Assembly (NCBI GenBank): GCA_963667805.1
Contig: OY764016.1
Location: forward strand, 1,874,725-1,938,724
From: Candidatus Poribacteria bacterium
GTDB taxonomy: Bacteria > Poribacteria > WGA-4E > WGA-3G
Direction: 5' to 3'
Length of the DNA stretch: 64,000 nucleotides
The position numbers and the translations under genes were made by a program. The notes below the pieces were generated by a model. That model searched no databases and was not told the DNA's origin. It worked only from the letters and a program-made list of their open reading frames with translations. Numbering within the stretch: the stretch's first letter is position 1; each line of letters begins with the position of its first letter. Shown in pieces: positions 1-64,000 of this stretch.

Positions 1-3000
1 GCCACCGTTGACTGTGCGTTGGGTTACACCGTTAGTCCCAACCGCCCAACCGAGGGGGGCAAATTTCATATCAATGCTCGTGAGGTTCTTATTGGTTGAG
101 GTGCGCTGCGGTGCCCAAATCGTCCCACCGTCTGGATTGTGTATAATATCGCCCCCTTCTCCGACAGCCCATCCCTCAGAAAAGTTGCCAAATGCGACCG
201 CATTTATGGCGAACGAGTTCTGGCGTGAGAGTCGCTCTTGCTTGTTTTGTGCTGTCCATTGCGATCCATCCTGCGTGTAAAGTAATGTTGCGTCACGGAG
301 CATCAGCCATCCCCATTTCGGTTCAAGACTGGTGAAGTGAACATCAACAATACGTTGCGTGGTATCACTCTCTAAATGTTGCCACGTCTTTCCGCCATTT
401 TCCGTCGAAAATAAGGCACCGTTATTTCCAGCAATCCAACCGTGTTGCGCATCGATAAATAACACATCACGGAGGGTATTCCGTTGTTCACCGAGCAGGT
501 GGTCCCAGTTTTCTCCGAAATCCGTTGTGCTATAAATCTGGCCTATAGTATCTTGCCCTTGATCGCCAATATCGATATCAAAGTCATCGGAGGTGCGCGG
601 GGATGCCACAATTACACCGACCATCCAAGCGTGTCCATCCTCAAGGATGTGGGCGTTCGTCAATTTGAAGGCGGGGAGAAATTGTTCCTCTGCCATTTGG
701 TGAACCCAGCTTTCATCGCCAACGGTTGCGCGTGGGTTAACAAGCGAGTCATTTATGATCTCCCAACGCTTGCCTTGGTTGTGTGTAATAAGAAGTCTCT
801 TGTCATTGGCTATGCCCCAAGCTTCCGTGTGATTCCGAAATTTCACGGCATGGATTCGAGTGCCCCCGGACATTTTGGAGAGCGTGTGTTTCCATGTCGC
901 GCCGCCATCTGTTGTGAGAAGTGATGCCCCATTCGCCAGGACCACCCAACCAGAAGTCTCATTCGCAAAATGAATACCGACACCATACCAATGCGTTCTG
1001 TCTTGGACCTGCCAGTTATCACCACCATCTACAGTATGCAGAATGTAGCTGCCTTCTCTCATCATGCGTGATATGACTGCCCACCCCTCTTTCGCGTTGA
1101 TAAAGTGTAAGCAGTCAATAGATGGATTTCCAAGTCCTGTTTTCTGCAATCGGAAGGTTTTACCGCCATCGCTTGTGTGAAGCGTTTGCGCATCATTCGC
1201 ACCGAGCCAACCCACTTGCGGATTAATGAAGTGCATCGCACTGATATGGTAAATAGCTTCCAACCCTTCACGGGTTACTTCCCATGTCTCACCGCCGTTT
1301 TCGGTCCGCAGCAGGACCCTATTGCCGCCGATCCAGCCGTGTTTCTCATCAATGAAGACGATACGCTGCAGGTCTTCCGTTACACCACTTCGTTGTGGAT
1401 CCCAGGTTTTGCCACCATCTGTTGTATTTAAAATAACACCCCCGTGGCCGACCGTCCATCCACGCATAGCCGACAGGAAATAGGTATCGGTGAAATACGT
1501 CTGCGATGCGCCTGAGCGGATAATCTCCCAATGATATTCAACGGCTTCTTCGAGTTGTGCTTCTAATTCAGCTGCTACTTCTTCGGCAGATGGGGGCAAT
1601 TCAACAATAAACTTCTCCGTATCCACAGAATAACGCATTGCGATACCATCTTCACCGACAGCAAGAATACCATCCGGGGAAAGCGAAAAACTGTAGAGGT
1701 CATTGGATGTGCCGCTCTTCTGTGATTCCCATGTCATCCCCCCATTGACAGTGGTCAAAATAACACCCTCATCTCCGACAATTAACCCGTGATTTGCATC
1801 GGCAAAGTAGACTTTGTTCAGATTTGCCTGCGTCCCACTCCGTTGAAATTTCCAGGTTTTTCCGCCGTCGAGTGTGTGTAGAATCTCACCGAGTTGCCCG
1901 ACCACCCAGCCGGTATGTCTGTCGATGAAGTAAGCGGCGTAGAGTTCATTGTAACTCTTGCTGTTCTGCCGTTTCCAAGTCCGCCCGCCGTCTACGGTAT
2001 GAAAAACAACCCCGGGCCAACCGACCACCCAGCCTTCTTTCTCATCGAGGAAAAAGATGCCTTTTATCATTTCGTGGAAATAGCGTGGCACCTGTTGGAC
2101 CCACGTCTTGCCACCGTCCGCAGTATGCATCACAGTCCCCAAATCGCCAACGATCCAACCCTTTTTCGGATTGATGAAATGGAGGGCATTCAGCGTATAC
2201 CACCATCCGCTGGTTTGCCGTTCCCATGTTTGACCCGCATCGGTTGTGTGGAGAATGAGTCCACCATCGCCAACCGCCCAGCCTTCCTTGTCGGTGACAA
2301 AAGATAAGTTCCGGATGCGATGCCACGTGTCCATCTCTATATCCATCCAAGTTTTGCCACTGTCATCACTTGTTGTGATTGTGCCCGTCTCTCCGACGGC
2401 GACCGCACGGTTTTCATCCGCAAACGCCACACTCTGCAGGGTATTGGCTATCGTGCCACTTTTCATGTCCCAGGTTACACCGCCGTCTTCTGAGTGCAAG
2501 AGTGTCCCATTCATACCGACAGCCCATGCCTGTTGATGGCTTATGAACTGAACCCCCATCAAATCATTTTTTGTGGGACTCTCTACCAATTGCCAATCGT
2601 TTCCGCCGTCCTCCGTCCGATTAATAAATCCACCTTGTGCGACGACGAGCCCGTAATCCTCACTGAGAAAATGGAAGTTGTTCACAATGGGCCGGACATG
2701 TCCATAAACCGGCGGTATTTTACACACTTGGGTGCTCCATTCTGCCCCCCCGTTGGTGGTATGGAAAATCGTGCCATCTGTGCCACCGCACCATCCCTTG
2801 TAAGGATTGACAAAAAATACCGTGTGCAGGTTACAAACCGTCGAGGTGGTATCCGTTTTAACGAGGTTATCCTGTCTCCGCCACGTATCACTGCTGTCAG
2901 TGGTAACAAAGATCCGGTCGTAGTCCCCGACTGTCCACCCGCGCTCTTTATCTACAAAGAAAACTCCCTTCATTTGGAAGTCACTCACATCTTGATGCTG

Positions 3001-3456
3001 CCATGTTTTTCCACCGTTTTCTGTGTAGAGCATCCCATCCTGTCCCGCAATCCAACCGATCTTTGAGTTGAGGAAAAAGACATCCAAAAGCAGCATAGAA
3101 ACTTCAGTTCTTTGGACAGTCCAATGCCGTCCGCCATCGTCTGTAATCGCAATGACCCCCTTATCCCCAACTGCCCAACCGTTATGGAGGTTTGTGAAAT
3201 AAACGGATTTGAAATCTTCGGTCGTATTGACGCTCTGTTTCTCCCAACTTATACCCCCGTCAGCCGTATGGAGAATCCATCCTCCATGTCCGACGATCCA
3301 GCCGTGTTTGGCATCCGCAAAGTGGAGGTCCATAAAATGGGTTTCCCAATCCGCTTGGCGAGTAATCTCCTTTTTTACACAACCGATGAACAGGAGAGAG
3401 GTTCCAAAGAGAATCGCCATCCAAAAGCGCGTGATGTTTTGAAAAATCTTTTTCAT
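1..3456 (-). CDS. BNR/Ycf48-like (PSII_BNR-type) repeat lipoprotein; 5' end in window, 3' end beyond window start (>1151 codons)
   Basis: Uninterrupted minus-strand frame from ATG at 3456 (AAAGGAGA RBS 7 nt upstream) down to position 1. N-terminal lipoprotein-like signal MKKIFQNITRFWMAILFGTSLLFIGC. More than 20 repeats of the GW(I/A)VG...DGG(x)TW motif. Absent from the supplied ORF track because it has no stop inside the window. Confidence 0.8.
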   Translation of the reverse strand, partial: MKKIFQNITRFWMAILFGTSLLFIGCVKKEITRQADWETHFMDLHFADAKHGWIVGHGGWILHTADGGISWEKQSVNTTEDFKSVYFTNLHNGWAVGDKGVIAITDDGGRHWTVQRTEVSMLLLDVFFLNSKIGWIAGQDGMLYTENGGKTWQHQDVSDFQMKGVFFVDKERGWTVGDYDRIFVTTDSSDTWRRQDNLVKTDTTSTVCNLHTVFFVNPYKGWCGGTDGTIFHTTNGGAEWSTQVCKIPPVYGHVRPIVNNFHFLSEDYGLVVAQGGFINRTEDGGNDWQLVESPTKNDLMGVQFISHQQAWAVGMNGTLLHSEDGGVTWDMKSGTIANTLQSVAFADENRAVAVGETGTITTSDDSGKTWMDIEMDTWHRIRNLSFVTDKEGWAVGDGGLILHTTDAGQTWERQTSGWWYTLNALHFINPKKGWIVGDLGTVMHTADGGKTWVQQVPRYFHEMIKGIFFLDEKEGWVVGWPGVVFHTVDGGRTWKRQNSKSYNELYAAYFIDRHTGWVVGQLGEILHTLDGGKTWKFQRSGTQANLNKVYFADANHGLIVGDEGVILTTVNGGMTWESQKSGTSNDLYSFSLSPDGILAVGEDGIAMRYSVDTEKFIVELPPSAEEVAAELEAQLEEAVEYHWEIIRSGASQTYFTDTYFLSAMRGWTVGHGGVILNTTDGGKTWDPQRSGVTEDLQRIVFIDEKHGWIGGNRVLLRTENGGETWEVTREGLEAIYHISAMHFINPQVGWLGANDAQTLHTSDGGKTFRLQKTGLGNPSIDCLHFINAKEGWAVISRMMREGSYILHTVDGGDNWQVQDRTHWYGVGIHFANETSGWVVLANGASLLTTDGGATWKHTLSKMSGGTRIHAVKFRNHTEAWGIANDKRLLITHNQGKRWEIINDSLVNPRATVGDESWVHQMAEEQFLPAFKLTNAHILEDGHAWMVGVIVASPRTSDDFDIDIGDQGQDTIGQIYSTTDFGENWDHLLGEQRNTLRDVLFIDAQHGWIAGNNGALFSTENGGKTWQHLESDTTQRIVDVHFTSLEPKWGWLMLRDATLLYTQDGSQWTAQNKQERLSRQNSFAINAVAFGNFSEGWAVGEGGDIIHNPDGGTIWAPQRTSTNKNLTSIDMKFAPLGWAVGTNGVTQRTVNGG

Positions 3457-3551
3457 CTGTTTTGTCTCCTTTAGTAGTAGTCAGCCGTCAGCAATCAGCA
3501 AAGCCGCAAGCGTTTCTTTTTTTTCAGGCAGCGACGGTTGACAGCCGATGT

Positions 3552-4778
3552 CTATTCTTCAGAGGGTAGATAAACCCCAATTGCGGCACCAGCATCCGTG
3601 GCGAACCAGAGTTTGCCGCTGCGGTCCTCAAATACTGACCAGACTCGATTGCTCGGTAGACCGTCATCTTTGTTGAAATTTTGGAACGTTTCACCGTTGT
3701 ATACACTTACGCCGCATTTAACTTCAGGGAAAATCATGCTGATACTGTCCTCGGTTTCATTCAACCGCGATGGTAGTTTCCTAACCCCCGTAAACCAAAG
3801 GTTCCCCTTACTGTCCTGCCTGATGTGGTCAACATTGTTCATTGGAAGTTCCGCGCTGCGTGGAAAAATGACCATCTCTTTCCCATCGTATCTACGCAGA
3901 CCACTCTTTTCCTCACCAGTGCCTTCTCGACTTATCCAGAGATTTTGCTGCGTGTCGAATTGTACATCCGTTATGTGTGGAGGACTCGCCTTCGCCATCT
4001 CTTGGAAAGGCACTAAATCCGGATCAATAGCAAAATGACGGAATTGGGACGTTTCGATATTATAGTAGGTAATTCCAGCAGTGCTGCCGAACCACAAATT
4101 GTCTGCTGCATCTTGGGCAACTGCCGTGACTTGACTCCACCAATCGGGTAATATATTCATTCCTATGGGACCGTGCATAGTCAGATGACCGAACTTTTTG
4201 CCATCGTAGTAATTCATACCCAAAGACGTCGCGAACCAAAGCGTTCCCGTTCTGTCCTCAAATATGTCCTTAACAGTATCGCGGAGGAGCCCGTCATTTG
4301 TCGTAAAAATCCGAAACGCATCTCCATCATAGCGACTCACACCTCTTAATGGTGTCGGTATCTCTGTGTCTGTCGGGGTTTCGTTTTCAAGCTCCTTAGC
4401 GAGTTCACTCAATGGGATCTCCATGAAGGACATATCCATAGGTTTGCCTCGTTCCAGAAGACTTGAGAGCATACCCTCCGCGAACCAAAGCATTCCTCGC
4501 CGATCTTCAAAAATGAGACCTATCCTGTTCTTTGCCAAGCCATCTTCTGTTGTGAAGGTTCTGAAGTTCTCTCCGTCATAACGGGTGACCCCCTCAGTCG
4601 TTCCGAACCATATATGACCGCGGCTGTCCTCAAAAATGGTAAGCACCGTGTTAGATGCCAAACCGTCGGTCGCGGTGAGCGTCTTTTCGATTTTGAGTTC
4701 TGCTGCATGAGTAACGGATACTATCCAATTTAACAGTAGTAGTAAGACGAGGATTGTTAGACACGTGTGTTTTTTCAT
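3552..4778 (-). CDS. secreted two-component-regulator-propeller (Reg_prop) repeat protein
   Basis: 408-aa ORF with signal peptide MKKHTCLTILVLLLLLNWIVSVTHA. Repeated G(x)(L/I)WFGTxxGxxRYDG-type motifs. AAAGGG RBS. Confidence 0.7.
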   Translation of the reverse strand: MKKHTCLTILVLLLLLNWIVSVTHAAELKIEKTLTATDGLASNTVLTIFEDSRGHIWFGTTEGVTRYDGENFRTFTTEDGLAKNRIGLIFEDRRGMLWFAEGMLSSLLERGKPMDMSFMEIPLSELAKELENETPTDTEIPTPLRGVSRYDGDAFRIFTTNDGLLRDTVKDIFEDRTGTLWFATSLGMNYYDGKKFGHLTMHGPIGMNILPDWWSQVTAVAQDAADNLWFGSTAGITYYNIETSQFRHFAIDPDLVPFQEMAKASPPHITDVQFDTQQNLWISREGTGEEKSGLRRYDGKEMVIFPRSAELPMNNVDHIRQDSKGNLWFTGVRKLPSRLNETEDSISMIFPEVKCGVSVYNGETFQNFNKDDGLPSNRVWSVFEDRSGKLWFATDAGAAIGVYLPSEE

Positions 4779-5184
4779 TGAGATACCCCTTTCGTTGAAG
4801 CTACGATTGAAATATTAGTTTTAATTTGCAAATTGTATGCCACTCCGAAAACATCGTCTTAGTCGTGGTCTAAATACGAACTTTAGAGGAAATATAGTAG
4901 ATTCTGTAATTACTTTTACACCAAACTCGGTGCGGTTAGAATGCAGATCGCATTTGGGCGAGTACGCCGCAAAACCGCACTTACCGGGGGTATACAGATA
5001 TTTTCGGACTTTACTATATTTGGAGAATACTGCACCAAATAGGGCAAGCAACAGTGGCACCTGCACGGATTTGTGCAATCACCTCGAGGCTGTATTCCTG
5101 TTATTTGCGAACATCAGTAGACCTCTTTATGATATTAATGACGCGAGTTAAGGACGAAATGGTTGCACAATTTTACAAAAGATT

Positions 5185-5220
5185 GGGAAAATGAATAAAG
5201 GGATAGATTCAATCTATCCC
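5185..5220 (-). terminator. rho-independent terminator after SDR gene (GGGATAGA-loop-TCTATCCC then T-rich run on minus strand)
   Basis: 8-10-bp stem read directly; T-rich tract downstream on the minus strand. Confidence 0.55.
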
Positions 5221-5289
5221 CTTTGGTGCGCTTGAAAGGAAAGTATAAGGAGGGTTTTCTGGAGAAACGATAGGCGTGTCGGATGCTGT

Positions 5290-6054
5290 TTAGAGCGATA
5301 GAATTCCGCCCTCAACGAGCATTGGGGCACCCGTCATGTATCTGGATTCATCGGAGGCTAAATAGACGGCTGCCCAAGCGATGTCTTCGGGTTCACCGAT
5401 GCCCAACGGGTGCATCTCTTTAATTTCTCTGTTTATTGCCTCTGGGTCTGGCTGCTTCGATAAAAATTCTTGGTAGAGTTCAGTGTTAATCGTGCCGGGA
5501 CAGAGACTGTTGACTCGGATGTTGTCTTCGGCATACCGGACCGCCATGCTTCGCGTGAGATGCACGACAGCGGCTTTGGAGGAGGTATAGGCGGGGTGCA
5601 TCGGGAACCCGACATAGGCAGATTCACTCGCCATGTTGATGATCGAACCGCCCCCAGCTTCGCGCATCAACGGGATTATCGCCCGAGAAACGAGATAGAT
5701 GCTCTTCACATTGACGGCGTATTGGTGATCCCACTCTGCTTCGGAGATATCTTCTAATTCACCTACGACAGCAATACCGGCGTTATTGAATAGCACATTA
5801 GGGGTACCGAGTTCAGATGTGACGTGAGCAACGGCACTCTCAATCTGTGCCGCGTCGGTTACGTCGCACTCACAGAACAGGGCATTTCCGCCGGAGGATC
5901 GGATCTGCTCCGCGGTTGCTTCGCCGCGTTCTGTGTTTACGTCCCAGATAGCCACGGCTGCGCCTTCACCTGCAAAGAGTTCTGCGCTTTTCGCGCCGAT
6001 GCCTCGGGCTGCGCCGGTGATAATTGCGGTTTTATCTTTCAGTCGGTTCGGCAT
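5290..6054 (-). CDS. short-chain dehydrogenase/reductase (SDR) family oxidoreductase
   Basis: 254 aa with TGAARGIGAKSAELFAGEGAAV Rossmann motif, NNAG, and the YTSSKAAV catalytic Tyr-Lys motif. Confidence 0.85.
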   Translation of the reverse strand: MPNRLKDKTAIITGAARGIGAKSAELFAGEGAAVAIWDVNTERGEATAEQIRSSGGNALFCECDVTDAAQIESAVAHVTSELGTPNVLFNNAGIAVVGELEDISEAEWDHQYAVNVKSIYLVSRAIIPLMREAGGGSIINMASESAYVGFPMHPAYTSSKAAVVHLTRSMAVRYAEDNIRVNSLCPGTINTELYQEFLSKQPDPEAINREIKEMHPLGIGEPEDIAWAAVYLASDESRYMTGAPMLVEGGILSL

Positions 6055-6173
6055 GCAGGATCCTTTTTATGCGGAGGTTGGTACCATTTTCAAAGAAATC
6101 TCAGAACTGAATGGCGAGATAAAGCGAGGGGCTAAACAATGTTGTCATTAGCGTTAACACCTTAAACCGTATA

Positions 6174-6294
6174 GGACTTACGCAGTTTTGAGCGTAGCGT
6201 GCTTCTGTGAGAAGGAATCCGAAAAAACAACAGACGGACTTTTGGAAACCCAAACTGACAGTTTATGCTACAAAAGAGAACCGCGCGTAAGTCC
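6174..6294 (+). repeat. MITE-like hairpin element, copy A (121 bp, 10-bp perfect terminal inverted repeats GGACTTACGC/GCGTAAGTCC)
   Basis: Compared directly with the reverse complement of 14048-14170. Ends ~85% identical, centre divergent. Confidence 0.75.
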
Positions 6295-6297
6295 TAT

Positions 6298-6507
6298 TTA
6301 CGTTTGGTGGGTTCGTTGGATCCGCTTCGCTATTGTCTTGATGTCAGGTTCATCAGCTAACCACTCCTGGCGTTCTTCCGTAAAATTGCCTGTCCCGGGG
6401 CCACACTGTCTAAGAAACCTAACCATGCCCGCAGCACCAAGTTTCTCAGAGAGTACTTTAAGCCCAATTTCGTAAATCTCGTCATCGGTCATATTTCGCG
6501 TATTCAT
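6298..6507 (-). CDS. small hypothetical protein overlapping 3' end of the PIN gene (possible toxin partner/antitoxin-like)
   Basis: 69-aa ORF overlapping the upstream PIN gene by 26 nt in the same orientation. No recognisable domain. Confidence 0.3.
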   Translation of the reverse strand: MNTRNMTDDEIYEIGLKVLSEKLGAAGMVRFLRQCGPGTGNFTEERQEWLADEPDIKTIAKRIQRTHQT

Positions 6508-6970
6508 ATCCTGTTTCCTCTTGTAGCCATGTGTCTGGATATTCTACTCGGACGTGAAGTTCTGTATTGACGCGCTTTGCTATTTTCAGTAGCGAGTCAT
6601 CTGTTGTGAGAAAGATATCTGCGTTGCCACTTTCGGCACAAGCAAGATGTAGAGCATCTAACCGCTCAAAACCAAATGCTTCAAGTTGTTCACCTCGTGC
6701 TATTTCTGCCTCACCAACCCAAACGATTTGGTGTGCCAGAGATAGCAGAGTTTTGACTTTAGCGTGTTTGATTGGTTCTGTGATTCGATCAATTTCATCC
6801 GCATTGACGCTGCTGGCAAGCCATTGCCAGTAACCTATATCAAAATACTCAAGAATTGCCTCAACAGCTTCGGTTTCACGGCGAACTCGATTTTGCGTTT
6901 GAACATCAAAAGGACGACTGAAACAACAGGTATCAAGATAGATTTTCTTATTTTGTTGAGAATTTTGCAC
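6482..6970 (-). CDS. PIN-domain ribonuclease (VapC-like toxin family)
   Basis: 162 aa with conserved acidic PIN positions: IYLDTC near the N-terminus, DALHLA, and FLTTDD. Confidence 0.7.
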   Translation of the reverse strand: MQNSQQNKKIYLDTCCFSRPFDVQTQNRVRRETEAVEAILEYFDIGYWQWLASSVNADEIDRITEPIKHAKVKTLLSLAHQIVWVGEAEIARGEQLEAFGFERLDALHLACAESGNADIFLTTDDSLLKIAKRVNTELHVRVEYPDTWLQEETGYEYAKYDR

Positions 6971-7191
6971 GCGTTAATCTCTGGGCTTTTTGGAAATTTC
7001 CTTTTTATTATTCCTGAGTTAAAGATACCATGAACTTTATTGTAATGTCAAGTTTTTTCAGAAAAAAGGGTGTGTAAAGTTTTTGATATTCAGCGGTTCA
7101 AGAGCCGGGAATCGGAGTTCCGCCCCCCACCAGAAACACACGGTAGGAGCGATATCCCAAGCGCGACCTTCGACGAAATATTTACATACCC

Positions 7192-7230
7192 CAGAAAAAA
7201 TATAGGGCAGATTATGATCCGCCCCTATAT
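7192..7230 (-). terminator. rho-independent terminator after dienelactone hydrolase gene
   Basis: TATAGGGC...GCCCCTATA hairpin, preceded on the plus strand by an A8 run (a T-run on the minus strand). Confidence 0.55.
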
Positions 7231-7255
7231 CTACCGCAAAAGTCCATAGAACTGT

Positions 7256-8065
7256 TTAAAGACCTCTCAAAAGGGATACCCACCGTTCCCAAGCGGCTTT
7301 CGTGGCAGATTTCTGTGCGTCGTTGGCATCCGCTGCCATACCGCGTCTCAGGAAGGCGTGACCGACACCTTCATAGATGACGGGGTCGTAAGTGACGTTT
7401 GCAGCATCCGCGGCGGCTTTTGTGGCATCAATTGTGGCATTGATACGGTTGTCGCTCTCGCCGTAGAAGCCGTACACGGGTGCCGATATTTTGGGGACAT
7501 CTTCTATTGGTGCGGCACGACCGTAGAATACGAAACCAGCGGCGATTGTATCGGAATGGACGGCGTAACTGAACGTTTGTCCGCCTCCCCAGCAGAATCC
7601 GGAGACCGCAACCTTCTCGTTGGTTGACGGTAGATCGCGGGCATATTTCTGGATGGCATCCAGATCAGACGTGACTTGGGCAGGTGAAAGTTCACGGATA
7701 GTCCGTCGGACATCGTCCCCGGAGGCAAAACTCTCCGTGCCACCACCGTCAGGTCCCATACCGGAAAGCAGATCGGGGCAAATTGCCACGAATCCATCAG
7801 CGGCGAGCCTGTCTGCCACGAGCCGGATCCAATCGGTGAGTCCAAAAATCTCGTGGATGACAATGATAGCCGTCGCGGGTTCCTTCACCTCTGGATACAC
7901 AACAAATGTGTTGACGACACGTTCATCGGCGGTCGTTACTTTCACCCATTCGCCGTGTCGCGGTGATGCCTCGAGTTGCGTTTTTATACTGTCAGCACTT
8001 GTGTTTCCGATGAACAATAAACTGGCAAAAAAGAGGACTAACATGAAAGCGGGGTATATCTGCAT
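7256..8065 (-). CDS. dienelactone hydrolase family protein (secreted)
   Basis: 269 aa with signal peptide. VIHEIFGL...ICPDLL and GFCWGGG nucleophile-elbow region typical of the DLH fold. Confidence 0.75.
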   Translation of the reverse strand: MQIYPAFMLVLFFASLLFIGNTSADSIKTQLEASPRHGEWVKVTTADERVVNTFVVYPEVKEPATAIIVIHEIFGLTDWIRLVADRLAADGFVAICPDLLSGMGPDGGGTESFASGDDVRRTIRELSPAQVTSDLDAIQKYARDLPSTNEKVAVSGFCWGGGQTFSYAVHSDTIAAGFVFYGRAAPIEDVPKISAPVYGFYGESDNRINATIDATKAAADAANVTYDPVIYEGVGHAFLRRGMAADANDAQKSATKAAWERWVSLLRGL

Positions 8066-8075
8066 AGCTGATTCC

Positions 8076-9185
8076 TTATTTTTCCTTTGTTTTGTGAATG
8101 ATGGATTCTACGACTTTCTGCAGTTCAGAGGCAGGCATTGCACCGAACAGGAAGAAGTGAATATCCGAACTGGACCAGCTGAAGGCATACGTCGGTCCGC
8201 GTTGGTATTTATGGACACGCGTGCCATCAAGTTCAATTACATCTGATCCTCTGCGTCTGTCGCTGCCACGACGGGCGCGTTTGTCGGTTGTCTCAAATAT
8301 GGAGAAACCCAACAAACCATCTGTGTAGATCAGATGAATGGTATTCTTTTTATTTTTTATACCGTGAATATCCTGCAGCTGGAATCCCGGTGGCAGATAT
8401 TCAGGCTGGATGGGTTTTGTTTTAAGTATCTTTTCTCCGTCTGCGAGCGAGATTGAATAGCTGCGTTGTGGTTCGAGCTTTATCTCTTTTTGAAAGGCTT
8501 CCCATTTCCGTTCTACGACTTCAGGGTCGAAACTAATTCGGGTATAGACGAACATTGCCCGAAGGACACCCTCAGCGTCGAGTGCCTCTAATCGCAGGAT
8601 AACTCCGTTTTCACGGGCAAAGAAAATCCGCTGTGTCGGTCTGCCAGCAAATTTGGGAGTAATCGTTAGGAGGTCGGTTTCATAATTCGCTATATCTTCT
8701 GTAGCGGCAGATTTTTCCAAGTCGTAATTTTGGGCAATCAGTTCAACATCTTTTTCAGAAAATAGACTTCTCACTTGATGCCATTTGTGATCTTCGTGCT
8801 CCCTATCTCGACCATTTCTGCGATTCTCGTTCCGGTCACTTCTTCGGTTGTCCCTGTGCCTTTCGTCTCGACGTTCGTCGCCGTGCGGATCGCCGAACGA
8901 CTTTCGCTCACCCACCACAGACAATTCCTTTCCGTAGAAAATATCCGGGGATTTATGGATAACGAGTTCTTCAAACGTACGGGTGCCTCTTGACGAAATG
9001 AACGTCTTTAAACGAATCCCTACGTAGTTGACTTCACGCTCGGCTGCTGCAATGCGTTCAAGCGTCCCGGTATCAGCCGAAAGGGGTTGAGGTGACCAGA
9101 GCAAAAACGCTAAAACTGGCATACAAAAGAGAGAGTATATAGGTTTCAAGCCCTTGCGAAGGATAAAATATGTATAGATTCGCAT
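8076..9185 (-). CDS. periplasmic protein downstream of anti-sigma factor (MucB/RseB-like, tentative) with R/D/E-rich low-complexity insert
   Basis: 369 aa with N-terminal hydrophobic segment. Highly charged stretch DERRDERHRDNRRSDRNENRRNGRDREHEDH. Third gene in the sigma / anti-sigma operon. Confidence 0.4.
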   Translation of the reverse strand: MRIYTYFILRKGLKPIYSLFCMPVLAFLLWSPQPLSADTGTLERIAAAEREVNYVGIRLKTFISSRGTRTFEELVIHKSPDIFYGKELSVVGERKSFGDPHGDERRDERHRDNRRSDRNENRRNGRDREHEDHKWHQVRSLFSEKDVELIAQNYDLEKSAATEDIANYETDLLTITPKFAGRPTQRIFFARENGVILRLEALDAEGVLRAMFVYTRISFDPEVVERKWEAFQKEIKLEPQRSYSISLADGEKILKTKPIQPEYLPPGFQLQDIHGIKNKKNTIHLIYTDGLLGFSIFETTDKRARRGSDRRRGSDVIELDGTRVHKYQRGPTYAFSWSSSDIHFFLFGAMPASELQKVVESIIHKTKEK

Positions 9186-9216
9186 AGATTCACCTGTTTG
9201 GTTCCTATTGCGTCAT

Positions 9217-9990
9217 TTAATTTCCCACATCCTCCAGATAGAGGTTGAGAAACAGTTCAGCGTCATCGGTCGTTTCTGTGGGTAAAGCGTCTTCCGAAGA
9301 TGTTGTGCGAAAGGAGACACCGACGTTTGCATCATAAGTGTTATCTACTAACTGTTCGGTGTGAAGTCCGAAGTAGAAATCAAGGGTCTCTTCGTATTGC
9401 GATCCAGTCGGATTGTAAAAGTAGAGGGCACCCAAAATCAGGACGAGCGTCAGAATACCGGTTGCGCCTGCGGTAACAGGACGGAAAAACCAGCGTCCCA
9501 GGTCGGGTATCCAGCGTCTTATATCAGGTATCCATCCGGTGTGAGTGGATTCCTCTTTGCGTGCCTGTGCGGCTTGTTGGCGTATTTTCGCCATCACTGT
9601 GCTTTGGATAGATGACGGTGCAGGATGCTGAATTGTTTTGATCCGCTCTCGATTTTGGCGGAACACCGAGAGCATATTGGAACACTCGCTGCAGGAATGG
9701 AGGTGCGCTTCCATCCGATCGCGCATGTCAGGCGCCAATTCGTCATCTAAATAAGCAGAGAGTTCATCTTGAAACTGCGCATGTATTTTTGCCATCACTC
9801 CGGCTTTGAGTGTTGATGGCACTGGGCGCGCGATGTTTACGACCCTCTGACGGTTCTCTTCAAACGCTGCCAGTATATTGGAACACTCGGCGCAGGAACG
9901 CAGATGTGCTTCAATTTGCTTATGCTGGCTCGGGCTTAATTCATTATCTAAGTAGGCGGATAATTCCTCTTGGATTTTTCGATGGTTCAT
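9217..9990 (-). CDS. anti-sigma factor with two tandem zf-HC2 (putative zinc-finger) N-domains and one TM segment
   Basis: Two copies of ELSAYLD(N/D)EL...EAHL(R/H)SC(A/S)ECSN(I/M)L..F(E/R)(E/Q)NR. TM helix ATGILTLVLILGALYFY. Immediately downstream of the ECF sigma gene. Confidence 0.7.
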   Translation of the reverse strand: MNHRKIQEELSAYLDNELSPSQHKQIEAHLRSCAECSNILAAFEENRQRVVNIARPVPSTLKAGVMAKIHAQFQDELSAYLDDELAPDMRDRMEAHLHSCSECSNMLSVFRQNRERIKTIQHPAPSSIQSTVMAKIRQQAAQARKEESTHTGWIPDIRRWIPDLGRWFFRPVTAGATGILTLVLILGALYFYNPTGSQYEETLDFYFGLHTEQLVDNTYDANVGVSFRTTSSEDALPTETTDDAELFLNLYLEDVGN

Positions 9991-10020
9991 ATCTCCAATC
10001 GAGGATCGTGGTAAAAGGTG

Positions 10021-10641
10021 TTACCACTCGACTCGCTCCAATTCTTTTTTTAGTGCTTTTCGGGCTTCATGTAATCGGGATTTAACGCGTCCCAGTGTGC
10101 ATCCCAGAATTTCAGATATTTCCTCATAAGGCAGATCACGCAGTTCTCTTAACACCAAAATCTCTCTATGACTGGTTTTGAGCTTTGCGAGGGCTGCGTG
10201 AACGATTTCTTTCTCTTCGGTGCGTAGTGTTTCCTCTTCAGGTGTCACCGTATCAAGAGGGACCCACGGCTGTGAATCATCAATCTCTGTCGGATCGGTT
10301 TTTCGGCGTTGATATTGATCGATGTGGTTGAGACACTTATTTTTTACAATGCGGTAGAGCCATGTGGAAAATCGGGAGCGGAATTGGAATTTCCCGATAT
10401 TTTCCCATGCAGAGAGGAAGGCATCTTGCGCGACATCTTCAGCGTCTTGGTGATGACCGAGCATCCCGTAGGCGATATTGTAAACCCAGTGTTGATATTG
10501 AATCACAAGGGTTCCCATTGCATCGGCATCACCTTTTTGACAGCGCAAAACAATCTCACGTTCCTGTGCGAGATCCAATTCTTCTGTCTTGCTTATCTCC
10601 GAATAGGTTTCCATAGTAGTTGTCAGGGTCGCAACGGACAT
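10021..10641 (-). CDS. ECF-type RNA polymerase sigma-70 family factor
   Basis: Sigma-70 region 2 (DVAQDAFLSAWENIGKF) and region 4 HTH (LPYEEISEILGCTLGRVKSRLHEAR). Start placed at the ATG with a GGAG RBS; the ORF track extends to 10686. Confidence 0.85.
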   Translation of the reverse strand: MSVATLTTTMETYSEISKTEELDLAQEREIVLRCQKGDADAMGTLVIQYQHWVYNIAYGMLGHHQDAEDVAQDAFLSAWENIGKFQFRSRFSTWLYRIVKNKCLNHIDQYQRRKTDPTEIDDSQPWVPLDTVTPEEETLRTEEKEIVHAALAKLKTSHREILVLRELRDLPYEEISEILGCTLGRVKSRLHEARKALKKELERVEW

Positions 10642-10812
10642 ACTTCTTCTCCAAACTGCCGGGATAAAGAACACGCCTCTATTCAATGCTTCAAGAGTGC
10701 TGATTTTCAGATCTCAGATTCCGCTTAAATCAAGCAAAATTTTGAATAGAAACAAAATGAATGGCTTTCTTGCTTCATTAGACATCTAACAAAACAAAAA
10801 GTTCGTTTTACT

Positions 10813-13356
10813 TTATTTAACCATGTTTTCTTTACCCGGTGTGGTTTGGACCTGTTTGAGTGCGCCACTTCCATTCGGCCATCTGCCGAGGGCAACATCC
10901 TTCTCCTGTTTATCAAACGTTACTGCATCAAGGACTTGATTGCCACGCGTATCGGTATCAACGAGCATTACAGTTTCGCCATTACGGGACAACTTGAAGT
11001 TGGCGTGCAACCCCCCATCGGCTTTACCGTCTTCATCCAACCACACAAGGAGATAGCCTTGCGCTGGAATCGTCGTATTCTCAGGAAATGCCCATTTTTT
11101 AAGATTGTCTATCTTATCTGTGAGATACATCCCAGAGAGATTCACTACATCGCTGGTGAGGTTGTGCAACTCAAGCCAGTCTTCGTATTGTCCTTGCGGA
11201 TCGGCAAGCGTTTTGGTGTTGGATGCCATCAGTTCGTTAATGACGATTGGTGTCTCCTTTGCAACGGGGACTCCAACGCGATACTGCGCCGCGCCTTGTT
11301 CAGCCCTCGCGGGTGAAAAGGCAGTTGTCCCGTGTGTTTCGACGGCGTTCGCCTCTACGTAATAGAAAACTGTGGTGTCTGCGCGGAAACCCGGGATGTG
11401 TCCGACATAACTATCCCCTTCTTTTGCCATCACCACTTGATTAAAAACGACATACCGATCCGTACTATAATACAACAAAACCGAATCAACGGCAATTGAT
11501 TTGTCAAGTGTCGCTTTAACTGAGACAGCCTGATTCGCTATGGGAGGCGTGCCAGATCCGATTTCAACTGAAACAATCTCCGGGACCGGCTGGTTGAGTT
11601 CAGGATGATTTATCAGATGCTCACGGCGTTGGTTCACAAACCGCTCAAGGTCGGCAGGAACACCGGTTGCAAATTCCTCATATCCATACAGTTTCTTATC
11701 GTCTTTCTGCACCTCTGTATCAATGAGGGCTTGATATTCCTTGATAATCGGTTCAAATACGTCCCAATCGAGCCATTCGTCCCTAACGGTTCGGACGTGT
11801 GCGAGATACCGTGCACGCCACTGCGGATTTGAGAGCAACCGCTTAATCAGCGGACGTCCAGCATTGTCTTCATGTGCGACGGGAGATACCATTCCATTTT
11901 CCAAGTCTCCCCAGGACCAGCCACCGGGTCCTCCACCCCCAGGACCGCCTCGACCTGATCGACCGAATCTGAGACTTTCATTGTTATCGTGCGGCACGAG
12001 GTGGAATCTACCGTTGACATCCTGATAAAGGGTATAATCGCCGCCTTTGTGGATGTAGCCATCGTCATCCATGAAGACGTTTGAAACGGCGAGTTGCCAC
12101 AGGACCTGGTCAATGTTAAGAACAGCTGGAAGCTTCTCCGCAAGTTCCGCGTCAGGTGTGGCATCGTCAAGCATTTTAGTGAGCGCAATAAGACCTTCCC
12201 ATGGATTTTCTACATTGCTGGTTTTGAGTTGATACGTTTCTTGGTAGGATGCTGGATCGTCTCCGGCATAAGTCAACGCACCGCCTCTACCGGGACCTAT
12301 TTTCCAGCGGATCCCTCCCCTTGTGCCAAACCATTCAGCAAGAAAGTCCTTGTTGTATTGTTGGAGATTGATATAGACACCCCAATTTTCACCGTTGATA
12401 ACCAATTTCACGAGGTTCGTTTTCATCGCGGGGATATAGTCACGAGAGATTTGATTGTAGAGGACTTCACGCAGAAAAGAGGCATCAACGTGTCCGTTGA
12501 GTAGGTTCAGCGTTTTGTAGCCATAGAGGCGCTGTCCATCTTCAGCGTAGTCAACAGCGATGTTGAAAGATTTTTTCTCCGATTGGACAGTAAAGTAGGA
12601 GGAAGTGCCTCGAAAATGGACACCGACTTCCGGGTAAACCTTGCCATCAACAATCAGTTCTGCTGGAACTTCAATATCCGTGCGATAAAACGAGGACATC
12701 TGTTCGTACCAGTCTTCATGATGGAATCGGAGATAAAGGGTGCGAAGTGTTTGTGCGTTGTAGAGTGAAGGGGAGCCTTCTGGTGTCATATCAAGGCTGG
12801 TCTGGATATCGTTCTGAACCCCCGCCTTCAAACTTTCCTGGCTCATGAGAGACAAAGTTCCACCATCGCGCGCGTCCAGTGCGGCTTGCCGCTCGGTACC
12901 GGTGAGTTTCCCGTTCTTATCTTCGTCGAATTGATCTCGCAGTTTTTCTGGGGGTTGGGGTCCGCGACGTCCTCCTCGTCCCCCGCCAAAGCCAAAACCG
13001 GGCATCCCACCCGGGGGACCTCCGAATCCCATGTCAGGACCTTGGTCATCCTCCATCCGCTTAATTTCTTCTGGTGTTAGTGTATTGCCTGTAAGGGCTT
13101 CGATGCTGGTAACCCGGAGCATGAGATCGCCCTCTTCATTGCTCAGTTCGCCATCTCCATTGAGGTCAAACCGCTTCTGATCGTCTGAGAGTTTTGGGGT
13201 ATCCTGATTGTCTTGAGCGTTGGCGTGTATTGCCCACCCCATGATTATGAGCGCAATGAGTGTTATTGATTTAAGGTGTTTCACGATATTCTCCTTTTTG
13301 GTTTTAGATTTGGACAAGATAGAAAAGTTCGCGGTTTCTCCGCCTGCTCTGTTCAT
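10813..13356 (-). CDS. CotH kinase-family protein with EF-hand/dockerin-like N-terminal motif and C-terminal lamin-tail domain (LTD)
   Basis: 847-aa ORF. DLNGDGELSNEEGD calcium-binding-like loop. Central CotH region. C-terminal LTD (INELMASNTKTL...WLELHN...NLSGMYLTDK...FKLSRNGETVMLV). ATG at 13356 overlaps the upstream stop (ATGA). An alternative GTG at 13284 with an AAGGAG RBS would start directly at signal peptide MKHLKSITLIALIIMGWAIHA. Confidence 0.75.
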   Translation of the reverse strand: MNRAGGETANFSILSKSKTKKENIVKHLKSITLIALIIMGWAIHANAQDNQDTPKLSDDQKRFDLNGDGELSNEEGDLMLRVTSIEALTGNTLTPEEIKRMEDDQGPDMGFGGPPGGMPGFGFGGGRGGRRGPQPPEKLRDQFDEDKNGKLTGTERQAALDARDGGTLSLMSQESLKAGVQNDIQTSLDMTPEGSPSLYNAQTLRTLYLRFHHEDWYEQMSSFYRTDIEVPAELIVDGKVYPEVGVHFRGTSSYFTVQSEKKSFNIAVDYAEDGQRLYGYKTLNLLNGHVDASFLREVLYNQISRDYIPAMKTNLVKLVINGENWGVYINLQQYNKDFLAEWFGTRGGIRWKIGPGRGGALTYAGDDPASYQETYQLKTSNVENPWEGLIALTKMLDDATPDAELAEKLPAVLNIDQVLWQLAVSNVFMDDDGYIHKGGDYTLYQDVNGRFHLVPHDNNESLRFGRSGRGGPGGGGPGGWSWGDLENGMVSPVAHEDNAGRPLIKRLLSNPQWRARYLAHVRTVRDEWLDWDVFEPIIKEYQALIDTEVQKDDKKLYGYEEFATGVPADLERFVNQRREHLINHPELNQPVPEIVSVEIGSGTPPIANQAVSVKATLDKSIAVDSVLLYYSTDRYVVFNQVVMAKEGDSYVGHIPGFRADTTVFYYVEANAVETHGTTAFSPARAEQGAAQYRVGVPVAKETPIVINELMASNTKTLADPQGQYEDWLELHNLTSDVVNLSGMYLTDKIDNLKKWAFPENTTIPAQGYLLVWLDEDGKADGGLHANFKLSRNGETVMLVDTDTRGNQVLDAVTFDKQEKDVALGRWPNGSGALKQVQTTPGKENMVK

Positions 13357-14012
13357 TCCTTATCCATTTTTACGTCTGTGACGTTTTCAATCCCTGAGAG
13401 TTCGTTAAAGAAAGCGATCCATTCCTGTGGATTCGTCAATCTCACCCGAAATGTCAATTCAATCAACTGTGTTTTTTTTACGCGTTGTTCGAGGAGCCGT
13501 TCATAAATCAGATGCTTATCGAAAATCGGACGATAGATAGTTTCGGGATCCTGATTTGTTGGGAGACAGAATTCGAGACTGAACTCGTTATCGTTACCAA
13601 AGCGTTGATGCCAATGGTACATACAGAGGATAATAATACCGATAAGGAAGGTCGCCAGAATCGCGACAGATGGGTTTCCAGCGCCGACCGCCATCCCGAC
13701 AGCTAAGGCGTAAAAAACGAAACCGATGTCGCGTGGATCTTGGATGGCGGTCCGGAACCGAATGATAGACAAGGCTCCGACAAGGCTAAACGCCCGCGCG
13801 ATGCTATCACCAATCACCACCATCACCACAGAAATCAACATACATAGGATGATGAGTGTATCGGTAAACGATTTTTGTGGGACCTTGGCATGGGTCCAGA
13901 AATAGATGTTAACAATGAAAACGCCGAGCGCGAATGAGAGTAAGACTCTGAGGGCATCAGCACCGAGGTTTACAAGTGGTGGGAGCGTTAAAAAATCAAA
14001 GAATATATGCAT
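13353..14012 (-). CDS. DUF4956-like polytopic membrane protein
   Basis: 219 aa with 4-5 predicted TM helices. SLVGALSIIRFRTAI motif. Translationally coupled to the CotH gene. Confidence 0.55.
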   Translation of the reverse strand: MHIFFDFLTLPPLVNLGADALRVLLSFALGVFIVNIYFWTHAKVPQKSFTDTLIILCMLISVVMVVIGDSIARAFSLVGALSIIRFRTAIQDPRDIGFVFYALAVGMAVGAGNPSVAILATFLIGIIILCMYHWHQRFGNDNEFSLEFCLPTNQDPETIYRPIFDKHLIYERLLEQRVKKTQLIELTFRVRLTNPQEWIAFFNELSGIENVTDVKMDKE

Positions 14013-14047
14013 TCCGGTTTGCCAATTAGAAAATTGTATTATAGTTA

Positions 14048-14170
14048 GGACTTACGCAGGGTTGCTCTTTTGTAGCATAAACTGTTCGTTTGGGTTTCCA
14101 GAAAGTTAACAGCGTTTTTTAGAGAATTGCTATCTAACAGAACGCGCTACACTCAAAATTGCGTAAGTCC
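14048..14170 (-). repeat. MITE-like hairpin element, copy B (inverted orientation relative to copy A)
   Basis: Same TIRs and conserved internal segments (TTTTGAG(C/T)GTAGCG, GGAAACCCAAAC, ACAGTTTATGCTACAAAAGAG). Confidence 0.75.
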
Positions 14171-14293
14171 TGATAGTCTACCATAATTAGACAGGTATGT
14201 GGAGAAAATGTTGAAAAATTGTCTCAAAAAGTGAATTAAAGCAGTTTACTGTGGTTCCACCCATTTGGACGTTCGGAAATTTTTGGACACCCC

Positions 14294-14725
14294 CTATTCG
14301 GTTGATGTGCCTGATTCTGCCCCGTAAAGGACTATCCGATCAACCATTCCTATTGATGATGATAACACGATGCGGATAGCATCTGTAGAGAGCGGCGCCC
14401 GAACGATATAGGGTGATGTCCGGATCGGGGTTTTGACTGCCTTGACAACTCGCCAATTGTCTTCACCCATCCGAGCGTAGACAGTCATATTCTTCAGTGG
14501 GTCAATCGGATCAAAGTGAATCTCAATGCGACTGATAGACCGTCTTTCGGGAAGTATCCACTTCTGAATTGCCCCTGTGCCGCTCTCGGACATTTCAAAG
14601 GTCTCCGTCATGCCCCCATCAACGCGCACTGTGTTCTGTGCTGCCATCGAAAGGCAACCGAGCATCACGAACGGAAGTAAGGCAAATGCGAAAGTGTGAT
14701 AGATTGGGTTTTTGAGGTGTGTCAT
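14294..14725 (-). CDS. hypothetical secreted protein
   Basis: 143 aa with signal peptide and no recognised domain. Confidence 0.4.
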   Translation of the reverse strand: MTHLKNPIYHTFAFALLPFVMLGCLSMAAQNTVRVDGGMTETFEMSESGTGAIQKWILPERRSISRIEIHFDPIDPLKNMTVYARMGEDNWRVVKAVKTPIRTSPYIVRAPLSTDAIRIVLSSSIGMVDRIVLYGAESGTSTE

Positions 14726-14761
14726 AATTTGTTTCTCCTATTGTTTTCGTAATGTTTGTGC

Positions 14762-16333
14762 CTATTCTCGTGCGTGTCCCTCATGACGAATCAGGACACC
14801 AACGAATATTCCTGAAAGCGCGAGAATCGCAAGCGCGTAAGGTGCGGCTTCGGCGAACATCGCCTCTGATGTGTAACTCCAGACGTTGAGCGCGAGTGTT
14901 TCATATCCAGCGGGTGATAAAAGAAAGGTAAGTGGTAATTCTTTCATTGTCGCCAGAAAAACGAGTGCCGTGGCAGTCAGCATGCCACGCATGAGAATTG
15001 GGAGAAGTGCCTTGAAAAACGCTTGTATCCGTGAATAGCCAAGCGAGCGAGCGGCTTCTTCTAAATTGGGTGAGGCTTGATAAAGTGAACTCCGCACGGG
15101 TCCGATGGCTTCCGCGAGGAAATGTAGGGTACAGGCGTAGATCAATACAGGTAACGTTTTATAGATAAAGGTCATCGTGTTTAAGACGAAAAAGATGAGG
15201 GACAGCGCAAAGGCGAGTGGCGGTATGGCGTAAACGATATAGGCAACACGCCCTAACATGTTTGACAGACGCGATGGATGTCGCACACTTACATAGGCGA
15301 ATGGAACCGCCAAAAACGCACACAGAATTCCGGCAGGTATTGCGATCGACAATGAACCGATCAGCGCATCCACAAGTCCTTCCAGCACAGTAGGATCAAA
15401 CCCTCTAAACATCCAGAGGAAGACGGCACCCGCGGGAACAACTACAGTCGCGAATGAAAGGATACCGAGATACAGGTAAGCGGAGACTTGCCACCTGCCG
15501 AGTGGGATCTGCGGGAGTTGCCGTGAAACCCCACTCCCTGCTCGATGGAGAATCACCCGATTTAGCAACTTTGCCTCAAGATAGAGCAGACCTCCCGTAA
15601 ATACAAGGAGCATGAGCGCAAGCCATGCTGCATAGATGTGCTCAAAAGAGAGCGTATACTCTATGTAAAGGGCATAACTGAAGGTCTCATAACGCATCAA
15701 TGACACGACCCCGAAGTCCCCGAGGACATGTAGGCTAATGAGTAAACCACTGGCATAAAGGGCAGGCCGTAACTGCGGAAGGATAATATGAAAAAAAGTT
15801 TCGCGGTATCGGTAGCCGAGACTCCGAGCGGATTCCTCAAGACTTGGATCGAGACCTAACAGGGCGGTCCGCAGATTCAAAAAGAGATAAGGACTCGTGT
15901 ACGCGCTGAGTGCGAGGAGGGCGCCCCAGTAACCGCCGAGACGCGGGATGCTTTTGCCGAAAAATTGGGCGATGATACCCGTGTTCCCGCCGAGTGCCAG
16001 CAGTGCATAAGCCATCACATAACCTGGGATAGCGAGTGGTAAAGCACACAGCACCGTAAAGAGACGTTTCCCCTTTAAATTCACTCTGGTTGTTAACCAT
16101 GCGGCGGGGGTTGCCAAAAGCAAATCTAATGCGAGAACACCGGCTGTCAGCAGGAGTGTGTTAAAGAAAAGCCGCGCGTTTCGCCAGCGGAAGACAATTT
16201 GCACAAGCGCAGTGCCTTCCGCAGAAAACGCTTTGACGAGCAGGTAAACCAATGGGATCAACCCGCCGGCACCTACGACAACTGCCGGTATGAGGAGATA
16301 GGGATTTACGTTTACCGTTTTTGGCTTTGACAT
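14762..16333 (-). CDS. fbpB: iron(III) ABC transporter permease (two fused BPD_transp_1 domains)
   Basis: 523 aa with ~12 TM helices and duplicated permease EAA-like loops. Downstream of FbpA-like binding protein. Confidence 0.75.
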   Translation of the reverse strand: MSKPKTVNVNPYLLIPAVVVGAGGLIPLVYLLVKAFSAEGTALVQIVFRWRNARLFFNTLLLTAGVLALDLLLATPAAWLTTRVNLKGKRLFTVLCALPLAIPGYVMAYALLALGGNTGIIAQFFGKSIPRLGGYWGALLALSAYTSPYLFLNLRTALLGLDPSLEESARSLGYRYRETFFHIILPQLRPALYASGLLISLHVLGDFGVVSLMRYETFSYALYIEYTLSFEHIYAAWLALMLLVFTGGLLYLEAKLLNRVILHRAGSGVSRQLPQIPLGRWQVSAYLYLGILSFATVVVPAGAVFLWMFRGFDPTVLEGLVDALIGSLSIAIPAGILCAFLAVPFAYVSVRHPSRLSNMLGRVAYIVYAIPPLAFALSLIFFVLNTMTFIYKTLPVLIYACTLHFLAEAIGPVRSSLYQASPNLEEAARSLGYSRIQAFFKALLPILMRGMLTATALVFLATMKELPLTFLLSPAGYETLALNVWSYTSEAMFAEAAPYALAILALSGIFVGVLIRHEGHARE

Positions 16334-16372
16334 TCAATTCCAGTTACCTCAACTGCCGACGGGTTGGTGTGT

Positions 16373-17383
16373 CTATAGAATCTCAACATCTCTCAACAGT
16401 TTAACCGTGCCGTCAAGATCGTCCATATCATTGAGATTGAAGGTCGGTGCCAATTGAAGCAGTTCAGAAAGGGGCAGTAGGCTTGCGTGCGGTGTTACGC
16501 CCTTGATGGCGGGATATTCAAAAACATCGCTGGTGAAGTACTGCTGTGCTTTAGAAGATAGCAGAAATTCCACAAATTTCAGTGCGGCCTCTTTATTCTT
16601 GCTGCTTTTCAGCAATCCGATACCAGCAATATTGACAAGGTTGCCTGGGTCACTCGATTTAAAGAAGGTTTGTTCTACAGGAAAACCGGAGTCTTTGCTT
16701 TTGAAGCGAAGGAGATAGTAGTGATTCGGCAAGCCGACATCTATTTCTCCAGCAGCGAGTGCCTCTATGATGGGTGTGTTCTTCGCATATTTTTTCACAC
16801 CATTTGCTTTCATGCCTTTGAGCCATTCCGCTGTTTTTTCTTCACCCACCTGCACACGCAGGGAAGTGACAAACGCCTGAAAAGACGCATTTGTTGGTGC
16901 CCAACCGACTCTACCTTTCCACATCGGTTTTGTTAAATCGAAGATGCTGTCGGGAAGTTCTTCCATCTTAACGCGTTCTGGGGAGTATGCGAGTACACGG
17001 GCTCTACCGCTTGTTGCCACCCAGAACCCTTCGGCATCACGGAAACCTGAAGGCACTTGTGTAAGGATGGATTCGGGCAATTTTTCAAACATCGCTTTTT
17101 TGCTAACGGCACCAAGGGCACCAGCGTCCTGCGCCCAAAAGAGGGCGGCAGGGCTTTTGTCGCCTTCTGTGAGAAGCGCGGCGGCGAGCTGGGTCGTCCC
17201 CCCGTAACTCACTTCCACTTGGATACCACTTTTCTCTTCAAATTGCTTAATAATCGGCTCAACAAGGCCCTTACTTCGTCCGGAATAGATAGTCAGCGTT
17301 TCAGCGTGAACCATCCCGATGAGGGTGAATAAGAGCAAAATCAGTGAACAGGAACTGAATAAACTGGATCGGTTGTTAAACAT
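16373..17383 (-). CDS. fbpA: ferric-iron ABC transporter periplasmic binding protein (FbpA/AfuA family)
   Basis: Signal peptide. LTIYSGRSKGLVEP...LTEGDKSPAALFWAQD, TSGRARVLAYS, PNHYYLL, LLKSSKNKEAALKFVEFLLS. These match the FbpA family as recalled from memory. Confidence 0.8.
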   Translation of the reverse strand: MFNNRSSLFSSCSLILLLFTLIGMVHAETLTIYSGRSKGLVEPIIKQFEEKSGIQVEVSYGGTTQLAAALLTEGDKSPAALFWAQDAGALGAVSKKAMFEKLPESILTQVPSGFRDAEGFWVATSGRARVLAYSPERVKMEELPDSIFDLTKPMWKGRVGWAPTNASFQAFVTSLRVQVGEEKTAEWLKGMKANGVKKYAKNTPIIEALAAGEIDVGLPNHYYLLRFKSKDSGFPVEQTFFKSSDPGNLVNIAGIGLLKSSKNKEAALKFVEFLLSSKAQQYFTSDVFEYPAIKGVTPHASLLPLSELLQLAPTFNLNDMDDLDGTVKLLRDVEIL

Positions 17384-17483
17384 GATGTCTCCTTATACAA
17401 TTCATAGACTGTTATCCGAATCAAATCTGGTATAAATTTAGTCAGATTTAATTGCGAAAGGTTCAAAGTTTTTAAATAGACGC

Positions 17484-18644
17484 TTAATGCGTGTTTTCTT
17501 GAGGTTTTGGGACCACCCGCCAACGCGTGTTCATCCCCGCCGTAATGTGATCAGCGACATGGCAATGATAGAGCCAGTTGCCGGGAGTTTTCGCTGTCAT
17601 ATCCACCGTAACCATAGAACCGGGAAGTAGATCTACCACGTCCGTGCGTTTTCCAGCATTTAGCACCGTCTGGCCGTGCCAGTGCGCGGTGTGCATATCC
17701 ACTTCAGTGCCTAACCCAATAAGATACCACCGGACCCTATCGAACTGTTCAACTTCCAACCCGTGTAGATTGCCGAAGATATAGCCATTAATAGCGTGTT
17801 TGAGATTCCCCTCCTCGGCTTCCTCGGGAGAGTCATATTCCGCACTTTGTCCACTTTTGACGATAGGGCGATCATTTTCATTGAAGATCAGAAACAGCGT
17901 CGTGAACGCTTTGTCGATATCTTTGGGATGTGGATCGTTCACAGAGCGTTCCATCCCTTTTTTCGTAACGACGATGGTTCCAATCAAACCGTCGTAGACT
18001 TCGGTAACCGCATCAACATGCGAGTGGTAAAGCCAAACGATAGACGATGGATCGTTCGGACCGGGAGCGGCATCACTATCGGCTTCCCAGTGATAGGTGA
18101 ACTTTCCGCCTGGTGGGACAGCGGCACCCGACCCTTTCATATCCGCCCCTTCGTTCGCCTCGTCGTATTGTAATCCGTGCACGTGAATGCTCAGAGGTTT
18201 ATCGGCGCGATTGAGAAAATGCACCCGGACGCTATCCCCTTCAACAGCGTGCAGTTGTGGTCCAAGAATACCCATCCACAAAGGTTGTTCAACCTGTGTC
18301 GTGTAGGTATCATCGGTGTATTGGATGTAGCGGTATTTTTCGTATATGAGGGCTTTCCCCCAAACATCCAACCCCATCGCGGGTTTGATGAGATTCTGCC
18401 CACTGGGGGCATAGTTCCATTCGACCTTCTCAGCGGCGACCCAATACTCGCGTGTTGCGGCTTCAGCGGAACTGGCACAGAAGTAAAGTAGGACACTTAT
18501 AAGGGGCAGAAACATATAAGACACGATTTGTAGGTTTCCCGGGCTGAGTCGGGAACGGAATCGGTGGGTATTCCATATTGAGCCCAATTTTATGATATTG
18601 AGACTCATTTTCAAAAACAAACCTTTTTTTAAAGCAGACTCCAT
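17484..18644 (-). CDS. multicopper oxidase (cupredoxin-domain) family protein
   Basis: HSHVD, HTAHWHGQ and C-terminal HCHVADHITAGM copper-ligand motifs. An alternative start at 18515 gives the signal peptide MFLPLISVLLYFCASSAEA. Confidence 0.75.
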   Translation of the reverse strand: MESALKKGLFLKMSLNIIKLGSIWNTHRFRSRLSPGNLQIVSYMFLPLISVLLYFCASSAEAATREYWVAAEKVEWNYAPSGQNLIKPAMGLDVWGKALIYEKYRYIQYTDDTYTTQVEQPLWMGILGPQLHAVEGDSVRVHFLNRADKPLSIHVHGLQYDEANEGADMKGSGAAVPPGGKFTYHWEADSDAAPGPNDPSSIVWLYHSHVDAVTEVYDGLIGTIVVTKKGMERSVNDPHPKDIDKAFTTLFLIFNENDRPIVKSGQSAEYDSPEEAEEGNLKHAINGYIFGNLHGLEVEQFDRVRWYLIGLGTEVDMHTAHWHGQTVLNAGKRTDVVDLLPGSMVTVDMTAKTPGNWLYHCHVADHITAGMNTRWRVVPKPQENTH

Positions 18645-18760
18645 AAAAGACTAAACCTCGCTGGGTTAAATTTGCATTGAATTATACTACAAAAAGGAGG
18701 GCGTGTCAAGCAATTTTATATTTTATTGTTCGTCTGCTCATACCAGCATCTTTGCTAATT

Positions 18761-19615
18761 TCAATCTATTTGCGGGTCAAGGGCATCTCGGAGCGCGTCC
18801 CCGAGTAAATTGAAACCCAAGACAATCAAGAAAATAGCAATGCCTGGCGCCGTAACAGCCAAAGGGGCGCGGCGGATAAACTTGCGGTTTTCATTGAGCA
18901 TCGCGCCCCATTCTGGTTCGCCAATCTCAGCACCCAGCCCGAGGAAACTCAGTCCTGCGGCATCTAAAATCGCAGCACCGATACCTAAAGTCGCTTGGAC
19001 GATCAACGGCGCGATACAGTTCGGGAGAACGGTCGTGAGAAGGATGCGCCCATCACTCGCACCGATGACCCTCGCAGCGACGACATAATCTAACTCCCGG
19101 ACTTTCAGGACAGCGGCACGCAAAATGCGGGCATATTGCGGAATATAGACGATAGAAACCGCAATAATCGCATTCGTAAGACTCTGTCCCAAAATGGTGA
19201 CAATGACCATCGCCAAAAGGATGCTCGGCATTGCAAGCATCATATCCATCACACGCATAATTAGATTGTCGAGTTTTCCACCGTAATACCCCGAGATTGC
19301 CCCGAAGAAGGTTCCAAATCCTATGGAAAATGACATGGCGATGAGTCCGACCTTCAGAGATATACGCGTTCCGTAAACAATCCTGCTGAAGATGTCACGC
19401 CCAACCCCGTCCGTGCCGAGGTAGTGTGTATCCGACCAGCCTTTGAGACGTTCAACGACGTTGGCATGCCTCGGATCGTGCGTTGCGATTAGCGGTGCGA
19501 AGATAGCGACGATAACGAAGAACAGTATAATAGATGCCCCGATGGTGGCAGAACGGTGTCTTAAGAGTTTCCGAAGGACGTATTGTTGACTGGTGATGGG
19601 TGTTGCGTTGTTCAT
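18761..19615 (-). CDS. ABC transporter permease, DppC/OppC type
   Basis: 284 aa with 6 TM helices and a BPD_transp_1 core. Overlaps the upstream permease gene by 4 nt. Confidence 0.8.
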   Translation of the reverse strand: MNNATPITSQQYVLRKLLRHRSATIGASIILFFVIVAIFAPLIATHDPRHANVVERLKGWSDTHYLGTDGVGRDIFSRIVYGTRISLKVGLIAMSFSIGFGTFFGAISGYYGGKLDNLIMRVMDMMLAMPSILLAMVIVTILGQSLTNAIIAVSIVYIPQYARILRAAVLKVRELDYVVAARVIGASDGRILLTTVLPNCIAPLIVQATLGIGAAILDAAGLSFLGLGAEIGEPEWGAMLNENRKFIRRAPLAVTAPGIAIFLIVLGFNLLGDALRDALDPQID

Positions 19616-20634
19616 GTGGCTTCATTTCCGACTCGAATGCGTGGGTCAAAGTAGGCATACAGCATATCCACGATAAGATTAACGAGCATAAAGATCGATG
19701 CGACGAAAAGCACACCCCCTTGCACCGCACGAACGTCACGCGCTTCGACAGCGGCACGTAGCCATGAACCGAGTCCGGGCCAGGAGAAGATGTGCTCGGT
19801 TAAGATCGCGCCGCCTAACAAATAGCCGAATTCTAAGCCAATAATTGTCAGAACGGGCACCATACTGTTTTTCATTGCATGTTTACTAATAACCTTCCAC
19901 CGCGGCAAGCCTTTCGCATAAGCGGTTGTAATGTAAGGCTGGTTCAGCACTTCAAGGAGGCTGGATCGGGTCATGCGTGCGATAATTGCTAACGGAATCG
20001 TGCCTAACGTTATCGCGGGGAGGATCAGGTGCGCGACGGCGTTGCGAAAGGCGGTGAAGTTTCCAGTAAGCAGGGTGTCAATAAGATAAAAACCCGTGCG
20101 CGCCTGGACATCTAAATCCAATACAACATCCAGGCGTCCTGTGCTCGGCAGTATCGGCAGGAAATATGAGAAAAGCAGGATGAGCATTAATCCCAACCAG
20201 AAGATCGGCATAGAGATACCCGCGAGGGATATTGACATGGAGAAATAGTCCAAAAATGTTCCACGCGAGACCGCAGCGATGATACCCGCCGCAATACCGA
20301 ACAGGATCGAAAATGCCATTGCTGCGAGGGTCAGTTCAGCCGTTGCTGGGAAATAGCGTTTGATTTCTTCAATAACGGGTTGCTTCGTTTTAAAAGAGCG
20401 TCCGAAGTCGAGGTGTGCGACATCCCATAAGAATTTGGCGTATTGGTGATACAAAGGCTTATCGAGTCCCATCTCTGCTCGGAGTTCAGTGAGTGCCTTT
20501 TCAGTTGCGCGTTCCCCCAGAATAGCGACGGCGGCATCGCCGGGTATGAGATGCACCATCAGGAACACAAGGAGCGATACCGCCAAAAGGGATAAGCCGA
20601 TCGAAAGAAAGCGTTGAAGGAGATACGAGAGCAA
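19612..20634 (-). CDS. ABC transporter permease, DppB/OppB type
   Basis: 340 aa with a typical DppB N-terminus MLSYLLQRFLSIGLSLLAVSLLVFLMVHLIPGD. Confidence 0.8.
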   Translation of the reverse strand: MLSYLLQRFLSIGLSLLAVSLLVFLMVHLIPGDAAVAILGERATEKALTELRAEMGLDKPLYHQYAKFLWDVAHLDFGRSFKTKQPVIEEIKRYFPATAELTLAAMAFSILFGIAAGIIAAVSRGTFLDYFSMSISLAGISMPIFWLGLMLILLFSYFLPILPSTGRLDVVLDLDVQARTGFYLIDTLLTGNFTAFRNAVAHLILPAITLGTIPLAIIARMTRSSLLEVLNQPYITTAYAKGLPRWKVISKHAMKNSMVPVLTIIGLEFGYLLGGAILTEHIFSWPGLGSWLRAAVEARDVRAVQGGVLFVASIFMLVNLIVDMLYAYFDPRIRVGNEAT

Positions 20635-20655
20635 GAGTCGAACCTTAGTTAGAAA

Positions 20656-21498
20656 TTAGAAAAATGGGTTGTGTGCTTTTTCTTCCCCTACGGTGGTGGA
20701 GGGACCGTGTCCCGGAAAGAGCCTAACCTCGTCTGGAAGGGACAACAGATTGTCTCGAACGCTGTCGATTTCATCCTGAAGGGAGATGTTAGGACCCCCG
20801 ACTGAGCCAGCGAAAATGGCATCGCCAACGAACGCTATGTTCTCTGCGATGAAGCTACATCCGCCGGGTGTATGTCCGGGTGTATTGACGACGGTTACCG
20901 TGAGTTCACCGACGGTAAGGGTATCTCCGTGTGCGACCTCGCGTAATCTCGTTTCGCTCCGCGGTTTCGGTTCATCCGTATGGATGTAAGTTTCGCATCC
21001 AGTAGCGGTCTGGATCTTTGGCAACCCGTCGGTATGATCGCTGTGGGCGTGGGTCAAAAGAATCGCTGTAGGCTTCACAGGACGCGCCGCTAACTGTTCC
21101 AAGATAAGATCAGGATGTGCAGCGGTATCGACAATCGCAGCGGCATGGGTCGCCTGGCAGATCAGGAGATACGCATTGACGGGCCAGCCGCCCACCGGCG
21201 CGCTGATTGTGATAACCTCAAGGGGTGAAGTACTTATCTGTTGCGGGGGTTCAGGTGCCCACGCTTCTGTCGCAATATCGAGTAGCTTGGTGCCGTCTAA
21301 ATTTAGGACTTCGGCGAGCCGAAGGACTTGCGTTTCTGTCGGTTTTAAGGTATACTGTTCCATACGAGAAAGTTCTGTCTCTGTGATACCTGCCGCAGTA
21401 GCGATTTGGCTGTGAGACAAGTCTTGCCCGCGTCGGGCTTTGCCGATGATGTCACCGAATTCGTCTTCAAGTGCATAAGCCATAGTAGTATTCTCCAA
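20656..21498 (-). CDS. XRE-family HTH domain fused to MBL-fold metallo-hydrolase (glyoxalase II-like)
   Basis: N-terminal HTH (LSHSQIATAAGITETELSRMEQ). C-terminal THAHSDHTDG metal-binding motif and downstream H and D ligands. Confidence 0.65.
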   Translation of the reverse strand: MENTTMAYALEDEFGDIIGKARRGQDLSHSQIATAAGITETELSRMEQYTLKPTETQVLRLAEVLNLDGTKLLDIATEAWAPEPPQQISTSPLEVITISAPVGGWPVNAYLLICQATHAAAIVDTAAHPDLILEQLAARPVKPTAILLTHAHSDHTDGLPKIQTATGCETYIHTDEPKPRSETRLREVAHGDTLTVGELTVTVVNTPGHTPGGCSFIAENIAFVGDAIFAGSVGGPNISLQDEIDSVRDNLLSLPDEVRLFPGHGPSTTVGEEKAHNPFF

Positions 21499-21583
21499 TA
21501 GTTATTGATTTAAGGAACATTGTAGCAAAAAATTCGGTATAATACAATTGAAAACAGCGGACACCCAAACAGGAGGCATTCTG

Positions 21584-22156
21584 ATGGACATCCCGAAAAA
21601 CGGTTATGAACAAGCGGCAATATCCCTCGCTCCTATAAAAACCGATATGACGTTAGATGAATTTTGCCAATCCGACTTGGAGGGATATGAATACGTGAAG
21701 GGAGAATTGGTACCTATGGCACCACCGACAATGGAGCACGGTGATATCAGTATGAGTCTTAGCTTACTTTTAGGTGTTTACATTCGTGAAAATGAGTTGG
21801 GACGTTTATATCCTGCGGATACAGACTTTAAATTAGGGGACCGATTGGTTAAACCCGATATTGCGTTTGTTTCAACAGCGAGATTGCCTGAGAACAGACG
21901 CCAAGCATCCCCTGTAGCACCGGATCTGGCGGTTGAAGTTGTCTCACCGACAGATATTCAGTATCGTGTTGTCGAAAAGGCGTTTGCCTATCTCAACGCT
22001 GGCACGCGACTCGTCTGGATTGTTGAACCTGTGGGAAAGACGATAACCGTGTACCGCTCCAAAACAGATATCAAAGTGCTTACGCGCGAAGATACACTTA
22101 CGGGTGAGGATGTTGTTGAAGGGTTTTCGTGTCACGTCGCAGAACTTTTTGAATAG
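21584..22156 (+). CDS. Uma2-family (DUF820) putative restriction-endonuclease-like protein, copy 1
   Basis: GGAGG RBS. Conserved YEYVKGEL, PDIAFVS and PDLAVEVVSP motifs. Confidence 0.7.
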   Translation: MDIPKNGYEQAAISLAPIKTDMTLDEFCQSDLEGYEYVKGELVPMAPPTMEHGDISMSLSLLLGVYIRENELGRLYPADTDFKLGDRLVKPDIAFVSTARLPENRRQASPVAPDLAVEVVSPTDIQYRVVEKAFAYLNAGTRLVWIVEPVGKTITVYRSKTDIKVLTREDTLTGEDVVEGFSCHVAELFE

Positions 22157-22198
22157 ATACACCTAAGACAGGGTCAATTAATGAGGGAGGAACAGGAG

Positions 22199-22768
22199 AT
22201 GGATCCACAAAACACCCGCGAATTCAAACAAGAAATGCCCCTGCCTGAACACGGCAAGATGACGCTTGAGGAATTTCTTGAAAGTGATTTAGAGGGATAT
22301 GAATATGTAAAAGGAGAATTGATACCGATGCCAGCTGCCTCTGCGGAACACGGAATTGTCAGCGCGCGGGTTTTTCTACACTTGGGTTTGTACGTGCGCG
22401 AGAATCAACTCGGCGAGGTGGTCACTCCGGACACCGGTTTCCAGGTCGGTGAGCGTGTTCTGAAACCAGATATCGCTTTCCTTTCAACAGCACACTTGCC
22501 TGAGGACCTGAGCAAGGCATTCCCAGTGCCGCCAGATCTTGCGATTGAAGTCGTGTCCCCATCGGATGCTTTTCGGCGTGTCATTGAAAAAGCACTCGCC
22601 TATATCGAGGCAGGCACACAGATCGTCTGGGTGATTGAACCCGGATCAAAAACGGTAACCGTCTATCGTTCGGAAACAGACATCAAGCTACTTACGCGCG
22701 AAGATACACTTGACGGTGAAGATGTTGTCGAAGGCTTTTCGTGCCGAGTGGCACAACTTTTTGAATAA
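22199..22768 (+). CDS. Uma2-family (DUF820) putative endonuclease, copy 2 (tandem paralog)
   Basis: About 65% identical to copy 1 over the same motifs. GAGGGAGG RBS. Confidence 0.7.
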   Translation: MDPQNTREFKQEMPLPEHGKMTLEEFLESDLEGYEYVKGELIPMPAASAEHGIVSARVFLHLGLYVRENQLGEVVTPDTGFQVGERVLKPDIAFLSTAHLPEDLSKAFPVPPDLAIEVVSPSDAFRRVIEKALAYIEAGTQIVWVIEPGSKTVTVYRSETDIKLLTREDTLDGEDVVEGFSCRVAQLFE

Positions 22769-22777
22769 GGAGATTTT

Positions 22778-23536
22778 ATGAAACTTGGTTTAGTTACATA
22801 TAATATGGCAAAAGATTGGGATGTCCCAACAATCATCGAAAACTGCGTAGAAACGGGGTTCTCAGGTGTGGAATTGCGGACGACGCATGCCCACGGCGTT
22901 GAGGTCGACCTTTCGGCAAGTGAACGGGCGGCGGTAAAACAACAGTTCGCTGACTCTCCAATCGAGATTGCCGGTTTGGGATCGGCGTATGACTATCATG
23001 CCACCGATCAAGCAGTGGTTCGCCGGAATATAGCAGGAACGAAGGCGTATTCTCAACTCGCAGCGGATGTCGGAGCACCCGGCGTAAAGGTGCGTCCCAA
23101 TGGGCTTCCCAACGAAGTTCCCGTCGAAAAGACGTTGGAACAGATCGGGTTGGCATTGCGCGAGTGTGGCGAATTTGCCGCAGACCTCGGTGTTGAGATT
23201 CGGTTAGAAGTCCACGGGGGTGGCACCTCTGAACTCCCGCATATCCGCACGATTATTGATGTCGCTGACCACGAGAACGTCTACGTCTGCTGGAATTCTA
23301 ATTTCGGAGAGGTGGAAGACGGCTCTATACTGAATAACTTCAACTATGCGAGAGGTAGAATCGGCTTGGTGCATATCACGGAACTCCATCGGCGCGAGTA
23401 CCCGTGGCGGGAACTCTTTACATTGCTGAAAGCATCTGGATATTCCGGTTACACTTTGGCGGAGATTGCTGGAAGTTCCGATCCCATCCGTGTGATGAAT
23501 TTTTATCGGGCGTTGTGGGAAGAATTGTCAAGCTAA
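22778..23536 (+). CDS. sugar phosphate isomerase/epimerase (xylose isomerase-like TIM barrel)
   Basis: 252 aa with the typical AP_endonuc_2-like pattern: LGLVTYN...GFSGVELRTTHAHGV, and E/H metal ligands. Confidence 0.7.
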   Translation: MKLGLVTYNMAKDWDVPTIIENCVETGFSGVELRTTHAHGVEVDLSASERAAVKQQFADSPIEIAGLGSAYDYHATDQAVVRRNIAGTKAYSQLAADVGAPGVKVRPNGLPNEVPVEKTLEQIGLALRECGEFAADLGVEIRLEVHGGGTSELPHIRTIIDVADHENVYVCWNSNFGEVEDGSILNNFNYARGRIGLVHITELHRREYPWRELFTLLKASGYSGYTLAEIAGSSDPIRVMNFYRALWEELSS

Positions 23537-23557
23537 TTTGAATGAGGATAGATACCG

Positions 23558-25879
23558 TTGTCCAAGATACTATTTCGCATTTCGTTATCTATAGGGATGT
23601 TTCTGCTGACATCTATCGGTATGAGTGACACACTTGAAAGCGTTCGTTTCAGCAACGCCGTTTGGGACGTTGAAATCTTTCCGCAGTCGCTTGCCGTGAA
23701 TGTCTATCCTGCGGGGACGGACCTAACAGTTCGGATTTCATCGGGTCAGATAGGATTGGGTCCTGTGACGGATGTTTCTCATGAAGGCAACGGTATCAGT
23801 TGGAGACTGCCGGAACGCGCCGTTACCGTTTATGTTGTATCGCTAAAGGATTCGCTAACGATTGAATTCATTCAAGACGATCCCGCAAACGACACGCAAA
23901 ATTTCACGTGGCCCGTTATTGAAAATACTGAATCCATCCACGGCTATATTTTTCCCTTTTTTGAGGGGAGTTACGTCCCGAAAGATGACCTCACATGGCG
24001 AGATTTTTTGCGCGATCGGGGACCGATAAACACAACAGCGGGTCTCTCTATGCCGTTTTGGGGCTTGGATCTCGGTGAGAGAACACTTACCTATATTCTG
24101 ACAAATCCGTTCAACAATCAAATCCATTTCAGTGAGACGGAAACGTCTGACTTAGGTATGCGGGTATCACACGCCTTCACGTCGAATTGGGAACAGAAAA
24201 GGTATGGGATGCGTCTTTCACTCGGTTCAGCATCACCGATTGAACCTGCGAAACAGTATCGGCAGTGGTTGATTGAGAAGGGTGAATTCGTTTCATTTGC
24301 TGAAAAGATCGAAAAGGTTCCAGCGGCGGAAAAATTGCTCGGTGCGGCGCACATCTACCTCTGGAACGGCAAACTTCTCAGTCAATACGATGTAACGGAT
24401 TGGAAGGCGTTTGCAACAAGACTGAGCGGCAATAGCGTCGTGGCAAAACAACTCTGGACGCAACTCAACACAGAGATGCAAGGAATTGTCCGAGACATTG
24501 CGCAGTCAGATTATGCCTCTACCCACAGCCGACGCGTTGTGAGTCGGGCATTCAGTGAACACCTTGAGAAACCCGGTTTTTATGATGCCGCTGCGTGGAC
24601 AGAGATTCCGCTTGGGTCAGAAATAGAGGTGTTGCTTTCACGAGATGTATCCACACTGTCGCTTCCAGAAATTTACCGACGGAACTGCCTGCTGCTTCAC
24701 GCAGCGTTCCCCGACACACTCCGGCATCCAGACGCATGGGGGGACGGTCCCTCTGTGAAACTCCTGGAGCGGTTTGCTGAGAGTGGATTGGACAGACTTT
24801 GGCTCGGTGTGGATTCATGGCAGGACGGATTTCGGCACCCGACTGCCGTCGCGAAGGCGAGAGAACTCGGTTATCTGATTGGACCCTACGATTCTTATCA
24901 TAGTATCCATCACCCTAACGAAAAGGATACATGGGAAACGGCACAGTTTGACCTGTCGCTTTATGAGACGGGTGCGATTGTCAACGCAGATGGCACGAAG
25001 AATCGGGGGTTTAAAAAGAAGGGGTATCACTTAAGTCCACTCATTGCGCAACCTTATGTTGAAGATCGCGTCAATGGCATCGTTGCACAGATGCCAATGG
25101 ACTTCAATACGTGGTTCATCGACTGCGACGCTTACGGTGAACTCTTTGACGATTATTCGCCATCCCATCCTGCAACGCAATTAGATGATATGAACGCACG
25201 ACTTGCCCGTATCGCATGGATTCGGGACATGCACAAGATGGTTGTCGGTTCAGAAGGCGGTGCTGCCTATTCTGCGGCGGTGCTTCACTTCGCGCACGGG
25301 ATGACGACCCCTGTCATCGGGTGGGGTGATCCTGATATGAAAGAAAAGACCTCACCTTACTATATCGGCGGGTACTGGCCCCCCGAGGCTCCAGCAATTC
25401 ACATAAAACAGGTGCCGCTCAAACCGAACTATTTGTATCACTATTACGATCCACGTTTCCGACTCCCCCTCTACCAGATTGTGTTCCACGATTCAGTGGT
25501 CACGACGAACCATTGGCTCTCTGGAAGCCTCAAATTCGAAAATGCTATCAAGACATTAGCACTCTTAGAGTTGCTTTACAACGTCCCGCCGTTATATCAT
25601 CTGAACATGGCGGAGTTTTCAAAGCATAAAACGTGGATAAAACGACACTACGCTTTCTTTTCGCCTCTACATAGAGAAATCGGCGGTCAGACGATGACCG
25701 ATTTTGAGTGGTTGCGCGATAACCGTCAGGTCCAGCGTACCGAGTTTGGGGATGCAGTCGAAATATTTGCAAATTTCGGGACGGAGCCTTTTGTATACAA
25801 AGATGTCGTGATTCCGGGCAAAAGCGTGGTTGCGAGGTGGATTGGAACAGGTAAAATTGCGGTGTTTTCTGTGGAATAA
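23558..25879 (+). CDS. large secreted hypothetical protein (possible glycoside-hydrolase-like)
   Basis: 773 aa with TTG start and signal peptide. No confidently recognised domain. Confidence 0.45.
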   Translation: MSKILFRISLSIGMFLLTSIGMSDTLESVRFSNAVWDVEIFPQSLAVNVYPAGTDLTVRISSGQIGLGPVTDVSHEGNGISWRLPERAVTVYVVSLKDSLTIEFIQDDPANDTQNFTWPVIENTESIHGYIFPFFEGSYVPKDDLTWRDFLRDRGPINTTAGLSMPFWGLDLGERTLTYILTNPFNNQIHFSETETSDLGMRVSHAFTSNWEQKRYGMRLSLGSASPIEPAKQYRQWLIEKGEFVSFAEKIEKVPAAEKLLGAAHIYLWNGKLLSQYDVTDWKAFATRLSGNSVVAKQLWTQLNTEMQGIVRDIAQSDYASTHSRRVVSRAFSEHLEKPGFYDAAAWTEIPLGSEIEVLLSRDVSTLSLPEIYRRNCLLLHAAFPDTLRHPDAWGDGPSVKLLERFAESGLDRLWLGVDSWQDGFRHPTAVAKARELGYLIGPYDSYHSIHHPNEKDTWETAQFDLSLYETGAIVNADGTKNRGFKKKGYHLSPLIAQPYVEDRVNGIVAQMPMDFNTWFIDCDAYGELFDDYSPSHPATQLDDMNARLARIAWIRDMHKMVVGSEGGAAYSAAVLHFAHGMTTPVIGWGDPDMKEKTSPYYIGGYWPPEAPAIHIKQVPLKPNYLYHYYDPRFRLPLYQIVFHDSVVTTNHWLSGSLKFENAIKTLALLELLYNVPPLYHLNMAEFSKHKTWIKRHYAFFSPLHREIGGQTMTDFEWLRDNRQVQRTEFGDAVEIFANFGTEPFVYKDVVIPGKSVVARWIGTGKIAVFSVE

Positions 25880-25965
25880 TTAAGGTTCGACACGTACCTG
25901 AAGAAATTAAAATCTATACCGAATGCCAGACATGATTCTTTTAAACTTCCAAGGAGGTAGAACCT

Positions 25966-26304
25966 ATGTTTACGCAGAAGCTCACAGCCAGCCTCCGGTT
26001 TATAGGTATTCTGTTGCTGAGAGTTCTGCTGGGGTACGTTGTAGGTTATGTATGGTCTTTCGTTGTAGCATATCTTTTTCATATCATTATGGATGTCAGG
26101 ATCCCTCGCGACCTATTTGATTACTTCTATGATTCTGGTCCTCCCCGAGAAGGACGCTACGGTGGTAGGGCAGGCGAGGTTTACGGTTTTGCTTGGCAAA
26201 TTGGATTCAAAGGTTTCTGGGTATGGTTTGCTATCGGCATCCTCTGGGGTTTTTTGCAAGGACGGTTGGATTTGCGGAGATTAATAAGGAAGCGGCATAC
26301 TTAA
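25966..26304 (+). CDS. small integral membrane protein
   Basis: 112 aa with 3 hydrophobic helices. Strong AAGGAGG RBS. Confidence 0.45.
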   Translation: MFTQKLTASLRFIGILLLRVLLGYVVGYVWSFVVAYLFHIIMDVRIPRDLFDYFYDSGPPREGRYGGRAGEVYGFAWQIGFKGFWVWFAIGILWGFLQGRLDLRRLIRKRHT

Positions 26305-26330
26305 AACAGAATTTACCCAAAATTAGCATG

Positions 26331-26360
26331 TAACCCCCTAAATCCCCCTTATCAGGGGGA
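26331..26360. repeat. palindromic G/C motif TAACCCCCTAAATCCCCCTTATCAGGGGGA (copy 1)
   Basis: Same motif as 31596-31626, located after the stop of the small membrane protein gene. Confidence 0.6.
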
Positions 26361-26419
26361 CTGATGGATCTACTGTGTAAGTCTAAAAAAAATAAAGTCG
26401 TCCTTGGTAAAGGAAAGTT

Positions 26420-26809
26420 ATGAATCACATTGAATTTTATCAAGCGAAATTGAATTATGAGACGGATTCTTGGGATCTCTTTGAGGCACTCAATAACGGT
26501 GAACCGATCGTTGTGATAGACGCGCGTTCTCCGGAGGCGTATGCCCTTGAACATATACCAACATCAATAAATATCCCGCATCGCACAATGTCTGAGGCGA
26601 CGACACGTGAACTCGATACATCTAAAGTGTATGTAACCTACTGTGATGGTATCGGTTGCAATGCCTCCACCAAAGGTGCTCTGAATATGGCGAAATTGGG
26701 GTTTCAGGTTAAGGAATTGATGGGCGGCTTAGATTGGTGGAAACGTGATGGCTATGAAACGGAAGGCGCGCATGGGGTTTCAGGAACGGGAATTGCCTGT
26801 GGGTGTTAA
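26420..26809 (+). CDS. rhodanese-like sulfurtransferase domain protein
   Basis: 129 aa with an active-site loop YCDGIGCNAS after VVIDARSPEAY. Confidence 0.75.
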   Translation: MNHIEFYQAKLNYETDSWDLFEALNNGEPIVVIDARSPEAYALEHIPTSINIPHRTMSEATTRELDTSKVYVTYCDGIGCNASTKGALNMAKLGFQVKELMGGLDWWKRDGYETEGAHGVSGTGIACGC

Positions 26810-26883
26810 ATACAATAACCCAAGTTGTCATTGGCAGCAAAACACCCTTTTCAGAAAAATCGGTGAAAAACTTTGAATTTAAT

Positions 26884-26912
26884 TTGCAATTGCGGGTGAA
26901 ATGGTGTATAAT
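26884..26912 (+). promoter_or_regulatory. sigma-70-type promoter for tRNA-Asn (-35 TTGCAA / 17 bp / -10 TATAAT)
   Basis: Near-consensus hexamers with 17-bp spacer, 11 nt upstream of the tRNA 5' end. Confidence 0.7.
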
Positions 26913-26923
26913 TACATTAACAA

Positions 26924-26996
26924 TCCCCCATAGCTCAGTTGGTAGAGCAGATGGCTGTTAACCATCGTGTCGGCGGTTCGAGTCCGTCTGGGGGAG
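26924..26996 (+). tRNA. tRNA-Asn (anticodon GTT)
   Basis: Cloverleaf: acceptor TCCCCCA/TGGGGGA, D-arm GCTCAGTTGGTAGAGC, anticodon loop CTGTTAA, T-arm GGTTCGAGTCC. Discriminator G; CCA not encoded. Confidence 0.9.
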
Positions 26997-27005
26997 CTCT
27001 CAATT

Positions 27006-27062
27006 TTGCTGACGGGCTTCGCCACTCATTTTGGTTGTCAAGGTCCGTCAGCAAAAATTTTT
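27006..27062 (+). terminator. hairpin (10-bp stem TTGCTGACGG/CCGTCAGCAA, large loop) followed by A3T5 run downstream of tRNA-Asn
   Basis: Inverted repeat plus T-run read directly. Confidence 0.45.
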
Positions 27063-27108
27063 AACCTGTTCCTGTCCAAACTCGCCTTACTCTCCAGTGG
27101 AGGTCAAA

Positions 27109-27933
27109 ATGCCTAAGAAATTTACCGATGCTCAGCTTGATGAACTCTTAGCGAAAGGCTACTTAATTGTACCCGACTACTATTCAGGGGATCAACTTGC
27201 GGAGATGCAGGCTGCCCAACGCCGTGTACTCCCGACATGGGAAGAAGTTAAGGATGACCCGCCCCCCGGTAGAGCGACTTTGACCGAATTCCCGCCCGCT
27301 GAAATGGCTTTATTACGTGCGATCGTGGACCACGATGCCTGGGAATTCGCACGTAAGTTTCTGAAAACAGAGCATATTCACTACCGTGCTGGCTGTATGA
27401 TTGCACGCTACCCTGGATTTAAGGGACCCGGTGTCGATAGCGATCCGAGCAATTTGCACATCGATAACGGCAACAACTCACTGTTACCACAGTCCGAGAG
27501 TGCACGTGAATTCGGGCAAATCGGTTTTTGGGTACACCTTGAGGATGTTGACGCAGACCAAGCACCGCTGAGACTCCTCGCGAAGGAACACGGACGGGAT
27601 ACCTCTAAATACGAACCCCTTGTTTGTAAAGGCGGAACTGTCTGTATCTTCAATAACTATACGTTGCACTCAGCAAGCGATTATCTGCGGGAAGATGGAC
27701 AACGCTTCACATGGGGATTCGGCTTAGGACGGGCAGACCACTATTGGGAAGGCTTCCGGCACTATACAGACAAAGGTCGGAATCCAACGTTCTCGAAATT
27801 CATCGGCACGCTGACAGCGGCAGAGCGTGAGGTTTTTCGGTTCCCACCTGCTGGACATCCATACTATACGCCGCAAACGCTTCAGGCGTTAGAAGAACAG
27901 TATCCCGGCTGGAACGCCCGCGGCGAGTATTAA
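27109..27933 (+). CDS. phytanoyl-CoA dioxygenase (PhyH) family Fe(II)/2OG-type dioxygenase, copy 1
   Basis: GGAGG RBS before MPKKF. HID...H ligand pattern (NLHIDNGN, YTLHSASD). The ORF track's 27031 start is probably over-extended. Confidence 0.7.
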   Translation: MPKKFTDAQLDELLAKGYLIVPDYYSGDQLAEMQAAQRRVLPTWEEVKDDPPPGRATLTEFPPAEMALLRAIVDHDAWEFARKFLKTEHIHYRAGCMIARYPGFKGPGVDSDPSNLHIDNGNNSLLPQSESAREFGQIGFWVHLEDVDADQAPLRLLAKEHGRDTSKYEPLVCKGGTVCIFNNYTLHSASDYLREDGQRFTWGFGLGRADHYWEGFRHYTDKGRNPTFSKFIGTLTAAEREVFRFPPAGHPYYTPQTLQALEEQYPGWNARGEY

Positions 27934-29564
27934 AAAGCCGTGTTTCGGAGCGGTTCGGACATCAGCCATCCGATGACGTTGACGATGTCGTCCTGCCGGT
28001 CCTGTAGCATCACTTCGATGAGTGCAGGTTTTTCGGCAGCGAGGGCATCTCGTAACGTGTCCTTGAAATCTCCCAAATTCTCGACCCGCTCGGCATACGC
28101 ACCGAAAGACTTTGCGAATTCAACGAAATTCGGATTGAGCAGATCCGTGTCGATTGTGCGTCCTTCACACCCTTTCTGTTGAGACCCCTTAATCGCTGAC
28201 AATGCCCCGTCGTTCACCACAATCGCAACGACATTGATGCCGTATTTCATGGCGGTCGCCATTTCTACGGCTCCCATCAGGAACCCGCCGTCCCCACTGA
28301 AACAGATGACAGGTCGATCGGGATGCGCGACCTTCGCACCGATCGCCGCAGGATACGCATGTCCCAATGCGACACCGATATTCGGGTAGAGGAACGTCCT
28401 CGGATCGTAGACCGGAAATTCACCGAAAGAGGCGTAACCGAGCGCATGGACATCGATGGCGTAGATGGTATCTCGTGGTAGCACGTCCTGCAGCTCATGA
28501 ATGACCGGCAACGGGGGTTGGGCATCGAATGCCTGTCGGAGTTGTGCCAGTGTTTCATCCCACCCGTTTTCACCCGGGGCAACGTCCTCGATGAGTGCCT
28601 GCAACGTCAGTTTCAGATCACCCACCACACCTATATCACACGGATATTCAAGCCCGATTTCGTCGGCGTCTTCGTCTATTTGGATGAAGGGTTGTGGGAG
28701 TTCCAGACTCCAATTTCGGGTATCAATAGAGGTAAACCGCGGTCCGATCCCGATTAAACAATCCGTCCGTTGGAGTGCCTCGCGTCCGAGGTAGCCGTAG
28801 CAAATTTGGAGTGCCAACGGATGGTCCTCGGATAAAACGCCTTTTGCATTACGGGTAACAATGACGGGAGCATTCAGTTTTTCAGCGAGGAGACGCAATT
28901 CGTTTCGGGCGTTTGAGTGAAAGACAGCGGAACCCGCGAAAATCAGGGGCATCTTGGCATTTTGGATTGTTTCGACTGCGGCACTCAGGGATGCATCGTC
29001 GGGCGGGGATAATTCAGGACGTTCGACACGCGGTGGGATTCGGACATCTCCGTCTCCGGTGACGACATCCATCGGGAATTCCAGCATGGTGGGTCCCGGT
29101 CTCCCAGTGCGCATCGCTTTAAAGGCGTTTTCAATGACGACAGGAATTTCAGCGACGGTGTGTGCAATCGCGCAGTATTTGGTAATCGACTCGAAAAACC
29201 GCATCTGATCCAAGCCGTGGAACATCTTGCTCGGATGTTTGCTGTAGAGACTGGAATCGCTCTGTCCCGTAATTAGCAGGACAGGGGCACAATCCGTGAA
29301 CGCCTCTAAAATCCCCGTCGAGGCGTTGCTGGCACCCGGTCCCGGCACGGTGATAGCGACACCGGGTTCACCTGTTGCGCGCGCAAAGCCATCCGCCATC
29401 TGTGTCGCCGCATATTCATGTCGGACGAGGTAGTGGTCGATTGTGCCTTCGCCGCGTCGCAACAGGGCATCGTAGATTTGGATGTTTTGGGTGCCGGGCA
29501 TTCCGAAAACCGCCGAAACGCCTTGTGCTTTCAAACATTCAATGATTATATCTCCGCCTTTCAC
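27930..29564 (-). CDS. thiamine-pyrophosphate-dependent enzyme (acetolactate synthase large-subunit-like)
   Basis: 544 aa. N-terminal TPP_enzyme_N (GVSAVFGMPGTQNIQIYDAL). C-terminal TPP-binding GDGGF...N motif. GTG start with AAGGAG RBS. Confidence 0.8.
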   Translation of the reverse strand: MKGGDIIIECLKAQGVSAVFGMPGTQNIQIYDALLRRGEGTIDHYLVRHEYAATQMADGFARATGEPGVAITVPGPGASNASTGILEAFTDCAPVLLITGQSDSSLYSKHPSKMFHGLDQMRFFESITKYCAIAHTVAEIPVVIENAFKAMRTGRPGPTMLEFPMDVVTGDGDVRIPPRVERPELSPPDDASLSAAVETIQNAKMPLIFAGSAVFHSNARNELRLLAEKLNAPVIVTRNAKGVLSEDHPLALQICYGYLGREALQRTDCLIGIGPRFTSIDTRNWSLELPQPFIQIDEDADEIGLEYPCDIGVVGDLKLTLQALIEDVAPGENGWDETLAQLRQAFDAQPPLPVIHELQDVLPRDTIYAIDVHALGYASFGEFPVYDPRTFLYPNIGVALGHAYPAAIGAKVAHPDRPVICFSGDGGFLMGAVEMATAMKYGINVVAIVVNDGALSAIKGSQQKGCEGRTIDTDLLNPNFVEFAKSFGAYAERVENLGDFKDTLRDALAAEKPALIEVMLQDRQDDIVNVIGWLMSEPLRNTAF

Positions 29565-29721
29565 TTATGAGTCTCCTTTGTGTTCTCTGAGGAAATTTTC
29601 TAACCACGCATCGGGATCGTATCCGAATCGGCGTAAGAGTTGGCAGCCGACACGTTTGAGAAAATTAGGGATAAAATTAAAGAGTTTAAGTCGCCAATTC
29701 ATTTTTTAATTTGTTGTTCTT

Positions 29722-30047
29722 GGGCTGCTCTCCATTACATTACGAGCAGGTTTCTGGTTAATTTATACTGGATTTGGGAATTTTGACGCTTCTTCGACAA
29801 AACATTAAACCTTTAGCCTGCAACAATACGCAAAAATACCCCGCTGAATGCCACACGCGCAAATGTAATACATTGTCCCGCAAGTCCACACGCGACTTGC
29901 GCTACGGATTTCGTCTATTCCCAGATAAAATCCAGCGTTGATTCGCAAAAACACGCAGGCGGATATACGCAAAGGAACATTATTTATCTGCGGAAACACC
30001 CAAGCAAAAACACCCGCTTCACCGAACCGCAAGGAATAATTAAAAAA
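29722..30047 (+). repeat. composite intergenic repeat region (modules A, B, C-like, D, E of a dispersed repeat family)
   Basis: Contains GGGCTGCTCTCCATTACATTACGAGCAGGTTTCTGG, AGCCTGCAACAATACGC, CCCAAGCAAAAACACCCGC and CCGCAAGGAATAATTAAAAAA, each matching copies at 53.4-59.9 kb. Confidence 0.7.
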
Positions 30048-31167
30048 GTGCGTTGCCACTATTTTTATCGAAAAAATGCATCCGGTCTGGAACAAACGCG
30101 ACGTAGAGGTGCTGTCCGATTTCCGCTTCAAAGTTCGGTGCTGTGCATGCTTTAAGAATCGTGTGTGCGCCGGATGTATCCGTTCCGAGCGTCAATTCGA
30201 CGATTGTTTCTGCCCCGAGGGGTTCACTGCTATAGACTTCCGCCTGAAACGCGTTGGGAATTGGCTGATGACTCACGATAACATCTTCAGCATGCGTGCC
30301 GAAGATCAGGTCTCGGTCTGGATCGCTGTTTTTTACAACTTTAGCGATTTTGGGGTCCTGAATTGCGACTGAATTACCACCGTCGAGATGGCTCGCTAAC
30401 GTCATGAGGAGGTCGCCATTCGCGGTGGAGATGTCGCACGGGATGCAATTCATACTTGGATTCCCGATGAAACCGGCGACAAAGAGATTCGTGGGATGAT
30501 TATAGATGTCAGCAGGTGTTCCCAATTGCTGGATTCTGCCGGCTTCAAGGACGGCGATCCTGTCTGCCATTGACATCGCTTCGATCTGGTCATGCGTCAC
30601 GTAGAAGGTGGTTGTGCCGAGTTCGCGTTGCCGCCACCGGATTTCGGCGCGCATCTCGGTCCGCAGTTTCGCATCCAGATTGGAGATCGGTTCGTCCATG
30701 AGGAAGACTTGAGGACGCCGCACCATTGCGCGTCCGAGTCCAACGCGTTGTGTCTCACCGCCGCTCAACTGGTTGGGTGTTCGCAGGAGCAGGTGTTCGA
30801 TATGCAGCATTTGGGCAATATCTTTGACACGCCGGTCGATCTCTTCTTCGGAGAGTTTTCTCGGATGCAGGGGAAACGCCATATTCTCGTAAACGCTGAG
30901 GTGTGGATAGAGGATATGCGATTGGAAGACGAAAGCGACATCGCGTTCCGCGGGGGTTTTGTCGTTGACGCTCACATCGTCGAGATAGATCGTGCCTTCT
31001 TCGGGTGTGTCCAAGCCGGCGATACACCGAAGGGTCGTCGTTTTGCCGGCACCCGTTTGACCGAGGAGCACAAAGAATTCCTCGTCTCGGATATCCAAGT
31101 TGATGTCGTCAAGTGCGATGAGATCGCCGAATCGTTTTGTAATGTTTTCGAGTCGGACTGTTGCCAT
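30040..31167 (-). CDS. ABC transporter ATP-binding protein, MalK/UgpC sugar-importer type (orphan)
   Basis: Walker A GQTGAGKTT, signature LSGGETQRV, Walker B VFLMDEP, and a C-terminal TOBE-like domain. Confidence 0.85.
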   Translation of the reverse strand: MATVRLENITKRFGDLIALDDINLDIRDEEFFVLLGQTGAGKTTTLRCIAGLDTPEEGTIYLDDVSVNDKTPAERDVAFVFQSHILYPHLSVYENMAFPLHPRKLSEEEIDRRVKDIAQMLHIEHLLLRTPNQLSGGETQRVGLGRAMVRRPQVFLMDEPISNLDAKLRTEMRAEIRWRQRELGTTTFYVTHDQIEAMSMADRIAVLEAGRIQQLGTPADIYNHPTNLFVAGFIGNPSMNCIPCDISTANGDLLMTLASHLDGGNSVAIQDPKIAKVVKNSDPDRDLIFGTHAEDVIVSHQPIPNAFQAEVYSSEPLGAETIVELTLGTDTSGAHTILKACTAPNFEAEIGQHLYVAFVPDRMHFFDKNSGNALF

Positions 31168-31245
31168 AGGGAAATCTACGCTTCTGTGTTGTGGATATTG
31201 CTACAAGTGTAGCACAAATTGCGTTTAGCGGTCAACAAGAATTCT

Positions 31246-31273
31246 TTGAACGGATGTATAAATATTTTATAAT
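31246..31273 (+). promoter_or_regulatory. orphan sigma-70-like promoter (-35 TTGAAC / 16 bp / -10 TATAAT)
   Basis: Hexamers read directly; no protein-coding ORF follows. Confidence 0.45.
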
Positions 31274-31279
31274 GAATCC

Positions 31280-31553
31280 GAAAAATAAATGGACATTTTT
31301 GTAGTGTAGGAAATCGTTAGCGTGCGTCCTCCCTCCAAGGTGTTGCTTGAGAGTTTCGATTGGGATTCGCATTACCTGAGAAGTGAGTGGACGGTTTCGA
31401 CGTCTACGCCTGCTGCGCCTTCGCAGGTAAAAGGGAATATTGTTGGGACATGGGGTGAATTGAAAAAACAATAGGCAGAGATACGCCACAGATACGGCTT
31501 GAGGCGTGATAGTCGGTCGGTTTTCTACCGGATGCTATCACGCCTCTTTTTTT
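31280..31553 (+). ncRNA. candidate ~270-nt non-coding RNA or orphaned leader, delimited by promoter and strong intrinsic terminator
   Basis: No credible ORF on either strand. Internal hairpins (for example CCTGCTGCGCCTTCGCAGG). Ends in a 12-bp perfect stem GAGGCGTGATAG/CTATCACGCCTC plus T7. Confidence 0.35.
31501..31553 (+). terminator. rho-independent terminator (12-bp GC-rich stem + TTTTTTT)
   Basis: GAGGCGTGATAG...CTATCACGCCTC followed by seven T. Confidence 0.8.
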
Positions 31554-31560
31554 ATAGTAG

Positions 31561-31581
31561 ATTTTAGAATTACTTAGACAT
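31561..31581 (+). repeat. solo IS terminal-inverted-repeat-like fragment (ATTTTAGAATTACTTAGACA)
   Basis: Matches the right IR of the IS at 32500-32521 (AAAATGTAAATTACTTAGACA) in 17 of 21 positions. Confidence 0.5.
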
Positions 31582-31595
31582 TAGAGATGAAGACT

Positions 31596-31626
31596 TAACC
31601 CCCCTAACCCCCCTTATCAGGGGGGA
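31596..31626. repeat. palindromic G/C motif TAACCCCCCTAACCCCCCTTATCAGGGGGGA (copy 2)
   Basis: Near-identical to 26331-26360; contains a C5-6/G5-6 hairpin. Confidence 0.6.
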
Positions 31627-31676
31627 ATTAGCGGTCTTTCTCATGACACATTGACTTGCAAATGTCTAAGTAGTGT

Positions 31677-32279
31677 TTACATTTTTTTAGCAGTCATAAG
31701 AATGGCTGCTAAATAAACAAATCCAAGGTATCGGACTGCGTATTTATCATAGCGAGTGGCAACACGACGAAACTGTTTCAAGCGATGAAAAAAACGCTCA
31801 ATGACATTTCGAAGTTTGTAGACGCCTTTATCATAAGGGCGTTCTTCAAGGCGGTTGCGCCGCGGACGAATCACCGCAACGCCCCCTTGAGCAAGAATCT
31901 CGGCTCTCAAAGGATCCGAGTCATAGGCAGTATCGGCAACGACACAGTCAAAGGTCTGTCCGGCAATCAATGCCGAGGCTTGGCGAACATCATGACTCGC
32001 ACCTGCCGTCAAGATAAAACGCAAGGGGCGAAAGGCATCACTCACCGCAGCGTGAAGTTTCGTCGTGAATCCCCCGTGGCTCCGACCCAAAGCTTGCTTG
32101 TTTTGACCGCCATTTTTTTTTCGGGGCACCTGCTGCGGAGGTGTGTGCCCGGACGATCGTCGAATCAACGAGGAGTGCCGAGATTTCACCCGCAGCATGG
32201 AAATGTTGATGAAGTTTTTCAAAAACACCCGCATCACACCATCTTCCAAAGCGGCGATAGACGCTGTTCCAATATCCAT
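31677..32279 (-). CDS. IS5-family transposase OrfB (DDE_Tnp_1 catalytic part; expressed as OrfAB fusion)
   Basis: DDE-region motifs (VVADTAYDSD, RNVIERFFHRLKQFRRVATRYDK). The in-frame continuation from OrfA requires loss of one A in the A9 run. Confidence 0.75.
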   Translation of the reverse strand: MDIGTASIAALEDGVMRVFLKNFINISMLRVKSRHSSLIRRSSGHTPPQQVPRKKNGGQNKQALGRSHGGFTTKLHAAVSDAFRPLRFILTAGASHDVRQASALIAGQTFDCVVADTAYDSDPLRAEILAQGGVAVIRPRRNRLEERPYDKGVYKLRNVIERFFHRLKQFRRVATRYDKYAVRYLGFVYLAAILMTAKKM

Positions 32280-32475
32280 AGGCTTTTGGCAGCCCTCGCC
32301 ACGTCGCTCCTTCTTTGGTCATCCAGACCAGAGCCGAGAGAAAGCGTTTACAGGTTTCAGGATTTCCGACATAGACGTTTGGAAGGACTTTGAGAAACGG
32401 GAGTATGCTCTGCCAAGCCACATCAGAAATCATCACGGGTAGGTCTTGAGTTGGCTCTCTGTTTTTAGATGTCAT
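32038..32475 (-). CDS. IS5-family transposase OrfA (DUF4096-like N-terminal part)
   Basis: 145 aa (MTSKNREPTQDLPVMISDVAWQSILPFL...); ends just after the A9 run. Confidence 0.7.
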   Translation of the reverse strand: MTSKNREPTQDLPVMISDVAWQSILPFLKVLPNVYVGNPETCKRFLSALVWMTKEGATWRGLPKAYGYWNSVYRRFGRWCDAGVFEKLHQHFHAAGEISALLVDSTIVRAHTSAAGAPKKKWRSKQASFGSEPRGIHDETSRCGE

Positions 32476-33002
32476 AGAAAAGAGTATACTAAAACCTACT
32501 CAAAATGTAAATTACTTAGACAATGTAAACACTACCTACTTATTTATAGGATTTACCATATTTGAGATGGACATAACCGCGCGTATCAGACGACTTTTTT
32601 AAAATTATGCAACCTTTTTGCCTTTAGGTTGTATCTATATAGATAGAGAGTGTTTCTTTCTGATGCCAAAAGACGTTTTTTTTATCGAACGCACGTTGGG
32701 CAGTGTGCGAAAAACAGACCCTCATCGCGTAAAAAGTAGGCAGATATATGCCGCATCCGAGGGTTTGCCCCATATAAATGGTGATAATAGCCGATTTTGT
32801 GAAGTGGCATTGTTCTTGCATGTTAAATAAAAAAGAACCTTACAACAAGGTCCTATAGATACCGTATTCACAGGAACAGAAGATCAGACAAATTTACTAA
32901 AAAAGTGTAACTTTTTTCGCTAACTTCCGTTTAACGTTGTGTTGGACTATATATTCAATTTTTAGAGAATCTATACGAACTCTTTTAGAAAGGGGTAAAG
33001 CA

Positions 33003-33203
33003 ATGAAATCCACTAATGTCCGTAAGAACCATCCATCCCTATATGAAACCGCTGTGTGTCTCGCGATTGCGAAAGCACGTCAAGATGAATTACGCTGGGA
33101 ACTTTTTATTGATAATTTGTCCCAGATTTGCGATACATTCGCCTATCAGATTGCTGCGAAAGGCACTGCCCCTTCTAAGCAATCTAATCAATCACAGCAC
33201 TAA
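33003..33203 (+). CDS. small hypothetical protein
   Basis: 66-aa ORF with an AAAGGGG RBS and no recognisable domain. Confidence 0.25.
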   Translation: MKSTNVRKNHPSLYETAVCLAIAKARQDELRWELFIDNLSQICDTFAYQIAAKGTAPSKQSNQSQH

Positions 33204-33237
33204 CCAGTTTCTGTCCAGTAATCGGAACCTTCCTGAC

Positions 33238-34482
33238 TCAAACCGATTCTTGGAGTTTTGGATGGTTGCCAAAGATCTTCACAAGAGAGCGGACTAATTT
33301 TTCGGGATCGTGGCGGATAACGTTCATCTGAACGCCGCCTAACCATGTGCCGAATTCAGTGACGACCATATCCCGGATGAGGTCCGCCTCAATCACCTGG
33401 ATCCCCTGCGCTTCAAGGTTCTCCTGCTCACGATCATAAGAGACTTGCACTTTTGAAGCGTCTGCGACTTGCATTGTCTCAACAGACAGAGACGAAATAT
33501 CTTTCGCTAAGTTCAGCACGTCCATGAGGTGCTGCGTATCTTCATAGAGCATTGAAAGCCCTTCCTCGGAAAGTGAACGAATTCGAGTCAACTGCGAAAC
33601 CAGTTCCTTCCGAACATACTCTTGCATGATTTCCGTTGGCGCGGGTTGGTTATTCACCACGACGTAATTGAGCGGAATCTTGGCATGGTCCAAAATAGCA
33701 TTAACGTGATCCGTGACCGCATAACCATCGGTTTCACCCGGCTGTGTCATAACGTTACAGACATAGATCTTCATGGCGTCTGAACGCTGAATCGTTTCCA
33801 CGACCCCTTTGATAACCAGGTTCGGCATAATGCTGGTATAAAGGCTTCCGGGACCGATGATGATGACATCGGCGTTAATCAGGGCATCTACGGCTCCTTC
33901 ATGCGCTTGGCATTCATAGATTGCATCGGGGGAATGGTGTGTTTTTCCGTTCTCGCGGGGTTCAAAAAAGACACGCTTGATCGGCTCACGATTTTCTCGG
34001 ATAGGGATCGTAGATTCGCCGCGAACGATCTCTCCATCGGTGAGTTCGGCACACAAAACGGTATAATCCAACGTAACAGGGATAATCTGTCCACGCACTG
34101 AGAGTAATCTGGATGCCGCCTGGATGGCTTTCGGGAAGTTTCCTTCAAACTTTTCCGTCAGTGCTGTTAACAATAGATTGCCGACCGTATGTCCACCGAG
34201 TTCCCCATTGCTTGAAAAACGATATTCAAAAAGCCCTGCGAGTTCATCAGCATCGGACAATGTGAACAGGAGTCTCCGGATATCGCCCGGTGGGAGCATG
34301 TCAAACTCTTCAACGAGCCGTCCTGAACTTCCACCATCATCAGAAACGGTAACAATTGCCGCCAGACTATCCAAATCAATGAGGTGGTCTCTACCTTTCT
34401 CCAAATCAGCGTAGTGCTTAATGCCACTCAGCAACGCGGATAAACCACTCCCGCCTCCGATGCAGGCAAGCTTCAAAGCCAT
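33238..34482 (-). CDS. gluconeogenesis factor YvcK / CofD-like (UPF0052) family protein
   Basis: GGGSG...TVSDDGGSSG...LPPGDIR motifs. Confidence 0.8.
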   Translation of the reverse strand: MALKLACIGGGSGLSALLSGIKHYADLEKGRDHLIDLDSLAAIVTVSDDGGSSGRLVEEFDMLPPGDIRRLLFTLSDADELAGLFEYRFSSNGELGGHTVGNLLLTALTEKFEGNFPKAIQAASRLLSVRGQIIPVTLDYTVLCAELTDGEIVRGESTIPIRENREPIKRVFFEPRENGKTHHSPDAIYECQAHEGAVDALINADVIIIGPGSLYTSIMPNLVIKGVVETIQRSDAMKIYVCNVMTQPGETDGYAVTDHVNAILDHAKIPLNYVVVNNQPAPTEIMQEYVRKELVSQLTRIRSLSEEGLSMLYEDTQHLMDVLNLAKDISSLSVETMQVADASKVQVSYDREQENLEAQGIQVIEADLIRDMVVTEFGTWLGGVQMNVIRHDPEKLVRSLVKIFGNHPKLQESV

Positions 34483-34507
34483 AATTCCTCCATTTTTTTA
34501 ACTATTA

Positions 34508-34810
34508 AATCTGAGCGGGGTTTCCGTTGTCAACCCCGATCCAAAATTAATAAAGCACTTTTTTGAGGGTATGAAAGGTAAACCTAACTCAAAACCGCCA
34601 TGTCATGAATCTGAGCGGAGTGTCCGGTGTTAATCCCAGTCCAAAATTAATAAAGCACTTTTTTGAGGGTATGAAAGGTAAACCTAACTCAAAACCACCG
34701 TGTCATGAATCTGAGCGGAGTGTCCGGTGTTAATCCCGATCTAAAATTAATAAAGCACTTTTTTGAGGGTGTGAAAGGTAAACTCGACTTAAAACTGTCG
34801 CGTAATAACC
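34508..34810. repeat. three tandem copies of a 100-bp repeat (copy 3 diverges at its 3' end)
   Basis: Unit AATCTGAGCGGAGTGTCCGGTGTTAATCCCGATCCAAAATTAATAAAGCACTTTTTTGAGGGTATGAAAGGTAAACCTAACTCAAAACCACCGTGTCATG starts at 34508, 34608 and 34708. Confidence 0.9.
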
Positions 34811-34862
34811 TGAATAGTCAGAAAAAAGGCGTTCCTACCCTATATAATAGATAACGGAATTA

Positions 34863-36260
34863 CTACGAAATTTGTTTCATTAACATCTTGAGTGTTTCAA
34901 TCGTCTCGTCACACAACTGTTCCGCCACAGTGAAAGTCGGTGCTTCACTAAAAACCCGAATGACAGGTTCTGTGCCGGAAGGACGGATGTTGACCCATCG
35001 GTCCTTCCAGACCCGTTTCACACCGTCCGTTAATTCCAGTTGCGGTTCCGCGCCAGCGCCACACGCTTCTTTGTAGACCTCCAAAGCGAGGTCCACAAGA
35101 CCTTCCGCAAGCTCCTGCGACGGAATTTCCAGTTTCTTTCGACACATCTGATAGTGGGGCATATTCTCCACAAGCTGCGTTACCGTCGCACCAGATTCAG
35201 CGAGATACTGCGCAATCGCTGCAATAGAAGTGATACCGTCCGTGGTGTAATGGATATTAGGATAGATAACACCGCCAGTGCCTTCACCGCCGATAGCTGC
35301 ATTCACGGCGTGCATCTTCTCAACGACCCAACCGACACCGACTTTCGTTCGGTGGAGCACAACACCGTGATCCGCCGCAATATCATCCAACATTCGACTC
35401 GTTGATACCGTGGCAACGACATCGCCTTTCGTCTTACGCAGCATAAAATCAGTGATAAACGCAAGCGTCCATTCACCGCTCAATGGGACACCACGCTCCG
35501 TCACAACGACAAGCCGGTCGGCATCTCCGTCGTGGGCAAAGCCAATATCCGCACCAGAAGCGACAACTGCTTTACAAAGTTCATCTAACGCCTCAGGTGT
35601 GGGTTCGGCAGGACGGCGGAAATGTCCATCGGCGACACAGTTAAGCGCAACAACCCGACACCCCAGTCTCCGCAAGAGGGACGGACTTATCACACTGCCG
35701 GCACCGTTGCCAGCGTCCATGACGACCTTCAAATCAGCCTTTCGAATTAAATCGGGTGCCACCCAAGAGGAAGACAGAATTTGATCGAGGTGATAACCGA
35801 CTGCCTCTCCACACGTTTCAAGCGTTCCTTGTTCGTTCCAAGAGGCAAGTGCGAAATCCTCTTTTGCGTAGATTCGCATCAATTCGTCCCGTTCCGCCTG
35901 TGTCAGAAGATGTCCCGAAGCAGAGGCAAATTCAATGCCGTTCCACGCAACGGGATTATGACTGGCGGTAATGGTAATACTCCCTTGGGCACCGAGTGCT
36001 TTCGCCATTAGGAGTATCGTCGGCGTTGGACAAAGCCCTACATCTATGACGTGGCATCCTGTGGCGAAAAGTCCAGCAAGGACGGCATGCCGAACTGTAG
36101 GACTGGAAGTTCGGGAATCTCTGCCAACAATCACCGTTCTACCACCAACGAAGGTGCCAAACGCCATCGCAAATTGCGTAATGATTCGGACATCGAGCGA
36201 AAAGCCGACCTCACCCCGAACGCCTGAAACACTCACAATCGGTTTTTCTGCCTTACCCAT
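34863..36260 (-). CDS. phosphoglucosamine mutase / phosphomannomutase family protein
   Basis: Active-site loop TASHNP. PGM_PMM domains I-IV. Start placed at the ATG with a GAGAGGA RBS; the track ORF extends to 36290. Confidence 0.8.
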   Translation of the reverse strand: MGKAEKPIVSVSGVRGEVGFSLDVRIITQFAMAFGTFVGGRTVIVGRDSRTSSPTVRHAVLAGLFATGCHVIDVGLCPTPTILLMAKALGAQGSITITASHNPVAWNGIEFASASGHLLTQAERDELMRIYAKEDFALASWNEQGTLETCGEAVGYHLDQILSSSWVAPDLIRKADLKVVMDAGNGAGSVISPSLLRRLGCRVVALNCVADGHFRRPAEPTPEALDELCKAVVASGADIGFAHDGDADRLVVVTERGVPLSGEWTLAFITDFMLRKTKGDVVATVSTSRMLDDIAADHGVVLHRTKVGVGWVVEKMHAVNAAIGGEGTGGVIYPNIHYTTDGITSIAAIAQYLAESGATVTQLVENMPHYQMCRKKLEIPSQELAEGLVDLALEVYKEACGAGAEPQLELTDGVKRVWKDRWVNIRPSGTEPVIRVFSEAPTFTVAEQLCDETIETLKMLMKQIS

Positions 36261-36279
36261 ACAATCCTCTCTGTAGCCT

Positions 36280-37056
36280 TTATACAGCATATCTACGGGA
36301 TCTGGTTATCAGCCATGCTCCCAAAAAACAGCACCCGCCAATCACTATCTGCCAGACTCCCACAAGATACCACGGCTTCGGATAGTAGAATACATACGAA
36401 GGAACAGGCGTGAGTTCATAGAGAAGCGGATTTCTAAAGATGTCAAATCCCTCAAAGATACAGCACACAACAATCAGGGGGTTCAGGTGTAAGACTGGTG
36501 GAATGAAAGGTTGAAGATCGTCCACATACCGTTGTAACGGGTTGAGCAGAAACGCGCCACCCATCAAAACACACCATAACAGGGTGGCAAACTCCGCGCT
36601 GAAGAGGGCATCTCGGAAAACCTGAGTCCCCCAAACCCCGACCGCCGCTGCCGACAAACTATAAATCCCCAGTATCACGAACATCTGTAACGCCGTGGCG
36701 ACGGGAATACGCGTAACGAACAGAGCCGCCCCTGTCGATAAAAACACCCAGCATAACATCGGTATCTGACTTATCAGCAGCAGTCTTAACAACCGTTGTC
36801 CAGACGAGATAGAGGCAAGGGCATATTGTGCGTCAAAGCCGGTATTTAGGAAATCGCAACGCACAGCACGGGCAGCAAGATAGGGTGCTACCAAAAGCAC
36901 AACAAACACCTGCGCCATAAAAAAACACTCTATCGGTAAACCGAGTTTTGCTTGTATCAACACCCTATAGAGAAGATAGAGCAAAAAACTCGAAATGACA
37001 CACCACGTGATAAGTGTTCGCAGGAAATGGTTTCGATCGCTCAGAGTCGCATCCAT
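36280..37056 (-). CDS. polytopic membrane protein, hypothetical
   Basis: 258 aa with 6-7 hydrophobic helices. Overlaps the start region of the mutase gene. Confidence 0.45.
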   Translation of the reverse strand: MDATLSDRNHFLRTLITWCVISSFLLYLLYRVLIQAKLGLPIECFFMAQVFVVLLVAPYLAARAVRCDFLNTGFDAQYALASISSGQRLLRLLLISQIPMLCWVFLSTGAALFVTRIPVATALQMFVILGIYSLSAAAVGVWGTQVFRDALFSAEFATLLWCVLMGGAFLLNPLQRYVDDLQPFIPPVLHLNPLIVVCCIFEGFDIFRNPLLYELTPVPSYVFYYPKPWYLVGVWQIVIGGCCFLGAWLITRSRRYAV

Positions 37057-37064
37057 ACGCCGAT

Positions 37065-37718
37065 TTACTCACTTTGTGTCCGAGCCCGAAGTCGTAATAC
37101 TGCTTCAGCGATAGAGACAAGGTTCGGGTTAATAACCAAAGCTTGCTTATACGCCGCAAGTGCCTCGTCCATCTTGCCGAGTCTGACATAAACGTGTCCC
37201 ATCCCAGCAAACGCACCGAAGTGATTCGGGTTCAGGGAAATCGTCCGTTTGCAATCACGAATTGCCTTGCTCCATTCCTCAAGCATGAAATACGCGATTG
37301 CGCGTTGGTTATACCCTTCGGCGAAACTCGGCTCCGTCTCAATTACAGCGGTGAAGCATTCAACGGCTTGCTGATACGCTTCGTTTTTGAGTAAGTCTTT
37401 ACCGTTCTCCAGCATCACGTCAACCGCATCATCCCCGGAATGTGACCAAATTTCCCACAATGCGTATTCCGCATTGAAGCGCGTTCCCCGGTCACTATTT
37501 TTCAGAGCATCCACCAACGCAGGAATTGCTTTTGAACTCCCAACCAACCGAAGTGCGAATCCCGCAGCGCGCCCGAGTAAAGGTTCTTTGCTGTGAAGAT
37601 AGGCAGCCAAATCGGTTTCCGAATAGTTAGAAATTAGAAGTCGTTTGAGCGTCTCCTCGTCCGCTGAATTCTTGAATATCAGCTTCGCCAATTCGGAAGA
37701 TCCGTTGCGCATCTGCAT
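37065..37718 (-). CDS. HEAT/TPR repeat protein
   Basis: HEAT-like AIPALVDALKNSDRGTRFNAEYAL. TPR units (YNQRAIAYFMLEEWSKAIRDCKRTISLNPN...). Confidence 0.6.
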   Translation of the reverse strand: MQMRNGSSELAKLIFKNSADEETLKRLLISNYSETDLAAYLHSKEPLLGRAAGFALRLVGSSKAIPALVDALKNSDRGTRFNAEYALWEIWSHSGDDAVDVMLENGKDLLKNEAYQQAVECFTAVIETEPSFAEGYNQRAIAYFMLEEWSKAIRDCKRTISLNPNHFGAFAGMGHVYVRLGKMDEALAAYKQALVINPNLVSIAEAVLRLRARTQSE

Positions 37719-37810
37719 AATTCAGCTCTCCGTGTGGTCCTAATTTTAAAAAAATTATATCAGATTCCCATTGGAATGACAACCTTAAATCCCAGGCCAC
37801 ACAAAAAATC

Positions 37811-37839
37811 TTGTGATTCAAACAGATACCTGCTATAAT
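37811..37839 (+). promoter_or_regulatory. sigma-70-type promoter (-35 TTGTGA / 17 bp / -10 TATAAT) upstream of phosphodiesterase gene
   Basis: Hexamers and spacing read directly. Confidence 0.6.
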
Positions 37840-37901
37840 TATTGGGTCAGATAGGTAGGTAATCCAACACGTATGCCAGATAGTGGAGCAAGATCCAGAA
37901 C

Positions 37902-39011
37902 GTGAAAAGACGAAAAATTCTCATCCTCTGTATCGACGCGGGTAGCCATGAGTATCTCGCAGCGAGCGACCTTCCCAACATCCGCCAGTTGGCAAAAAAC
38001 GGATTTTATGTCCATGCCAACGCCGTTATCCCTTCGGTCACGAACGTAAACAACGTCAGCATCGCAACCGGCTCCTTCCCAGAAACACACGGTATCACAA
38101 CGAATTACCATGTAGACAGGGCAACCGGCAAAGGGGAATTTATCGAGGACAACCGCTTCCTCCTCGCACCGACCCTCTTTGAGATTGCAAAAACCTGTAA
38201 ATTCGCAGACAAAACGGCACTCTTCGTAACAAAGAAAAAATTACTACGCATGCTCGAAGCAGGCACGGATATAGCCGTTGCTGCTGAAGCACCGCCCTCT
38301 GAATACATCCAAAAGGTCGGTCAGGTTGAACCGATCTATTCCGCTGAAATCAATTGGTGGTTGCTCCGTGCCGTGCATGCAGTCCTGCGGGCAGACGACC
38401 CAGAACTCGTCTATTGTTCAACAACGGATTGGGGGCAACACAAATATGCGCCCGATGACGACCTATCCCAACAACATCTTGCGGAATTGGATCGGATTAT
38501 CGGGAATATCATTGATGATGAACCGGAACGTGAAATCTATATTACAGCCGATCATGGGATGTTGGCAAAAACCACTGCTATTGATCCGGGACGCGTCCTA
38601 ACCGAACACGGTATCCCCGCAAGTTCTATCCCCATTATTAAGGATCGGTATGTTGCGCATCACGGTAATTTAGGCGGTGCCGCTTATGTGTTCCTCAAGG
38701 ATCGCGCCGATACAGGGCAAGCGATTCAGGTCCTTCTGAATGCGTCCGGTATTGAAGAGGTCTATTCTGCGGAAGATGCGGCACGCACATTTCGGCTCCA
38801 TCGTGAACGGATTGGGGACCTTTTCGTATTGGCAGACGAAGCGACTGTTTTCGGTGAATTGGAAACGGCAGTGGAACCGACCGCAGTGCGTTCACACGGG
38901 TCGCGCCACGAAAGTTACGTGCCCATCATTGGCTACAATAGCCCGTGGTCGGCAACAGATTTTGAATACAATGTCGATGTCGGAAGACTATTTCTACAGA
39001 GTTTGCGTTAG
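37902..39011 (+). CDS. alkaline-phosphatase-superfamily nucleotide pyrophosphatase/phosphodiesterase
   Basis: ILILCIDAGSHEYL and ATGSFPETHGITTNYHVD metal-ligand region typical of the type I phosphodiesterase / NPP family. GTG start. Confidence 0.7.
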   Translation: MKRRKILILCIDAGSHEYLAASDLPNIRQLAKNGFYVHANAVIPSVTNVNNVSIATGSFPETHGITTNYHVDRATGKGEFIEDNRFLLAPTLFEIAKTCKFADKTALFVTKKKLLRMLEAGTDIAVAAEAPPSEYIQKVGQVEPIYSAEINWWLLRAVHAVLRADDPELVYCSTTDWGQHKYAPDDDLSQQHLAELDRIIGNIIDDEPEREIYITADHGMLAKTTAIDPGRVLTEHGIPASSIPIIKDRYVAHHGNLGGAAYVFLKDRADTGQAIQVLLNASGIEEVYSAEDAARTFRLHRERIGDLFVLADEATVFGELETAVEPTAVRSHGSRHESYVPIIGYNSPWSATDFEYNVDVGRLFLQSLR

Positions 39012-39057
39012 GCAATTGTAGCGTAGACTGTTAGTCTGCGCCATAAAAGGAGAAACT

Positions 39058-39666
39058 ATGTCAACAGAAAAAGAGAAAACTGAAGGATGGATATCCCTGT
39101 TCGATGGGGAGACACTCAACGGTTGGGGCGCCACCGGAAATGCCGAAGGATGGGTTATTGATGATGGCAGTATTCTCTGCACGGTTCAGGGCGGAAAATA
39201 CCTCTATACCGAACAACACTACGACAACTTCATACTGGCACTCGACTTCAAAACTGAGCCGAAAGTCAATAGCGGAATTTTTGTCCGATGGGCAGATCTG
39301 GAGGACGCCGTTCAGAGCGGACTCGAAATCCAGATTTTAGATACACACGGCAAGGAACCCACCGATAGCCACGACTGTGGTGCGCTCTACGATGCCCTGG
39401 GACCCACCCGAAATACGTGTAAACCCGCTGGGGAGTGGAATCAGATGACGATCACATGCGATGGGAGCATCATTGCTGTGACACTCAACGGCGAAGAAAT
39501 CGTCCGCGCAGATTTGGATACGTGGGACACACCCCACCAAAACCCGGATGGCAGTCGGAACAAATTCGGCATTGCCCTCAAAGATTTCCCCCGAAATGGC
39601 CATATCGGTATCCAAGACCACGGCGGAAAAATCTGGTGCAGAAACATCAAAGTCAAATCGCTATAG
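39058..39666 (+). CDS. DUF1080 (3-keto-disaccharide hydrolase-like) domain protein
   Basis: 202 aa (WISLFDGETLNGW...GIQDHGGKIWCRNIKV) with an AAAAGGAGA RBS. Confidence 0.7.
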   Translation: MSTEKEKTEGWISLFDGETLNGWGATGNAEGWVIDDGSILCTVQGGKYLYTEQHYDNFILALDFKTEPKVNSGIFVRWADLEDAVQSGLEIQILDTHGKEPTDSHDCGALYDALGPTRNTCKPAGEWNQMTITCDGSIIAVTLNGEEIVRADLDTWDTPHQNPDGSRNKFGIALKDFPRNGHIGIQDHGGKIWCRNIKVKSL

Positions 39667-39746
39667 AGAGGGCTGTAGCCATTTCGTTCTTCTGTAGGTA
39701 GGAGAAACATCGAAGTGAAACACTTTGATTCCCCGATGTCACGGTA

Positions 39747-39777
39747 AGCGCGATCTTCCGATCGCGCTCTCCTTTTG
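39747..39777 (+). terminator. rho-independent terminator (AGCGCGATC-TTCC-GATCGCGCT + CTCCTTTT)
   Basis: Perfect 9-bp stem and T-run after the DUF1080 gene. Confidence 0.7.
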
Positions 39778-39957
39778 GGCAGAAAAGCAAATTGATGGCA
39801 AAAACCAGAGCCATTCAGTTTTCGGTTTCTGAGTGCCTTATCGAGAATAGATATGTGACTTTCGGCACAAATCGGGGTTACAAACCCCTCCCACAAGAGA
39901 AATTTGGGACAATTGAATGGCTCTGTGGCGAAAACTAAATTCTATGGACACCCCTAC

Positions 39958-39975
39958 AGAAGTTGTGATATACTA
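39958..39975 (+). promoter_or_regulatory. extended -10 promoter (TGaTATACT) immediately upstream of lepA; likely near-leaderless mRNA
   Basis: TG-N-TATACT element ends 8 nt before the lepA ATG, and no SD is present. Confidence 0.4.
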
Positions 39976-39983
39976 TCTACACT

Positions 39984-41789
39984 ATGCCAACACATCTTGA
40001 AAATATACGGAATTTCTGCATTTTAGGGCACATCGACCACGGAAAAAGCACCTTGAGCGATAGGCTTCTTGAGCATACGAACACGCTCACCGAGCGCGAT
40101 ATGCGCGAACAGGTGCTGGATTTGATGGATTTAGAGCGTGAACGCGGTATTACCATTAAAGCAACGGCTGTCAAACTCCATTACCCCGCCACTGACGGAA
40201 ATCGATACGAACTCAATCTGATCGACACCCCCGGACATGTCGATTTCACGTACGAGGTCTCCCGCAGCCTCGCGGCGTGCGAAGGTGCCATTCTCATCGT
40301 TGATGCCGCGCAAGGGGTTGAAGCACAAACCTTAGCAAACGCATATCTCGCGATTGACAACGATCTTGAGATTATCCCAGTCGTCAATAAAATCGATCTA
40401 CCCACCGCACAACCCGATGAAGCCAGACGGCAGATAGAAGAGGTTATCGGTATCCCTGCCGACGATGCGCTCCTCGTTAGCGCGAAAATGGGGATCGGTA
40501 TTCCCGCCATACTGGACGCAATTATCAACCGAATCCCCGCCCCCGTTGGCGAGCCTGAAGCCCCTTTAAAGGCACTCGTGCTCGACTCTGTCTATAATAA
40601 CTATCGCGGTGTCATCATGTACACACGAATCTTTGAGGGGAGTGTGAAACCGGGGGAAAAGATTCAACTCATGGAGACGAAACGCTCCTATGAGGTTGAG
40701 GAGGTCGGCATCTTCACACCAGAAATGCAACCGACTTCCGAACTCCGCACGGGTGCTGTCGGCTACCTCATCGCAGGCATCCGAGAGATCGACAAAGCAA
40801 AAATCGGGGATACAATTACACATCATACGAAACCGACAGCAACACCCCTTCCCGGTTATCGCGAGATGAAACCGCTTGTATTCAGCGGTCTCTATCCAGC
40901 AGACACAAACCAGTTTCATGCCCTGCGCGAGGCACTCGACAAACTACGCCTCAATGATTCCTCCTTCAATTTTGAACCTGAGACGTCCATTGCGCTCGGA
41001 TTCGGGTTTCGGTGCGGGTTTCTCGGTTTACTTCACATGGAGATTATCCATGAACGCCTTGAGCGGGAATTCGGACTCGCGCTTGTCCGAACTGCCCCGA
41101 GCGTGATGTATCGAGTCTACCTGAAAACCGGTGGATACGTACCGGTCGACAATCCAGCACACCTTCCAGAACCAAATGATATCGAACATATAGAAGAACC
41201 GTATGTCAATATTGACATTATCGTTCCGCGCGACTATATTGGAAACGCGATGGAACTTTGTCAGAAGCGTCGGGGTGTATATAAGCGGATGAACCAATTG
41301 GACGTAAGTCGCGTGCAACTGCTCTATGAACTTCCGCTCAGCGAAATGCTAACGGATTTCTATCCGAAACTCAAATCATTGACACGCGGGTACGGTTCGT
41401 TAGAATATGACATTGGGGACTACAAAACCGAAGAACTCGTTAAATTAGACGTGCTACTGAACGGTAATCCGGTAGACGCTCTCTCAACGATTTTACCACG
41501 AGACAACGCGGAAACGCGGGGCAAGGCATTAGTGTCCAAGTTGAAAGAACTCATTCCGCGTCAAATGTTTGAAGTCCCCGTTCAAGCCGCAATTGGTAAC
41601 AAGATTGTTGCCCGTGAAACAGTGCGAGCCCTCCGAAAAAACGTTACTGCGAAATGCTACGGCGGCGATGTGACGCGAAAACGGAAATTGTTAGAGAGGC
41701 AGAAAGAGGGCAAAAAGCGACTCAAACAGATCGGTAATGTCGATGTCCCACAAGAAGCTTTTACAGCGATGTTGGCAACTGATGAATAG
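39984..41789 (+). CDS. lepA: translation elongation factor 4 (LepA)
   Basis: [25 protein letters not shown]1 motif, DTPGH, NKID, and full-length 601 aa. Confidence 0.95.
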
Positions 41790-41873
41790 GAAAAACAAAA
41801 CACACAATCGCGACCAGAGTAGCGACAAAGGAGAACGCTCTTTTCATTGAAGCTTCATAACATTATGAATAAC

Positions 41874-42641
41874 AACGATACGCAATTATCCAAATGGCAA
41901 AAATTTCGGAAAACAATTGTATGGGAATATACCCAAGTTATTGTTGTGGCACTCATTCTCGTTTTCGGATTTATACGCCCCTTTGTTGTTGAGGCATTCA
42001 AAATTCCTTCCGGTTCAATGGAGGATACGCTTCTTATCGGAGACCGGATTCTGGTATGTAAATTTATCTACGGCATTAAAATCCCCGGCACGGACATCAA
42101 GGTTCTCGATTTCCATAAACCTGCCCGAGGAGATGTTTTCGTTTTCATTCCACCCCACGATCGGGAACGAAATTTCATCAAGCGCATCGTAGCCGTTGAA
42201 GGGGATACTATTGAGACCCGCGGCGACACACTCTATGTAAACGGTGAAGCTGTCGACGATGGTTATTACACTAAGCACATGACCTTTAGCCATTTCAGAA
42301 GAGGTAATTTTCCACCCTTCCGTCAACCGGAGTATCTGCCAGAGAGCGATGGTTTTTCGGATTTCGCCCTAACGGCAAGTCAATTCAAACGTAAGTTCCC
42401 TGAAGGTAAACCGTTCACTGTCCCTAAAGGCATGGTGTTTGCTATGGGTGATAATCGCGATCAGAGCAGCGATAGCCGTTCCTGGGGACCCGTGGATGTA
42501 AACGACATCAAAGGGCAAGCCTTTATGGTGTACTGGTCATTTGACGCCCGTCCAGCGAAATTGTGGGAAGTGTGGAAAATGGTAGGGAATGTCCGTTTCA
42601 ATCGAATCGGCAAACTCATCCATGCCTACCCATCTTTTTAA
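41874..42641 (+). CDS. lepB: signal peptidase I
   Basis: Catalytic Ser region PSGSMEDTL, and the K-containing box plus GDNRDQSSDSRSWG. Start uncertain; the track ORF starts at TTG 41847. Confidence 0.85.
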   Translation, partial: NDTQLSKWQKFRKTIVWEYTQVIVVALILVFGFIRPFVVEAFKIPSGSMEDTLLIGDRILVCKFIYGIKIPGTDIKVLDFHKPARGDVFVFIPPHDRERNFIKRIVAVEGDTIETRGDTLYVNGEAVDDGYYTKHMTFSHFRRGNFPPFRQPEYLPESDGFSDFALTASQFKRKFPEGKPFTVPKGMVFAMGDNRDQSSDSRSWGPVDVNDIKGQAFMVYWSFDARPAKLWEVWKMVGNVRFNRIGKLIHAYPSF

Positions 42642-42776
42642 TGATTGCTTCTGAGCTGCTGCGGACGTTGTCCTTGCAGATTCTGAATCGTTAAAAAGCC
42701 TTTGATAACTTGGAAATGGTTGGCATTAACCAAAAATCACCGTGAAACGAAGTGGAACGATTTAACAGTTTAAAAA

Positions 42777-44717
42777 ATGCATCAAGACAGACGACACCTC
42801 ATCATTGGCACAGCAGGACACGTTGACCATGGAAAAACCGCGCTCGTCGGGGCACTTACCGGTATGGAAACCGATCGGCTCAAGGAAGAGCAAGAACGTG
42901 GTTTGTCTATTGAGTTAGGGTTTGCCTATTTTGACCTCTCGGACGACTCGCGGGCAGGTATCGTTGACGTTCCAGGTCATGAAAAATTCATCCGAAGCAT
43001 GCTCTCCGGGGCTTACGGTATGGATATCGTCCTCTTCGTCGTTGACGCGAAAGAAGGCGTTCAGGAACAGACCCTCGAACATCTGGCAATCTTAGATCTG
43101 CTCGGCATCTCAAACGGTATCCTCGTCATGACGAAATCCGACTTGGCGACTGCTGATGAATTGGCAGAAGCAACCGAAATGACGCAGGAGATGCTCATCG
43201 GGACAAGCCTTGAAGCCATCCCAACTGTGAGTGTTTCCGCATTAACCGGCGCAGGTATTGAAACACTAAAAGAGACCATCGTCAAACAGGTAGCACTCGC
43301 GACGGAAACCGAAGAAAACGATGGTATCCCGAGATTATACGTTGACAGGGTTTTCACCGTTCAAGGGTTCGGCGTTGTTGTGACAGGCACGCTCATCGGT
43401 GGATCGATCCAGCGAGACCAGCGGATGGTGATTCTTCCACAGGGGCATACTGTGCGGATCCGAGGGATACAGGTCCATAATGAAACTGCACCCGTAGCGC
43501 AAGCCGGACAGCGGACAGCAGTGAACCTTTCCGGCGTCTCTGCCCAGGACCTCCAACGCGGCGATGTCCTTTGCCCAATTGATTTCTCACAAGTGACGGA
43601 CAATATTGACGTGTCGATGCAAGTGCTGTCCTCATTTCCAAGGATACTTGAACATTGGACGCGTCTCCGGGCGTATCTCGGCACTCGCGAAATATTTTGC
43701 AGATTAATCCTACTCGTGGACGATGCCATTTTGCCGGGGGATACCATTCAGGTTCAACTCCGCTTAGAACAACCCATCCTAACGTTCAGAGGCGACAGAA
43801 TTATTTTACGCGATTTTTCAGCGCAATATACAGTCGGGGGTGGTGAAGTTATTAACCCATTTGCCCCAAAGCATAAGCGGTTCACCCCTGAAACCATCGC
43901 TACTTTAGCACAATGGGAAGAAGCCGATGATGCCCAGGTCGTGAACACTGTCTTAGAAAATAGCGAGTCACTCTGCGTGCCAGAGTCCTTCCTGCATTAC
44001 TATTTACCACAGTCACAGACGAACGTGAATGCGATCTTAACCGGCTTGGAAGCAGACGGGAAAATTGTGCGCTGGGATAAATCGGGCAGGTCGCCGCTCG
44101 TTTCTGATGCTGTTCGGACGGCAAATATCAAAGAGAAAATTATAGAAACGTTGACAGCATTCCATTCGGCAGAACCCCTCCTTGCCGGTCAAAATGCTTC
44201 ACAACTGCGTCGAGAACTCAAATTGGACGAAATCGGCTTTGAGAAACTCGAAAACCAACTCATTACCGAGGGGCAACTCGCCAAAGACGGCAATCTTCTC
44301 CGATTGGCATCTCACGAAATCCAGTTTTCCGAAGAGGAAGAAACCGCGAAGGAGAGACTCGAAAAACTATTCTTGGAAGCAGGTATGAATACACCCACTT
44401 TCAACGAACTCAGCACGCACCTTCCAGACTATACACCGCAGTTACTGGAATCCACGTTTTTCGCACTTCTGAACTTAGGGCAGTTTGTCAAAATAGCGGA
44501 TAACTTCTTTATCCACAAAACCGTTTTTGAGGAGATACAGGAATTATTAACCACTTACCTTCGCAAAAATGATACAATAACCGTTGCCGAATTTCGAGAA
44601 ATGGCACAAACTTCTCGAAAATATGCGGTGCCGTTTTTGGAATACTGCGATAGCCGGAACCTCACGATCCGAGACGGGAATATCCGTAAGTTGCATCCGC
44701 GGCACTTGCAGGCATAG
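42777..44717 (+). CDS. selB: selenocysteine-specific translation elongation factor SelB
   Basis: [22 protein letters not shown]-domain. 646 aa with C-terminal winged-helix region. Immediately followed by tRNA-Sec. Confidence 0.9.
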
Positions 44718-44734
44718 TTTGCAGTGTCCATGAT

Positions 44735-44828
44735 GGGGGAGGATAGGGTCCGGTGGCCCTACCGGTCTTCAAAACCGGCTTGTCCATGCAAGTGGATAGG
44801 TGGGTTCGACTCCCACCCTCTCCCGCCA
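44735..44828 (+). tRNA. selC: tRNA-Sec (anticodon TCA), 94 nt with 8-bp acceptor stem and long variable arm; CCA encoded
   Basis: GGGGGAGG...CCTCTCCC acceptor. Anticodon loop CTTCAAA. Extra arm CTTGTCCATGCAAGTGGATAGG. T-arm GGGTTCGACTCCC. Terminal GCCA. Confidence 0.85.
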
Positions 44829-44849
44829 TTAGCTTAGAAGTAGACGGCA

Positions 44850-44880
44850 GCCATGCAACAACGGCGCATGGCAGATTTTT
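44850..44880 (+). terminator. rho-independent terminator after selC (GCCATGC-AACAACGGC-GCATGGC + AGATTTTT)
   Basis: 7-bp perfect stem with T-run. Confidence 0.7.
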
Positions 44881-44924
44881 GAAAGGTTCGTGCCTGACAG
44901 CTCCCGTTAGGGGTAAATTGAAAG

Positions 44925-45818
44925 ATGTTAAAAACGCTTCCATTAGTTGAACAAAGAACACCCCAAAGACGGCATCCGTCCTGGATTAAAGCTCGGATGC
45001 CGAGTGGCGGTAACTACGCTGAACTCAAGAAATTGATGCGGGATCTGCAACTTCACACAGTCTGCGAAGAGGCACGCTGTCCCAACATCGGTGAGTGTTG
45101 GAACAGCCGGACCGCTACCTTTATGATACTCGGTGATGTCTGCACGCGCCGCTGCATGTTCTGTGCGGTGAAAAAAGGCACGCCCGGTGGGATCGTTGAT
45201 GCCGATGAACCGCGCAGACTCGGTGCAGCCGTCGGTCACTTAAAACTCAAGCACGTGGTTATCACCTCAGTCAATCGGGACGACCTTGTGGACGGAGGTG
45301 CGAGTATTTTCGCCGCATGCATCGCCGAAGCCCGAAAACATCGTCCGGGATGCACCGTGGAAGTTCTCATCCCCGACCTCGAAGGCAATTGGGAGGCCCT
45401 CGCTGTCATTGTGCAAGCACGACCGGAAGTGCTCAATCATAACACCGAAACGGTTCCACGTCTTTATCGCCGCGTCCGTCCGTATGCGAATTATCAACAA
45501 ACCCTGAACCTGCTCCGCACCAGCAAACAACTGGATGCACAGATGCTCACAAAGTCGGGACTTATGGTCGGCTTAGGTGAGACTGTGACAGAACTCTTAG
45601 AGACAATGGAAGACCTCCGCAACACCGAATGTGATATTCTCACTGTGGGTCAATACCTCTCCCCTTCCCCGCGTCATTTGCCCATTCAACGCTATTATAC
45701 CCCTGAAGAATTTGAAGAGATCAAAGAAGCAGGCATCGAAATGGGGTTTCGACATGTAGAGTCGGGACCCTTAGTGCGGAGCTCCTACCATGCCGGTGAA
45801 CAAGCAAAGTTAGCATAA
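44925..45818 (+). CDS. lipA: lipoyl synthase
   Basis: CEEARCPNIGEC and radical-SAM CTRRCMFC cysteine clusters; 297 aa. Confidence 0.9.
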   Translation: MLKTLPLVEQRTPQRRHPSWIKARMPSGGNYAELKKLMRDLQLHTVCEEARCPNIGECWNSRTATFMILGDVCTRRCMFCAVKKGTPGGIVDADEPRRLGAAVGHLKLKHVVITSVNRDDLVDGGASIFAACIAEARKHRPGCTVEVLIPDLEGNWEALAVIVQARPEVLNHNTETVPRLYRRVRPYANYQQTLNLLRTSKQLDAQMLTKSGLMVGLGETVTELLETMEDLRNTECDILTVGQYLSPSPRHLPIQRYYTPEEFEEIKEAGIEMGFRHVESGPLVRSSYHAGEQAKLA

Positions 45819-46044
45819 AACTAACCCTCATTATAGCATTTAACACCGGTCCCATCTTCAATCGCGCCCTCTACATATTTCCGAGAAATTTTCAGACTTT
45901 ACATTAAATCCGATTTTTGATATACTAATGCCTGAAGCACACATTTTTGCAGCACTGCAAAATACCTCGCGTTTCCTTCATGACACGGTTTCTAAAGAAG
46001 TAAGAAGTTGGGATTGTCTCACCATCAGCACAAGGAGGGGGAAC

Positions 46045-47772
46045 ATGAACAGACATATTTTCTCTGAAGCATCAAACTGTTGTTCACACATAAAACGCGT
46101 AAGTTTCATTATCTTCGTCGTAAGTTTAGTATTTGCTGCGACACCGAGTCTCATCACAGCTGGAACCACACCGGATATCCAACCCGTCACGAACGAGATG
46201 TTACTCTCATCACAAGACGACCCTGAAAGCTGGCTGATGTATGGACGGGACTACAGAAGCTGGCGATATAGTCAACTCACACAGGTTAACACTGAAAACG
46301 TCAAAAAACTCGTCCCGAAATGGGCATTTCAAATTGGAACGCCCTTCGATAAGTTTGAATGCACGCCACTTGTCGTCAATGGTGTGATGTTCATCACCAC
46401 TCCCTACAGCACTATCTACGCTGTGGACGCAAGAACCGGCAAGGAAATATGGCGGTATGATTATGAACTCCCTGACGATTTAGCGATCTGCTGCGGTATG
46501 GTGAACCGTGGTGCTGCTATCTTGGGCGATAAAATCTTTTGGGTAACGCTTGACGCACACCTCCTCGCCCTCGATGCGAAGACCGGCAGGGTCCTCTGGG
46601 ACAGAGTGGTCGGAGATCTGACGAACGCTGAATCCCTCACTGTCGCCCCGTTAGTCGTCAAAGACAAAGTGATCGTCGGCATATCAGGCGCAGAATACGG
46701 CATCCGAGGCTATATCGATGCGTATTACGCCGAAACAGGTGAACAGGCATGGCGATTTTACACCGTCCCGTCAAAAGATGAACCCGGCGGCGACACATGG
46801 GAAGGCGATTCATGGATGACAGGTGGCGGATCCGCTTGGGTCACAGGTTCCTACGACCCGGAATTGAATCTCGTCTACTGGGGAACGGGTAACCCGGCAC
46901 CAGACTGGAACGGTGCTGTCCGGAGAGGCGACAACCTCTATACCGACTGTATCGTTGCGTTGGATGCCGATACCGGAAAACTCAAATGGTATTTTCAAGC
47001 CACACCCCACGATCTATGGGATTGGGATGGCGTGAGTGAACCCGTCCTGATCGATATGGAGATAGATGGCGCACCGGTCAAAGCGTTGATGCAAGCGAAT
47101 CGCAACGGCTATTTCTATGTGCTTGATAGAACCAACGGAAAATTTCTATACGCAAGCACTTACTGTGAACAGAACTGGTCGGCTGGACTCGATGAAAACG
47201 GACGTCCTACCGTCCTACCCGGCGTGTCCACCTCAGAAGAAGGCACGATTCGCGTCTGTCCCGGCGTTGAAGGCGGCAAGAACTGGCCCCCTTCAGCCTA
47301 TAACCCGCTCACAAATTACCTCTATATCCCATCGTTGGAACTCTGCGGCTCCTATCATCAAGGGCGCGTTTTCTATGTGAAAGGGCTACCCTACCTCGGA
47401 AGTGGTATGACAGCAGACAGGGACGAAGCTGGCAACATGGAGATGTGGGGACATATCAGTGCAATCGATGTTTCTACAGGTGAGATTAAATGGCGCCACA
47501 AAACGAACTTCCCACAATGGGGTGGATGCCTCACAACGGCAGGAGGTCTCGTTTTTGCGGGGGATTTAGAGGGCAGATTCATGGCACTCTCGGCAGAAAC
47601 CGGCGAAGTGCTTTGGGATTTTCAGACTGGATCCGGGGTTCTCGCACCCCCCATTACCTATCGACTCGACGGTGTCCAATATGTTGTGATAGCGTCAGGT
47701 GCTGTGAAATATGCTGAAGTCAACGCTCGCGAAGGCGGAACCCTTTTTGTGTTCGCGCTCTTTGATGAATAG
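46045..47772 (+). CDS. PQQ-dependent alcohol/methanol dehydrogenase, XoxF/ExaF-like (signal peptide; vicinal CC; DWD motif)
   Basis: AGGAGG RBS at the MNRHIF start. Signal peptide. Eight-bladed PQQ propeller W-motifs. Vicinal disulfide AICCG. Asp-x-Asp (WDWDG) at the position recalled as lanthanide-type. Confidence 0.85.
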   Translation: MNRHIFSEASNCCSHIKRVSFIIFVVSLVFAATPSLITAGTTPDIQPVTNEMLLSSQDDPESWLMYGRDYRSWRYSQLTQVNTENVKKLVPKWAFQIGTPFDKFECTPLVVNGVMFITTPYSTIYAVDARTGKEIWRYDYELPDDLAICCGMVNRGAAILGDKIFWVTLDAHLLALDAKTGRVLWDRVVGDLTNAESLTVAPLVVKDKVIVGISGAEYGIRGYIDAYYAETGEQAWRFYTVPSKDEPGGDTWEGDSWMTGGGSAWVTGSYDPELNLVYWGTGNPAPDWNGAVRRGDNLYTDCIVALDADTGKLKWYFQATPHDLWDWDGVSEPVLIDMEIDGAPVKALMQANRNGYFYVLDRTNGKFLYASTYCEQNWSAGLDENGRPTVLPGVSTSEEGTIRVCPGVEGGKNWPPSAYNPLTNYLYIPSLELCGSYHQGRVFYVKGLPYLGSGMTADRDEAGNMEMWGHISAIDVSTGEIKWRHKTNFPQWGGCLTTAGGLVFAGDLEGRFMALSAETGEVLWDFQTGSGVLAPPITYRLDGVQYVVIASGAVKYAEVNAREGGTLFVFALFDE

Positions 47773-47864
47773 TTTTCAGTTATCGGTTGTCGGTTATCAG
47801 TTAAGAGACGCTTCGGTTGATTCAGAAATCTCTTTAACCGAAAACCAATAGATAGGAGGGTACC

Positions 47865-48734
47865 GTGAAACACTATATTCTCTTGTGGGCAGCACTTTTC
47901 ATACTGTCTGCTCCGATGTTGCACACTGCAGACGCTGTCGATGCCTTGGAAGAAATTCGAGCAAAGGGTGTCTTAACGGTCTGTATGGACATCCGAAATC
48001 TGCCTTACTCCAACGTTGATCCCGAACTTCCTGGATTATATGTTGAGATCGCTCATCTACTGGCAGCGGAACTCGGTGTTAAGTTGGAATTCCACTGGCT
48101 TAGCACCCTCCGTGATAGTCTGCTGGCTGACATGATACGCGGACATTGCGACTGTGTGATCGGAGTTCCCATTGAGGAGCGCGCCATGGCTGAAGCGATT
48201 CAATTGGGGGAAAACGTTGATTTCTCTACGCCCTTCTACGGGACGGGATACGTATTGGTAAAACAGAAAAGTAATCAAGCGTCACCGAAAACGCTGGAGG
48301 ACATTAAGTTAGAAACGATTGGGACAGAAGCGGGTTCCATCGCAAGCGATGTCCTTCGACAGACGGGATATAAGCGTCGCGTTTATCGCTCACAAATTGC
48401 CGTCTTGGACGCTCTCAAGAAAGGGCAAATTGCTTACGGATATGTCTGGTCAAATATTGGGTGGTTGATTGAAAAGGGTTCCCGAATTCAGCAGCCAGAA
48501 CACACGGATACTGTTTATCCTGAATTAGAGATTGTTAAAGAATACACCCCTGAAGCGCGTCTCCGTTGGAATATCGCTATTGCTTTTGGCAAAGATACAT
48601 CAACACGAGAAACACGTGAACTTCAAGATGTTGTTAACACAATTATCGAACAGAAATGGAGTGAAGAAAAACTCAGAGAACTCTCTGAAAAGTATTATTT
48701 GCCTTACTTCGCTCCGTTTCAGGAGGATGAATAG
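47865..48734 (+). CDS. quinoprotein-dehydrogenase-associated periplasmic binding protein (MxaJ/XoxJ-like, SBP family 3)
   Basis: GTG start with AGGAGGG RBS. Signal peptide. Family-3 solute-binding fold. Lies between the PQQ dehydrogenase and the cytochrome c. Confidence 0.65.
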   Translation: MKHYILLWAALFILSAPMLHTADAVDALEEIRAKGVLTVCMDIRNLPYSNVDPELPGLYVEIAHLLAAELGVKLEFHWLSTLRDSLLADMIRGHCDCVIGVPIEERAMAEAIQLGENVDFSTPFYGTGYVLVKQKSNQASPKTLEDIKLETIGTEAGSIASDVLRQTGYKRRVYRSQIAVLDALKKGQIAYGYVWSNIGWLIEKGSRIQQPEHTDTVYPELEIVKEYTPEARLRWNIAIAFGKDTSTRETRELQDVVNTIIEQKWSEEKLRELSEKYYLPYFAPFQEDE

Positions 48735-48736
48735 AA

Positions 48737-49660
48737 ATGATGTATTATTCTACCCGCGTTCGAACCTCTACCGTCCGAATAACGTGGTGCATTCTTCTCC
48801 TCTCTCTGGGGCTAAGTCTCTTCTTTTTTTCTGTCGTAAATGCCCAAAACTTAGAGGTGGATATTGCCCCCGAAGCACCGAGAGACGTGAGTTATGACGA
48901 AGACGTTATCGACGGCGCGTTCTACTTCCGTTTGATGTGTTGGAATTGTCACGCCCAACAAACACGCGGTGGCAGAGCACCCGATCTCTTTAAACCGCAG
49001 TGGCTTTACGGATGGACTGATGACGGTATCTTCCAGACTGTATTCAACGGACTTCCGGGGACCGAGATGCAGAAGTTTGGTGGCAAACTTTCTGATGAAG
49101 CAATTAATATGATTGTTGGCTACGTTCGTTCGGAACAAGCGAAAGCGGCGGGGGTCTCTTTAGAGGAAGCGAAACCGACTCAGGACTGGACGCCATATAT
49201 GGAAGGCGATGTCAAAGCAGGAGAAGCCATTTTCTTCTCAGAAGGGTACGCTTGCGGTAAGTGCCACACAGTTCACGGGAGAGGTGCCACCGGAACAGGC
49301 AGCGAAATAGGTCCCGATATGACGTATGTCGCTCGCACCCGTTCACCGCAATTCATTGTCGAGTCTATTCTCAATCCACGCGCGTATATCGCGCCTGAAT
49401 ATGAAATGATTACCATTTTCACGAAAGACGGGCAGGAAATCACAGGTAGGAAGCGCCACCAATACGATCACAGAGACAGATTAGACCCTGAAACGATCCA
49501 GCTCCTCGACAATTCTGGGAAGTTGTGGACAACCTACCTCATAAAGGATATAAGGAGCACCAGCGTTCCACAAGCAGGTGTTATGCCTGAAAACTTCGCA
49601 GATATTCTGTCAGTCAAACAGATGCACGACCTTTTGGCGTATCTATTCACGTTGAAATAA
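48737..49660 (+). CDS. diheme cytochrome c (XoxG-like partner)
   Basis: Two CxxCH motifs (CWNCH, CGKCH) and an N-terminal signal-anchor. Confidence 0.75.
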   Translation: MMYYSTRVRTSTVRITWCILLLSLGLSLFFFSVVNAQNLEVDIAPEAPRDVSYDEDVIDGAFYFRLMCWNCHAQQTRGGRAPDLFKPQWLYGWTDDGIFQTVFNGLPGTEMQKFGGKLSDEAINMIVGYVRSEQAKAAGVSLEEAKPTQDWTPYMEGDVKAGEAIFFSEGYACGKCHTVHGRGATGTGSEIGPDMTYVARTRSPQFIVESILNPRAYIAPEYEMITIFTKDGQEITGRKRHQYDHRDRLDPETIQLLDNSGKLWTTYLIKDIRSTSVPQAGVMPENFADILSVKQMHDLLAYLFTLK

Positions 49661-49718
49661 CCGTCAGCAGTATGGCTGACTGCTATTCTGTCATTTAACC
49701 GCAAGGAAAATTAAAAAG

Positions 49719-50522
49719 ATGATTGGTGTGATTATTAATGGGGCATGTGGCCGTATGGGACGGCTTATTATCCGAGGTGTTACTGAACAAACCGATATGG
49801 AAATCGTCGGCGCGATTGAGTTCCCGGAACACCCACAGCTCGGGAGTGATGCCGGTGTTGTTGCCGGCATCGGAGAAATAGGCGTCGCGGTTACAGGTAA
49901 CCTTGAAGATGTACTTGACAACGCAGATGTTGTCATCGAATTCTCGAAACCTGAGGCTACTCTGGACCACCTCCGACAAGTCGTCAATGCCGACAAAGCG
50001 ATGATAATTGCAACAACCGGATATGACCCTGATGAACTCGCCACTGTCGAAGAACTCGCATCACAGATCCGTTGCGTAATGGCACCCAACATGAGTCTCG
50101 GTGTCAATGTGATGATTCAGGCACTGGAATTAATCGCCAAAGCCCTCGGGGACGATTACGACATTGAAGTGATAGAGGCACATCACAATCACAAAGCAGA
50201 TTCACCCAGCGGCACGGCACTCCGCTTAGCGGAAACCGTTGCTCAGGCATTGGGGCGAGATTTAGATGAGGTCGGTGTCTACGGTCGCCACGGTATCGTT
50301 GGCGCAAGACCGAAAAAACAGATAGGCATTCATGCAGTTCGAGGGGGTGATATCGCCGGCGACCATACAGTATTGTTCGCAACAGAGGGTGAGCAACTCA
50401 GCGTCGTCCACCGAGCACACAGCCCAGAGGCTTTCGCTAAAGGCGCAATCCGCGCAGCGAGATGGGTCATCGACGCCCCTAAAGGATTACATGATATTAG
50501 CGAAGTCCTGTTTCAGGAATAG
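49719..50522 (+). CDS. dapB: 4-hydroxy-tetrahydrodipicolinate reductase, copy 1
   Basis: GACGRMGR NAD(P)-binding motif and EAHHNHKADSPSGTA DapB signature; 267 aa. Confidence 0.85.
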   Translation: MIGVIINGACGRMGRLIIRGVTEQTDMEIVGAIEFPEHPQLGSDAGVVAGIGEIGVAVTGNLEDVLDNADVVIEFSKPEATLDHLRQVVNADKAMIIATTGYDPDELATVEELASQIRCVMAPNMSLGVNVMIQALELIAKALGDDYDIEVIEAHHNHKADSPSGTALRLAETVAQALGRDLDEVGVYGRHGIVGARPKKQIGIHAVRGGDIAGDHTVLFATEGEQLSVVHRAHSPEAFAKGAIRAARWVIDAPKGLHDISEVLFQE

Positions 50523-50593
50523 TAGACACGCCTCTATATCAAAACCGTCAAAGCTCGAATCCACGTTATTTAACCGCAAGGAAAATTAAAAAG

Positions 50594-51391
50594 ATGATTC
50601 GTGTTGCTGTCACCGGTGTTTGCGGTCGTATGGGACGTTGCATCACGCGCGGCATTGCCCAACACCGCAATATGCAACTCGTTGGAGCCGTCCAATACCC
50701 CTCACATCCACAGATCGGAAGTGATGCGGGTGTTGTCGCCGGTATCAGTGAGATTGGCGTAACCATTACAGGCAAACTTGACGACGTACTTCACCGTTCA
50801 GATGTTGTCATCGAATTTTCAAAGCCTGAAGCAACCCTGGACCACCTCCAACACGTCGTCGATGCAGATAAAGCCATGGTTCTTGGAACAACCGGTTTTA
50901 CCGCAGACGAACTCGCGACCCTCCAAGCGCTTGCATCACAGATCCGTTGCGTAATGGCACCCAACATGAGTCTCGGTGTCAATGTAATGATACAAGCATT
51001 GGAATTAATTGCCAAAACCCTGGGAAATGATTATAATATTGAAGTGATAGAGGCACATCACAATCACAAAGCAGATTCACCCAGTGGCACAGCACTCCGT
51101 GTAGCGGAGACGCTTACCACGGCACTTGAGCAAGATTTAGACGAGGCGTGTGTTTACGGTCGCCACGGCATCGTTGGCGCAAGACCGAAAAAACAGATAG
51201 GCATTCATGCAGTTCGAGGGGGCAACATTGCCGGGGATCATACAGTGTTGTTCGCAACAGAGGGTGAACAACTCAGCGTCATCCATCGAGCACACAGTCC
51301 AGAGGCTTTCGCCAAAGGTGCAATCCGCGCAGCGGAATGGATAATCGACGCGCCTAAAGGGTTACACGATGTTAGCGAAGTCCTGTTTTAA
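50594..51391 (+). CDS. dapB: 4-hydroxy-tetrahydrodipicolinate reductase, copy 2 (tandem paralog)
   Basis: About 75% identical to copy 1, with the same signature. Same conserved 25-bp leader before the ATG. Confidence 0.85.
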   Translation: MIRVAVTGVCGRMGRCITRGIAQHRNMQLVGAVQYPSHPQIGSDAGVVAGISEIGVTITGKLDDVLHRSDVVIEFSKPEATLDHLQHVVDADKAMVLGTTGFTADELATLQALASQIRCVMAPNMSLGVNVMIQALELIAKTLGNDYNIEVIEAHHNHKADSPSGTALRVAETLTTALEQDLDEACVYGRHGIVGARPKKQIGIHAVRGGNIAGDHTVLFATEGEQLSVIHRAHSPEAFAKGAIRAAEWIIDAPKGLHDVSEVLF

Positions 51392-53405
51392 CCGATGCCT
51401 GATACCTCACACCTATTTTATTCTGCTATGCATCGGTATTCTATTTATGGTCGGTTGTGAACAAACAGCGTCCCAAAAACAGGTCCGGTACGAGTGGAAA
51501 ACTGTCATAGAAGGCGATTGGAGTTCACACCTCTACGATGTTCATTTCGTTTCTGAAAAGCGGGGTTGGGCAGTTGGTAACGCCATAGATGTACTTCCTG
51601 GCGCCGATTTTGGAGAAGGCGCGGAAAGTCTCATCGTTCACACAAACAACGGTGGCGAAACATGGCACAGACAACACAGCGGCGTTTTCAACAAACCCCT
51701 CCGAAACGTGTATTTTCGTTCAGCGTCAGAAGGCTGGTGTATCGGTGAAGGCGGCGTTCTGATCCGGACAACCGACGGCGGGGAAACCTGGCAGCACATT
51801 GAAACCGGGACGGAAAACAACCTGCATGACCTCTTCATAGGCAATGAAACGGGTTGGATTGTGGGCGACTGGGGCACAGTGCTAAAAACAACCGACGGTG
51901 GGCAGACGTTCGCACAGATTGATGGACAGGCGTTCGGCAGAAAGTCATTGAAAGGTGTCCATTTCGTAGACGAAAACCGAGGATGGGTCGTTACCTATAG
52001 CACACCGACCTCCGAAACAAAATCAGGAAAGGCCGGCTATATCTATCGGACAACCGATGGTGGAGAAACTTGGGAGGTCCAATTCGTGACAGAAGCCGCC
52101 CTGTTCAACCTCCATTTCATAGACAAACAAACGGGTTGGGTTGTCGGTGACCGACGGAGCATCTTCCTGACAACCGACGGTGGGAACACATGGGACTTCG
52201 TCACTCGCGGAACCAATGAACGCCATAAAAGTAGCTACGGTCAACCGGATTATCTCGGCAATGAGCCGCTGCATACCTTTACACTTTACGATCTTGACTT
52301 TATAGATGCCCAAAACGGTTGGATTGTTGGCGACTTAGGCGTGATTCTCCACACCGCGTCGGGTGGAAAAGAAAAATGGAAACATCAACGTGGGGGTCCG
52401 CGTTTCCACAACAGCGCAGATGCCGTCCTGTTAGGTGTTGACTTCGTTTCCAAGCAAATCGGTTGGGCAGTCGGTGAAAACGGCACCATCCTGCACACCC
52501 GCAATGGGGGTGTGACTTGGGAATCCCAATCCAGTCCGAGCCATCTCTTGGTAGGTGTATGCGCCATCTCGCCCGATGAAGGATACGTTGTCGGTGACCG
52601 GGGCGCGATTCTACGAACCGAGGATGGAGGGGTCGTATGGAACGCGCAAGACAGCCGCACGACTGAGTGTTTTGGGGCAACGCATTTCGTGTCATCACAA
52701 ATAGGATGGGCAGTCGCAGAAGCCGGCGTCGTCCTGCATACCACAAATGGTGGCACGGTATGGCAACGTCAAGTTTCAGGGACACAGCAGGACCTGCTCA
52801 GTGTTTTCTTTACAGACGAAAAAAATGGATGGTGTGTCGGAAGCGGCGGTGAAATCATCCACACAGATGATGGTGGGAAAACATGGCAACCGCAAAAGAG
52901 CGGAACCCATTGGAATCTGTTTGACGTTTATTTCATCTCCAAACGACGCGGTTGGGCAGTCGGTCTGAACGGAACAATACTTTTTACAACTGATGGCGGT
53001 ACCAATTGGAAGTTGTTACCGCTCAGCCAACGCTACCCGTCTTTTCTATTGGATGCCGTCACCTTCGTCACCCCAGAGAGAGGCTGGGTCGTAGGATTAG
53101 ATTTACGCAGTTTAGGTATGGATGGTTTGATCCTACATACCGAGAATGGCGGTAAAACATGGCAACGTCAAGAGAGCCATACCCGCAATTTTCTTGACGA
53201 TGTATTTTTTCTATCAGAAACAGAAGGCTGGATTGTTGGAAAAGAGGGACTTGTCCTCCATACAAAGAATGGTGGACAAAACTGGAGACCGCAGCATACA
53301 GATACCAGAACGGATCTGAAGGCTATCCACGTAAGCAGTACAAATAGCGGATGGGCAGTTGGGCAAAATGGAACAATTCTCAGATATGAAGCCGTTCCGT
53401 TTTAG
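51369..53405 (+). CDS. BNR/Ycf48-like (PSII_BNR-type) repeat lipoprotein
   Basis: 678 aa. Lipoprotein-like signal ...LLCIGILFMVGC. About 12 repeats of GW(A/I)VG...T(T/D)DGG(x)TW. Overlaps the dapB copy 2 3' end by 23 nt. Confidence 0.75.
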   Translation: MLAKSCFNRCLIPHTYFILLCIGILFMVGCEQTASQKQVRYEWKTVIEGDWSSHLYDVHFVSEKRGWAVGNAIDVLPGADFGEGAESLIVHTNNGGETWHRQHSGVFNKPLRNVYFRSASEGWCIGEGGVLIRTTDGGETWQHIETGTENNLHDLFIGNETGWIVGDWGTVLKTTDGGQTFAQIDGQAFGRKSLKGVHFVDENRGWVVTYSTPTSETKSGKAGYIYRTTDGGETWEVQFVTEAALFNLHFIDKQTGWVVGDRRSIFLTTDGGNTWDFVTRGTNERHKSSYGQPDYLGNEPLHTFTLYDLDFIDAQNGWIVGDLGVILHTASGGKEKWKHQRGGPRFHNSADAVLLGVDFVSKQIGWAVGENGTILHTRNGGVTWESQSSPSHLLVGVCAISPDEGYVVGDRGAILRTEDGGVVWNAQDSRTTECFGATHFVSSQIGWAVAEAGVVLHTTNGGTVWQRQVSGTQQDLLSVFFTDEKNGWCVGSGGEIIHTDDGGKTWQPQKSGTHWNLFDVYFISKRRGWAVGLNGTILFTTDGGTNWKLLPLSQRYPSFLLDAVTFVTPERGWVVGLDLRSLGMDGLILHTENGGKTWQRQESHTRNFLDDVFFLSETEGWIVGKEGLVLHTKNGGQNWRPQHTDTRTDLKAIHVSSTNSGWAVGQNGTILRYEAVPF

Positions 53406-53455
53406 TACCAGCGGGGAAACCCAAGGGGTGTAGAGAAACATTACACCGAAAACGC

Positions 53456-53597
53456 AGCCTGCAATAATACGCAGAAATACGCAGAAATACCCTATCAAAA
53501 ACCCCAAGCAAAAACACGCGGGGGTTTTTCTTCAACTCGAACATGGAAACCGTTAAAGCACAGACTGCATCGCTTAGCCGCAAGGAAAAATTAAAAA
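53456..53597 (+). repeat. intergenic repeat modules B, C, D, E
   Basis: CAGCCTGCAATAATACGCAG, GAAATACCCTATCAAAAACC (identical 20-mer also at 59848), CCCCAAGCAAAAACACGCGGG, and TTAGCCGCAAGGAAAAATTAAAAA ending at the ATG. Confidence 0.7.
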
Positions 53598-54341
53598 ATG
53601 ACAGACGAACAGAAATATCTATTTGATCTGCAAGGCTTTATTGTCCTGAAGAGTGTTATCCCCCAGGCAGTCGTCGAGGCGTGTAACGCTGTGTTAGATC
53701 AGTACGAGAATATGCCACCCGACGACTATCCACCCCCGCTGTGCCTCGGCACACAGCGAACGGAGAAAGAACTCTACATCTCTAACATCTTAGAGGCAGA
53801 CAGTGTATTCAATACGCTGATCGACATTCCGGAGGTCCTGGACGTAATTCAAGGCGTAACCGGGGGGCCGTATCGACTCAATCACACCTACACAATCTAC
53901 CGGTGGGGAGGTGGTTATACCGGGTTGCACATGCACGGAACACCGATTATCCCGAAATGCCAATATCATTGTAAAAACGGAGAGATGGTATCAACGTTAA
54001 CAAAAGCGGTCTTTCCGATGCTGGATTGTGATATGGAGGACGGGTGCTTCGCTGTTATACCGGGGGCACATAAGAGCAATTTCCCAAAACCTTGGGGAAG
54101 CCACCCCGATGAAAATCCTGTGCTGACCCCGATCCCAGCAAAAGCAGGAGATGCCATCATTTTTACAGAGGCACTTACACACGGGTCTGTCATCAATGTT
54201 TCCGATAAACCGCGTCGGACCCTCTATTACTGCTACAGCATCGGCTATATGCCAGATTGGGGCGGCCAAGGTCTACATTTCAGCCCGAACGTTATGGACA
54301 GCCTCAGTGAATCCCAACAGTCAATCCTTCATCTAAAATAA
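53598..54341 (+). CDS. phytanoyl-CoA dioxygenase (PhyH) family dioxygenase, copy 2
   Basis: 247 aa; His/Asp ligands (RLNHTYTIY... HMHGTP..., HGSV). Confidence 0.65.
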   Translation: MTDEQKYLFDLQGFIVLKSVIPQAVVEACNAVLDQYENMPPDDYPPPLCLGTQRTEKELYISNILEADSVFNTLIDIPEVLDVIQGVTGGPYRLNHTYTIYRWGGGYTGLHMHGTPIIPKCQYHCKNGEMVSTLTKAVFPMLDCDMEDGCFAVIPGAHKSNFPKPWGSHPDENPVLTPIPAKAGDAIIFTEALTHGSVINVSDKPRRTLYYCYSIGYMPDWGGQGLHFSPNVMDSLSESQQSILHLK

Positions 54342-54360
54342 TTTTTAACGATGGACTCCT

Positions 54361-54533
54361 GGACTGCCCTCCATTTCATTACGGGCAGGTTTTTGGTGAG
54401 TCCACAACTACCATAAGGATATGTACGGCATATCATCAAAAAAACAAGCCTGCAACAACGGCGCAGGCGACTCGAACACGCAAGCCGTTAAATTCGCGGA
54501 CCCTATGACTTATCCGCAAGGTAAATTTAAAAT
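54361..54533 (+). repeat. intergenic repeat modules A, B, E
   Basis: GGACTGCCCTCCATTTCATTACGGGCAGGTTTTTGG (matches 29722-29757). GCCTGCAACAACGGCGCAGGC hairpin. TTATCCGCAAGGTAAATTTAAAAT ending at the ATG. Confidence 0.7.
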
Positions 54534-55703
54534 ATGATTACAATCGCAGAACGGTTAGAAAAACTTCCACCCTATCTTTTTGTAGACCTGCGCCAAAAAA
54601 TGCAGGCAGCACAAGCGCGCGGTGTCGATGTGATTAGCCTCGGTATCGGTGACCCGGATCTTCCAACACCTGACCCAGTTGTTGAAACCTTATGTAGTGC
54701 GATTCAAAATCCCGATGATGCAGACAGGCACCGCTACGGCTGCGACAACCCTGTTGACGATTTTCCACAGGCAGTCCTCGACTTTTACCAGCACCGTTAC
54801 GGGGTCTCCTTATCCGATGATCAGGTAGCGACAACGCTCGGTAGTAAAGACGCAATTGTCAAAATGGCACTCGGTATCCTCAATCCGGGCGATATTGGTA
54901 TAGCGGCGAGTCCAGGCTACCCTACCTACAATATCGGACACGTCTTCGCCAGTGCAACGAGCTACTATGCTCCGCTTCTGCGAGAAAATGATTTCTATGT
55001 TGACTTTGACGTTATTCCTGATGAAGTGAAACGACTTGCCAAAGTTCTCTGGATCAACTATCCAAACAATCCGACAACCGCCACTGCCAACCTCGATTTT
55101 TTCGAGCGTGCCGTGGAGTTTGGTAGACAAAATAACATCCTGATCGCGCACGACAACGCCTATAGTGAGAACACCTACGACGGTTATCGCTCACCCAGTA
55201 TATTGCAGGTGGAAGGTGCAGCGGAAGTTGCGGTTGAGTTTTTCTCATTAAGCAAAGCGTTCAACATGACAGGCTGGCGCTTGGGATTTGTCGTTGGCAA
55301 CCCAACTGCTGTTAGTGCAGTCAAAACGGTGAAAGATAATATCGACAACGGTTCACTCCGCTCACTTCAATTCGCCGGTGCAAAGGCACTTTCAATAGCG
55401 GACGAGATTACCCCCGCAATCAATGTCGTTTATCAAAAACGCCGCGATATGGTGGTAGATGCCCTGAGAGACAGCGGGTGGACACTCGAGAAGCCGAAAG
55501 CAACAATGTATGTTTGGGCACCGGTCCCTGAGCGTTTTAACGGTTCAAGTCGTGCCTTTGCGACGGCATTGCTTGAAGAAGCGGGTGTTGTTGTAACACC
55601 AGGTCTCGGATATGGACAGTGGAGCGAAGGCTATTTTAGAATCTCGCTGACATACCCAGACGGAGTGATTGCGGAAGCCATTTCGCGTATTCGCGCTTTT
55701 TAA
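54534..55703 (+). CDS. class I (fold-type I) PLP aminotransferase, LL-diaminopimelate aminotransferase (DapL)-like
   Basis: KLPPYLFVDL...GVDVISLGIGDPDLPTP N-terminal pattern and SLSKAFNMTGWRLG PLP-lysine region. Linked to the dapB genes. Confidence 0.7.
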   Translation: MITIAERLEKLPPYLFVDLRQKMQAAQARGVDVISLGIGDPDLPTPDPVVETLCSAIQNPDDADRHRYGCDNPVDDFPQAVLDFYQHRYGVSLSDDQVATTLGSKDAIVKMALGILNPGDIGIAASPGYPTYNIGHVFASATSYYAPLLRENDFYVDFDVIPDEVKRLAKVLWINYPNNPTTATANLDFFERAVEFGRQNNILIAHDNAYSENTYDGYRSPSILQVEGAAEVAVEFFSLSKAFNMTGWRLGFVVGNPTAVSAVKTVKDNIDNGSLRSLQFAGAKALSIADEITPAINVVYQKRRDMVVDALRDSGWTLEKPKATMYVWAPVPERFNGSSRAFATALLEEAGVVVTPGLGYGQWSEGYFRISLTYPDGVIAEAISRIRAF

Positions 55704-55790
55704 TCTTACCTTGCGGTTCGGTCAGGTGGATTAATAATCTCACGTGCCCTTTCGTATATCCGCCTGCTCCGTTGTTGCAGGCTGCCATCA
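55698..55790 (-). repeat. intergenic repeat modules E and B in inverted orientation
   Basis: CTTACCTTGCGG (rc of CCGCAAGGTAAG) and CCTGCTCCGTTGTTGCAGGC (rc of the module B hairpin). Confidence 0.65.
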
Positions 55791-55893
55791 CTATAATATC
55801 AAGAACCAAACCTGTAATGAAATTTTAATTGGGTGTTTCTTCAAGTTGACAGTTAAAACGGACACAGCGGGCCAGGAGCCCAGAAATTAAAGA

Positions 55894-58800
55894 ATGAAAA
55901 ACGCCATTTTAATCCTTAGCATAGTCTGTCTTACGCTCCTCGTATGTGTAGAAACGGAGTCTGAGCAAATCCTTACCTACACCGTCGCCGATGGATTAAT
56001 AGGTCCCGTTGTCCCTGTCGTTTTTCAGGACAGTCGGGGGGATCTATGGTTCGGTTCCGATCGGGGTGGGGTGAGCCGATTCGATGGGATCAGGTTTGAA
56101 TCTTACATCGGATCTCCAGATACTTCTGAGAACGCGCCCACCTCCAATGTAGGACCTGGGGCACTCCTTGGACAGACACGTCAAATCGTCGAAGACAAAT
56201 GGGGACATATCTGGTTCCTCACGCATTTCCGCGCAGAAAACTCAGGGAGAGTCAGTCGGTTTGACGGTTCTTCTATTAATCTGATAGGCACCGGCAATTC
56301 GCTGCTGGTTGACGATCACGGCGATATATGGGTCGGTGAAAACCAGCAACTTACGAAGTACATCACTCCAGGTGTCCAACGCCTGCCCCAAGCACATCCA
56401 AACGAAATTATAGGCGAAGATCTGCTCCGCTCAAGGGATTTCACAATAAACATTATCTTTCAAAGCGCTGACGGAACGATTTGGATCGGTGGCAGCGAAG
56501 GTGAGGAACAACCACACGGTGTAATCCTCAGTTTCCGAGAGAATCGTTGGGTAGAGGACCCCTTAAAAATCACGGACAGTGATAACGCAAACGAGAAAAC
56601 GGATGATGGAACACAGCGGGTTCATCCAAATATTGGATTTACACGCTACGACTTGTCAAATCTTAACGCTGTGAATGCGATCGAAACGATAGGCGAAGAT
56701 ACTTTTGGAAACCTGTGGTTCGGTGGCTACAATCTTCTCTTACGTTTTGATGGGAAAGTCTTTGAGAAAATCCTCCCTTTAGCTTGGGGACAGAGTGGAT
56801 CCATAGGTAGTAGACCTGCCTCAATACAGAGACTGGCATCAATACAGAATGACACGAAAAATCGAGTCTGGTTCAGCGATGGACGCACGACAAGATGGTG
56901 GCATGACTCTCAGCACGGAAACCTACTGGGGTTTCTTGAGCTCGAGGATGCATGGGGCAATCTATGGTTTACTGACGAAGCTGGAGCACATCAATACGAT
57001 GCCAACCTCACGCAACTGCCCGACCGTATCAACAGTGGACTCGGCGTTGAAGGGATTCATACGATTTATGAAGCCATAGATGGTAAATTGTGGTTTGGCC
57101 ACGATAATGGCGTAACATCATTTGACCCAACACCTGCTATCAGCACACACGCTGGCCTCGGAACCAATAGAGTCCGGATGATATTTGAGGACAGTCGAGG
57201 TTACCTCTGGTTTAGTGTGCCAGGCGGGGTCGCCCGTTACGATGCAGAATCCGAAGAACTTACCACACATATTTTCAGAGTGAGTTCAGTGCAAAATGAT
57301 TCATCGCGCGCCTCTCAAACTGACAATAGAACTATGGAACGCGTTCGGCCCCTTCGAACTGAAATCGAAAAAATATTTGAAGTTGGCGGGCACGTCTGGT
57401 TTATTGACGAACCAGGGGTGGGGGGGAGTTCCACGCGATTGCGATACACTTTCTTTCGATACGCAAATGGCAAGTTCGGTCAAGTGTCTATTCCCATCCA
57501 AACAGCAATCGGGCCCGGTGGCGAACGGTCAGATACCAACACAAATGTTCTCGTCCACGAAGGCGAACATACTTGGATGGCTTTCGGAGGGCACCTCTTT
57601 AGAGCCGACGCAACGGGATTATTACGGTTGACAAACACCGGCTTTCAAAGAATCCCGTTTCAAGAAATCGGTCCGAACACTACGCCTACGCCAATACCCC
57701 CAATAACATTCGGTGCAGCCGCCATCACCGATGTATACAGAGATTCCAACGGTAGATTATGGGTCCACCTCGATAACGGAGAGTCTCTACGCTATCCGAA
57801 AGCAATTAACACGGCAACAAATCGTCCGAGTAAACCCGAAACCCTTCCCCTTAAAGCGACAACCCTGTTAAAAATTGCATCAGGAAGCAAATGGTTCTTT
57901 AACGCCGTAACGGGAAAATTGATACTTTGGAGTGATACTGAACTCGGTAGCCCACTTCCGCTCGATGGAGAGTCGAGTACGCTCCCGATTGCTGTTTGGA
58001 AGAACCCAAGAGCGGAAAATAACCGAATAACTTTTCTTTTTCCCGATGCTCTCAAGACTTATCACGGCACAACGCTCATTTCTCTTGAGTCCATTGAACT
58101 CGCTGAACTACAAGACTCCCTAACGACGCAGGACGGCGTGCTCTGGTTAGCAACATCCCGCGGGGTAATCCGCTATGATGGCGAAAAGGCGAAAACCTAT
58201 ACAACAAAAGAAGATGGCTTTCTCGTTGACAACGTGAAAGATGTCATGGAGGATAGCCGCGGAAATATATGGTTCGCGACATGGGGCGGCGGCACTGTCC
58301 GATACGACGGTGAAACCTTTTATAACCTCACAACAAAAGACGGGCTCACTCATAACAATATCTCGAAAATTCATGAATCTTCCAATAAAGATATTTGGTT
58401 TACAACCGAAGGGGGCGTCACACAATATACACCCACACGTGGTGGACTGCCAGAATGTCGACTGACCTCCCTTGAATCTGATAAAATTTACACCGACCTT
58501 TCATCGAGTTTAACGCTACCCTCGCGCGGAACGAAGATATTAAATATCCAAGGTATCAGTCCGCTCCGAGAAGGGCTTTCCTATCGATTTAAATTAATTG
58601 GGCTGGACACCCCTACATGGACAAACGTTTCGGCACAGGAGTTCTCGCTTCTGGCAACAGGTGCCGGCGGAACCTCCGACGCCTGGACCCCTTCTACCAC
58701 CTCCGTGTCGACACCGCAGCATACCATGCGCGACAGTGGTATTGTTCAAGAACTCCAAAATCAAGATGGGATTCTGCGTATCCGATATACAGGGCTTAAA

Positions 58801-59766
58801 GCAGGCAATTACAGGTTCCTGGTCACGGCATTCCGTAAAGATTGGCCCTATACACATACGCCAGCAGTGGTGGATTTCAGTATATCACCACCCCTCTGGA
58901 CGCGGTGGCGGACTTATCTTCCAACAGTCATCTTTATGACCGTTGTTCTAACGCTCATTGGTCGTCTGATTGTAAACCGTCGCCATACCCTACAACTGCG
59001 TAATGAAGTGCGTCAAAGGGAAGAAGCGGAGATACAACGTATCCGTGCTGAACTGAGCGAAGCGCAGAATATTCAGATGGGACTTCTACCGACCGAAGCC
59101 CCGGATACGAAAGGGTTTGATGTCGCAGGTATGTCGGTCCCCGCAACACAGGTAGGTGGCGACTTCTACGATTACCTCACCGTCGCGAACGGACAGACCG
59201 CTATCGCGGTCGCAGATGCCGCCGGAAAAGGATTAAGAGGCGCAATGAATGCCGTGCTAACGAATGGGATGCTATATGAAGTCTCGCGTTTCAAGTCCGA
59301 ATCGGGTATCATTCTCACGGATCTCAATGCCGGGTTAGCCCCACGCATGTACGGACCGAGTTTCATCGCGCTGAACCTCGCTGTGCTTGATGAAAATAAT
59401 AAACGCGTTGACTATGCGAACGGCGGACAACCCTATCCTGTTCTTAAGCGAGGGGCGGAGATCATTGAAATTGAAAATAGCGATCTTCCACTTGGCAGTA
59501 TGAAAAAGGTGGAGTATGAGTCGGTCACCTTCGATTTAGATGCGGGTGACGTCCTAATTTTTCATAGCGACGGTCTGATTGAGGCGCTCAATACAGAAGA
59601 GGAAATGTATGGCACGGAACGTTTAAAGGAAGTGGTTTCAGAAATTCCTGATGGTTTCACTGCGACAGAAGTTATCCAAAGCCTCGTTGACGATGTTCAA
59701 AACTTCGTGGGAGAAGCGGAGCAATACGACGATATGACAATCGTTGTTATCAAAATCCCCTTTTAA
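55894..59766 (+). CDS. giant sensor: periplasmic Reg_prop/Y_Y_Y beta-propeller region - TM helix - coiled coil - PP2C-type (SpoIIE/RsbU-like) serine phosphatase
   Basis: 1290 aa with signal peptide. Reg_prop-like repeats. TM LPTVIFMTVVLTLIGRLIV. Coiled coil REEAEIQRIRAELSEAQNIQ. Phosphatase motifs GGDFYDY, DAAGKG, FHSDGL. Confidence 0.8.
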   Translation: MKNAILILSIVCLTLLVCVETESEQILTYTVADGLIGPVVPVVFQDSRGDLWFGSDRGGVSRFDGIRFESYIGSPDTSENAPTSNVGPGALLGQTRQIVEDKWGHIWFLTHFRAENSGRVSRFDGSSINLIGTGNSLLVDDHGDIWVGENQQLTKYITPGVQRLPQAHPNEIIGEDLLRSRDFTINIIFQSADGTIWIGGSEGEEQPHGVILSFRENRWVEDPLKITDSDNANEKTDDGTQRVHPNIGFTRYDLSNLNAVNAIETIGEDTFGNLWFGGYNLLLRFDGKVFEKILPLAWGQSGSIGSRPASIQRLASIQNDTKNRVWFSDGRTTRWWHDSQHGNLLGFLELEDAWGNLWFTDEAGAHQYDANLTQLPDRINSGLGVEGIHTIYEAIDGKLWFGHDNGVTSFDPTPAISTHAGLGTNRVRMIFEDSRGYLWFSVPGGVARYDAESEELTTHIFRVSSVQNDSSRASQTDNRTMERVRPLRTEIEKIFEVGGHVWFIDEPGVGGSSTRLRYTFFRYANGKFGQVSIPIQTAIGPGGERSDTNTNVLVHEGEHTWMAFGGHLFRADATGLLRLTNTGFQRIPFQEIGPNTTPTPIPPITFGAAAITDVYRDSNGRLWVHLDNGESLRYPKAINTATNRPSKPETLPLKATTLLKIASGSKWFFNAVTGKLILWSDTELGSPLPLDGESSTLPIAVWKNPRAENNRITFLFPDALKTYHGTTLISLESIELAELQDSLTTQDGVLWLATSRGVIRYDGEKAKTYTTKEDGFLVDNVKDVMEDSRGNIWFATWGGGTVRYDGETFYNLTTKDGLTHNNISKIHESSNKDIWFTTEGGVTQYTPTRGGLPECRLTSLESDKIYTDLSSSLTLPSRGTKILNIQGISPLREGLSYRFKLIGLDTPTWTNVSAQEFSLLATGAGGTSDAWTPSTTSVSTPQHTMRDSGIVQELQNQDGILRIRYTGLKAGNYRFLVTAFRKDWPYTHTPAVVDFSISPPLWTRWRTYLPTVIFMTVVLTLIGRLIVNRRHTLQLRNEVRQREEAEIQRIRAELSEAQNIQMGLLPTEAPDTKGFDVAGMSVPATQVGGDFYDYLTVANGQTAIAVADAAGKGLRGAMNAVLTNGMLYEVSRFKSESGIILTDLNAGLAPRMYGPSFIALNLAVLDENNKRVDYANGGQPYPVLKRGAEIIEIENSDLPLGSMKKVEYESVTFDLDAGDVLIFHSDGLIEALNTEEEMYGTERLKEVVSEIPDGFTATEVIQSLVDDVQNFVGEAEQYDDMTIVVIKIPF

Positions 59767-59888
59767 TTTTTCCTTGCGGATCTTTAATTATACCTTGCGG
59801 AGAAAGGACGTGCGTTGGAACTATTAGATGCGTTCCTCAAATCTGAAGAAATACCCTATCAAAAACCCTGCACCGTTGTTGCAGGCTA
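59761..59888 (-). repeat. intergenic repeat: two inverted module E copies, module C, and inverted module B hairpin acting as minus-strand terminator
   Basis: TTCCTTGCGGATC and TACCTTGCGGAG (rc CCGCAAGG...). GAAATACCCTATCAAAAACC. CCTGCACCGTTGTTGCAGG. Confidence 0.7.
59858..59885 (-). terminator. rho-independent terminator for the minus-strand kinase/nucleotidyltransferase gene (CCTGC-AACAACGGT-GCAGG + GTTTTTGAT on minus strand)
   Basis: Hairpin with T-run when read on the minus strand, 48 nt past the stop at 59933. Confidence 0.6.
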
Positions 59889-59932
59889 CACCTTTGGTTT
59901 AATGTTCTATTCTTATAAGGGTATCAGTTGCC

Positions 59933-61852
59933 CTAAGCCCCCATGAACTCAATAACTGTTTGCCGATATTCCTCAGGGAGACCGATGTCAAACCGTCTCC
60001 CTTTGACAATGTACCCGGAAAATCCGTCCGCCTTCCGCAATTCGTCTAAACAGGACGTAAGTTGAAATTCGCCTCGCTCCCGGAGATTATGGGTGATATT
60101 TCGTTCCAGAAACTCGAAAATCTGGGGTTGAAGCACATAGATACCGAACACCGTTAAGAACTGGTCCATATCCATCCCATCTACGTGCAAATGTTCCATT
60201 GCATACTCAGGATCGGGTTTCTCATAAATCTCTGTTAGCGAGAGTAGGGAATTCTGTTCTCTCCATGCGCCGGTGACACAACCGAAGTTCGACAACTGCT
60301 CGATCGGTGTCACTTTCAGACCGACGACACTATGGCCCACCCGCTCATAAGCCTCTACGACCTGTCGTGCACAACATCTCTCCTCATCTGAACCGTAGAG
60401 ATGATCGCCGAGCATGAGCAGAAACGGTTCGTTTCCAACCCATTCTCTCGCGCAATAGACGGCATGTCCGAAACCCTCTTGAACGTCTTGTGTGACGAAT
60501 GACACGCGGCTCCCCAATTCCAGCAGCGCGTCGCAATACGCCTGGTTCTCCTTACTGAGTTTGTTATAATGTTCAATCCGTGGCGGTGTCTGGAAAAACG
60601 ATTCAAAAAGCTCGGTATCTCCGGGCTGCACGATAAGGCAGACTTCTTCAATGCCGGCATTGATCGCCTCTTCAACGATTGCCATGATTGCCGGTTTGGC
60701 ACGTCCAGACTTATCAATAACAGGGAAGAGTTCCTTCTTCATCGCCTTTGATGCCGGAAAGAGTCGCGTTCCGAAGCCAGCGGCAGGAATAACGGCTTTG
60801 CGGACATGCCGACCCGCCTCAATAACCAGTTTCAGGCACGACATCTCCAAATCCCGTTCAATAATCTCAATGACGCGCTGTTGGCTCGCTTCATCTTTGA
60901 CAATGAATTGCGCAGAACCATCCCCTTGCGATCCCACACCTTTACCGCCCCAGATATACGGCTGAATCGGTTCATAATTCAGGACTTTGTGGAGAACAGG
61001 TGCCGTCAATTGTGATGGACATGCGGGTATCAAATGCTTATCGAATTCTGTTTGTGCGCACGTCATGAGTTTACCGACCGCTTCTGCATCTCCATCGCGA
61101 AGTGCTTGATACGCCTGCTGCGTAATCTCTGCACTCAACGGACCGAGATAGTGTTGCACGTTTTTTTCTAATTCACTCTCTGCAAATGGATAACAGTGAT
61201 TTAATTGGCTCAATATCAGGCGTGTATCTTTACTGGCACCGAGATCAACAATTACAAGGTACATGTCGTGAGGCACACTGAAGTCTTTTACATCAATATG
61301 GTCACCGTCAAACGTCATGAGAATAGGACGTTGGTATGCACACCCTTGGTCCATGCGTCCACACCGTGAAGGCGTTGTCGTCTCCCCTCGGTAAGCATAT
61401 TCCATTTCTCCGCGCGTTGTTAATTTAAGATCATAGGTCCGGTTAAAGGCGCGTGCCACCAGCACACTGATAGCGGCACTCGAAGATAACCCTTTTCTGA
61501 CAGGTAAATCTGTGAGATAGTTGTCGATTTCCAAGCCTTGCACACGGTAGTTCGTTAAAATCTCATAGGCGACGCCAGCAGCATAACTAAAAAACTCACC
61601 TTTTTCAGCTTCAGCGAGCAGGGCGCTTCGCTCCATAGGCAAACTATAAGGACCGTGGCGTGTCCCATCGCTGAGGGTCGTTTTTAAAATCAGACGGTTC
61701 GGATGCGGTTTAACCTCGGCGTATACACCTTGGTTTGTGCTGGTTATTAACGTATAGCCCCTTTCGAGCGCTGCGTTACTTCGCCGGTGCCCACCTGCCC
61801 AATCGCTGTGCTCACCGAACAGGCAAATCCTTCCCGGCACAAAAAGTTTCAT
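59933..61852 (-). CDS. bifunctional GHMP sugar-1-kinase (galactokinase-like, N-terminal) / sugar-1-phosphate nucleotidyltransferase (UTP--glucose-1-P uridylyltransferase-like, C-terminal) fusion
   Basis: N-terminal PGRICLFGEHSDWAGG (galactokinase signature) and GLSSSAA GHMP motif. C-terminal KAVIPAAGFGTRLFPASKAMKKELFPV (GalU-type signature). Confidence 0.8.
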   Translation of the reverse strand: MKLFVPGRICLFGEHSDWAGGHRRSNAALERGYTLITSTNQGVYAEVKPHPNRLILKTTLSDGTRHGPYSLPMERSALLAEAEKGEFFSYAAGVAYEILTNYRVQGLEIDNYLTDLPVRKGLSSSAAISVLVARAFNRTYDLKLTTRGEMEYAYRGETTTPSRCGRMDQGCAYQRPILMTFDGDHIDVKDFSVPHDMYLVIVDLGASKDTRLILSQLNHCYPFAESELEKNVQHYLGPLSAEITQQAYQALRDGDAEAVGKLMTCAQTEFDKHLIPACPSQLTAPVLHKVLNYEPIQPYIWGGKGVGSQGDGSAQFIVKDEASQQRVIEIIERDLEMSCLKLVIEAGRHVRKAVIPAAGFGTRLFPASKAMKKELFPVIDKSGRAKPAIMAIVEEAINAGIEEVCLIVQPGDTELFESFFQTPPRIEHYNKLSKENQAYCDALLELGSRVSFVTQDVQEGFGHAVYCAREWVGNEPFLLMLGDHLYGSDEERCCARQVVEAYERVGHSVVGLKVTPIEQLSNFGCVTGAWREQNSLLSLTEIYEKPDPEYAMEHLHVDGMDMDQFLTVFGIYVLQPQIFEFLERNITHNLRERGEFQLTSCLDELRKADGFSGYIVKGRRFDIGLPEEYRQTVIEFMGA

Positions 61853-62035
61853 TTTTTTAACTATGGCCTCCTGGACATCACTCCACTACGTTTCGTGATG
61901 GTTTTTGATAAATTCCGACGCGATTGGGGATAGGCACGGTTAGAAACCTCTCTGTTTTCTCTACTCACGCTTTGAATTGTCGCTGTTATCAATGATATTA
62001 TATTATGAAGCCAACCCTTAAGTCAACAAGGGACC

Positions 62036-63985
62036 TCATTTTCTGTCTTGCGCCCATTGACATCTTTGTTTCCACTCCTCTGCCTTTCGTATGGTTCCGA
62101 GGGGCAGTGCTACATCCTCCGCTATCATAGAGAATGCCGCCATTGCATTCACATAATCTCTCTGGTGATACCCATTGATGCCCACCTTCCTCCATGTCTC
62201 TAACACAAGACTTTGGTGTTGTTGGGCTGTTAATTGCCCTAACGAGGGTGTCTCGGAGAAAGCCGGATCCGATGCCTGTACTTCCTCCAAAAGGGTTATC
62301 GTCCGACGCAGATACTGATTACTGCTTTGCCACGCTCCCTCTCCATGAAGCAACTCACCCGCTAAAAGATATGCCAACCACATATCAGGTTCGGTTTGCA
62401 TACACATTGACAGATACGCCATCTTCTCCCCAGCATCCTTAGGCTCAACTAAAACGACACGGAGCAACTCGCGGAGGGACCGATTTTCCTGCCCCGTCCC
62501 GTTCGACTGGGTATCCCATCCGCCCGGAACTACATCCGGATAAGAGAGTGCTGCAATCCGTTTGATTCGCCTCCGCTCAATTGTCTCATACTCTGTTTCA
62601 ACCGCTGCGTATGCATTCATCGCTTGTTCATATTCACCCTTCAGCCAATAAAGGTCACCTTTCAATAGCATCGCTTCTGGGCTGAACCGTGTGTCCTCTT
62701 TGCTGGCAACATCGATCGCTAAAGATAACGCTTTATCATAATCCTCCATTCGATACGCGGTGTACATCAATCCCCAGAGTGTGCTCAAGTTCCCAGGTTC
62801 ATCTGATAGTATCGTCTCAAACGTCTCCATAGCAGTGACAAAATCTTTGCGGTAATATGCCTGCCAAGCGGTATCTCGCAATGCCGCCATCTCATGGGCA
62901 CAGACCTGTTCAAAAACACTTTGTCGCTTTAAACGGTATGTCGCGTAGGCGACCTCATCGTCTCGCAACGGAACTGTTTCCAAAAATTCAATCCACTCGA
63001 CTTCCAGAGCAGATAAGTCTTTCGCGTAATGCTCCACAAAATTGCCGGTCGGAAAAACGCCCTTAAATTTTTCTATGCCGTAGGTATCAACAAGAAACCG
63101 AACGAAGGAACCTGCCAACAGGTAACTCCGCGAACCGGCATGCCTCCAAAATCCAAACCCCATGACGCCTGACAAGGGAGGTGCGACCTCCATCTCACGC
63201 ATCGCCTTTGCCCACTGATGTCCAGTGAGCCTGCCTTCATCCCAATCTGCGGCGACCGCAATCCCTTCGTGAAGTCCTATTTTTAGACTCACCTTCAACG
63301 GGGACCACGGCACAGTAAAGACGTGCGCCAATTCATGTTTCAGGACAGGATGCGGAAAGCCCTGTGCATGAATGTGAAACCCGTGTCCGAATGGGTCTTC
63401 GACAGATGTGCCGCGGGCACCCATCAACCGCTTTTTCTGTTCAGGGGAGGCATAGATATACGCCCGGACCTTACGAGATTGCATCGCGCCTTCAGGATCG
63501 AGATAGTTAGACACCTGTGCATACTGAAATTCACAATCATCAGCGATCCGTTCAATCTCGGCTTCAAGCTCGCGGGCATAGAAGATTTCAAAGTGTGCCG
63601 TTTCACGCAAGCCTCCGAGTTCGCGGGCAATATCGGCGCGCGTAGGTCGTATTCCCAACGTTCCTGCATAGAACTGGAAACCGAGTAAGCCGATGGCTAA
63701 CAGATATACCCCTATAATAGGACGGGTTTCCAGCGGGCTGAAAAGCTTACGCCACCTCAACTGCGGCATCAATCCCGTCTCTCTACTCACCTCACATAGA
63801 CTGACAGCAAGTCCCAAAAATAGCAGTGCCCACAATAGCGTTTCCGCCCGTGCGATCAGGAGTGTATTTGTTATCGGAATAACGAAATCATAGATCGGTC
63901 CTGGGAAATACCCGAATGTCGCGTGATACGCAAACACGGGTGGATGAAATATTAGATTGATAACCACCGGAATGCAAGAAAGCAA
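62036..63985 (-). CDS. membrane-anchored TPR-repeat protein with HExxH (zinc-metallopeptidase-like) motif; 5' end may lie beyond window
   Basis: N-terminal hydrophobic helices, HELAHVF motif, and multiple TPR-like repeats in the C-terminal half. Confidence 0.5.
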   Translation of the reverse strand: MLSCIPVVINLIFHPPVFAYHATFGYFPGPIYDFVIPITNTLLIARAETLLWALLFLGLAVSLCEVSRETGLMPQLRWRKLFSPLETRPIIGVYLLAIGLLGFQFYAGTLGIRPTRADIARELGGLRETAHFEIFYARELEAEIERIADDCEFQYAQVSNYLDPEGAMQSRKVRAYIYASPEQKKRLMGARGTSVEDPFGHGFHIHAQGFPHPVLKHELAHVFTVPWSPLKVSLKIGLHEGIAVAADWDEGRLTGHQWAKAMREMEVAPPLSGVMGFGFWRHAGSRSYLLAGSFVRFLVDTYGIEKFKGVFPTGNFVEHYAKDLSALEVEWIEFLETVPLRDDEVAYATYRLKRQSVFEQVCAHEMAALRDTAWQAYYRKDFVTAMETFETILSDEPGNLSTLWGLMYTAYRMEDYDKALSLAIDVASKEDTRFSPEAMLLKGDLYWLKGEYEQAMNAYAAVETEYETIERRRIKRIAALSYPDVVPGGWDTQSNGTGQENRSLRELLRVVLVEPKDAGEKMAYLSMCMQTEPDMWLAYLLAGELLHGEGAWQSSNQYLRRTITLLEEVQASDPAFSETPSLGQLTAQQHQSLVLETWRKVGINGYHQRDYVNAMAAFSMIAEDVALPLGTIRKAEEWKQRCQWAQDRK

Positions 63986-64000
63986 AATATGACCGAAGTA

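What the first reader, a model, noticed from the sequence alone, without database searches (positions are those of the whole stretch)
6174..14170. Two inverted copies of a ~122-bp MITE-like hairpin element
Copies at 6174-6294 (+) and 14048-14170 (-) share 10-bp perfect terminal inverted repeats (GGACTTACGC...GCGTAAGTCC) and conserved internal boxes, but differ in a central segment. The internal complementarity (TTTTGAGCGTAGC vs GCTACAAAAG) predicts a long stem-loop. Both copies sit in intergenic gaps between same-direction minus-strand genes (SDR/small ORF, and DUF4956/secreted protein). This could be a non-autonomous transposable element or a structured RNA.
Basis: seen in the sequence. Interest (0 to 1): 0.55.

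Follow-up and report, generated by a model that had tools for sequence, protein, structure and literature searches.

The report
Poribacterial MITE with IS701-type ends
The two look-alike 125-bp hairpin sequences are copies of a small, non-coding "hitch-hiker" transposon (a MITE) that is common in sponge-associated Poribacteria and carries the same 13-bp ends as IS701-family insertion sequences. It is a real mobile element of an ordinary kind.

Summary
Two 125/127-bp elements lie at 6172-6296 (+) and 14046-14172 (-). They are 81.5% identical, and the similarity stops exactly at the ends. The true termini are 13 bp: YAGGACTTACGCA...TGCGTAAGTCCTR.

Copy B is a proven insertion. Four related Poribacteria genomes have an intact 149-bp spacer where the window has 132 bp more, which is the 127-bp element plus a duplicated ACTAT. 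Copy A has no target duplication and no clean empty site. It sits in a variable PIN-toxin islet.

The same termini bound at least 128 short elements in Poribacteria, Cyanobacteria, Methanosarcina, Chloroflexota, Legionellaceae and other lineages. Their cores fall into 55 unrelated groups. Perfect 5-bp duplications flank 88 of 120 elements, against 1 of 120 in a shuffled control.

The termini equal those of ISPlag1 and of 1.25-1.38-kb cyanobacterial IS701-family insertion sequences, which also make 5-bp duplications. The window's core sequence occurs only in Poribacteria (47 distinct copies).

No transposase was found in the window or in any Poribacteria locus fetched. There is no Rfam match and no orientation bias. 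One short subterminal hairpin shows compensatory changes.

Verdict: a MITE, a new family of a known kind, of modest interest.

The parts
6172..6296 (+). MITE copy A (125 bp), Poribacteria family 1; no target-site duplication (CCGTA vs TTTAC)
   Evidence: full-length member of family alignment A4
6172..6184 (+). Left terminal inverted repeat of copy A (TAGGACTTACGCA)
6284..6296 (+). Right terminal inverted repeat of copy A (CGCGTAAGTCCTA; position 13 from the end is C instead of T)
6250..6267 (+). Subterminal hairpin of copy A (CCAAACT-GAC-AGTTTATG), followed by the invariant GCTACAAAAG box
14046..14172 (-). MITE copy B (127 bp), Poribacteria family 1, inverted relative to copy A
14041..14045 (.). 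Target-site duplication of copy B (ATGT on + strand is not it: the pentamer is ATAGT; ACTAT in gene orientation), first copy
14173..14177 (.). Target-site duplication of copy B (ATAGT), second copy
   Evidence: present once in the empty sites of L186, L187, L188, L191
14076..14094 (-). Subterminal hairpin of copy B (CCCAAACGAACAGTTTATG)
26264..26386 (-). Decayed copy of a second Poribacteria MITE family with the same type of termini (now TTAGACTTACACA / TCCGCAAATCC) and a different core
   Evidence: nhmmer E=1.7e-12; alignment A6
39016..39048 (-). Solo copy of the family-1 subterminal hairpin module (GCGCAGACTAACAGTCTACGCTACAA) without terminal repeats, in a 46-bp gap between two genes

Best explanation
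[quoted passage not shown] The element is about 122 bp and non-coding. It is bounded by the 13-bp inverted repeat YAGGACTTACGCA. It inserts into A/T-rich pentamers, which it duplicates.

Shown: copy B is an insertion that is absent from the orthologous site of related genomes. The ends are identical to those of IS701-family insertion sequences of the ISPlag1 type. Those insertion sequences make the same 5-bp duplications and coexist with their own MITEs in cyanobacteria.

Inferred: the Poribacteria element is moved in trans by an IS701-family DDE transposase encoded elsewhere. The transposase would bind the 13-bp ends, excise or copy the element, and integrate it through a 5-bp staggered cut. 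The window encodes no such enzyme.

Copy A lies in a variable islet next to a PIN-toxin module. It has lost or never kept its duplication, most simply through a later rearrangement at one flank.

The conserved short hairpin next to the right end is most likely a DNA-level feature of the element, such as a subterminal binding or architectural site. This is not shown.
For: Alignment of the two copies is 81.5% identical, and the similarity ends at the termini.

Empty site: L186, L187, L188 and L191 have a 149-bp spacer. The window has 281 bp, which is 149 + 127 + 5, with ACTAT on both sides of the element.

Of 120 elements with enough flank, 88 have perfect 5-bp duplications and 10 more have 4 of 5, against 1 of 120 with shuffled partners. 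The duplicated pentamers are about 80% A/T.

The cores fall into 55 unrelated clusters. The window's core is found only in Poribacteria loci.

A metagenome scan for the family-specific right end gave 66 loci and 47 distinct full-length copies, 26 of 46 with perfect duplications. Sixteen copies are at least 93% identical to each other, which suggests a recent burst.

Termini equal the ISPlag1 TIR CAGGACTTACGCAAGC..., an IS701-group element (PMC2464740).

L049:1059-2306 is an IS with a 22-bp TIR shared with a MITE in the same locus, and its ORF hits Pfam DDE_5. A Dolichospermum IS of 1380 bp has a 30-bp TIR starting CAGGACTTACGCA and a 337-aa protein that sources name IS701 family transposase. 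It has 5-bp duplications in L197 and L203.
Against: No transposase of this family was found in the window or in about 1.2 Mb of fetched loci apart from L049, so none in any Poribacteria locus (tblastn; ORF checks). The partner in Poribacteria is therefore inferred only.

Beyond the 13-bp ends the Poribacteria element shares nothing with the cyanobacterial insertion sequences, so it is not a simple deletion derivative of them.

Copy A has no duplication and no clean empty site.

Only 2 of 10 assembled IS copies showed clean duplications. The others have flanks shared between contigs, probably through assembly or recombination across repeats.
Confidence: 0.88

Rival explanations
1. It is a structured non-coding or cis-regulatory RNA gene. 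The conserved ends form the closing helix of the RNA, and the repeats are paralogous RNA genes.
For: Both strands of both copies fold much better than shuffles, z from -3.4 to -5.0. A 5-8-bp subterminal hairpin keeps pairing through compensatory changes: 26 double-change cells against 6.2 +/- 1.8 in shuffles, and 91% of cells paired against 32-53% when partners are slid.
Against: No Rfam family matches, even at E<=1. No promoter-like or terminator-like site lies in or next to either copy. The two window copies are in opposite orientation to co-directional genes. Across the family the orientation is 10 same/same against 11 opposite/opposite (rough heuristic). The central third is variable and has no consensus structure. 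Target duplications and an empty site show that the unit behaves as inserted DNA. The closing helix is invariant because it is the transposase site, and it is shared by elements with unrelated cores.
Confidence: 0.04
2. It is a MITE, but it is mobilised by a transposase of another family and not by IS701. The match to ISPlag1-type ends would then be convergent or reflect shared ancestry of the ends only.
For: No IS701-family gene was seen in any Poribacteria locus fetched. The identity with the cyanobacterial insertion sequences is limited to 13 bp.
Against: The 13-bp match is exact. The duplication length (5 bp) and the A/T-rich target are the same for the MITEs and for the IS copies. In cyanobacteria the IS and the MITE with these ends sit in the same locus and share 22 bp. 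No other transposase bounded by these ends turned up in the loci.
Confidence: 0.07
3. The two copies are part of a longer duplicated gene-flanking segment, or are REP-type palindromes spread by a RAYT/Y1 enzyme, and not a cut-and-paste or copy-and-paste element.
For: None beyond the palindromic nature of the sequence.
Against: Similarity stops exactly at the termini. The flank of copy A has no other match in any fetched sequence. Elements are flanked by 5-bp duplications, which REP elements lack (REP properties are from general knowledge).
Confidence: 0.01

Closest known systems
ISPlag1 of Planktothrix and its 197-bp remnants (IS701 group; PMC2464740), and the 337-aa 'IS701 family transposase' elements of Nostocales (L049, L196-L205)
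   Same: The first 13 bases of the terminal inverted repeat are identical (CAGGACTTACGCA). Both make 5-bp target duplications. In cyanobacteria, short non-coding derivatives with the same ends sit beside the full insertion sequences.
   Different: The Poribacteria element shares no sequence with these insertion sequences beyond the 13-bp ends, whereas the cyanobacterial TIRs run to 22-30 bp. It encodes nothing. No full-length partner was found in Poribacteria.
Cyanobacterial MITEs such as Nezha (Anabaena/Nostoc, TIRs shared with ISNpu3; reviewed in PMC3184786)
   Same: Small (about 120-170 bp), non-coding, with TIRs and direct repeats. They have a stable predicted hairpin and an A/T-rich target. 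Mobility was inferred from filled and empty sites, and the partner IS may sit in another genome.
   Different: The host phylum differs. The family here was not found in the paper library: no paper combines Poribacteria and MITE in a relevant way, and the terminal sequence appears only in the ISPlag1 paper.
Correia/ERIC/RUP-type bacterial MITEs (PMC3184786)
   Same: The general architecture is the same: TIRs, intergenic location, either orientation, and the capacity to form long hairpins in transcripts.
   Different: They have different termini, different duplications and different presumed transposases. No evidence here points to promoter, terminator or RNase-processing roles.

Membership tests
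MITE (non-autonomous DNA transposon) | Short (<~300 bp) and without coding capacity | tested here: met
   125 and 127 bp. Only spurious overlapping ORFs. Family length is 121-131 bp.
MITE (non-autonomous DNA transposon) | Terminal inverted repeats | tested here: met
   13-bp YAGGACTTACGCA / TGCGTAAGTCCTR, invariant in 47 copies.
MITE (non-autonomous DNA transposon) | Target-site duplication of fixed length | tested here: met
   Copy B: ATAGT/ATAGT. Family 1: 26 of 46 perfect. All elements: 88 of 120 against 1 of 120 in the control. Copy A itself has none.
MITE (non-autonomous DNA transposon) | Filled versus empty orthologous sites | tested here: met
   Copy B is absent from L186, L187, L188 and L191, and the difference is exactly element + 5 bp. 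Copy A: inconclusive.
MITE (non-autonomous DNA transposon) | Multiple dispersed copies | tested here: met
   47 distinct copies in Poribacteria genomes and metagenomes. The copy number in the source genome was not measurable from a 64-kb window.
MITE (non-autonomous DNA transposon) | Termini shared with an autonomous element that supplies the transposase | tested here: met
   The same 13 bp end ISPlag1, L049:1059-2306 and a 1380-bp Dolichospermum IS. All of these are in cyanobacteria, not Poribacteria.
IS701-family-dependent element (ISPlag1 type) | Same duplication length as the autonomous IS | tested here: met
   5 bp for the IS in L197 (AGTAA) and L203 (TTGAA). 8 of 10 IS copies were uninformative.
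IS701-family-dependent element (ISPlag1 type) | A cognate DDE transposase (Pfam DDE_5/DDE_Tnp_1) in the same genome | not testable with these tools
   None in the 64-kb window or in the Poribacteria loci.
IS701-family-dependent element (ISPlag1 type) | Subterminal sequence derived from the parent IS (deletion derivative) | tested here: not met
   Beyond base 13 the ends differ from the cyanobacterial IS TIRs. The right-end pattern found no longer element in 66 metagenome loci.
Curated RNA families (Rfam 15) | Covariance-model match | tested here: not met
   No hit at gathering score or at E<=1.
REP/BIME elements (RAYT-dependent) | Short imperfect palindromes without target duplication | tested here: not met
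   5-bp duplications are present and the unit is about 125 bp with 13-bp TIRs. REP properties are from general knowledge.

The most novel reading that the evidence does not exclude
The 13-bp end CAGGACTTACGCA may be a minimal, portable transposase site. It has repeatedly captured unrelated short palindromic DNA to create new MITE families in several bacterial phyla and in Methanosarcina archaea (55 unrelated cores among 128 elements). In Poribacteria it would have picked up a host hairpin module that also exists on its own (window 39016-39048) and in tandem arrays (L151). That module is kept paired by compensatory changes, so the element may carry a functional DNA or RNA hairpin around the genome and persist without a resident transposase.
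Probability: 0.15. Interest if true: 0.5.

Novelty: new member of a known kind. Interest (0 to 1): 0.3.

Why it matters
This gives Poribacteria, an uncultured sponge-symbiont phylum, a defined and apparently recently active MITE family with exact ends, target and consensus. That is useful for genome annotation, for recognising assembly breaks, and as a strain-level insertion marker, since copy B separates the window's lineage from relatives whose flanking protein is 91-94% identical. It also shows that one IS701-type end sequence is shared by elements in many phyla and in archaea, which points to wide horizontal spread of one transposase lineage. It does not reveal a new mechanism.

Tried and rejected
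1. Rfam at the gathering score over the whole window and at E<=1 around copy A gave nothing for the element.

2. Promoter and terminator scans around both copies gave nothing in the element.

3. tblastn with the L049 transposase against the window and all loci found only L049 itself. Pairs of near-TIRs 1-4 kb apart in Poribacteria loci do not enclose a transposase, and ORFs cross the supposed ends.

4. A homologue search with the transposase listed only cyanobacterial proteins in the top 120 of 6035, so no Poribacteria partner could be picked out.

5. Exact look-ups of window proteins (DUF4956, and the 100%-identical PIN protein P0241) were not on record, so the source contig was not identified.

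6. A search for an empty site for copy A found relatives that have the same PIN+69-aa module without the element. However, the spacer differs by more than the element, so there is no clean junction. The 76 bases flanking copy A match nothing else.

8. Segmental duplication was rejected.

9. Inversion between the two inverted copies as the cause of copy A's missing duplication was rejected, because copy B keeps a perfect duplication.

Full report
**1. What is in the sequence**

GGACTTACGC occurs four times in the 64-kb window, and only as the two ends of each element. In a pairwise global alignment the elements are 106/130 = 81.5% identical. The similarity stops at the termini, and the flanks cannot be aligned. 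A comparison with many relatives (below) puts the true boundaries two bases further out: 6172-6296 (+) and 14046-14172 (-), with a 13-bp inverted repeat YAGGACTTACGCA ... TGCGTAAGTCCTR.

Copy A lies between the start of a short-chain dehydrogenase gene (5290-6054, -) and the stop of a 69-aa ORF (6298-6507, -) that follows a PIN-domain gene (6482-6970, -). Copy B lies between the start of a DUF4956 gene (13353-14012, -) and a 143-aa ORF (14294-14725, -). Each copy folds into a long hairpin, with z = -5.0 and -4.2 against dinucleotide shuffles.

**2. Copy B is an insertion**

The closest DUF4956 homologues, 89-94% identical, are named Candidatus Poribacteria, so the window comes from that phylum. 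In four related contigs with the same gene order, the spacer between the 143-aa gene and DUF4956 is 149 bp. In the window it is 281 bp. The alignment shows one gap of exactly 132 bp, which is the 127-bp element plus a second copy of ACTAT. That pentamer is present once in the relatives and on both sides of the element in the window. This is a classical filled/empty site pair with a 5-bp target-site duplication.

**3. Copy A is less clean**

Its flanking pentamers differ (CCGTA and TTTAC). The spacer between the dienelactone hydrolase (DLH, Pfam PF01738) gene and the SDR gene is a variable spot.
- In the closest relative, L192, the two genes are 10 bp apart.
- In L193 an HTH_37 gene lies between them.
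- In L194 and L195 the same PIN+69-aa module is present, as in the window.

L194 and L195 lack the element, but their 77-84-bp spacer cannot be aligned with the 63 bases on the SDR side of copy A. Those bases match nothing else fetched. A second event at that flank is the simplest reading. Inversion between copies A and B is excluded, because B keeps a perfect duplication.

**4. The family, and a much wider set with the same ends**

The hosts are Poribacteria, many Cyanobacteria, Methanosarcina and other Methanosarcinales, Chloroflexota, Legionellaceae, Moraxellaceae, Parabeggiatoa, a Planctomycetia MAG, Hymenobacter, a Parcubacteria MAG and others.

Positions just outside the 10-mer are also fixed: A at -1 in 125 of 126 elements, Y at -2, A at +11. 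Of 120 elements with enough flank, 88 have identical pentamers on the two sides and 10 more match at 4 of 5 positions. With shuffled partners the figure is 1 of 120. No other duplication length fits. The pentamers are about 80% A/T. Examples outside the two main phyla include L015 (Methanosarcinales, TAAAA) and L011 and L018 (Legionellaceae, TAAAT and ACTGG).

The cores between the ends fall into 55 unrelated clusters. The length range of 110-140 bp was imposed by the search pattern and carries no meaning.

The window's core belongs to a cluster of 14 elements. Those whose record titles were shown are all Poribacteria apart from L074, which is titled only 'uncultured bacterium'. A metagenome scan for the family-specific right end gave 66 more loci. 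Together they yield 47 distinct full-length copies of 121-131 bp, 26 of 46 with perfect duplications.

Sixteen copies are at least 93% identical to each other, which suggests a recent burst in one population. The window's copies are more diverged: their nearest neighbours are 69-79% identical in the multiple alignment.

Several variants exist:
- copies with another small palindrome nested in the hairpin loop (L148, L169);
- copies with an extra module (L123, L131);
- solo right ends;
- a tandem array of the hairpin module beside a right end (L151).

**5. Whose ends are these?**

The terminal sequence appears in one relevant paper. It is the start of the 29-bp terminal inverted repeat of ISPlag1 of Planktothrix, CAGGACTTACGCAAGCACGCTATATATAG. 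ISPlag1 is a 1306-bp element with a 337-aa transposase assigned to the IS701 group (PMC2464740).

Among the fetched loci, L049 (Rivularia) holds a 1248-bp element with a perfect 22-bp repeat, CAGGACTTACGCAACTGGCACA. A 121-bp MITE in the same locus shares those 22 bases at one end. Its ORF hits Pfam DDE_5. Its homologues are 337-aa proteins that sources name IS701 family transposase.

Ten places encoding one such protein (P0174, Dolichospermum) all show a 1380-bp element with a perfect 30-bp repeat that begins with the same 13 bases. Two of them (L197 AGTAA, L203 TTGAA) have clean 5-bp duplications. The others share one flank between contigs, as expected from assemblies or recombination across repeats.

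So the ends, the duplication length and the A/T-rich target of the MITEs match an IS701-family lineage. I recall from ISfinder that IS701-family members make 4- or 5-bp duplications. I could not check that in the library.

**6. What was not found**

No relative of this transposase is encoded in the window or in any Poribacteria locus fetched. The family-specific right end never bounded a longer element. Beyond base 13, the Poribacteria ends differ from the cyanobacterial IS ends. The element is therefore not a simple internal-deletion derivative of a known IS. Its mobilisation by an IS701-family enzyme in Poribacteria is an inference from the shared ends and duplication. Whole Poribacteria chromosomes could not be searched with the tools and caps available.

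**7. Structure**

On 47 copies the consensus structure consists of two parts only: the invariant terminal helix, and a short hairpin next to the right end, consensus CACAAACT-AAC-AGTTTGTG, followed by the invariant GCTACAAAAG. Two of its pairs change on both sides in 13 copies each (AA/TT to GG/CC, GA/TC, AC/GT). In total 91% of cells are paired, against 32-53% when partners are slid. There are 26 double-change cells, against 6.2 +/- 1.8 in shuffles.

That points to a constraint on the hairpin, but it cannot say whether the constraint acts on DNA or RNA. Few independent events underlie it.

The adjacent TTTT/AAAA never varies. The central third has no consensus structure.

Other evidence also argues against an RNA gene:
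- there is no Rfam match;
- there is no promoter-like or terminator-like site;
- orientation relative to neighbours is balanced, 10 against 11 by a rough ORF heuristic, and the two window copies are themselves in opposite orientation to co-directional genes.

**8. Verdict**

This is a genuine MITE, a new family in Poribacteria. It belongs to a large set of elements that share IS701/ISPlag1-type ends across phyla. It is a known kind of element with an ordinary mechanism, so interest is modest.

The points worth a further look are the breadth of hosts sharing one 13-bp end, the many unrelated cores, the missing partner in Poribacteria, and the conserved hairpin module, which also occurs on its own.

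Noticed in passing
window 26264-26386 (-): A decayed copy of a second Poribacteria MITE family with the same type of ends and a different core (CCCCCTGATAAGGGGGATTTAGGGGG). The termini are degraded. The related G/C-run hairpin alone is at 31596-31624.
   Followed up: partly
window 39016-39048 (-); L151:1-178 (-): The family-1 subterminal hairpin module occurs alone, without terminal repeats, filling a 46-bp gap between two co-directional genes. In L151 the module is tandemly repeated (period 29) next to a right end. It may be a remnant or an independent REP-like unit.
   Followed up: partly
L188:1772-1885 versus L187:1886: Contigs encoding the identical DUF4956 protein differ by a 114-bp insertion with ends TAGTAAAGCC...GGCTTTACTA at a TA site. 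This is another polymorphic MITE family in Poribacteria.
   Followed up: partly
window 6055-7255: The spacer between the DLH and SDR genes is a hotspot of variable content among related genomes. It is 10 bp in L192, holds an HTH_37 gene in L193, and holds a PIN gene plus a 69-aa ORF (a likely toxin-antitoxin pair, toxin first) in the window, L194 and L195.
   Followed up: partly
window 34508-34807: Three tandem copies of a 100-bp unit, 83-91% identical.
   Followed up: no
window 49695, 50570, 53574, 54510 (+); 30014-30046, 55697-55729, 59754-59779 (inverted): A recurring motif CCGCAAGGAAAATTAAAAA just before ATG of several genes, on both strands. It may be a shared leader or ribosome-binding region of a paralogous gene set that includes the repeat-rich genes at 51.5-53.4 kb.
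   Followed up: no
window 44735-44824 (+): A selenocysteine tRNA gene (Rfam tRNA-Sec, 78 bits), so the organism probably uses selenoproteins.
   Followed up: no
L148, L169 (metagenome loci): Family-1 copies carrying a nested ~90-bp palindromic insertion (GGATCAGTTACCAG...) inside the loop of the subterminal hairpin. This is a MITE within a MITE.
   Followed up: no

Follow-up and report, generated by a model that had tools for sequence, protein, structure and literature searches.

A complete IS427-like insertion sequence of the IS5 family in poribacterial DNA, with an uninterrupted nine-A run as candidate slippage site in its transposase gene

In a 64-kb stretch of poribacterial DNA, referred to throughout as the window, a complete insertion sequence (IS) of 868 bp carries its transposase gene as two overlapping reading frames, OrfA and OrfB, and nine consecutive As on the coding strand (A9) are all that separates one from the other. 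On balance, it is probable that this IS is intact, that its transposase arises from slippage of RNA polymerase on the A9 run, and that it transposes at a low level. The anatomy of the element, the behaviour of the run among its relatives and the insertion site are described below, and other ways in which the fusion might be made, or might not be made at all, are weighed where the relevant evidence is given. The source lineage, the Poribacteria, consists of sponge symbionts.

Structure and ends of the element

The ends were fixed from multiple copies, as an earlier note on this DNA had proposed (Table 1). Locus L057, a second copy in another genomic context, has 99.9% DNA identity to the window element over 878 bp, with similarity ending abruptly on both sides; lying on another assembled contig with a different neighbourhood, it also encodes the exact OrfB protein. 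Across multi-copy relatives (five poribacterial genomes, 48 distinct insertion sites), the junctions are uniform and take the form NTA-GGTAGTGTTTACATT...AATGTAAACACTACC-TAN, and TA is found on both flanks at 45 of the 48 sites. Together, L057 and the 48 sites give an element of 31669-32536 with a TA target-site duplication. The extent of 31561-32540 given before therefore overshoots the left end by about 108 bp, and the segment 32522-32539, which had been taken for a reiterated inner-repeat fragment just outside the right end, is the true OrfA-proximal terminal inverted repeat (IRL) plus the TA duplication. The two terminal repeats, 15 bp each, match at 14 of 15 positions and are imperfect, as had been noted. 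Besides these two true ends, no further IS copies or solo ends were found in the 64-kb window, the sole other match having three mismatches, which is at chance level.

The target reconstructed from the relatives' insertion sites is palindromic, with T at -4 in 38/45, C at -1 in 22/45, G or A at +1 in 42/45 and A at +4 in 31/45; the resulting consensus, T-N3-TA-N3-A, is a 10-bp palindrome.

Table 1. Features of the insertion sequence and of the repeat that surrounds it (window coordinates)
Feature	Position	Strand	Basis or remarks
Complete IS5-family (IS427-like) insertion sequence, 868 bp	31669..32536	-	Ends from near-identical copy L057 and 48 insertion sites of relatives
IRL, OrfA-proximal terminal inverted repeat, coding strand GGTAGTGTTTACATT	32522..32536	-	0 mismatches; nearly all related elements end in this 15-mer
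IRR, OrfB-proximal terminal inverted repeat AGTAGTGTTTACATT	31669..31683	+	1 mismatch to IRL, at the outermost base; same base in L057
TA target-site duplication, left copy	31667..31668	.	Window, L057 and relatives' sites
TA target-site duplication, right copy	32537..32538	.	Window, L057 and relatives' sites
OrfA, 145 aa: DUF4096 DNA-binding part and first catalytic Asp region (LVDSTIVRAH), then a 25-codon out-of-frame tail past the run	32038..32475	-	ORF list, domain search
OrfB reading frame, mechanical ORF of 200 aa, +1 relative to OrfA, rest of DDE domain	31677..32279	-	ORF list, domain search
A9 run on coding strand (plus-strand T9), candidate slippage site	32113..32121	-	Sequence
Promoter-like site TTTACA, 17 nt, TATACT, inside IRL region	32483..32511	-	10/12 consensus matches
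Left, main part of ~138-bp MITE-like poribacterial repeat split by the IS	31553..31668	.	Flank comparison, fuzzy repeat search
B-type terminal repeat (the 'third IR' of the earlier note)	31553-31580	.	2 mismatches over 28 nt to consensus
Hairpin CCCCCC-TTATCA-GGGGGG in repeat core	31608-31625	.	Sequence
First bases of A-type terminal repeat	31663-31668	.	Repeat reconstruction
Remainder of A-type terminal repeat CTTATTTATAGGATTTACCATA	32539..32560	.	Repeat comparison

Reading frames and family assignment

OrfA (32475-32038) and OrfB (32279-31677) overlap on the minus strand, just as first described, and the A9 run does lie on the coding strand within the overlap, one base away from its earlier placement at 32114-32122. 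Across the run, OrfA reads GCC CCG AAA AAA AAA TGG and OrfB reads CCC CGA AAA AAA AAT GGC. Taking out one A yields the continuous OrfAB fusion that had been foreseen, a product of 265 aa with the junction GAPKKNGGQNKQALGRSHGG (...GAPKKNGGQ...), and adding two As yields a 266-aa product with GAPKKKNGGQ. Of the OrfB frame, only the stretch that follows the run (31677-32112) is expected to be translated, and this within the fusion.

Against NCBIfam model NF033580 (IS5 family transposase), the fused protein scores 247.8 bits where the cutoff is 110, and the alignment takes in positions 3-256 of the 258 in the model. Pfam places DUF4096 at residues 16-89 (3.7e-18) and DDE_Tnp_1 at residues 97-259 (1.2e-19), the latter match spanning the run, which falls near residue 118, such that neither ORF alone holds a complete catalytic domain; with the first Asp region upstream of the run and the remaining DDE domain downstream, the complete DDE triad exists only in the 265-aa fusion. 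These matches, together with a size of 868 bp, 15-bp inverted repeats, a 2-bp TA duplication and two overlapping ORFs with a frameshift motif, a layout published for the IS427 group (PMC3281130), bear out the earlier assignment. The element belongs to the IS5 family and has IS427-group architecture, the group being set by described traits and not by reference sequences. Its nearest annotated relatives carry the name 'IS5 family transposase' only.

Upstream of the reading frames, the promoter-like site inside the IRL region ends 7 nt ahead of the OrfA ATG (32475), and the arrangement TTGACA-N17-TAnaCT-N7-ATG is kept in relatives. No Shine-Dalgarno sequence is visible before the OrfA ATG, which, with the 7-nt spacing, suggests a leaderless or near-leaderless mRNA starting from a putative IRL promoter.

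The A-run among related elements

The A9/T9 run is the only homopolymer of at least nine bases in the 64-kb window, and about 0.7 per window would be expected by an estimate from base composition; by itself, therefore, the run is not significant. What makes it so is that it falls where the two ORFs overlap and is conserved in some 50 homologous elements. A scan for relatives, with one genome per species, found 56 loci, all 56 of them in Candidatus Poribacteria assemblies, and within the genome collection scanned the IS family thus seems confined to the Poribacteria. In these relatives, the run occupies the same codon position after GGTGCCCC and is always uninterrupted, with a length of 7, 8, 9, 10, 11 or 13 As. 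Despite saturated synonymous divergence, an AAG interruption occurs in 0 of 23 distinct contexts, and this constant avoidance of AAG as a lysine codon points to selection acting on the homopolymer itself.

Run length determines where OrfB stands. With A9, the frame is +1, and this form is present in 8, 6 and 4 copies in three genomes and in 2 copies in one genome, as well as in the single-copy loci L013, L041, L045, L050 and L057. OrfB is in the -1 frame with A10 (6 copies in one genome), A7 (6 copies in one genome, plus others) and A13 (one copy), and it is in frame with A8 and A11 (one copy each, the A11 copy being L001). Such a spread over +1, -1 and in-frame states fits a process that gives both shorter and longer runs. 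The out-of-frame sets with multiple copies (A9 with 8, 6 and 4, A10 with 6, A7 with 6) have differing flanks, each with TA duplications, which indicates that out-of-frame forms have transposed recently.

The frame behind the run has been preserved. Adjusting run length alone opens a frame of 264-267 aa in most of the 28 distinct sequences, and comparison with the window lineage gives dN/dS values of 0.12-0.20 (OrfA part) and 0.11-0.20 (OrfB part), with dS about 1; the downstream frame has thus been kept under protein-level purifying selection even while out of frame. That the gene is a dead pseudogene, or that the true gene is a single transposase ORF in which A9 arose as a homopolymer sequencing error, is very unlikely on this evidence. 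Homopolymers are indeed prone to sequencing error and in-frame relatives do exist; however, both halves are under strong purifying selection with frames that are otherwise intact, and the A9 form recurs across many genomes and copies. A local error is also disfavoured by L057, which has the same A9 in the unrelated context of an independent assembly. The earlier note had envisaged that all copies might prove to have an uninterrupted ORF, the run being an error, and the recurrence of A9 in L057 and in many other copies argues against this.

Run length may also vary in the DNA. In a single genome, one in-frame A8 copy stands beside six A9 copies from which it differs by the run and a few SNPs, and in L004 and L005 a second homopolymer has lost one base, from T7 to T6, relative to other copies in the same genome. 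These cases suggest that homopolymer length also changes at the DNA level, or else that the A8 copy or the T-run change is an assembly error. L004 and L005, at 795 nt, were considered as in-frame forms and rejected as such, being A9 copies with an extra one-base deletion in the downstream T7 run.

Changes of this kind are the starting point of another explanation, in which genomic A9 copies are off and replication slippage to A8 or A11 DNA, in the manner of phase variation, makes the in-frame copies that transpose. Run length does vary among close relatives, as the A8 copy amid six A9 copies illustrates; an A11 in-frame copy exists (L001); the T7-to-T6 change affects copies of one genome; and the protein database contains many in-frame proteins of full length that carry GAPKK(K)NGGQ. 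However, the copies that have multiplied are the out-of-frame ones (8, 6, 6, 6 and 4), and in-frame daughters should dominate if only in-frame copies could transpose. This objection is joined by the general preference of IS transposases for acting in cis (PMC5009743), and a switch in the DNA is accordingly judged unlikely.

Production of the fusion protein

The reading that we prefer places the change of length in the message. Transcription would probably begin at the putative left-end promoter and give a leaderless-type mRNA. Under standard decoding, this mRNA would yield only OrfA (145 aa), with the DNA-binding domain and the first catalytic Asp, a protein that would be unable to transpose and would probably serve as a regulator. 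A fraction of messages, having lost one A (GAPKKNGGQ) or gained two (GAPKKKNGGQ), would encode a transposase of 265 or 266 aa, and the most likely source of these altered messages would be slippage of RNA polymerase on the nine-base homopolymer. The need for slippage would hold the amount of transposase, and hence transposition, low, an established means of self-limitation for elements of this kind. The production of the fusion, the transcriptional nature of the slippage, the promoter with its leaderless start and the regulatory role of OrfA are steps that we infer from sequence.

Slippage by RNA polymerase is favoured for several reasons. Bacterial RNA polymerase slips efficiently on runs of nine A/T, and of the users of A/T-run slippage, IS elements form the largest group; among them are Nostoc elements that differ only by having 8-10 As (PMC1088944; PMC5009743). 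IS1447 shows that such slippage can go in both directions, with +1 and -1 events at about 16% each on an A9 run (PMC6211511), and the family of the window element has multiplied in both non-zero phases. The window element and its homologues also have the sequence trait of the class of Baranov et al. 2005, a run of at least nine A/T in the orfA/orfB overlap whose position is conserved in homologues along with the ORF organization.

The same anatomy would also suit a fusion made on the ribosome, where tRNA-Lys would slip by +1 (or -2) on the A-run and the mRNA itself would be unedited. Re-pairing from AAA to AAA would be perfect within the run, and a +1 shift on AAA-AAA-A would yield GAPKKNGGQ, a protein identical to the one-A-deletion product, which also counts against the preferred explanation. 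Most A9 relatives continue after the run with CGG AGG in the zero frame. Both codons are rare and slow in E. coli. Related A7 or A8 elements resemble classical -1 sites, and the IS427-group literature assumes translational frameshifting, including that of the (+1) elements ISCaa13 and ISCaa8 (PMC3196728; PMC3281130). This assumption, and the -1 phase of the A8 run in the Burkholderia element L058, are further points counter to slippage by RNA polymerase, as are the missing conserved RNA hairpin beside the run and the one in-frame A8 copy among six A9 copies.

However, no stop codon follows the run, no upstream Shine-Dalgarno-like stimulator is established at the prfB spacing, and no conserved downstream structure was found. 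Nor is the multi-copy occurrence of A7, A9, A10 and A13 at one site well explained by a direction-specific mechanism, and nine-A runs are documented as efficient transcriptional slippage sites (PMC1088944, PMC6211511). Ribosomal frameshifting is thus an unlikely source of the fusion. As for the programmed -1 type known from IS3 and IS1, the window has OrfB in +1 and not in -1 with an in-phase X_XXY_YYZ; the -1 phase is present in the A7 poribacterial relatives and in the Burkholderia relative.

The RNA around the run was inspected for stimulatory structure. A GGGCAC/GUGCCC stem just upstream of the run was considered as a stimulator (cf. IS1447 and the Roseiflexus IS630 element) and rejected, being no better than shuffles and having a 5' arm that varies uncompensated. 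The fold of 32090-32180 is not more stable than that of shuffled sequence (z = 0.84). No conserved RNA pairing flanking the run was seen across relatives by sequence inspection, as distinct from a dedicated covariation model, and an Rfam scan of 31000-33400 at E <= 1 gave no match.

A MITE-like repeat at the insertion site

The DNA on both sides of the element belongs to a poribacterial repeat, which is 138 bp in its reconstructed window form, with terminal repeats that match at 23 of 34 positions. Being small, non-coding and multi-copy, with terminal inverted repeats and IS-free copies, it is MITE-like. A fuzzy search recovered 24 matches to the repeat ends in 432 kb of poribacterial DNA and 0 in shuffled controls, and an intact IS-free copy of about 102 bp lies at L019:5640-5741. 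The ends of the repeat begin with TA on both sides, and the duplication is indistinguishable from the repeat itself.

The window flanks resemble IS flanks in six other genomes (L011, L012, L014, L019, L023 and L043), the common pattern being ...TATAGTGAATTCTAAAAATAAG-TA on one side and TA-GACACTTTCG... on the other, with ...GTGTCTCATTAATTCTAAAATCTACTATA following 60-170 bp on; in all six, an IS of the window element's family sits at the same TA of the MITE-like repeat. A single ancient orthologous insertion was considered and rejected, as the DNA beyond the repeat of about 100-200 bp differs every time, and the seven cases are for this reason read as independent insertions at the same site. 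In the window, the IS entered at a TA inside a terminal repeat of the MITE-like repeat, and this TA fits the target consensus. The site preference seems to follow from the palindromic consensus T-N3-TA-N3-A, rather than from a demonstrated dependence on the repeat.

This host repeat also accounts for the third inverted-repeat-like sequence of the earlier note. There is indeed a 21-mer at 31561-31581, with an exact 13-mer in common with the IS (31568-31580 = 32510-32522, the latter a subterminal IS segment), yet the 21-mer is part of a terminal repeat (31553-31580) from another repeat family. With no similarity beyond the 13-mer, the shared stretch may be due to chance or to a common protein-binding motif. 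It had been proposed that 31561-31581 and 32522-32539 are solo remnants of earlier insertion or excision of this IS. In keeping with that idea, besides the exact 13-mer, the 10-mer TGTCTAAGTA occurs three times here without mismatch, with 7 occurrences at no more than one mismatch in the whole window against 2.06 expected. It is nevertheless extremely improbable, since 32522-32536 is the actual terminal repeat, 31553-31580 is the B-type end of a repeat family with intact IS-free copies whose ends are absent from shuffled controls, and there is no similarity to the IS end outside the 13-mer. Neither piece is thus a relic, one being the true IRL and the other an end of the MITE-like host repeat.

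Significance

The element is real, well-formed and probably active, judging from its sequence and that of its relatives, and for that reason it should not be labelled a pseudogene. For annotation, this means that two ORFs appearing as 'hypothetical/transposase fragment' would be one functional gene. Repeat annotation of sponge-symbiont genomes can draw on the corrected ends, the TA duplication, the target consensus and the MITE-like repeat, and the IS family is a possible lineage marker for the Poribacteria.

A broader interpretation can be offered tentatively, as one that is possible but somewhat short of probable. The same uninterrupted A-run would work in every phase, A7, A10 and A13 needing one extra base, A9 one fewer, and A8 and A11 being in frame; poribacterial RNA polymerase would slip both ways at useful rates; run length would be an evolvable dial for transposition; and, owing to the palindromic 10-bp target, insertions would recur at one position of a MITE-like repeat. 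The natural series from A7 to A13 could serve to measure the effect of run length on slippage and transposition rates.

Two-ORF elements of the IS427 group, +1 arrangements and A9 slippage in IS elements are already published, a (+1) two-ORF IS427-group element, ISCaa13, having been listed for Amoebophilus (PMC3196728). No account of poribacterial IS elements of the window type turned up in a literature search. The current understanding of IS biology is unchanged by these findings.

Comparison with known systems

The IS427-group elements of Paracoccus, IS1248, ISPam4 and ISPaes1, resemble the window element in size (832-865 bp there, 868 bp here), inverted repeats (13-21 bp there, 15 bp here) and a duplication of 2 bp, which is the rule for most of them, as well as in having two overlapping ORFs with a conserved frameshift motif in the overlap, a full DDE triad in the fusion only, and multiple copies. 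A small size, about 800-1000 bp, characterizes the group as a whole. Programmed translational frameshifting is predicted for the Paracoccus elements, whereas the window element has OrfB in +1 behind an A9 run (PMC3281130). ISCaa13 (IS5 family, IS427 group) and ISCaa8 (IS1031 group) of Amoebophilus asiaticus are likewise members of the IS5 family; they measure about 860-890 bp, have two ORFs and are predicted to shift by +1, and their host, an amoeba symbiont, is also host-associated and IS-rich. They come from a different phylum, direct repeats are unreported for the ISCaa copies, and the likeness drawn here is one of size, ORF layout and predicted shift (PMC3196728).

As regards the insertion site, IS elements that target repetitive extragenic palindromes or MITEs are published, and they share with the present case that a single position within a small palindromic intergenic repeat receives insertions repeatedly; unlike the systems described there, the repeat here is a poribacterial family with terminal repeats of about 28 nt (PMC1525189).

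The mechanism proposed here is known from IS elements with A9/T9 slippage (Baranov et al. 2005, PMC1088944; IS1447, PMC6211511), where the orfA/orfB overlap likewise holds an A9 run that homologues retain, and the fusion requires a non-templated change of length. The Nostoc elements among them also share the variation in run length (8-10 As) among near-identical copies (PMC1088944). IS1447 differs in belonging to the IS3 family and in needing one A inserted, whereas the window element needs one A lost or two gained, and slippage is demonstrated for IS1447 and only inferred for the window element (PMC6211511).

Finally, the IS5-family element L058 on a Burkholderia multivorans plasmid (NZ_CP090750.1) has 47% identity over 95% of the fused protein and shares the GxPKKNG junction, a related inverted-repeat core (GTTTACATT) and TA flanks. 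It is proteobacterial, and its run is an A8 in the canonical -1 phase, A_AAA_AAA, unlike that of the window element. Since a proteobacterial relative shares the junction motif, the related repeat core and the TA flanks, the slippery site is an old feature of the IS group that contains both elements.

A family of MITE-like repeats in Poribacteria

The small repeat that is split by the IS5-family element of the window belongs to a family of MITE-like repeats of Poribacteria, approximately 100-200 bp in length, further copies of which lie at other poribacterial loci that carry related IS elements. The two ends of these repeats are unlike each other, being TATAGTGAATTCTAAAAATAAGTAGACA (A-type) and TATAGTAGATTTTAGAATTAATGAGACA (B-type); the cores are variable and rich in hairpins, with TTAGGGGG repeats in some. 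Such ends numbered 24 in 432 kb, versus none in shuffled controls. Within the window, an additional A-type end, with mismatches at 5 of 28 positions, is situated approximately 100 bp past the start of an ABC-transporter ATPase gene, and no partner end was detected for it. A weaker B-like match is also present in the window.

Positions of the repeats and associated features (plain coordinates, window; L numbers, related IS loci)
Feature	Position	Remark
MITE-like repeat, window copy	31553-31668 + 32539-32560	
MITE-like repeat, further copies	L019:5640-5741; also L012, L014, L023, L043	
Additional A-type end	31268-31295	
B-like match	4893-4920	weaker
Inverted repeat with T7	31501-31553	perfect, 12 bp, loop 22 nt
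IS target in window	31663-31672 / 32533-32542	
IS630-type element	L057:3795-4845	two ORFs

Adjoining the B-type end of the window copy is a perfect inverted repeat (GAGGCGTGATAG / CTATCACGCCTC), directly followed by T7 on the plus strand. This arrangement looks like an intrinsic terminator, one that was missed by a consensus scan because its loop is long; a plus-strand gene upstream of it is not obvious.

Target preference and genomic context of the IS family

Based on the insertion sites of the relatives (L001-L057) and of the window element, the IS family prefers a palindromic target, T-N3-TA-N3-A, with duplication limited to the central TA; the preferred base is C at position -1 and either G or A at +1. 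The second copy of the window element, at L057, is followed approximately 180 bp downstream by an IS630-type element, which encodes HTH_29 and DDE_3 in two ORFs, and the region appears to be a patch rich in IS elements.

Variant and rearranged copies

Compared with the related locus L029, two A9 elements of genome OZ253447 (L004 and L005) share a further deletion of a single base within a T7 run close to the conserved ERFFH motif, such that restoration of the frame would need a second slip. Either these copies form a sublineage that spread despite being defective, or the deletion is a systematic error at homopolymers. In genome OX638352, two elements (L027 and L054) have a replaced left end, with CCCTGGTG at the 5' junction in place of GGTAGTG, adjoining an inverted solo end (GGTAGTGTTTACATCAGGG...); the junction sequences suggest that these insertions are nested or rearranged.

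Sequence flanking the A-run in relatives

Immediately upstream of the run, GGTGCCCC is almost invariant among relatives, synonymous positions included. Directly downstream, most relatives have CGGAGGT, which contains a Shine-Dalgarno-like GGAGGT and also encodes a conserved Gly-Gly.

Follow-up and report, generated by a model that had tools for sequence, protein, structure and literature searches.

Genes and features of the glmM–yvcK spacer

The tandem repeat described here lies between a phosphoglucosamine mutase gene (glmM) and yvcK in a 64-kb window of a Candidatus Poribacteria genome. By the window we mean the whole stretch of 64,000 nucleotides that was analysed, and all coordinates refer to it unless another contig is named. 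Both genes are on the minus strand, so the order on the gene strand is glmM, array, yvcK. The array was delimited with Tandem Repeats Finder (TRF), a search for in-register copies and alignment of the units. We label them A to C in the direction from glmM to yvcK.

33238 to 34482, minus strand: yvcK/glmR, of the UDP-GlcNAc-binding regulator family, directly downstream of the array (TIGR01826, 287.7 bits, cutoff 196)
34487 to 34491, minus strand: Shine-Dalgarno sequence GGAGG of yvcK, located 4 nt upstream of its ATG (34482-34480), kept as GGAG in all relatives
34508 to 34807, minus strand: tandem array of three 100-bp units
34508 to 34607, minus strand: unit C, yvcK-proximal (copy 1 of the first-pass annotation)
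34608 to 34707, minus strand: unit B, middle (copy 2)
34708 to 34807, minus strand: unit A, glmM-proximal (copy 3)
34863 to 36290, minus strand: phosphoglucosamine mutase by the archaeal-type GlmM model, immediately upstream of the array (TIGR03990, 483.9 bits, cutoff 439)

The family assignments bear out what the first-pass annotation, made from the sequence alone, had proposed for the neighbourhood, namely a glmM-like and a yvcK-like gene on either side of the repeat and a 380-bp gap upstream of the yvcK start. That gap (34483-34862) is mostly filled by the array. The start of glmM is probably the ATG at 36260, giving a protein of 465 aa, as called in relatives. Look-ups with the GlmM of the window, in versions of 475 aa and 465 aa, matched no recorded protein. 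Against the bacterial GlmM model (TIGR01455), the phosphoglucosamine mutase of the window scores 246 bits, well under the cutoff of 448. Upstream of glmM, a 258-aa gene and a TPR gene follow in abutting arrangement. A near-consensus sigma-70-like site (37754-37782, minus strand, score 16.1) lies 35 nt upstream of the TPR gene, and the strength of this site suggests that glmM is probably part of an operon headed by the TPR gene and including the 258-aa gene.

YvcK belongs to the GlmR family, whose members bind UDP-GlcNAc; in Bacillus, GlmR controls GlmS (PMC6171935, PMC7525490). Given this role in UDP-GlcNAc supply, glmM and yvcK are functionally related neighbours. The relatives found through YvcK carry Candidatus Poribacteria names, and their contigs come largely from sponge-type metagenome assemblies.

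Two further features of the window were noted in passing. A 1256-bp stretch at 31303-32558, in place of which three relatives (L001, L002 and L005) have about 35 bp, carries the ORF of an IS5-family transposase (31677-32279, minus strand; NF033580, E = 1e-42). The stretch, about 700 bp downstream of yvcK, has the appearance of an IS insertion specific to this strain. A selenocysteine tRNA gene is present at 44735-44828 on the plus strand (Rfam 78 bits; ARAGORN anticodon TCA), from which it follows that this Poribacteria genome probably uses selenoproteins.

Extent and identity of the array

TRF reports one array at 34508-34783, with a period of 100, 2.8 copies, 92% matches, no indels and a score of 475. 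It is by far the top tandem repeat of the window, the runner-up scoring 66. A separate repeat search places the beginnings of the in-register copies at 34508, 34608 and 34708, and a 51-nt half-unit found no match in 100 shuffles of the window. The first-pass annotation had described three head-to-tail copies of exactly 100 bp and had suggested TRF as a check; both the architecture and the check hold. Its figure of 92–97% identity was slightly optimistic, as the copies are 83–91% identical over the full 100 nt: copy 1 and copy 2 share 91% identity, and the values for copy 3 are 83% with copy 1 and 86% with copy 2. Its remark that copy 3 degenerates at one end is correct. The first 76 nt of this copy are about 95% identical to copy 2, and the sequence is degenerate beyond that point.

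The three copies of the window differ from one another at 9–17 positions, and a two-copy allele of the same array was recovered from an independent sample. For these reasons the array is not assembly stutter, and the 100-bp repeat is real.

Copy number among related lineages

We compared the glmM–yvcK spacer across related contigs, taking about 95% identity to denote the same lineage; the flanking genes of the genomes compared here are 93–97% identical to those of the window. Divergence at 4-fold degenerate sites between these lineages is 0.09–0.16. One copy of the unit is present in nine independent contigs (L001/L038, L002/L040, L003, L005/L046, L006, L037, L039, L041 and L042), two copies in L029, which derives from an independent sequencing run and has a gap of 280 bp, and three copies in the window. 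The single-copy state thus accounts for 9 of the 11 alleles. Contigs that encode an identical YvcK have a gap of 182 bp with one copy of the 100-bp unit. The position is constant, as the repeat always occupies the glmM–yvcK spacer in one-, two- and three-copy alleles alike. Two additional contigs, L030 and L031, break off exactly within the repeat core, and their ends resemble the breaks that short-read assemblies show at multi-copy repeats. L029–L031 derive from the sponge samples SRR19300278, SRR19300306 and SRR19300326.

The unit is absent from relatives whose YvcK is 91–97% identical, and the spacers of these relatives are unrelated to that of the window, with lengths of 73, 110, 115, 116, 174, 183, 214/244 or 448/451 bp. 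Only the spacer ends are conserved, consisting of TTCCGTTATYTATTA after the glmM stop (~15 nt) and the Shine-Dalgarno region, which takes up about 25 nt in front of the yvcK ATG. The absence of the unit where YvcK is still 91–97% identical suggests that it is lineage specific rather than a conserved regulatory RNA or gene. Judged by its distribution, we regard the 100-bp unit as a young, lineage-specific piece of a fast-turnover spacer.

The first-pass annotation had named two observations that would speak against a function of the array: copy-number variation without phenotype or transcription, and a repeat widespread as a generic minisatellite. Copy-number variation among strains was found, with one, two and three copies at a single locus. 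The repeat is not widespread, as the unit is confined to this one locus in the data searched.

The spacer is hypervariable more generally. Across loci L001–L046, in which YvcK is 91–100% identical, its versions number at least nine, are unrelated to one another and range from 73 to 451 bp. In a lineage with 96% identical YvcK (L007–L012), the spacer contains an insertion of about 265–270 bp at about 2187-2459, absent from L013. The insertion generates a perfect TTGACA-N17-TATAAT (with TG), and the roughly 250 nt after this site are GC-richer and mildly structured (folding z = -2.05). No credible match was obtained in Rfam (best E = 3.2) and no match in JGI metagenomes; the insertion may represent a small mobile element or a gene for a small RNA. 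A 32-nt motif, TTTTGCGGCGTACTCGCCCAWAWGCGATCTGC, occurs with 94% identity within this insertion (L009, about 2343-2374), at 4455-4486 of L010 and in an intergenic region of the window (4943-4974, minus strand), and could represent either a regulatory motif or a dispersed element of short length. In a lineage with 93% identical YvcK, a 30-bp palindromic unit, AAACCCCCTAAGTCCCCCTTATCAGGGGGT, is present in the glmM–yvcK spacer as two tandem copies (L014/L016, 2404-2462) or one copy (L017, 1584-1608). This unit is also found in the window at 26332-26359 and 31609-31624. It has the look of a REP-like dispersed element, and in this spacer it seems to make up a second VNTR, independent of the first.

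Relationships among units and history of the array

To relate the alleles, ten units from the window, L029, L001, L002, L003, L005 and L006 were aligned on the gene strand. The outer units are orthologous between the two multi-copy alleles, as unit A of the window and unit A of L029 differ at 8/100 positions and the two C units at 4/100. Unit B is a hybrid, with a C-type left part and an A-type right part: its left 24 nt show 2/24 differences from C and 10/24 from A, and its right 32 nt show 2/32 differences from A and 7/32 from C. The single-copy alleles have the reciprocal pattern, A-like on the left and C-like on the right. Relative to them, unit A differs at 4–6/24 positions in its left part, which resembles the single-copy allele, and at 5–7/32 in its right part, which is a degraded variant (GGGATTAACACCGGACACTCCG); the right part of unit C differs at 0–2/32. 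A hybrid with C-left and A-right sequence, and single copies with A-left and C-right sequence, are the reciprocal products expected of an unequal crossover between A and C within their shared core.

Paralogous divergence between A and C is 16–19%, compared with a neutral 4-fold divergence between lineages of 9–16%. As the divergence of the copies is at least about as large as that between lineages, the first duplication is old and predates the split between the window and L029, and the copies are real. The lineage tree is nearly star-like, with four sub-lineages about equally distant from one another. Copy number may have changed in the direction from one to two to three; with a tree of this shape, a single-copy ancestor with such an increase and a two-copy ancestor with collapse to one copy both fit.

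Overall, we consider it very likely that the array is a locus-specific minisatellite (VNTR) in a fast-evolving spacer, in which tandem duplication and unequal crossing-over expanded a segment upstream of the likely yvcK promoter. It has the features by which such loci are recognized, with head-to-tail units in the range of ~10–100+ bp, a copy number that varies among strains, and recombinant units that relate the alleles to one another. Under this model, a stretch of about 100 bp of the glmM–yvcK spacer, containing an AT-rich core, the likely -35 element of yvcK and an inverted repeat, would have been duplicated in tandem. Drift would then have affected the two halves that face the new junction. 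Once the two copies had diverged, unequal crossing-over (or replication slippage) between them would have generated the hybrid middle copy and so the three-copy state. The upstream copies A and B would be decaying duplicates, whose main effect may be to add 200 bp between glmM and the yvcK promoter.

A putative yvcK promoter and the conserved core of the unit

The unit overlaps sequence features that could be relevant to the expression of yvcK. We scored promoter-like sites using a simple sigma-70 weight matrix with the E. coli-type consensus.

34504 to 34533, minus strand: best sigma-70-like site on the gene strand and putative yvcK promoter, TTGACA (34533-34528), N18, TTTAAT (34509-34504)
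34513 to 34541, strand not assigned: inverted repeat GAGCGGGGTT/AACCCCGATC with 9 nt between the arms, 90% complementary, overlapping the -35
34540 to 34583, minus strand: conserved 44-nt core of unit C (GTTTACCTTTCAYACCCTCAAAAAAGTGCTTTATTAATTTT), also present at 34640-34683 (unit B) and 34740-34783 (unit A)

TTGACA-N18-TTTAAT scores 11.8 and is the top gene-strand site in the one-, two- and three-copy spacers. It is conserved in all alleles, and we regard it as the likely yvcK promoter; yvcK may also be co-transcribed with glmM. The right edge of the array falls within its -10 hexamer, TTTAAT, which is separated from the yvcK ATG by 21 nt. Sites this strong occur at 0.2 per kb per strand in the window, so that about 0.04 would be expected by chance in a spacer of 180 bp. 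Sites scoring at least 10 are 2.4-fold enriched in the intergenic DNA of the window, and the strongest are located 20–60 nt upstream of gene starts and tRNA-Asn. This enrichment and placement suggest that the E. coli-type consensus is meaningful in this organism. A stricter consensus scan, which requires an A at position 2 of the -10 hexamer, lists no promoter in the region. Elsewhere in the window, high-scoring sites include one at 18681-18709 (minus strand, score 17.9), 36 nt upstream of another gene, and one at 26884-26912 (plus strand, score 14.8), about 12 nt upstream of the tRNA-Asn at 26924.

The complete TTGACA/TTTAAT pair is kept only in the yvcK-proximal unit C, the corresponding sequence in units A and B being TTAACA ... 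TTCATG. The spacing between -35 and -10 in the proximal copy is unchanged across one-, two- and three-copy alleles. The inverted repeat has the same distribution. Its core, CGGGGTT-N9-AACCCCG (7 bp), contains the -35 hexamer (CGGGGTT-GACAACGGA-AACCCCG contains TTGACA), is intact only in unit C and the single-copy alleles, forms a hairpin in the fold of L001 and is broken in units A and B. The first-pass annotation had suggested that the repeats could be reiterated promoter/operator units. This idea survives in part: the unit does carry a likely promoter-upstream segment, comprising the core and the -35, but a complete -35/-10 is confined to the proximal copy and the inner inverted repeats are broken.

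The 44-nt core is well conserved between units. Any two of nine units (from the window, L029, L001, L002, L005 and L006) differ at 0–3 positions within it, and the core of L003, with one private substitution, reaches 4/44 differences relative to unit C of L029. Orthologous cores differ at 0–2 positions, compared with about 5 expected at the neutral rate. The 24 nt to the left of the core change freely, with up to 10/24 differences. The AT-rich 3' half of the core is at about -46 to -67 of the putative promoter. This is the usual position of an UP element, and by its position and composition the AT-rich half may be one.

Alternative explanations for the array

Other readings of the array were weighed against a minisatellite. 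One of them concerns a reading frame on the opposite strand of the repeat.

34571 to 34633, plus strand: junction-spanning 20-codon ORF (MKGKPNSKPPCHESERSVRC), second copy at 34671-34733, judged non-coding

A first alternative is that a mobile or repetitive element of a dispersed family (MITE, REP/BIME or MIRU-like) inserted here in tandem, and the sister lineages offer a precedent, as their glmM–yvcK spacers were invaded by other short repeats, namely the 30-bp palindromic unit and the ~270-bp insertion. However, an exact search of 185,579 species genomes with the 21-nt core of the unit returned one match, at the same locus in a Candidatus Poribacteria MAG (JAJEIP010000054.1), and the same exact search of JGI metagenomes returned none. 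There was likewise no match to the unit by blastn in plasmid and phage collections. With blastn-short there was no further copy in the 64-kb window or in any of the fetched loci, and the candidate was rejected on this result. For a genome of 5.5 Mb, the dispersal test covered one representative MAG, searched with the exact 21-mer, and about 250 kb of local sequence. Moreover, the unit has no terminal inverted repeats, and lineages without the unit have spacer ends homologous both to its left edge (TTATTNCGCGG) and to the sequence past its right edge, so we consider this origin highly improbable. We hold the same view of tandem small RNA genes, or of a structured leader or 3'UTR element repeated three times, the former of which the first-pass annotation had entertained. 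Two substitutions in stems, one in UUUUGAG/CUCAAAA and one in GGGGUU/AACC(U)C in L029, are tolerated as G-U pairs on the gene strand only, which would fit a spacer transcribed together with the genes. Against this, units A and B have lost the main hairpin, and the unit is not conserved beyond one lineage of ~95% ANI, being absent where YvcK is 91–97% identical. Rfam gave no match at the gathering threshold in the whole window, and none at E<=10 in 34400-34950, at the repeat. Folding was no better than that of shuffled sequences on either strand, with z of -0.39 (plus) and -1.04 (minus) for the whole spacer and -0.99 to +1.12 for single units. The promoter/terminator scan found no terminator-like site in the units, the sole one lying inside yvcK, and the units lack a promoter and terminator pair of their own. 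A small-peptide gene array on the plus strand, encoding a 20-aa product with two Cys, is scarcely credible. The first-pass annotation had assigned GAGGG-ATG and a 20-codon ORF to every unit, and had noted a Shine-Dalgarno spacing of only 1 nt. GAGGG followed by ATG and an identical ORF does occur twice, and the spacing is indeed 1 nt, but the third copy has GTG in place of ATG and a different ORF of 27 aa. The 20-codon ORF runs across the junction between two units, which means that a single-copy allele cannot encode it, and it is absent from all nine. The two-copy allele has it with the substitutions S7A and E13K and without its stop, giving a 31-aa readthrough. The peptide array was rejected after translation of the ORF across all alleles. 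The GTG-initiated 27-codon ORF (34771-34854, plus strand, antisense) is open and of equal length in the window, L029, L001, L002, L003 and L006. It is the only ORF common to all alleles and varies at 8/27 residues, in genomes where YvcK is 99–100% identical; it is probably open by chance.

A functional reiterated regulatory module, in which the core binds the alpha-CTD, a regulator or a nucleoid protein and copy number tunes yvcK/glmR, is unlikely. The array is directly upstream of the likely yvcK promoter, and the core is near-invariant in all ten units, compared with up to 10/24 differences in the adjacent 24 nt and a neutral divergence of 0.09–0.16. Each unit also contains a weak TTCA(C/T)A-N17-TATTAA site. 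These sites score 7.1–9.8, however, a range that is reached by chance at 0.9–6 per kb, and the -35, the -10 and the inverted repeat have decayed in the inner copies. Nine of the 11 alleles manage with one copy, and related lineages do without the unit altogether. Identity of the core between copies is also expected from repeated crossovers within it. Conservation of the core in the inner copies nearly equals that in the outer ones, which could mean that the extra copies are still functional, for example in protein binding; gene conversion or crossovers within the core would account for it equally well. A specific form of this idea, that the core is an UP-element-like or regulator site and that one, two or three copies set GlmR/YvcK levels among co-existing sponge-symbiont strains, seems quite doubtful to us. 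If true, the array would be comparable to a contingency locus, but with long units and slow switching, acting on a UDP-GlcNAc-sensing regulator of cell-wall precursor synthesis. We favor the locus-specific minisatellite over all of these readings.

Implications

The array matters little beyond its own lineage, and its analysis removes a candidate small RNA or micro-peptide array from consideration. It does provide a natural example of one-, two- and three-copy alleles that can be ordered by their hybrid units, and it identifies the glmM–glmR spacer as a turnover hotspot in Poribacteria. The array may serve as a strain-typing marker for this Poribacteria species in sponge metagenomes, with the warning that short-read assemblies break at this site. 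In the hypothetical case that copy number affected glmR expression, the regulation of UDP-GlcNAc supply would be touched, given the function of GlmR (PMC6171935, PMC7525490).

Comparison with known repeat systems

The array shares regularly spaced direct repeats with CRISPR loci. CRISPR repeats are 24–48 bp long and are separated by unique spacers of similar length. In contrast, the units here abut without spacers, are 100 nt long and have copies that are 9–17% diverged, so the exclusion of CRISPR made in the first-pass annotation stands. Similarity to REP/BIME, ERIC and MITE sequences lies in the short, intergenic character of the unit and its inverted repeat, and such elements occupy the same spacer in sister lineages. 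The unit differs from them in lacking terminal inverted repeats and in being confined to one locus in the data searched.

Contingency loci, as in Neisseria and Haemophilus, have units of 1–9 bp that are located between or next to the -35 and -10 elements and switch at high frequency. As in these loci, a repeat of variable copy number is immediately upstream of, and overlaps, a likely promoter. However, the unit is 100 bp rather than the 1–9 bp that alter spacing or frame in a simple-sequence contingency locus, the spacing of the proximal promoter is constant, and most strains have one copy.

MIRU units are about 40–100 bp long and are intergenic within operons. The MIRUs of Mycobacterium tuberculosis are minisatellites whose copy number varies between strains (PMC3635867). 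The Poribacteria array resembles such MIRU-VNTR loci in having head-to-tail intergenic units of ~100 bp between genes on the same strand, copy numbers that vary among strains, and change by slippage or unequal recombination. Two differences are apparent: MIRUs are scattered over about 40 loci, whereas the Poribacteria unit was found at one locus only, and the copies here are unusually diverged (9–19%), which suggests an array that is old and slow-changing rather than hypermutable. Among known systems, the bacterial intergenic VNTR, with the MIRU loci as an example, comes closest.

Follow-up and report, generated by a model that had tools for sequence, protein, structure and literature searches.

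Does a selB gene that is followed immediately by a tRNASec gene (selC) still decode selenocysteine (Sec) when the rest of the Sec genes lie out of sight, and is such a pair a transcription unit of its own? The question is raised by a locus of Candidatus Poribacteria in the window, the 64-kb stretch of DNA that was analyzed in this study. In bacteria, tRNASec is charged with serine and converted to Sec-tRNASec by SelA with selenophosphate from SelD. SelB then delivers Sec-tRNASec to UGA codons that have a SECIS element after them. The best explanation, to which I assign a probability of about 0.88, is that the locus is the canonical Sec-decoding pair of sponge-symbiont Poribacteria, lying in one lepA-to-lipA transcription unit, with SelA, SelD and the selenoproteins encoded elsewhere. 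According to this reading, selB would encode the Sec-specific EF-Tu-like GTPase and selC the tRNASec(UCA), while the selA, selD and selenoprotein genes would be sited elsewhere in the genome. The genes lepA, lepB, selB, selC and lipA all lie on the same (plus) strand, and the features discussed below are as follows.

39984–41789 (+): lepA (EF4), which opens a conserved syntenic block (TIGR01393, 977.8 bits)
41847–42641 (+): lepB (signal peptidase I; TIGR02227, 155.3 bits)
42642–42776 (+): lepB-selB spacer, 135 nt, without conservation in relatives
42777–44717 (+): selB, selenocysteine-specific elongation factor, 646 aa (TIGR00475, Pfam domains, PDB matches, motifs, dN/dS)
44718–44734 (+): selB-selC spacer, 17 nt, too short for a promoter (sequence reading)
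44735–44828 (+): selC, tRNASec(UCA), 94 nt including G73 and CCA (ARAGORN, Rfam RF01852)
44850–44880 (+): hairpin, AGA and T5, a candidate intrinsic terminator or attenuator (7 bp, 9-nt loop, −12 kcal/mol)
44925–45818 (+): lipA (lipoyl synthase), which closes the conserved block (TIGR00510, 379.4 bits; NF004019, 424.2 bits)

An Intact selB-selC Pair

The ORF at 42777–44717 was matched by the selB equivalog TIGR00475 of NCBIfam with 346.2 bits (cutoff 242.25; E = 3.7e-103), and the alignment covers profile positions 1–579 of 581, which is full length. The Pfam domains found were GTP_EFTU, GTP_EFTU_D2, Beta-barrel_SelB, SelB-wing_2 (residues 456–510) and SelB-wing_3 (residues 594–639). The last two make up the C-terminal winged-helix (domain IV) module, whose domains are predicted to bind the SECIS hairpin. 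Among solved structures, the top match was E. coli SelB (5lzb_z, 6.4e-66), aligned over nearly the full length (residues 8–639 to residues 1–605 of 614), and the next was 4zu9. The GTPase motifs were found at residues 14 (G1, GHVDHGKT), 64 (G3, DVPGHE) and 119 (G4, TKSD). selB is under strong purifying selection: the median dN/dS was 0.056 when the relatives were each compared with the window copy as the reference, with synonymous sites saturated in the more distant pairs, and the ORF has no internal stops in 78 loci.

ARAGORN predicted a tRNA-SeC (tca), one of two tRNAs in the window, at exactly 44735–44828. Rfam RF01852 matched 44735–44824 over the full model (1–91) with 78.1 bits against a gathering score of 47 (E = 2.3e-14), and this tRNASec and a tRNA-Asn were the only above-threshold Rfam matches across the whole window. 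The acceptor stem consists of 8 bp (residues 1–8 with 83–90, one G-U pair), the D stem of 6 bp (11–16 with 21–26) closed by a 4-nt loop at 17–20, and the anticodon stem of 5 bp (28–32 with 40–44) with the loop CUUCAAA. The UCA anticodon (tca at positions 35–37) is invariant in all relatives. The extra arm is 20 nt long (46–65) with a 6-bp stem (47–52 with 59–64) and is followed by a 5-bp T stem (66–70 with 78–82). The discriminator is G at position 91 (G73), after which CCA is encoded.

This structure was assessed over 21 distinct tRNASec sequences of Poribacteria. All 30 pairs are present in the window copy, and 99.7% of cells are paired over the distinct sequences, whereas controls in which the 3′ partner was slid out of register gave 46–60%. 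The 13-bp acceptor/T domain of the bacterial 8/5 type and the extra-arm stem are both 100% paired, and the D stem is 98.4% paired. One compensatory double change, from U-A to A-U, was found in the extra arm. The 21 sequences vary too little for strong covariation statistics, and it is their near-invariance that serves as the signal; 32 of the 79 extracted copies, that of the window among them, share one and the same tRNASec sequence. selB and selC are both clearly maintained by selection, and the pair is intact and canonical. The initial annotation had named this ORF selB and had described a 94-nt tRNASec with an 8-bp acceptor stem, a UCA anticodon and a long extra arm. The former is confirmed by the TIGR00475, Pfam and PDB matches, and the latter by sequence reading and RF01852. 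It had also proposed a check of 44735–44828, and the ARAGORN call falls on those very coordinates.

Gene Order in Poribacteria

Is this arrangement common in the phylum? With SelB as the query, 80 related loci were obtained from GTDB species representatives. All 80 are on Candidatus Poribacteria MAGs or chromosomes, mostly sponge-associated, with 73–98% amino-acid identity; the closest SelB relative (98%) is on JAJEDB010000017.1. ARAGORN found a tRNA-SeC directly 3′ of selB in 76 of the 80 loci. As for the four exceptions, three contigs end at or inside selB, and in the fourth (L010) selC is split by an intron. The gene order lepA-lepB-selB-selC-lipA is kept wherever the contigs reach, and lipA comes after selC in nearly all relatives. 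Thus, the order given in the initial annotation was borne out both by the NCBIfam calls and by conservation across the loci. In the window, the next gene after lipA encodes a PQQ-dependent dehydrogenase.

The spacers are variable in length. The lepB stop codon abuts or overlaps the selB start codon in 30 loci, and the gap is at most 41 nt in about 25 more; the full range is 0 to 304 nt, with 135 nt in the window. No conserved promoter or structured block was found in the lepB-selB spacer in an alignment of the loci. The selB-selC spacer ranges from −12 to 414 nt in relatives and is mostly 13–44 nt, with 17 nt in the window. The selC-lipA gap is 17–40 nt in most relatives by a tblastn-based estimate over all loci, and 96 nt in the window.

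Insertions were seen at selC in several relatives. The L010 locus (Poribacteria chromosome OZ246979.1) has an insert of 2334 nt that interrupts selC within the 3′ strand of the T stem, after tRNA position 81; the insert begins with GTGCG and ends with ...CUACCCUAC. An Rfam match to group II intron domain V/VI (69.9 bits) ends exactly at the insert boundary, and the insert encodes a 578-aa protein with RVT_N, RVT_1, GIIM and HNH domains. The joined exons are identical to the window tRNASec. A candidate EBS1 of 7 nt, at intron position 262, is complementary to the final 7 nucleotides of the exon. Group II introns are very rare in bacterial tRNA genes. One case is TeI4h in tRNA-Ile (PMC2882425), and six loci in 4,934 genomes have been reported, all in anticodon or D loops (PMC13011429). 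A scan of metagenome contigs for the split-selC exon/intron junction GGGTTCGAYTCCCAGTGYG used a pattern that proved too unspecific: the loci obtained were ordinary tRNAs in 120 of 120 cases, with no tRNASec among them, and none of the 120 was similar to the L010 intron or its protein. In three other loci (L018, L027 and L036), a DNA methyltransferase-HNH fusion lies between selC and lipA, and L027 also has an AAA ATPase there. The selC site is a local target for mobile DNA in these relatives (the group II intron and the methyltransferase-HNH cargo).

Transcription of the Locus

The initial annotation had given selC its own terminator. Is the selB-selC pair a self-contained unit, or selC an independent gene, that ends at 44850–44880, with lipA transcribed separately? 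The hairpin and the T-tract do exist. The sequence GCCATGC-(9 nt)-GCATGGC at 44850–44872 lies 22 nt past the tRNA and is followed by AGA and then by T5 at 44876–44880. Its stem of 7 bp is GC-rich, with 5 G-C pairs; the centroid energy of the hairpin is −12 kcal/mol, and the same hairpin is kept in two relatives (L001 and L021). The 135-nt gap before selB in the window would also suit a separate unit. On the other hand, dinucleotide shuffles of the 62-nt region fold just as well as the region itself (z = −0.54); the loop is as long as 9 nt, and 3 nt separate the stem from a short U-tract. A terminator pattern scan passed over this hairpin on account of its 9-nt loop.

The comparison with relatives argues against a self-contained unit as well. 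The lipA start was located by pattern in 29 relatives, and 20 selC-lipA spacers of ≤150 nt were read, 14 of which are 17–58 nt long. The hairpin with T5 was found only in the window, L001 and L021 and is missing from 17 of the 20, and most relatives leave just 17–40 nt between selC and lipA. The spacer before selB is unconserved and vanishes (0 nt) in 30 loci. No plus-strand sigma-70-like site was found between lepB and lipA, be it before selB, within the 17 nt from selB to selC or past the hairpin and ahead of lipA (the scan may not fit Poribacteria promoters). Promoter-like sites were found at 39945–39974, just before lepA, and at 45898–45926, before the PQQ dehydrogenase gene, and a terminator-like hairpin at 39747–39768, upstream of lepA; the site counts of the sigma-70 and terminator scans were never above those of shuffles, and these sites serve as context only. 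A self-contained unit is therefore unlikely. What stands of the earlier claim is the hairpin with its T5; its weak part is the self-contained unit, given the 3 of 20 spacers, the z score and the short spacers of most relatives.

The reading preferred here is that selB-selC probably lies within a larger operon that runs from lepA to lipA. The tRNASec is probably embedded in a polycistronic transcript, because lipA starts so soon after the tRNA in most relatives and lepB abuts or overlaps selB in 30 loci. I infer the co-transcription from lepA to lipA from spacing and synteny. With lepA, lepB, selB, selC and lipA as one transcription unit, the tRNASec would be released from the polycistronic RNA by RNase P on its 5′ side and by trimming of its 3′ end back to the encoded CCA. 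The hairpin at 44850–44880 is probably at most a lineage-specific attenuator. In the window genome, the hairpin and U5 would bring about, at most, partial termination or attenuation of read-through into lipA. A local promoter or a working terminator may be present in the window, because its spacers (135 nt and 96 nt) are longer than is typical of the phylum.

Protein genes are often just 15–40 nt away from selC on both sides in Poribacteria. It is tentatively proposed, as a possibility of fairly low probability, that across Poribacteria the tRNASec has a fixed place inside a housekeeping operon, as an internal cistron, and that its excision sets the SelB:tRNASec ratio, cuts the transcript and makes the 5′ end of the lipA RNA. 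If this is true, the Sec machinery and the expression of lipoate synthesis would be coupled through tRNASec excision.

The Rest of the Sec Pathway

Where are the other Sec genes? The initial annotation had noted the lack of selA, selD and any selenoprotein gene in the window, and this held when about 50 ORFs were profiled: none of them matched selA, selD or a known selenoprotein family in NCBIfam or Pfam, and no credible in-frame-TGA gene was found within the 64 kb. The window was also searched mechanically for neighboring ORFs in one frame with a TGA between them, as had been suggested; 30 pairs were listed, all of which could be explained, with no credible selenoprotein among them. The pairs at 463–3474 lie antisense to a minus-strand ORF of >1160 aa that extends beyond the left edge of the window. 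The pair at 31677–32429 is orfA/orfB of an IS5-family element. The remaining pairs fall on larger annotated genes, either in antisense or in another reading frame. Extensions of gene ends across a TGA are all ≤43 aa and overlap neighboring genes, and the intergenic gaps hold just a Cys-type rhodanese ORF and hypothetical ORFs. When public assemblies were queried for the exact SelB protein, no record was returned.

Published data on related genomes are informative. Most sponge-symbiont bins contain the SelA and the SelB COG together (Slaby et al. 2017, PMC5649159). According to Table S4 of that study, Ca. Poribacteria WGA-3G and bin70 (Ca. Poribacteria) each have two COG1921 (SelA), one COG3276 (SelB) and one COG0709 (SelD), and bin44 (Ca. 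Poribacteria) has four, one and two, respectively (PMC5649159). The WGA-3G genome is among the 80 loci (L034) and carries the same selB-selC locus as the window. In a 2026 survey, Poribacteria (GTDB phylum) is listed as one of the phyla that have group 4 [NiFeSe] hydrogenases of the Sec type (PMC13582414). Beyond these two papers, the literature that was searched contained almost nothing on the Poribacteria selenoproteome.

Could the pair be a decaying relic of a lineage that has lost selenoprotein use? The 64-kb window without selA, selD or a selenoprotein gene would fit such a loss, but a full-length selB ORF in 78 loci with a dN/dS of about 0.056 and saturated synonymous sites, a nearly invariant tRNASec with its base-pairing kept, and SelA and SelD COGs in three Poribacteria genomes make it very improbable. 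Rather, the canonical pair with its partner genes elsewhere is the preferred reading, and the earlier proposal that the organism decodes UGA as Sec appears well supported, if indirectly, by the selB dN/dS of 0.056, the 99.7% pairing of the tRNA and the SelA and SelD COGs of related genomes.

Comparison with Known Systems

In E. coli, whose Sec system consists of the selAB operon, selC and selD, selB goes together with selA, and selC stands apart from them; in contrast, the Poribacteria window has selB paired with selC, without selA, inside lepA-lepB...lipA. The SelB proteins share the same plan, with EF-Tu-like domains I–III and winged-helix domains (structures 5lzb–5lzd), and differ in length (646 aa in the window and 614 aa in E. 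coli). The tRNASec species are alike in the 8/5 fold, the 6-bp D stem, the long extra arm, UCA and G73. Another point of comparison is the E. coli thrU-tyrU-glyT-thrT-tufB operon, in which tRNA genes are co-transcribed with a protein-coding gene. As in that operon, the tRNA would lie in an mRNA operon beside a translation-factor gene and would need RNase P and 3′ processing for its release. The difference is that the window tRNA has an internal position, between protein genes, and that its co-transcription is deduced.

Adjacent, overlapping and nested selB-selC genes and selABC(D) clusters have been documented (Mukai 2021, PMC8124441), in a study that did not cover Poribacteria. The window resembles those arrangements in that selC comes right after selB on one strand, the two probably share a transcript, and another ORF begins a short distance past the tRNA. 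It differs in that selB and selC do not overlap (17-nt spacer) and in that the neighbors are the housekeeping genes lepA, lepB and lipA, not fdoGHI or selA/selD. One relative of the window does have an overlap: in L070, the TAG stop codon of selB is formed by tRNA positions 10–12. This resembles the partial selB-selC overlaps described for Dyella, Luteibacter and Nitrospirae (PMC8124441). Thus, the window locus differs from known Sec machinery in context, not in kind, and the arrangement is already known.

The least probable alternative, close to negligible, is a Sec-like recoding tRNA (tRNA-ReC/selC* or an allo-tRNA) inserting Cys or another residue at UGA: such tRNAs, known in uncultured lineages, share the long extra arm and the UCA anticodon (PMC5389517; PMC13582414), but tRNA-ReC is defined by a U discriminator (PMC13582414) where G is found here, the window tRNA folds in the canonical bacterial 8/5 manner, with 6 bp in the D stem, and not as 8/4 or 9/3, the RF01852 score is well above the gathering score, and a canonical selB is the immediate neighbor of the gene.

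Conclusions

The canonical Sec-decoding pair remains the preferred reading of this locus. It is a textbook selB/selC pair that standard pipelines recognize, and the sole mild oddity is that the tRNASec is embedded in the conserved lepA-lepB-selB-selC-lipA block. This Poribacteria sponge symbiont appears to retain working Sec-decoding genes. Since these genes are kept, gene callers will truncate or split selenoprotein genes at UGA, and the annotation of Poribacteria genomes should add a selenoprotein-aware pass.

A split tRNASec gene

I found that the tRNASec gene (selC) of one related locus, L010 (positions 7959-10386, on the Candidatus Poribacteria chromosome OZ246979.1), is interrupted by a group II intron of 2334 nucleotides. 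The intron sits after tRNA position 81, in the T stem, on its 3′ strand. It starts with GTGCG at its 5′ end, and its 3′ boundary coincides with the exact end of a match to Rfam RF00029 (69.9 bits). RVT_N, RVT_1, GIIM and HNH domains are present in the intron-encoded protein. When joined, the exons match the tRNASec of the window exactly, and the adjoining selB gene is intact. Bacterial tRNA genes are reported to host group II introns solely in the anticodon or D loop (PMC13011429), and in tRNAIle (TeI4h, PMC2882425). Because the reported cases are confined to these loops and to tRNAIle, an insertion in the T stem of selC looks unreported.

The same locus has two tandem copies of lepB upstream of selB (3975-5693), whose products are 74% and 95% identical to the LepB of the window.

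Overlap of selB and selC

In another relative, L070, the selB reading frame enters the tRNASec gene for 12 nucleotides (7933-7944), and its TAG stop codon corresponds to tRNASec positions 10 to 12. This partial overlap resembles those described in other phyla (Mukai 2021, PMC8124441).

Other genes in the window

Features of the window
1-3480, minus strand: large Ycf48/BNR-like repeat protein
26420-26809, plus strand: small rhodanese-domain ORF, 129 amino acids (Pfam Rhodanese, 1.8e-15)
31677-32475, minus strand: IS5-family insertion sequence with overlapping orfA and orfB
32038-32475, minus strand: its orfA (DUF4096)
31677-32279, minus strand: its orfB (transpos_IS5_3, 146 bits)
45928-49660, plus strand: PQQ-dependent dehydrogenase cluster
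49719-50522, plus strand: dapB, first full-length paralogue (TIGR00036, 302 bits)
50594-51391, plus strand: dapB, second full-length paralogue (TIGR00036, 292 bits)
51369-53405, plus strand: second large Ycf48/BNR-like repeat protein
54534-55703: LL-diaminopimelate aminotransferase

One apparent TGA-split ORF pair in the window is accounted for by the IS5-family element, whose overlapping orfA and orfB probably encode a frameshift-type transposase. The rhodanese ORF, just 5′ of a tRNAAsn gene, has no in-frame TGA, and its active-site loop holds a Cys residue (YCDGIGC).

The cluster directly 3′ of lipA is found in only some relatives. Besides a PQQ-dependent dehydrogenase of the methanol/ethanol family (TIGR03075, 662 bits), it encodes a c-type cytochrome and a MoxJ-like periplasmic binding protein. 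It is followed by the tandem dapB paralogues (4-hydroxy-tetrahydrodipicolinate reductase). Both repeat proteins have many repeats, with 7-9 stretches matching NF010237; the first exceeds 1160 amino acids and continues beyond the left end of the window.

The region between selC and lipA

A short conserved motif, CTCCCGTTAGGG, lies at 44897-44908 of the window and forms a CCC-GTTA-GGG mini-hairpin. It is found again in several relatives with longer selC-lipA spacers (L001, L012, L015, L021, L038 and L049), about 15-20 nucleotides 5′ of the lipA start.

In three other relatives, selC and lipA are separated by 1.5-3.6 kb of additional DNA, which codes for a fusion of an N6/N4 DNA methyltransferase with an HNH nuclease.

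Positions of the coding regions in the selC-lipA inserts
L018, 4527-5909
L027, 8546-11605
L036, 9029-10294

The L027 insert additionally encodes an AAA_15/AAA_21 ATPase. These gene contents suggest that the three inserts are small restriction or defence cargo beside selC.
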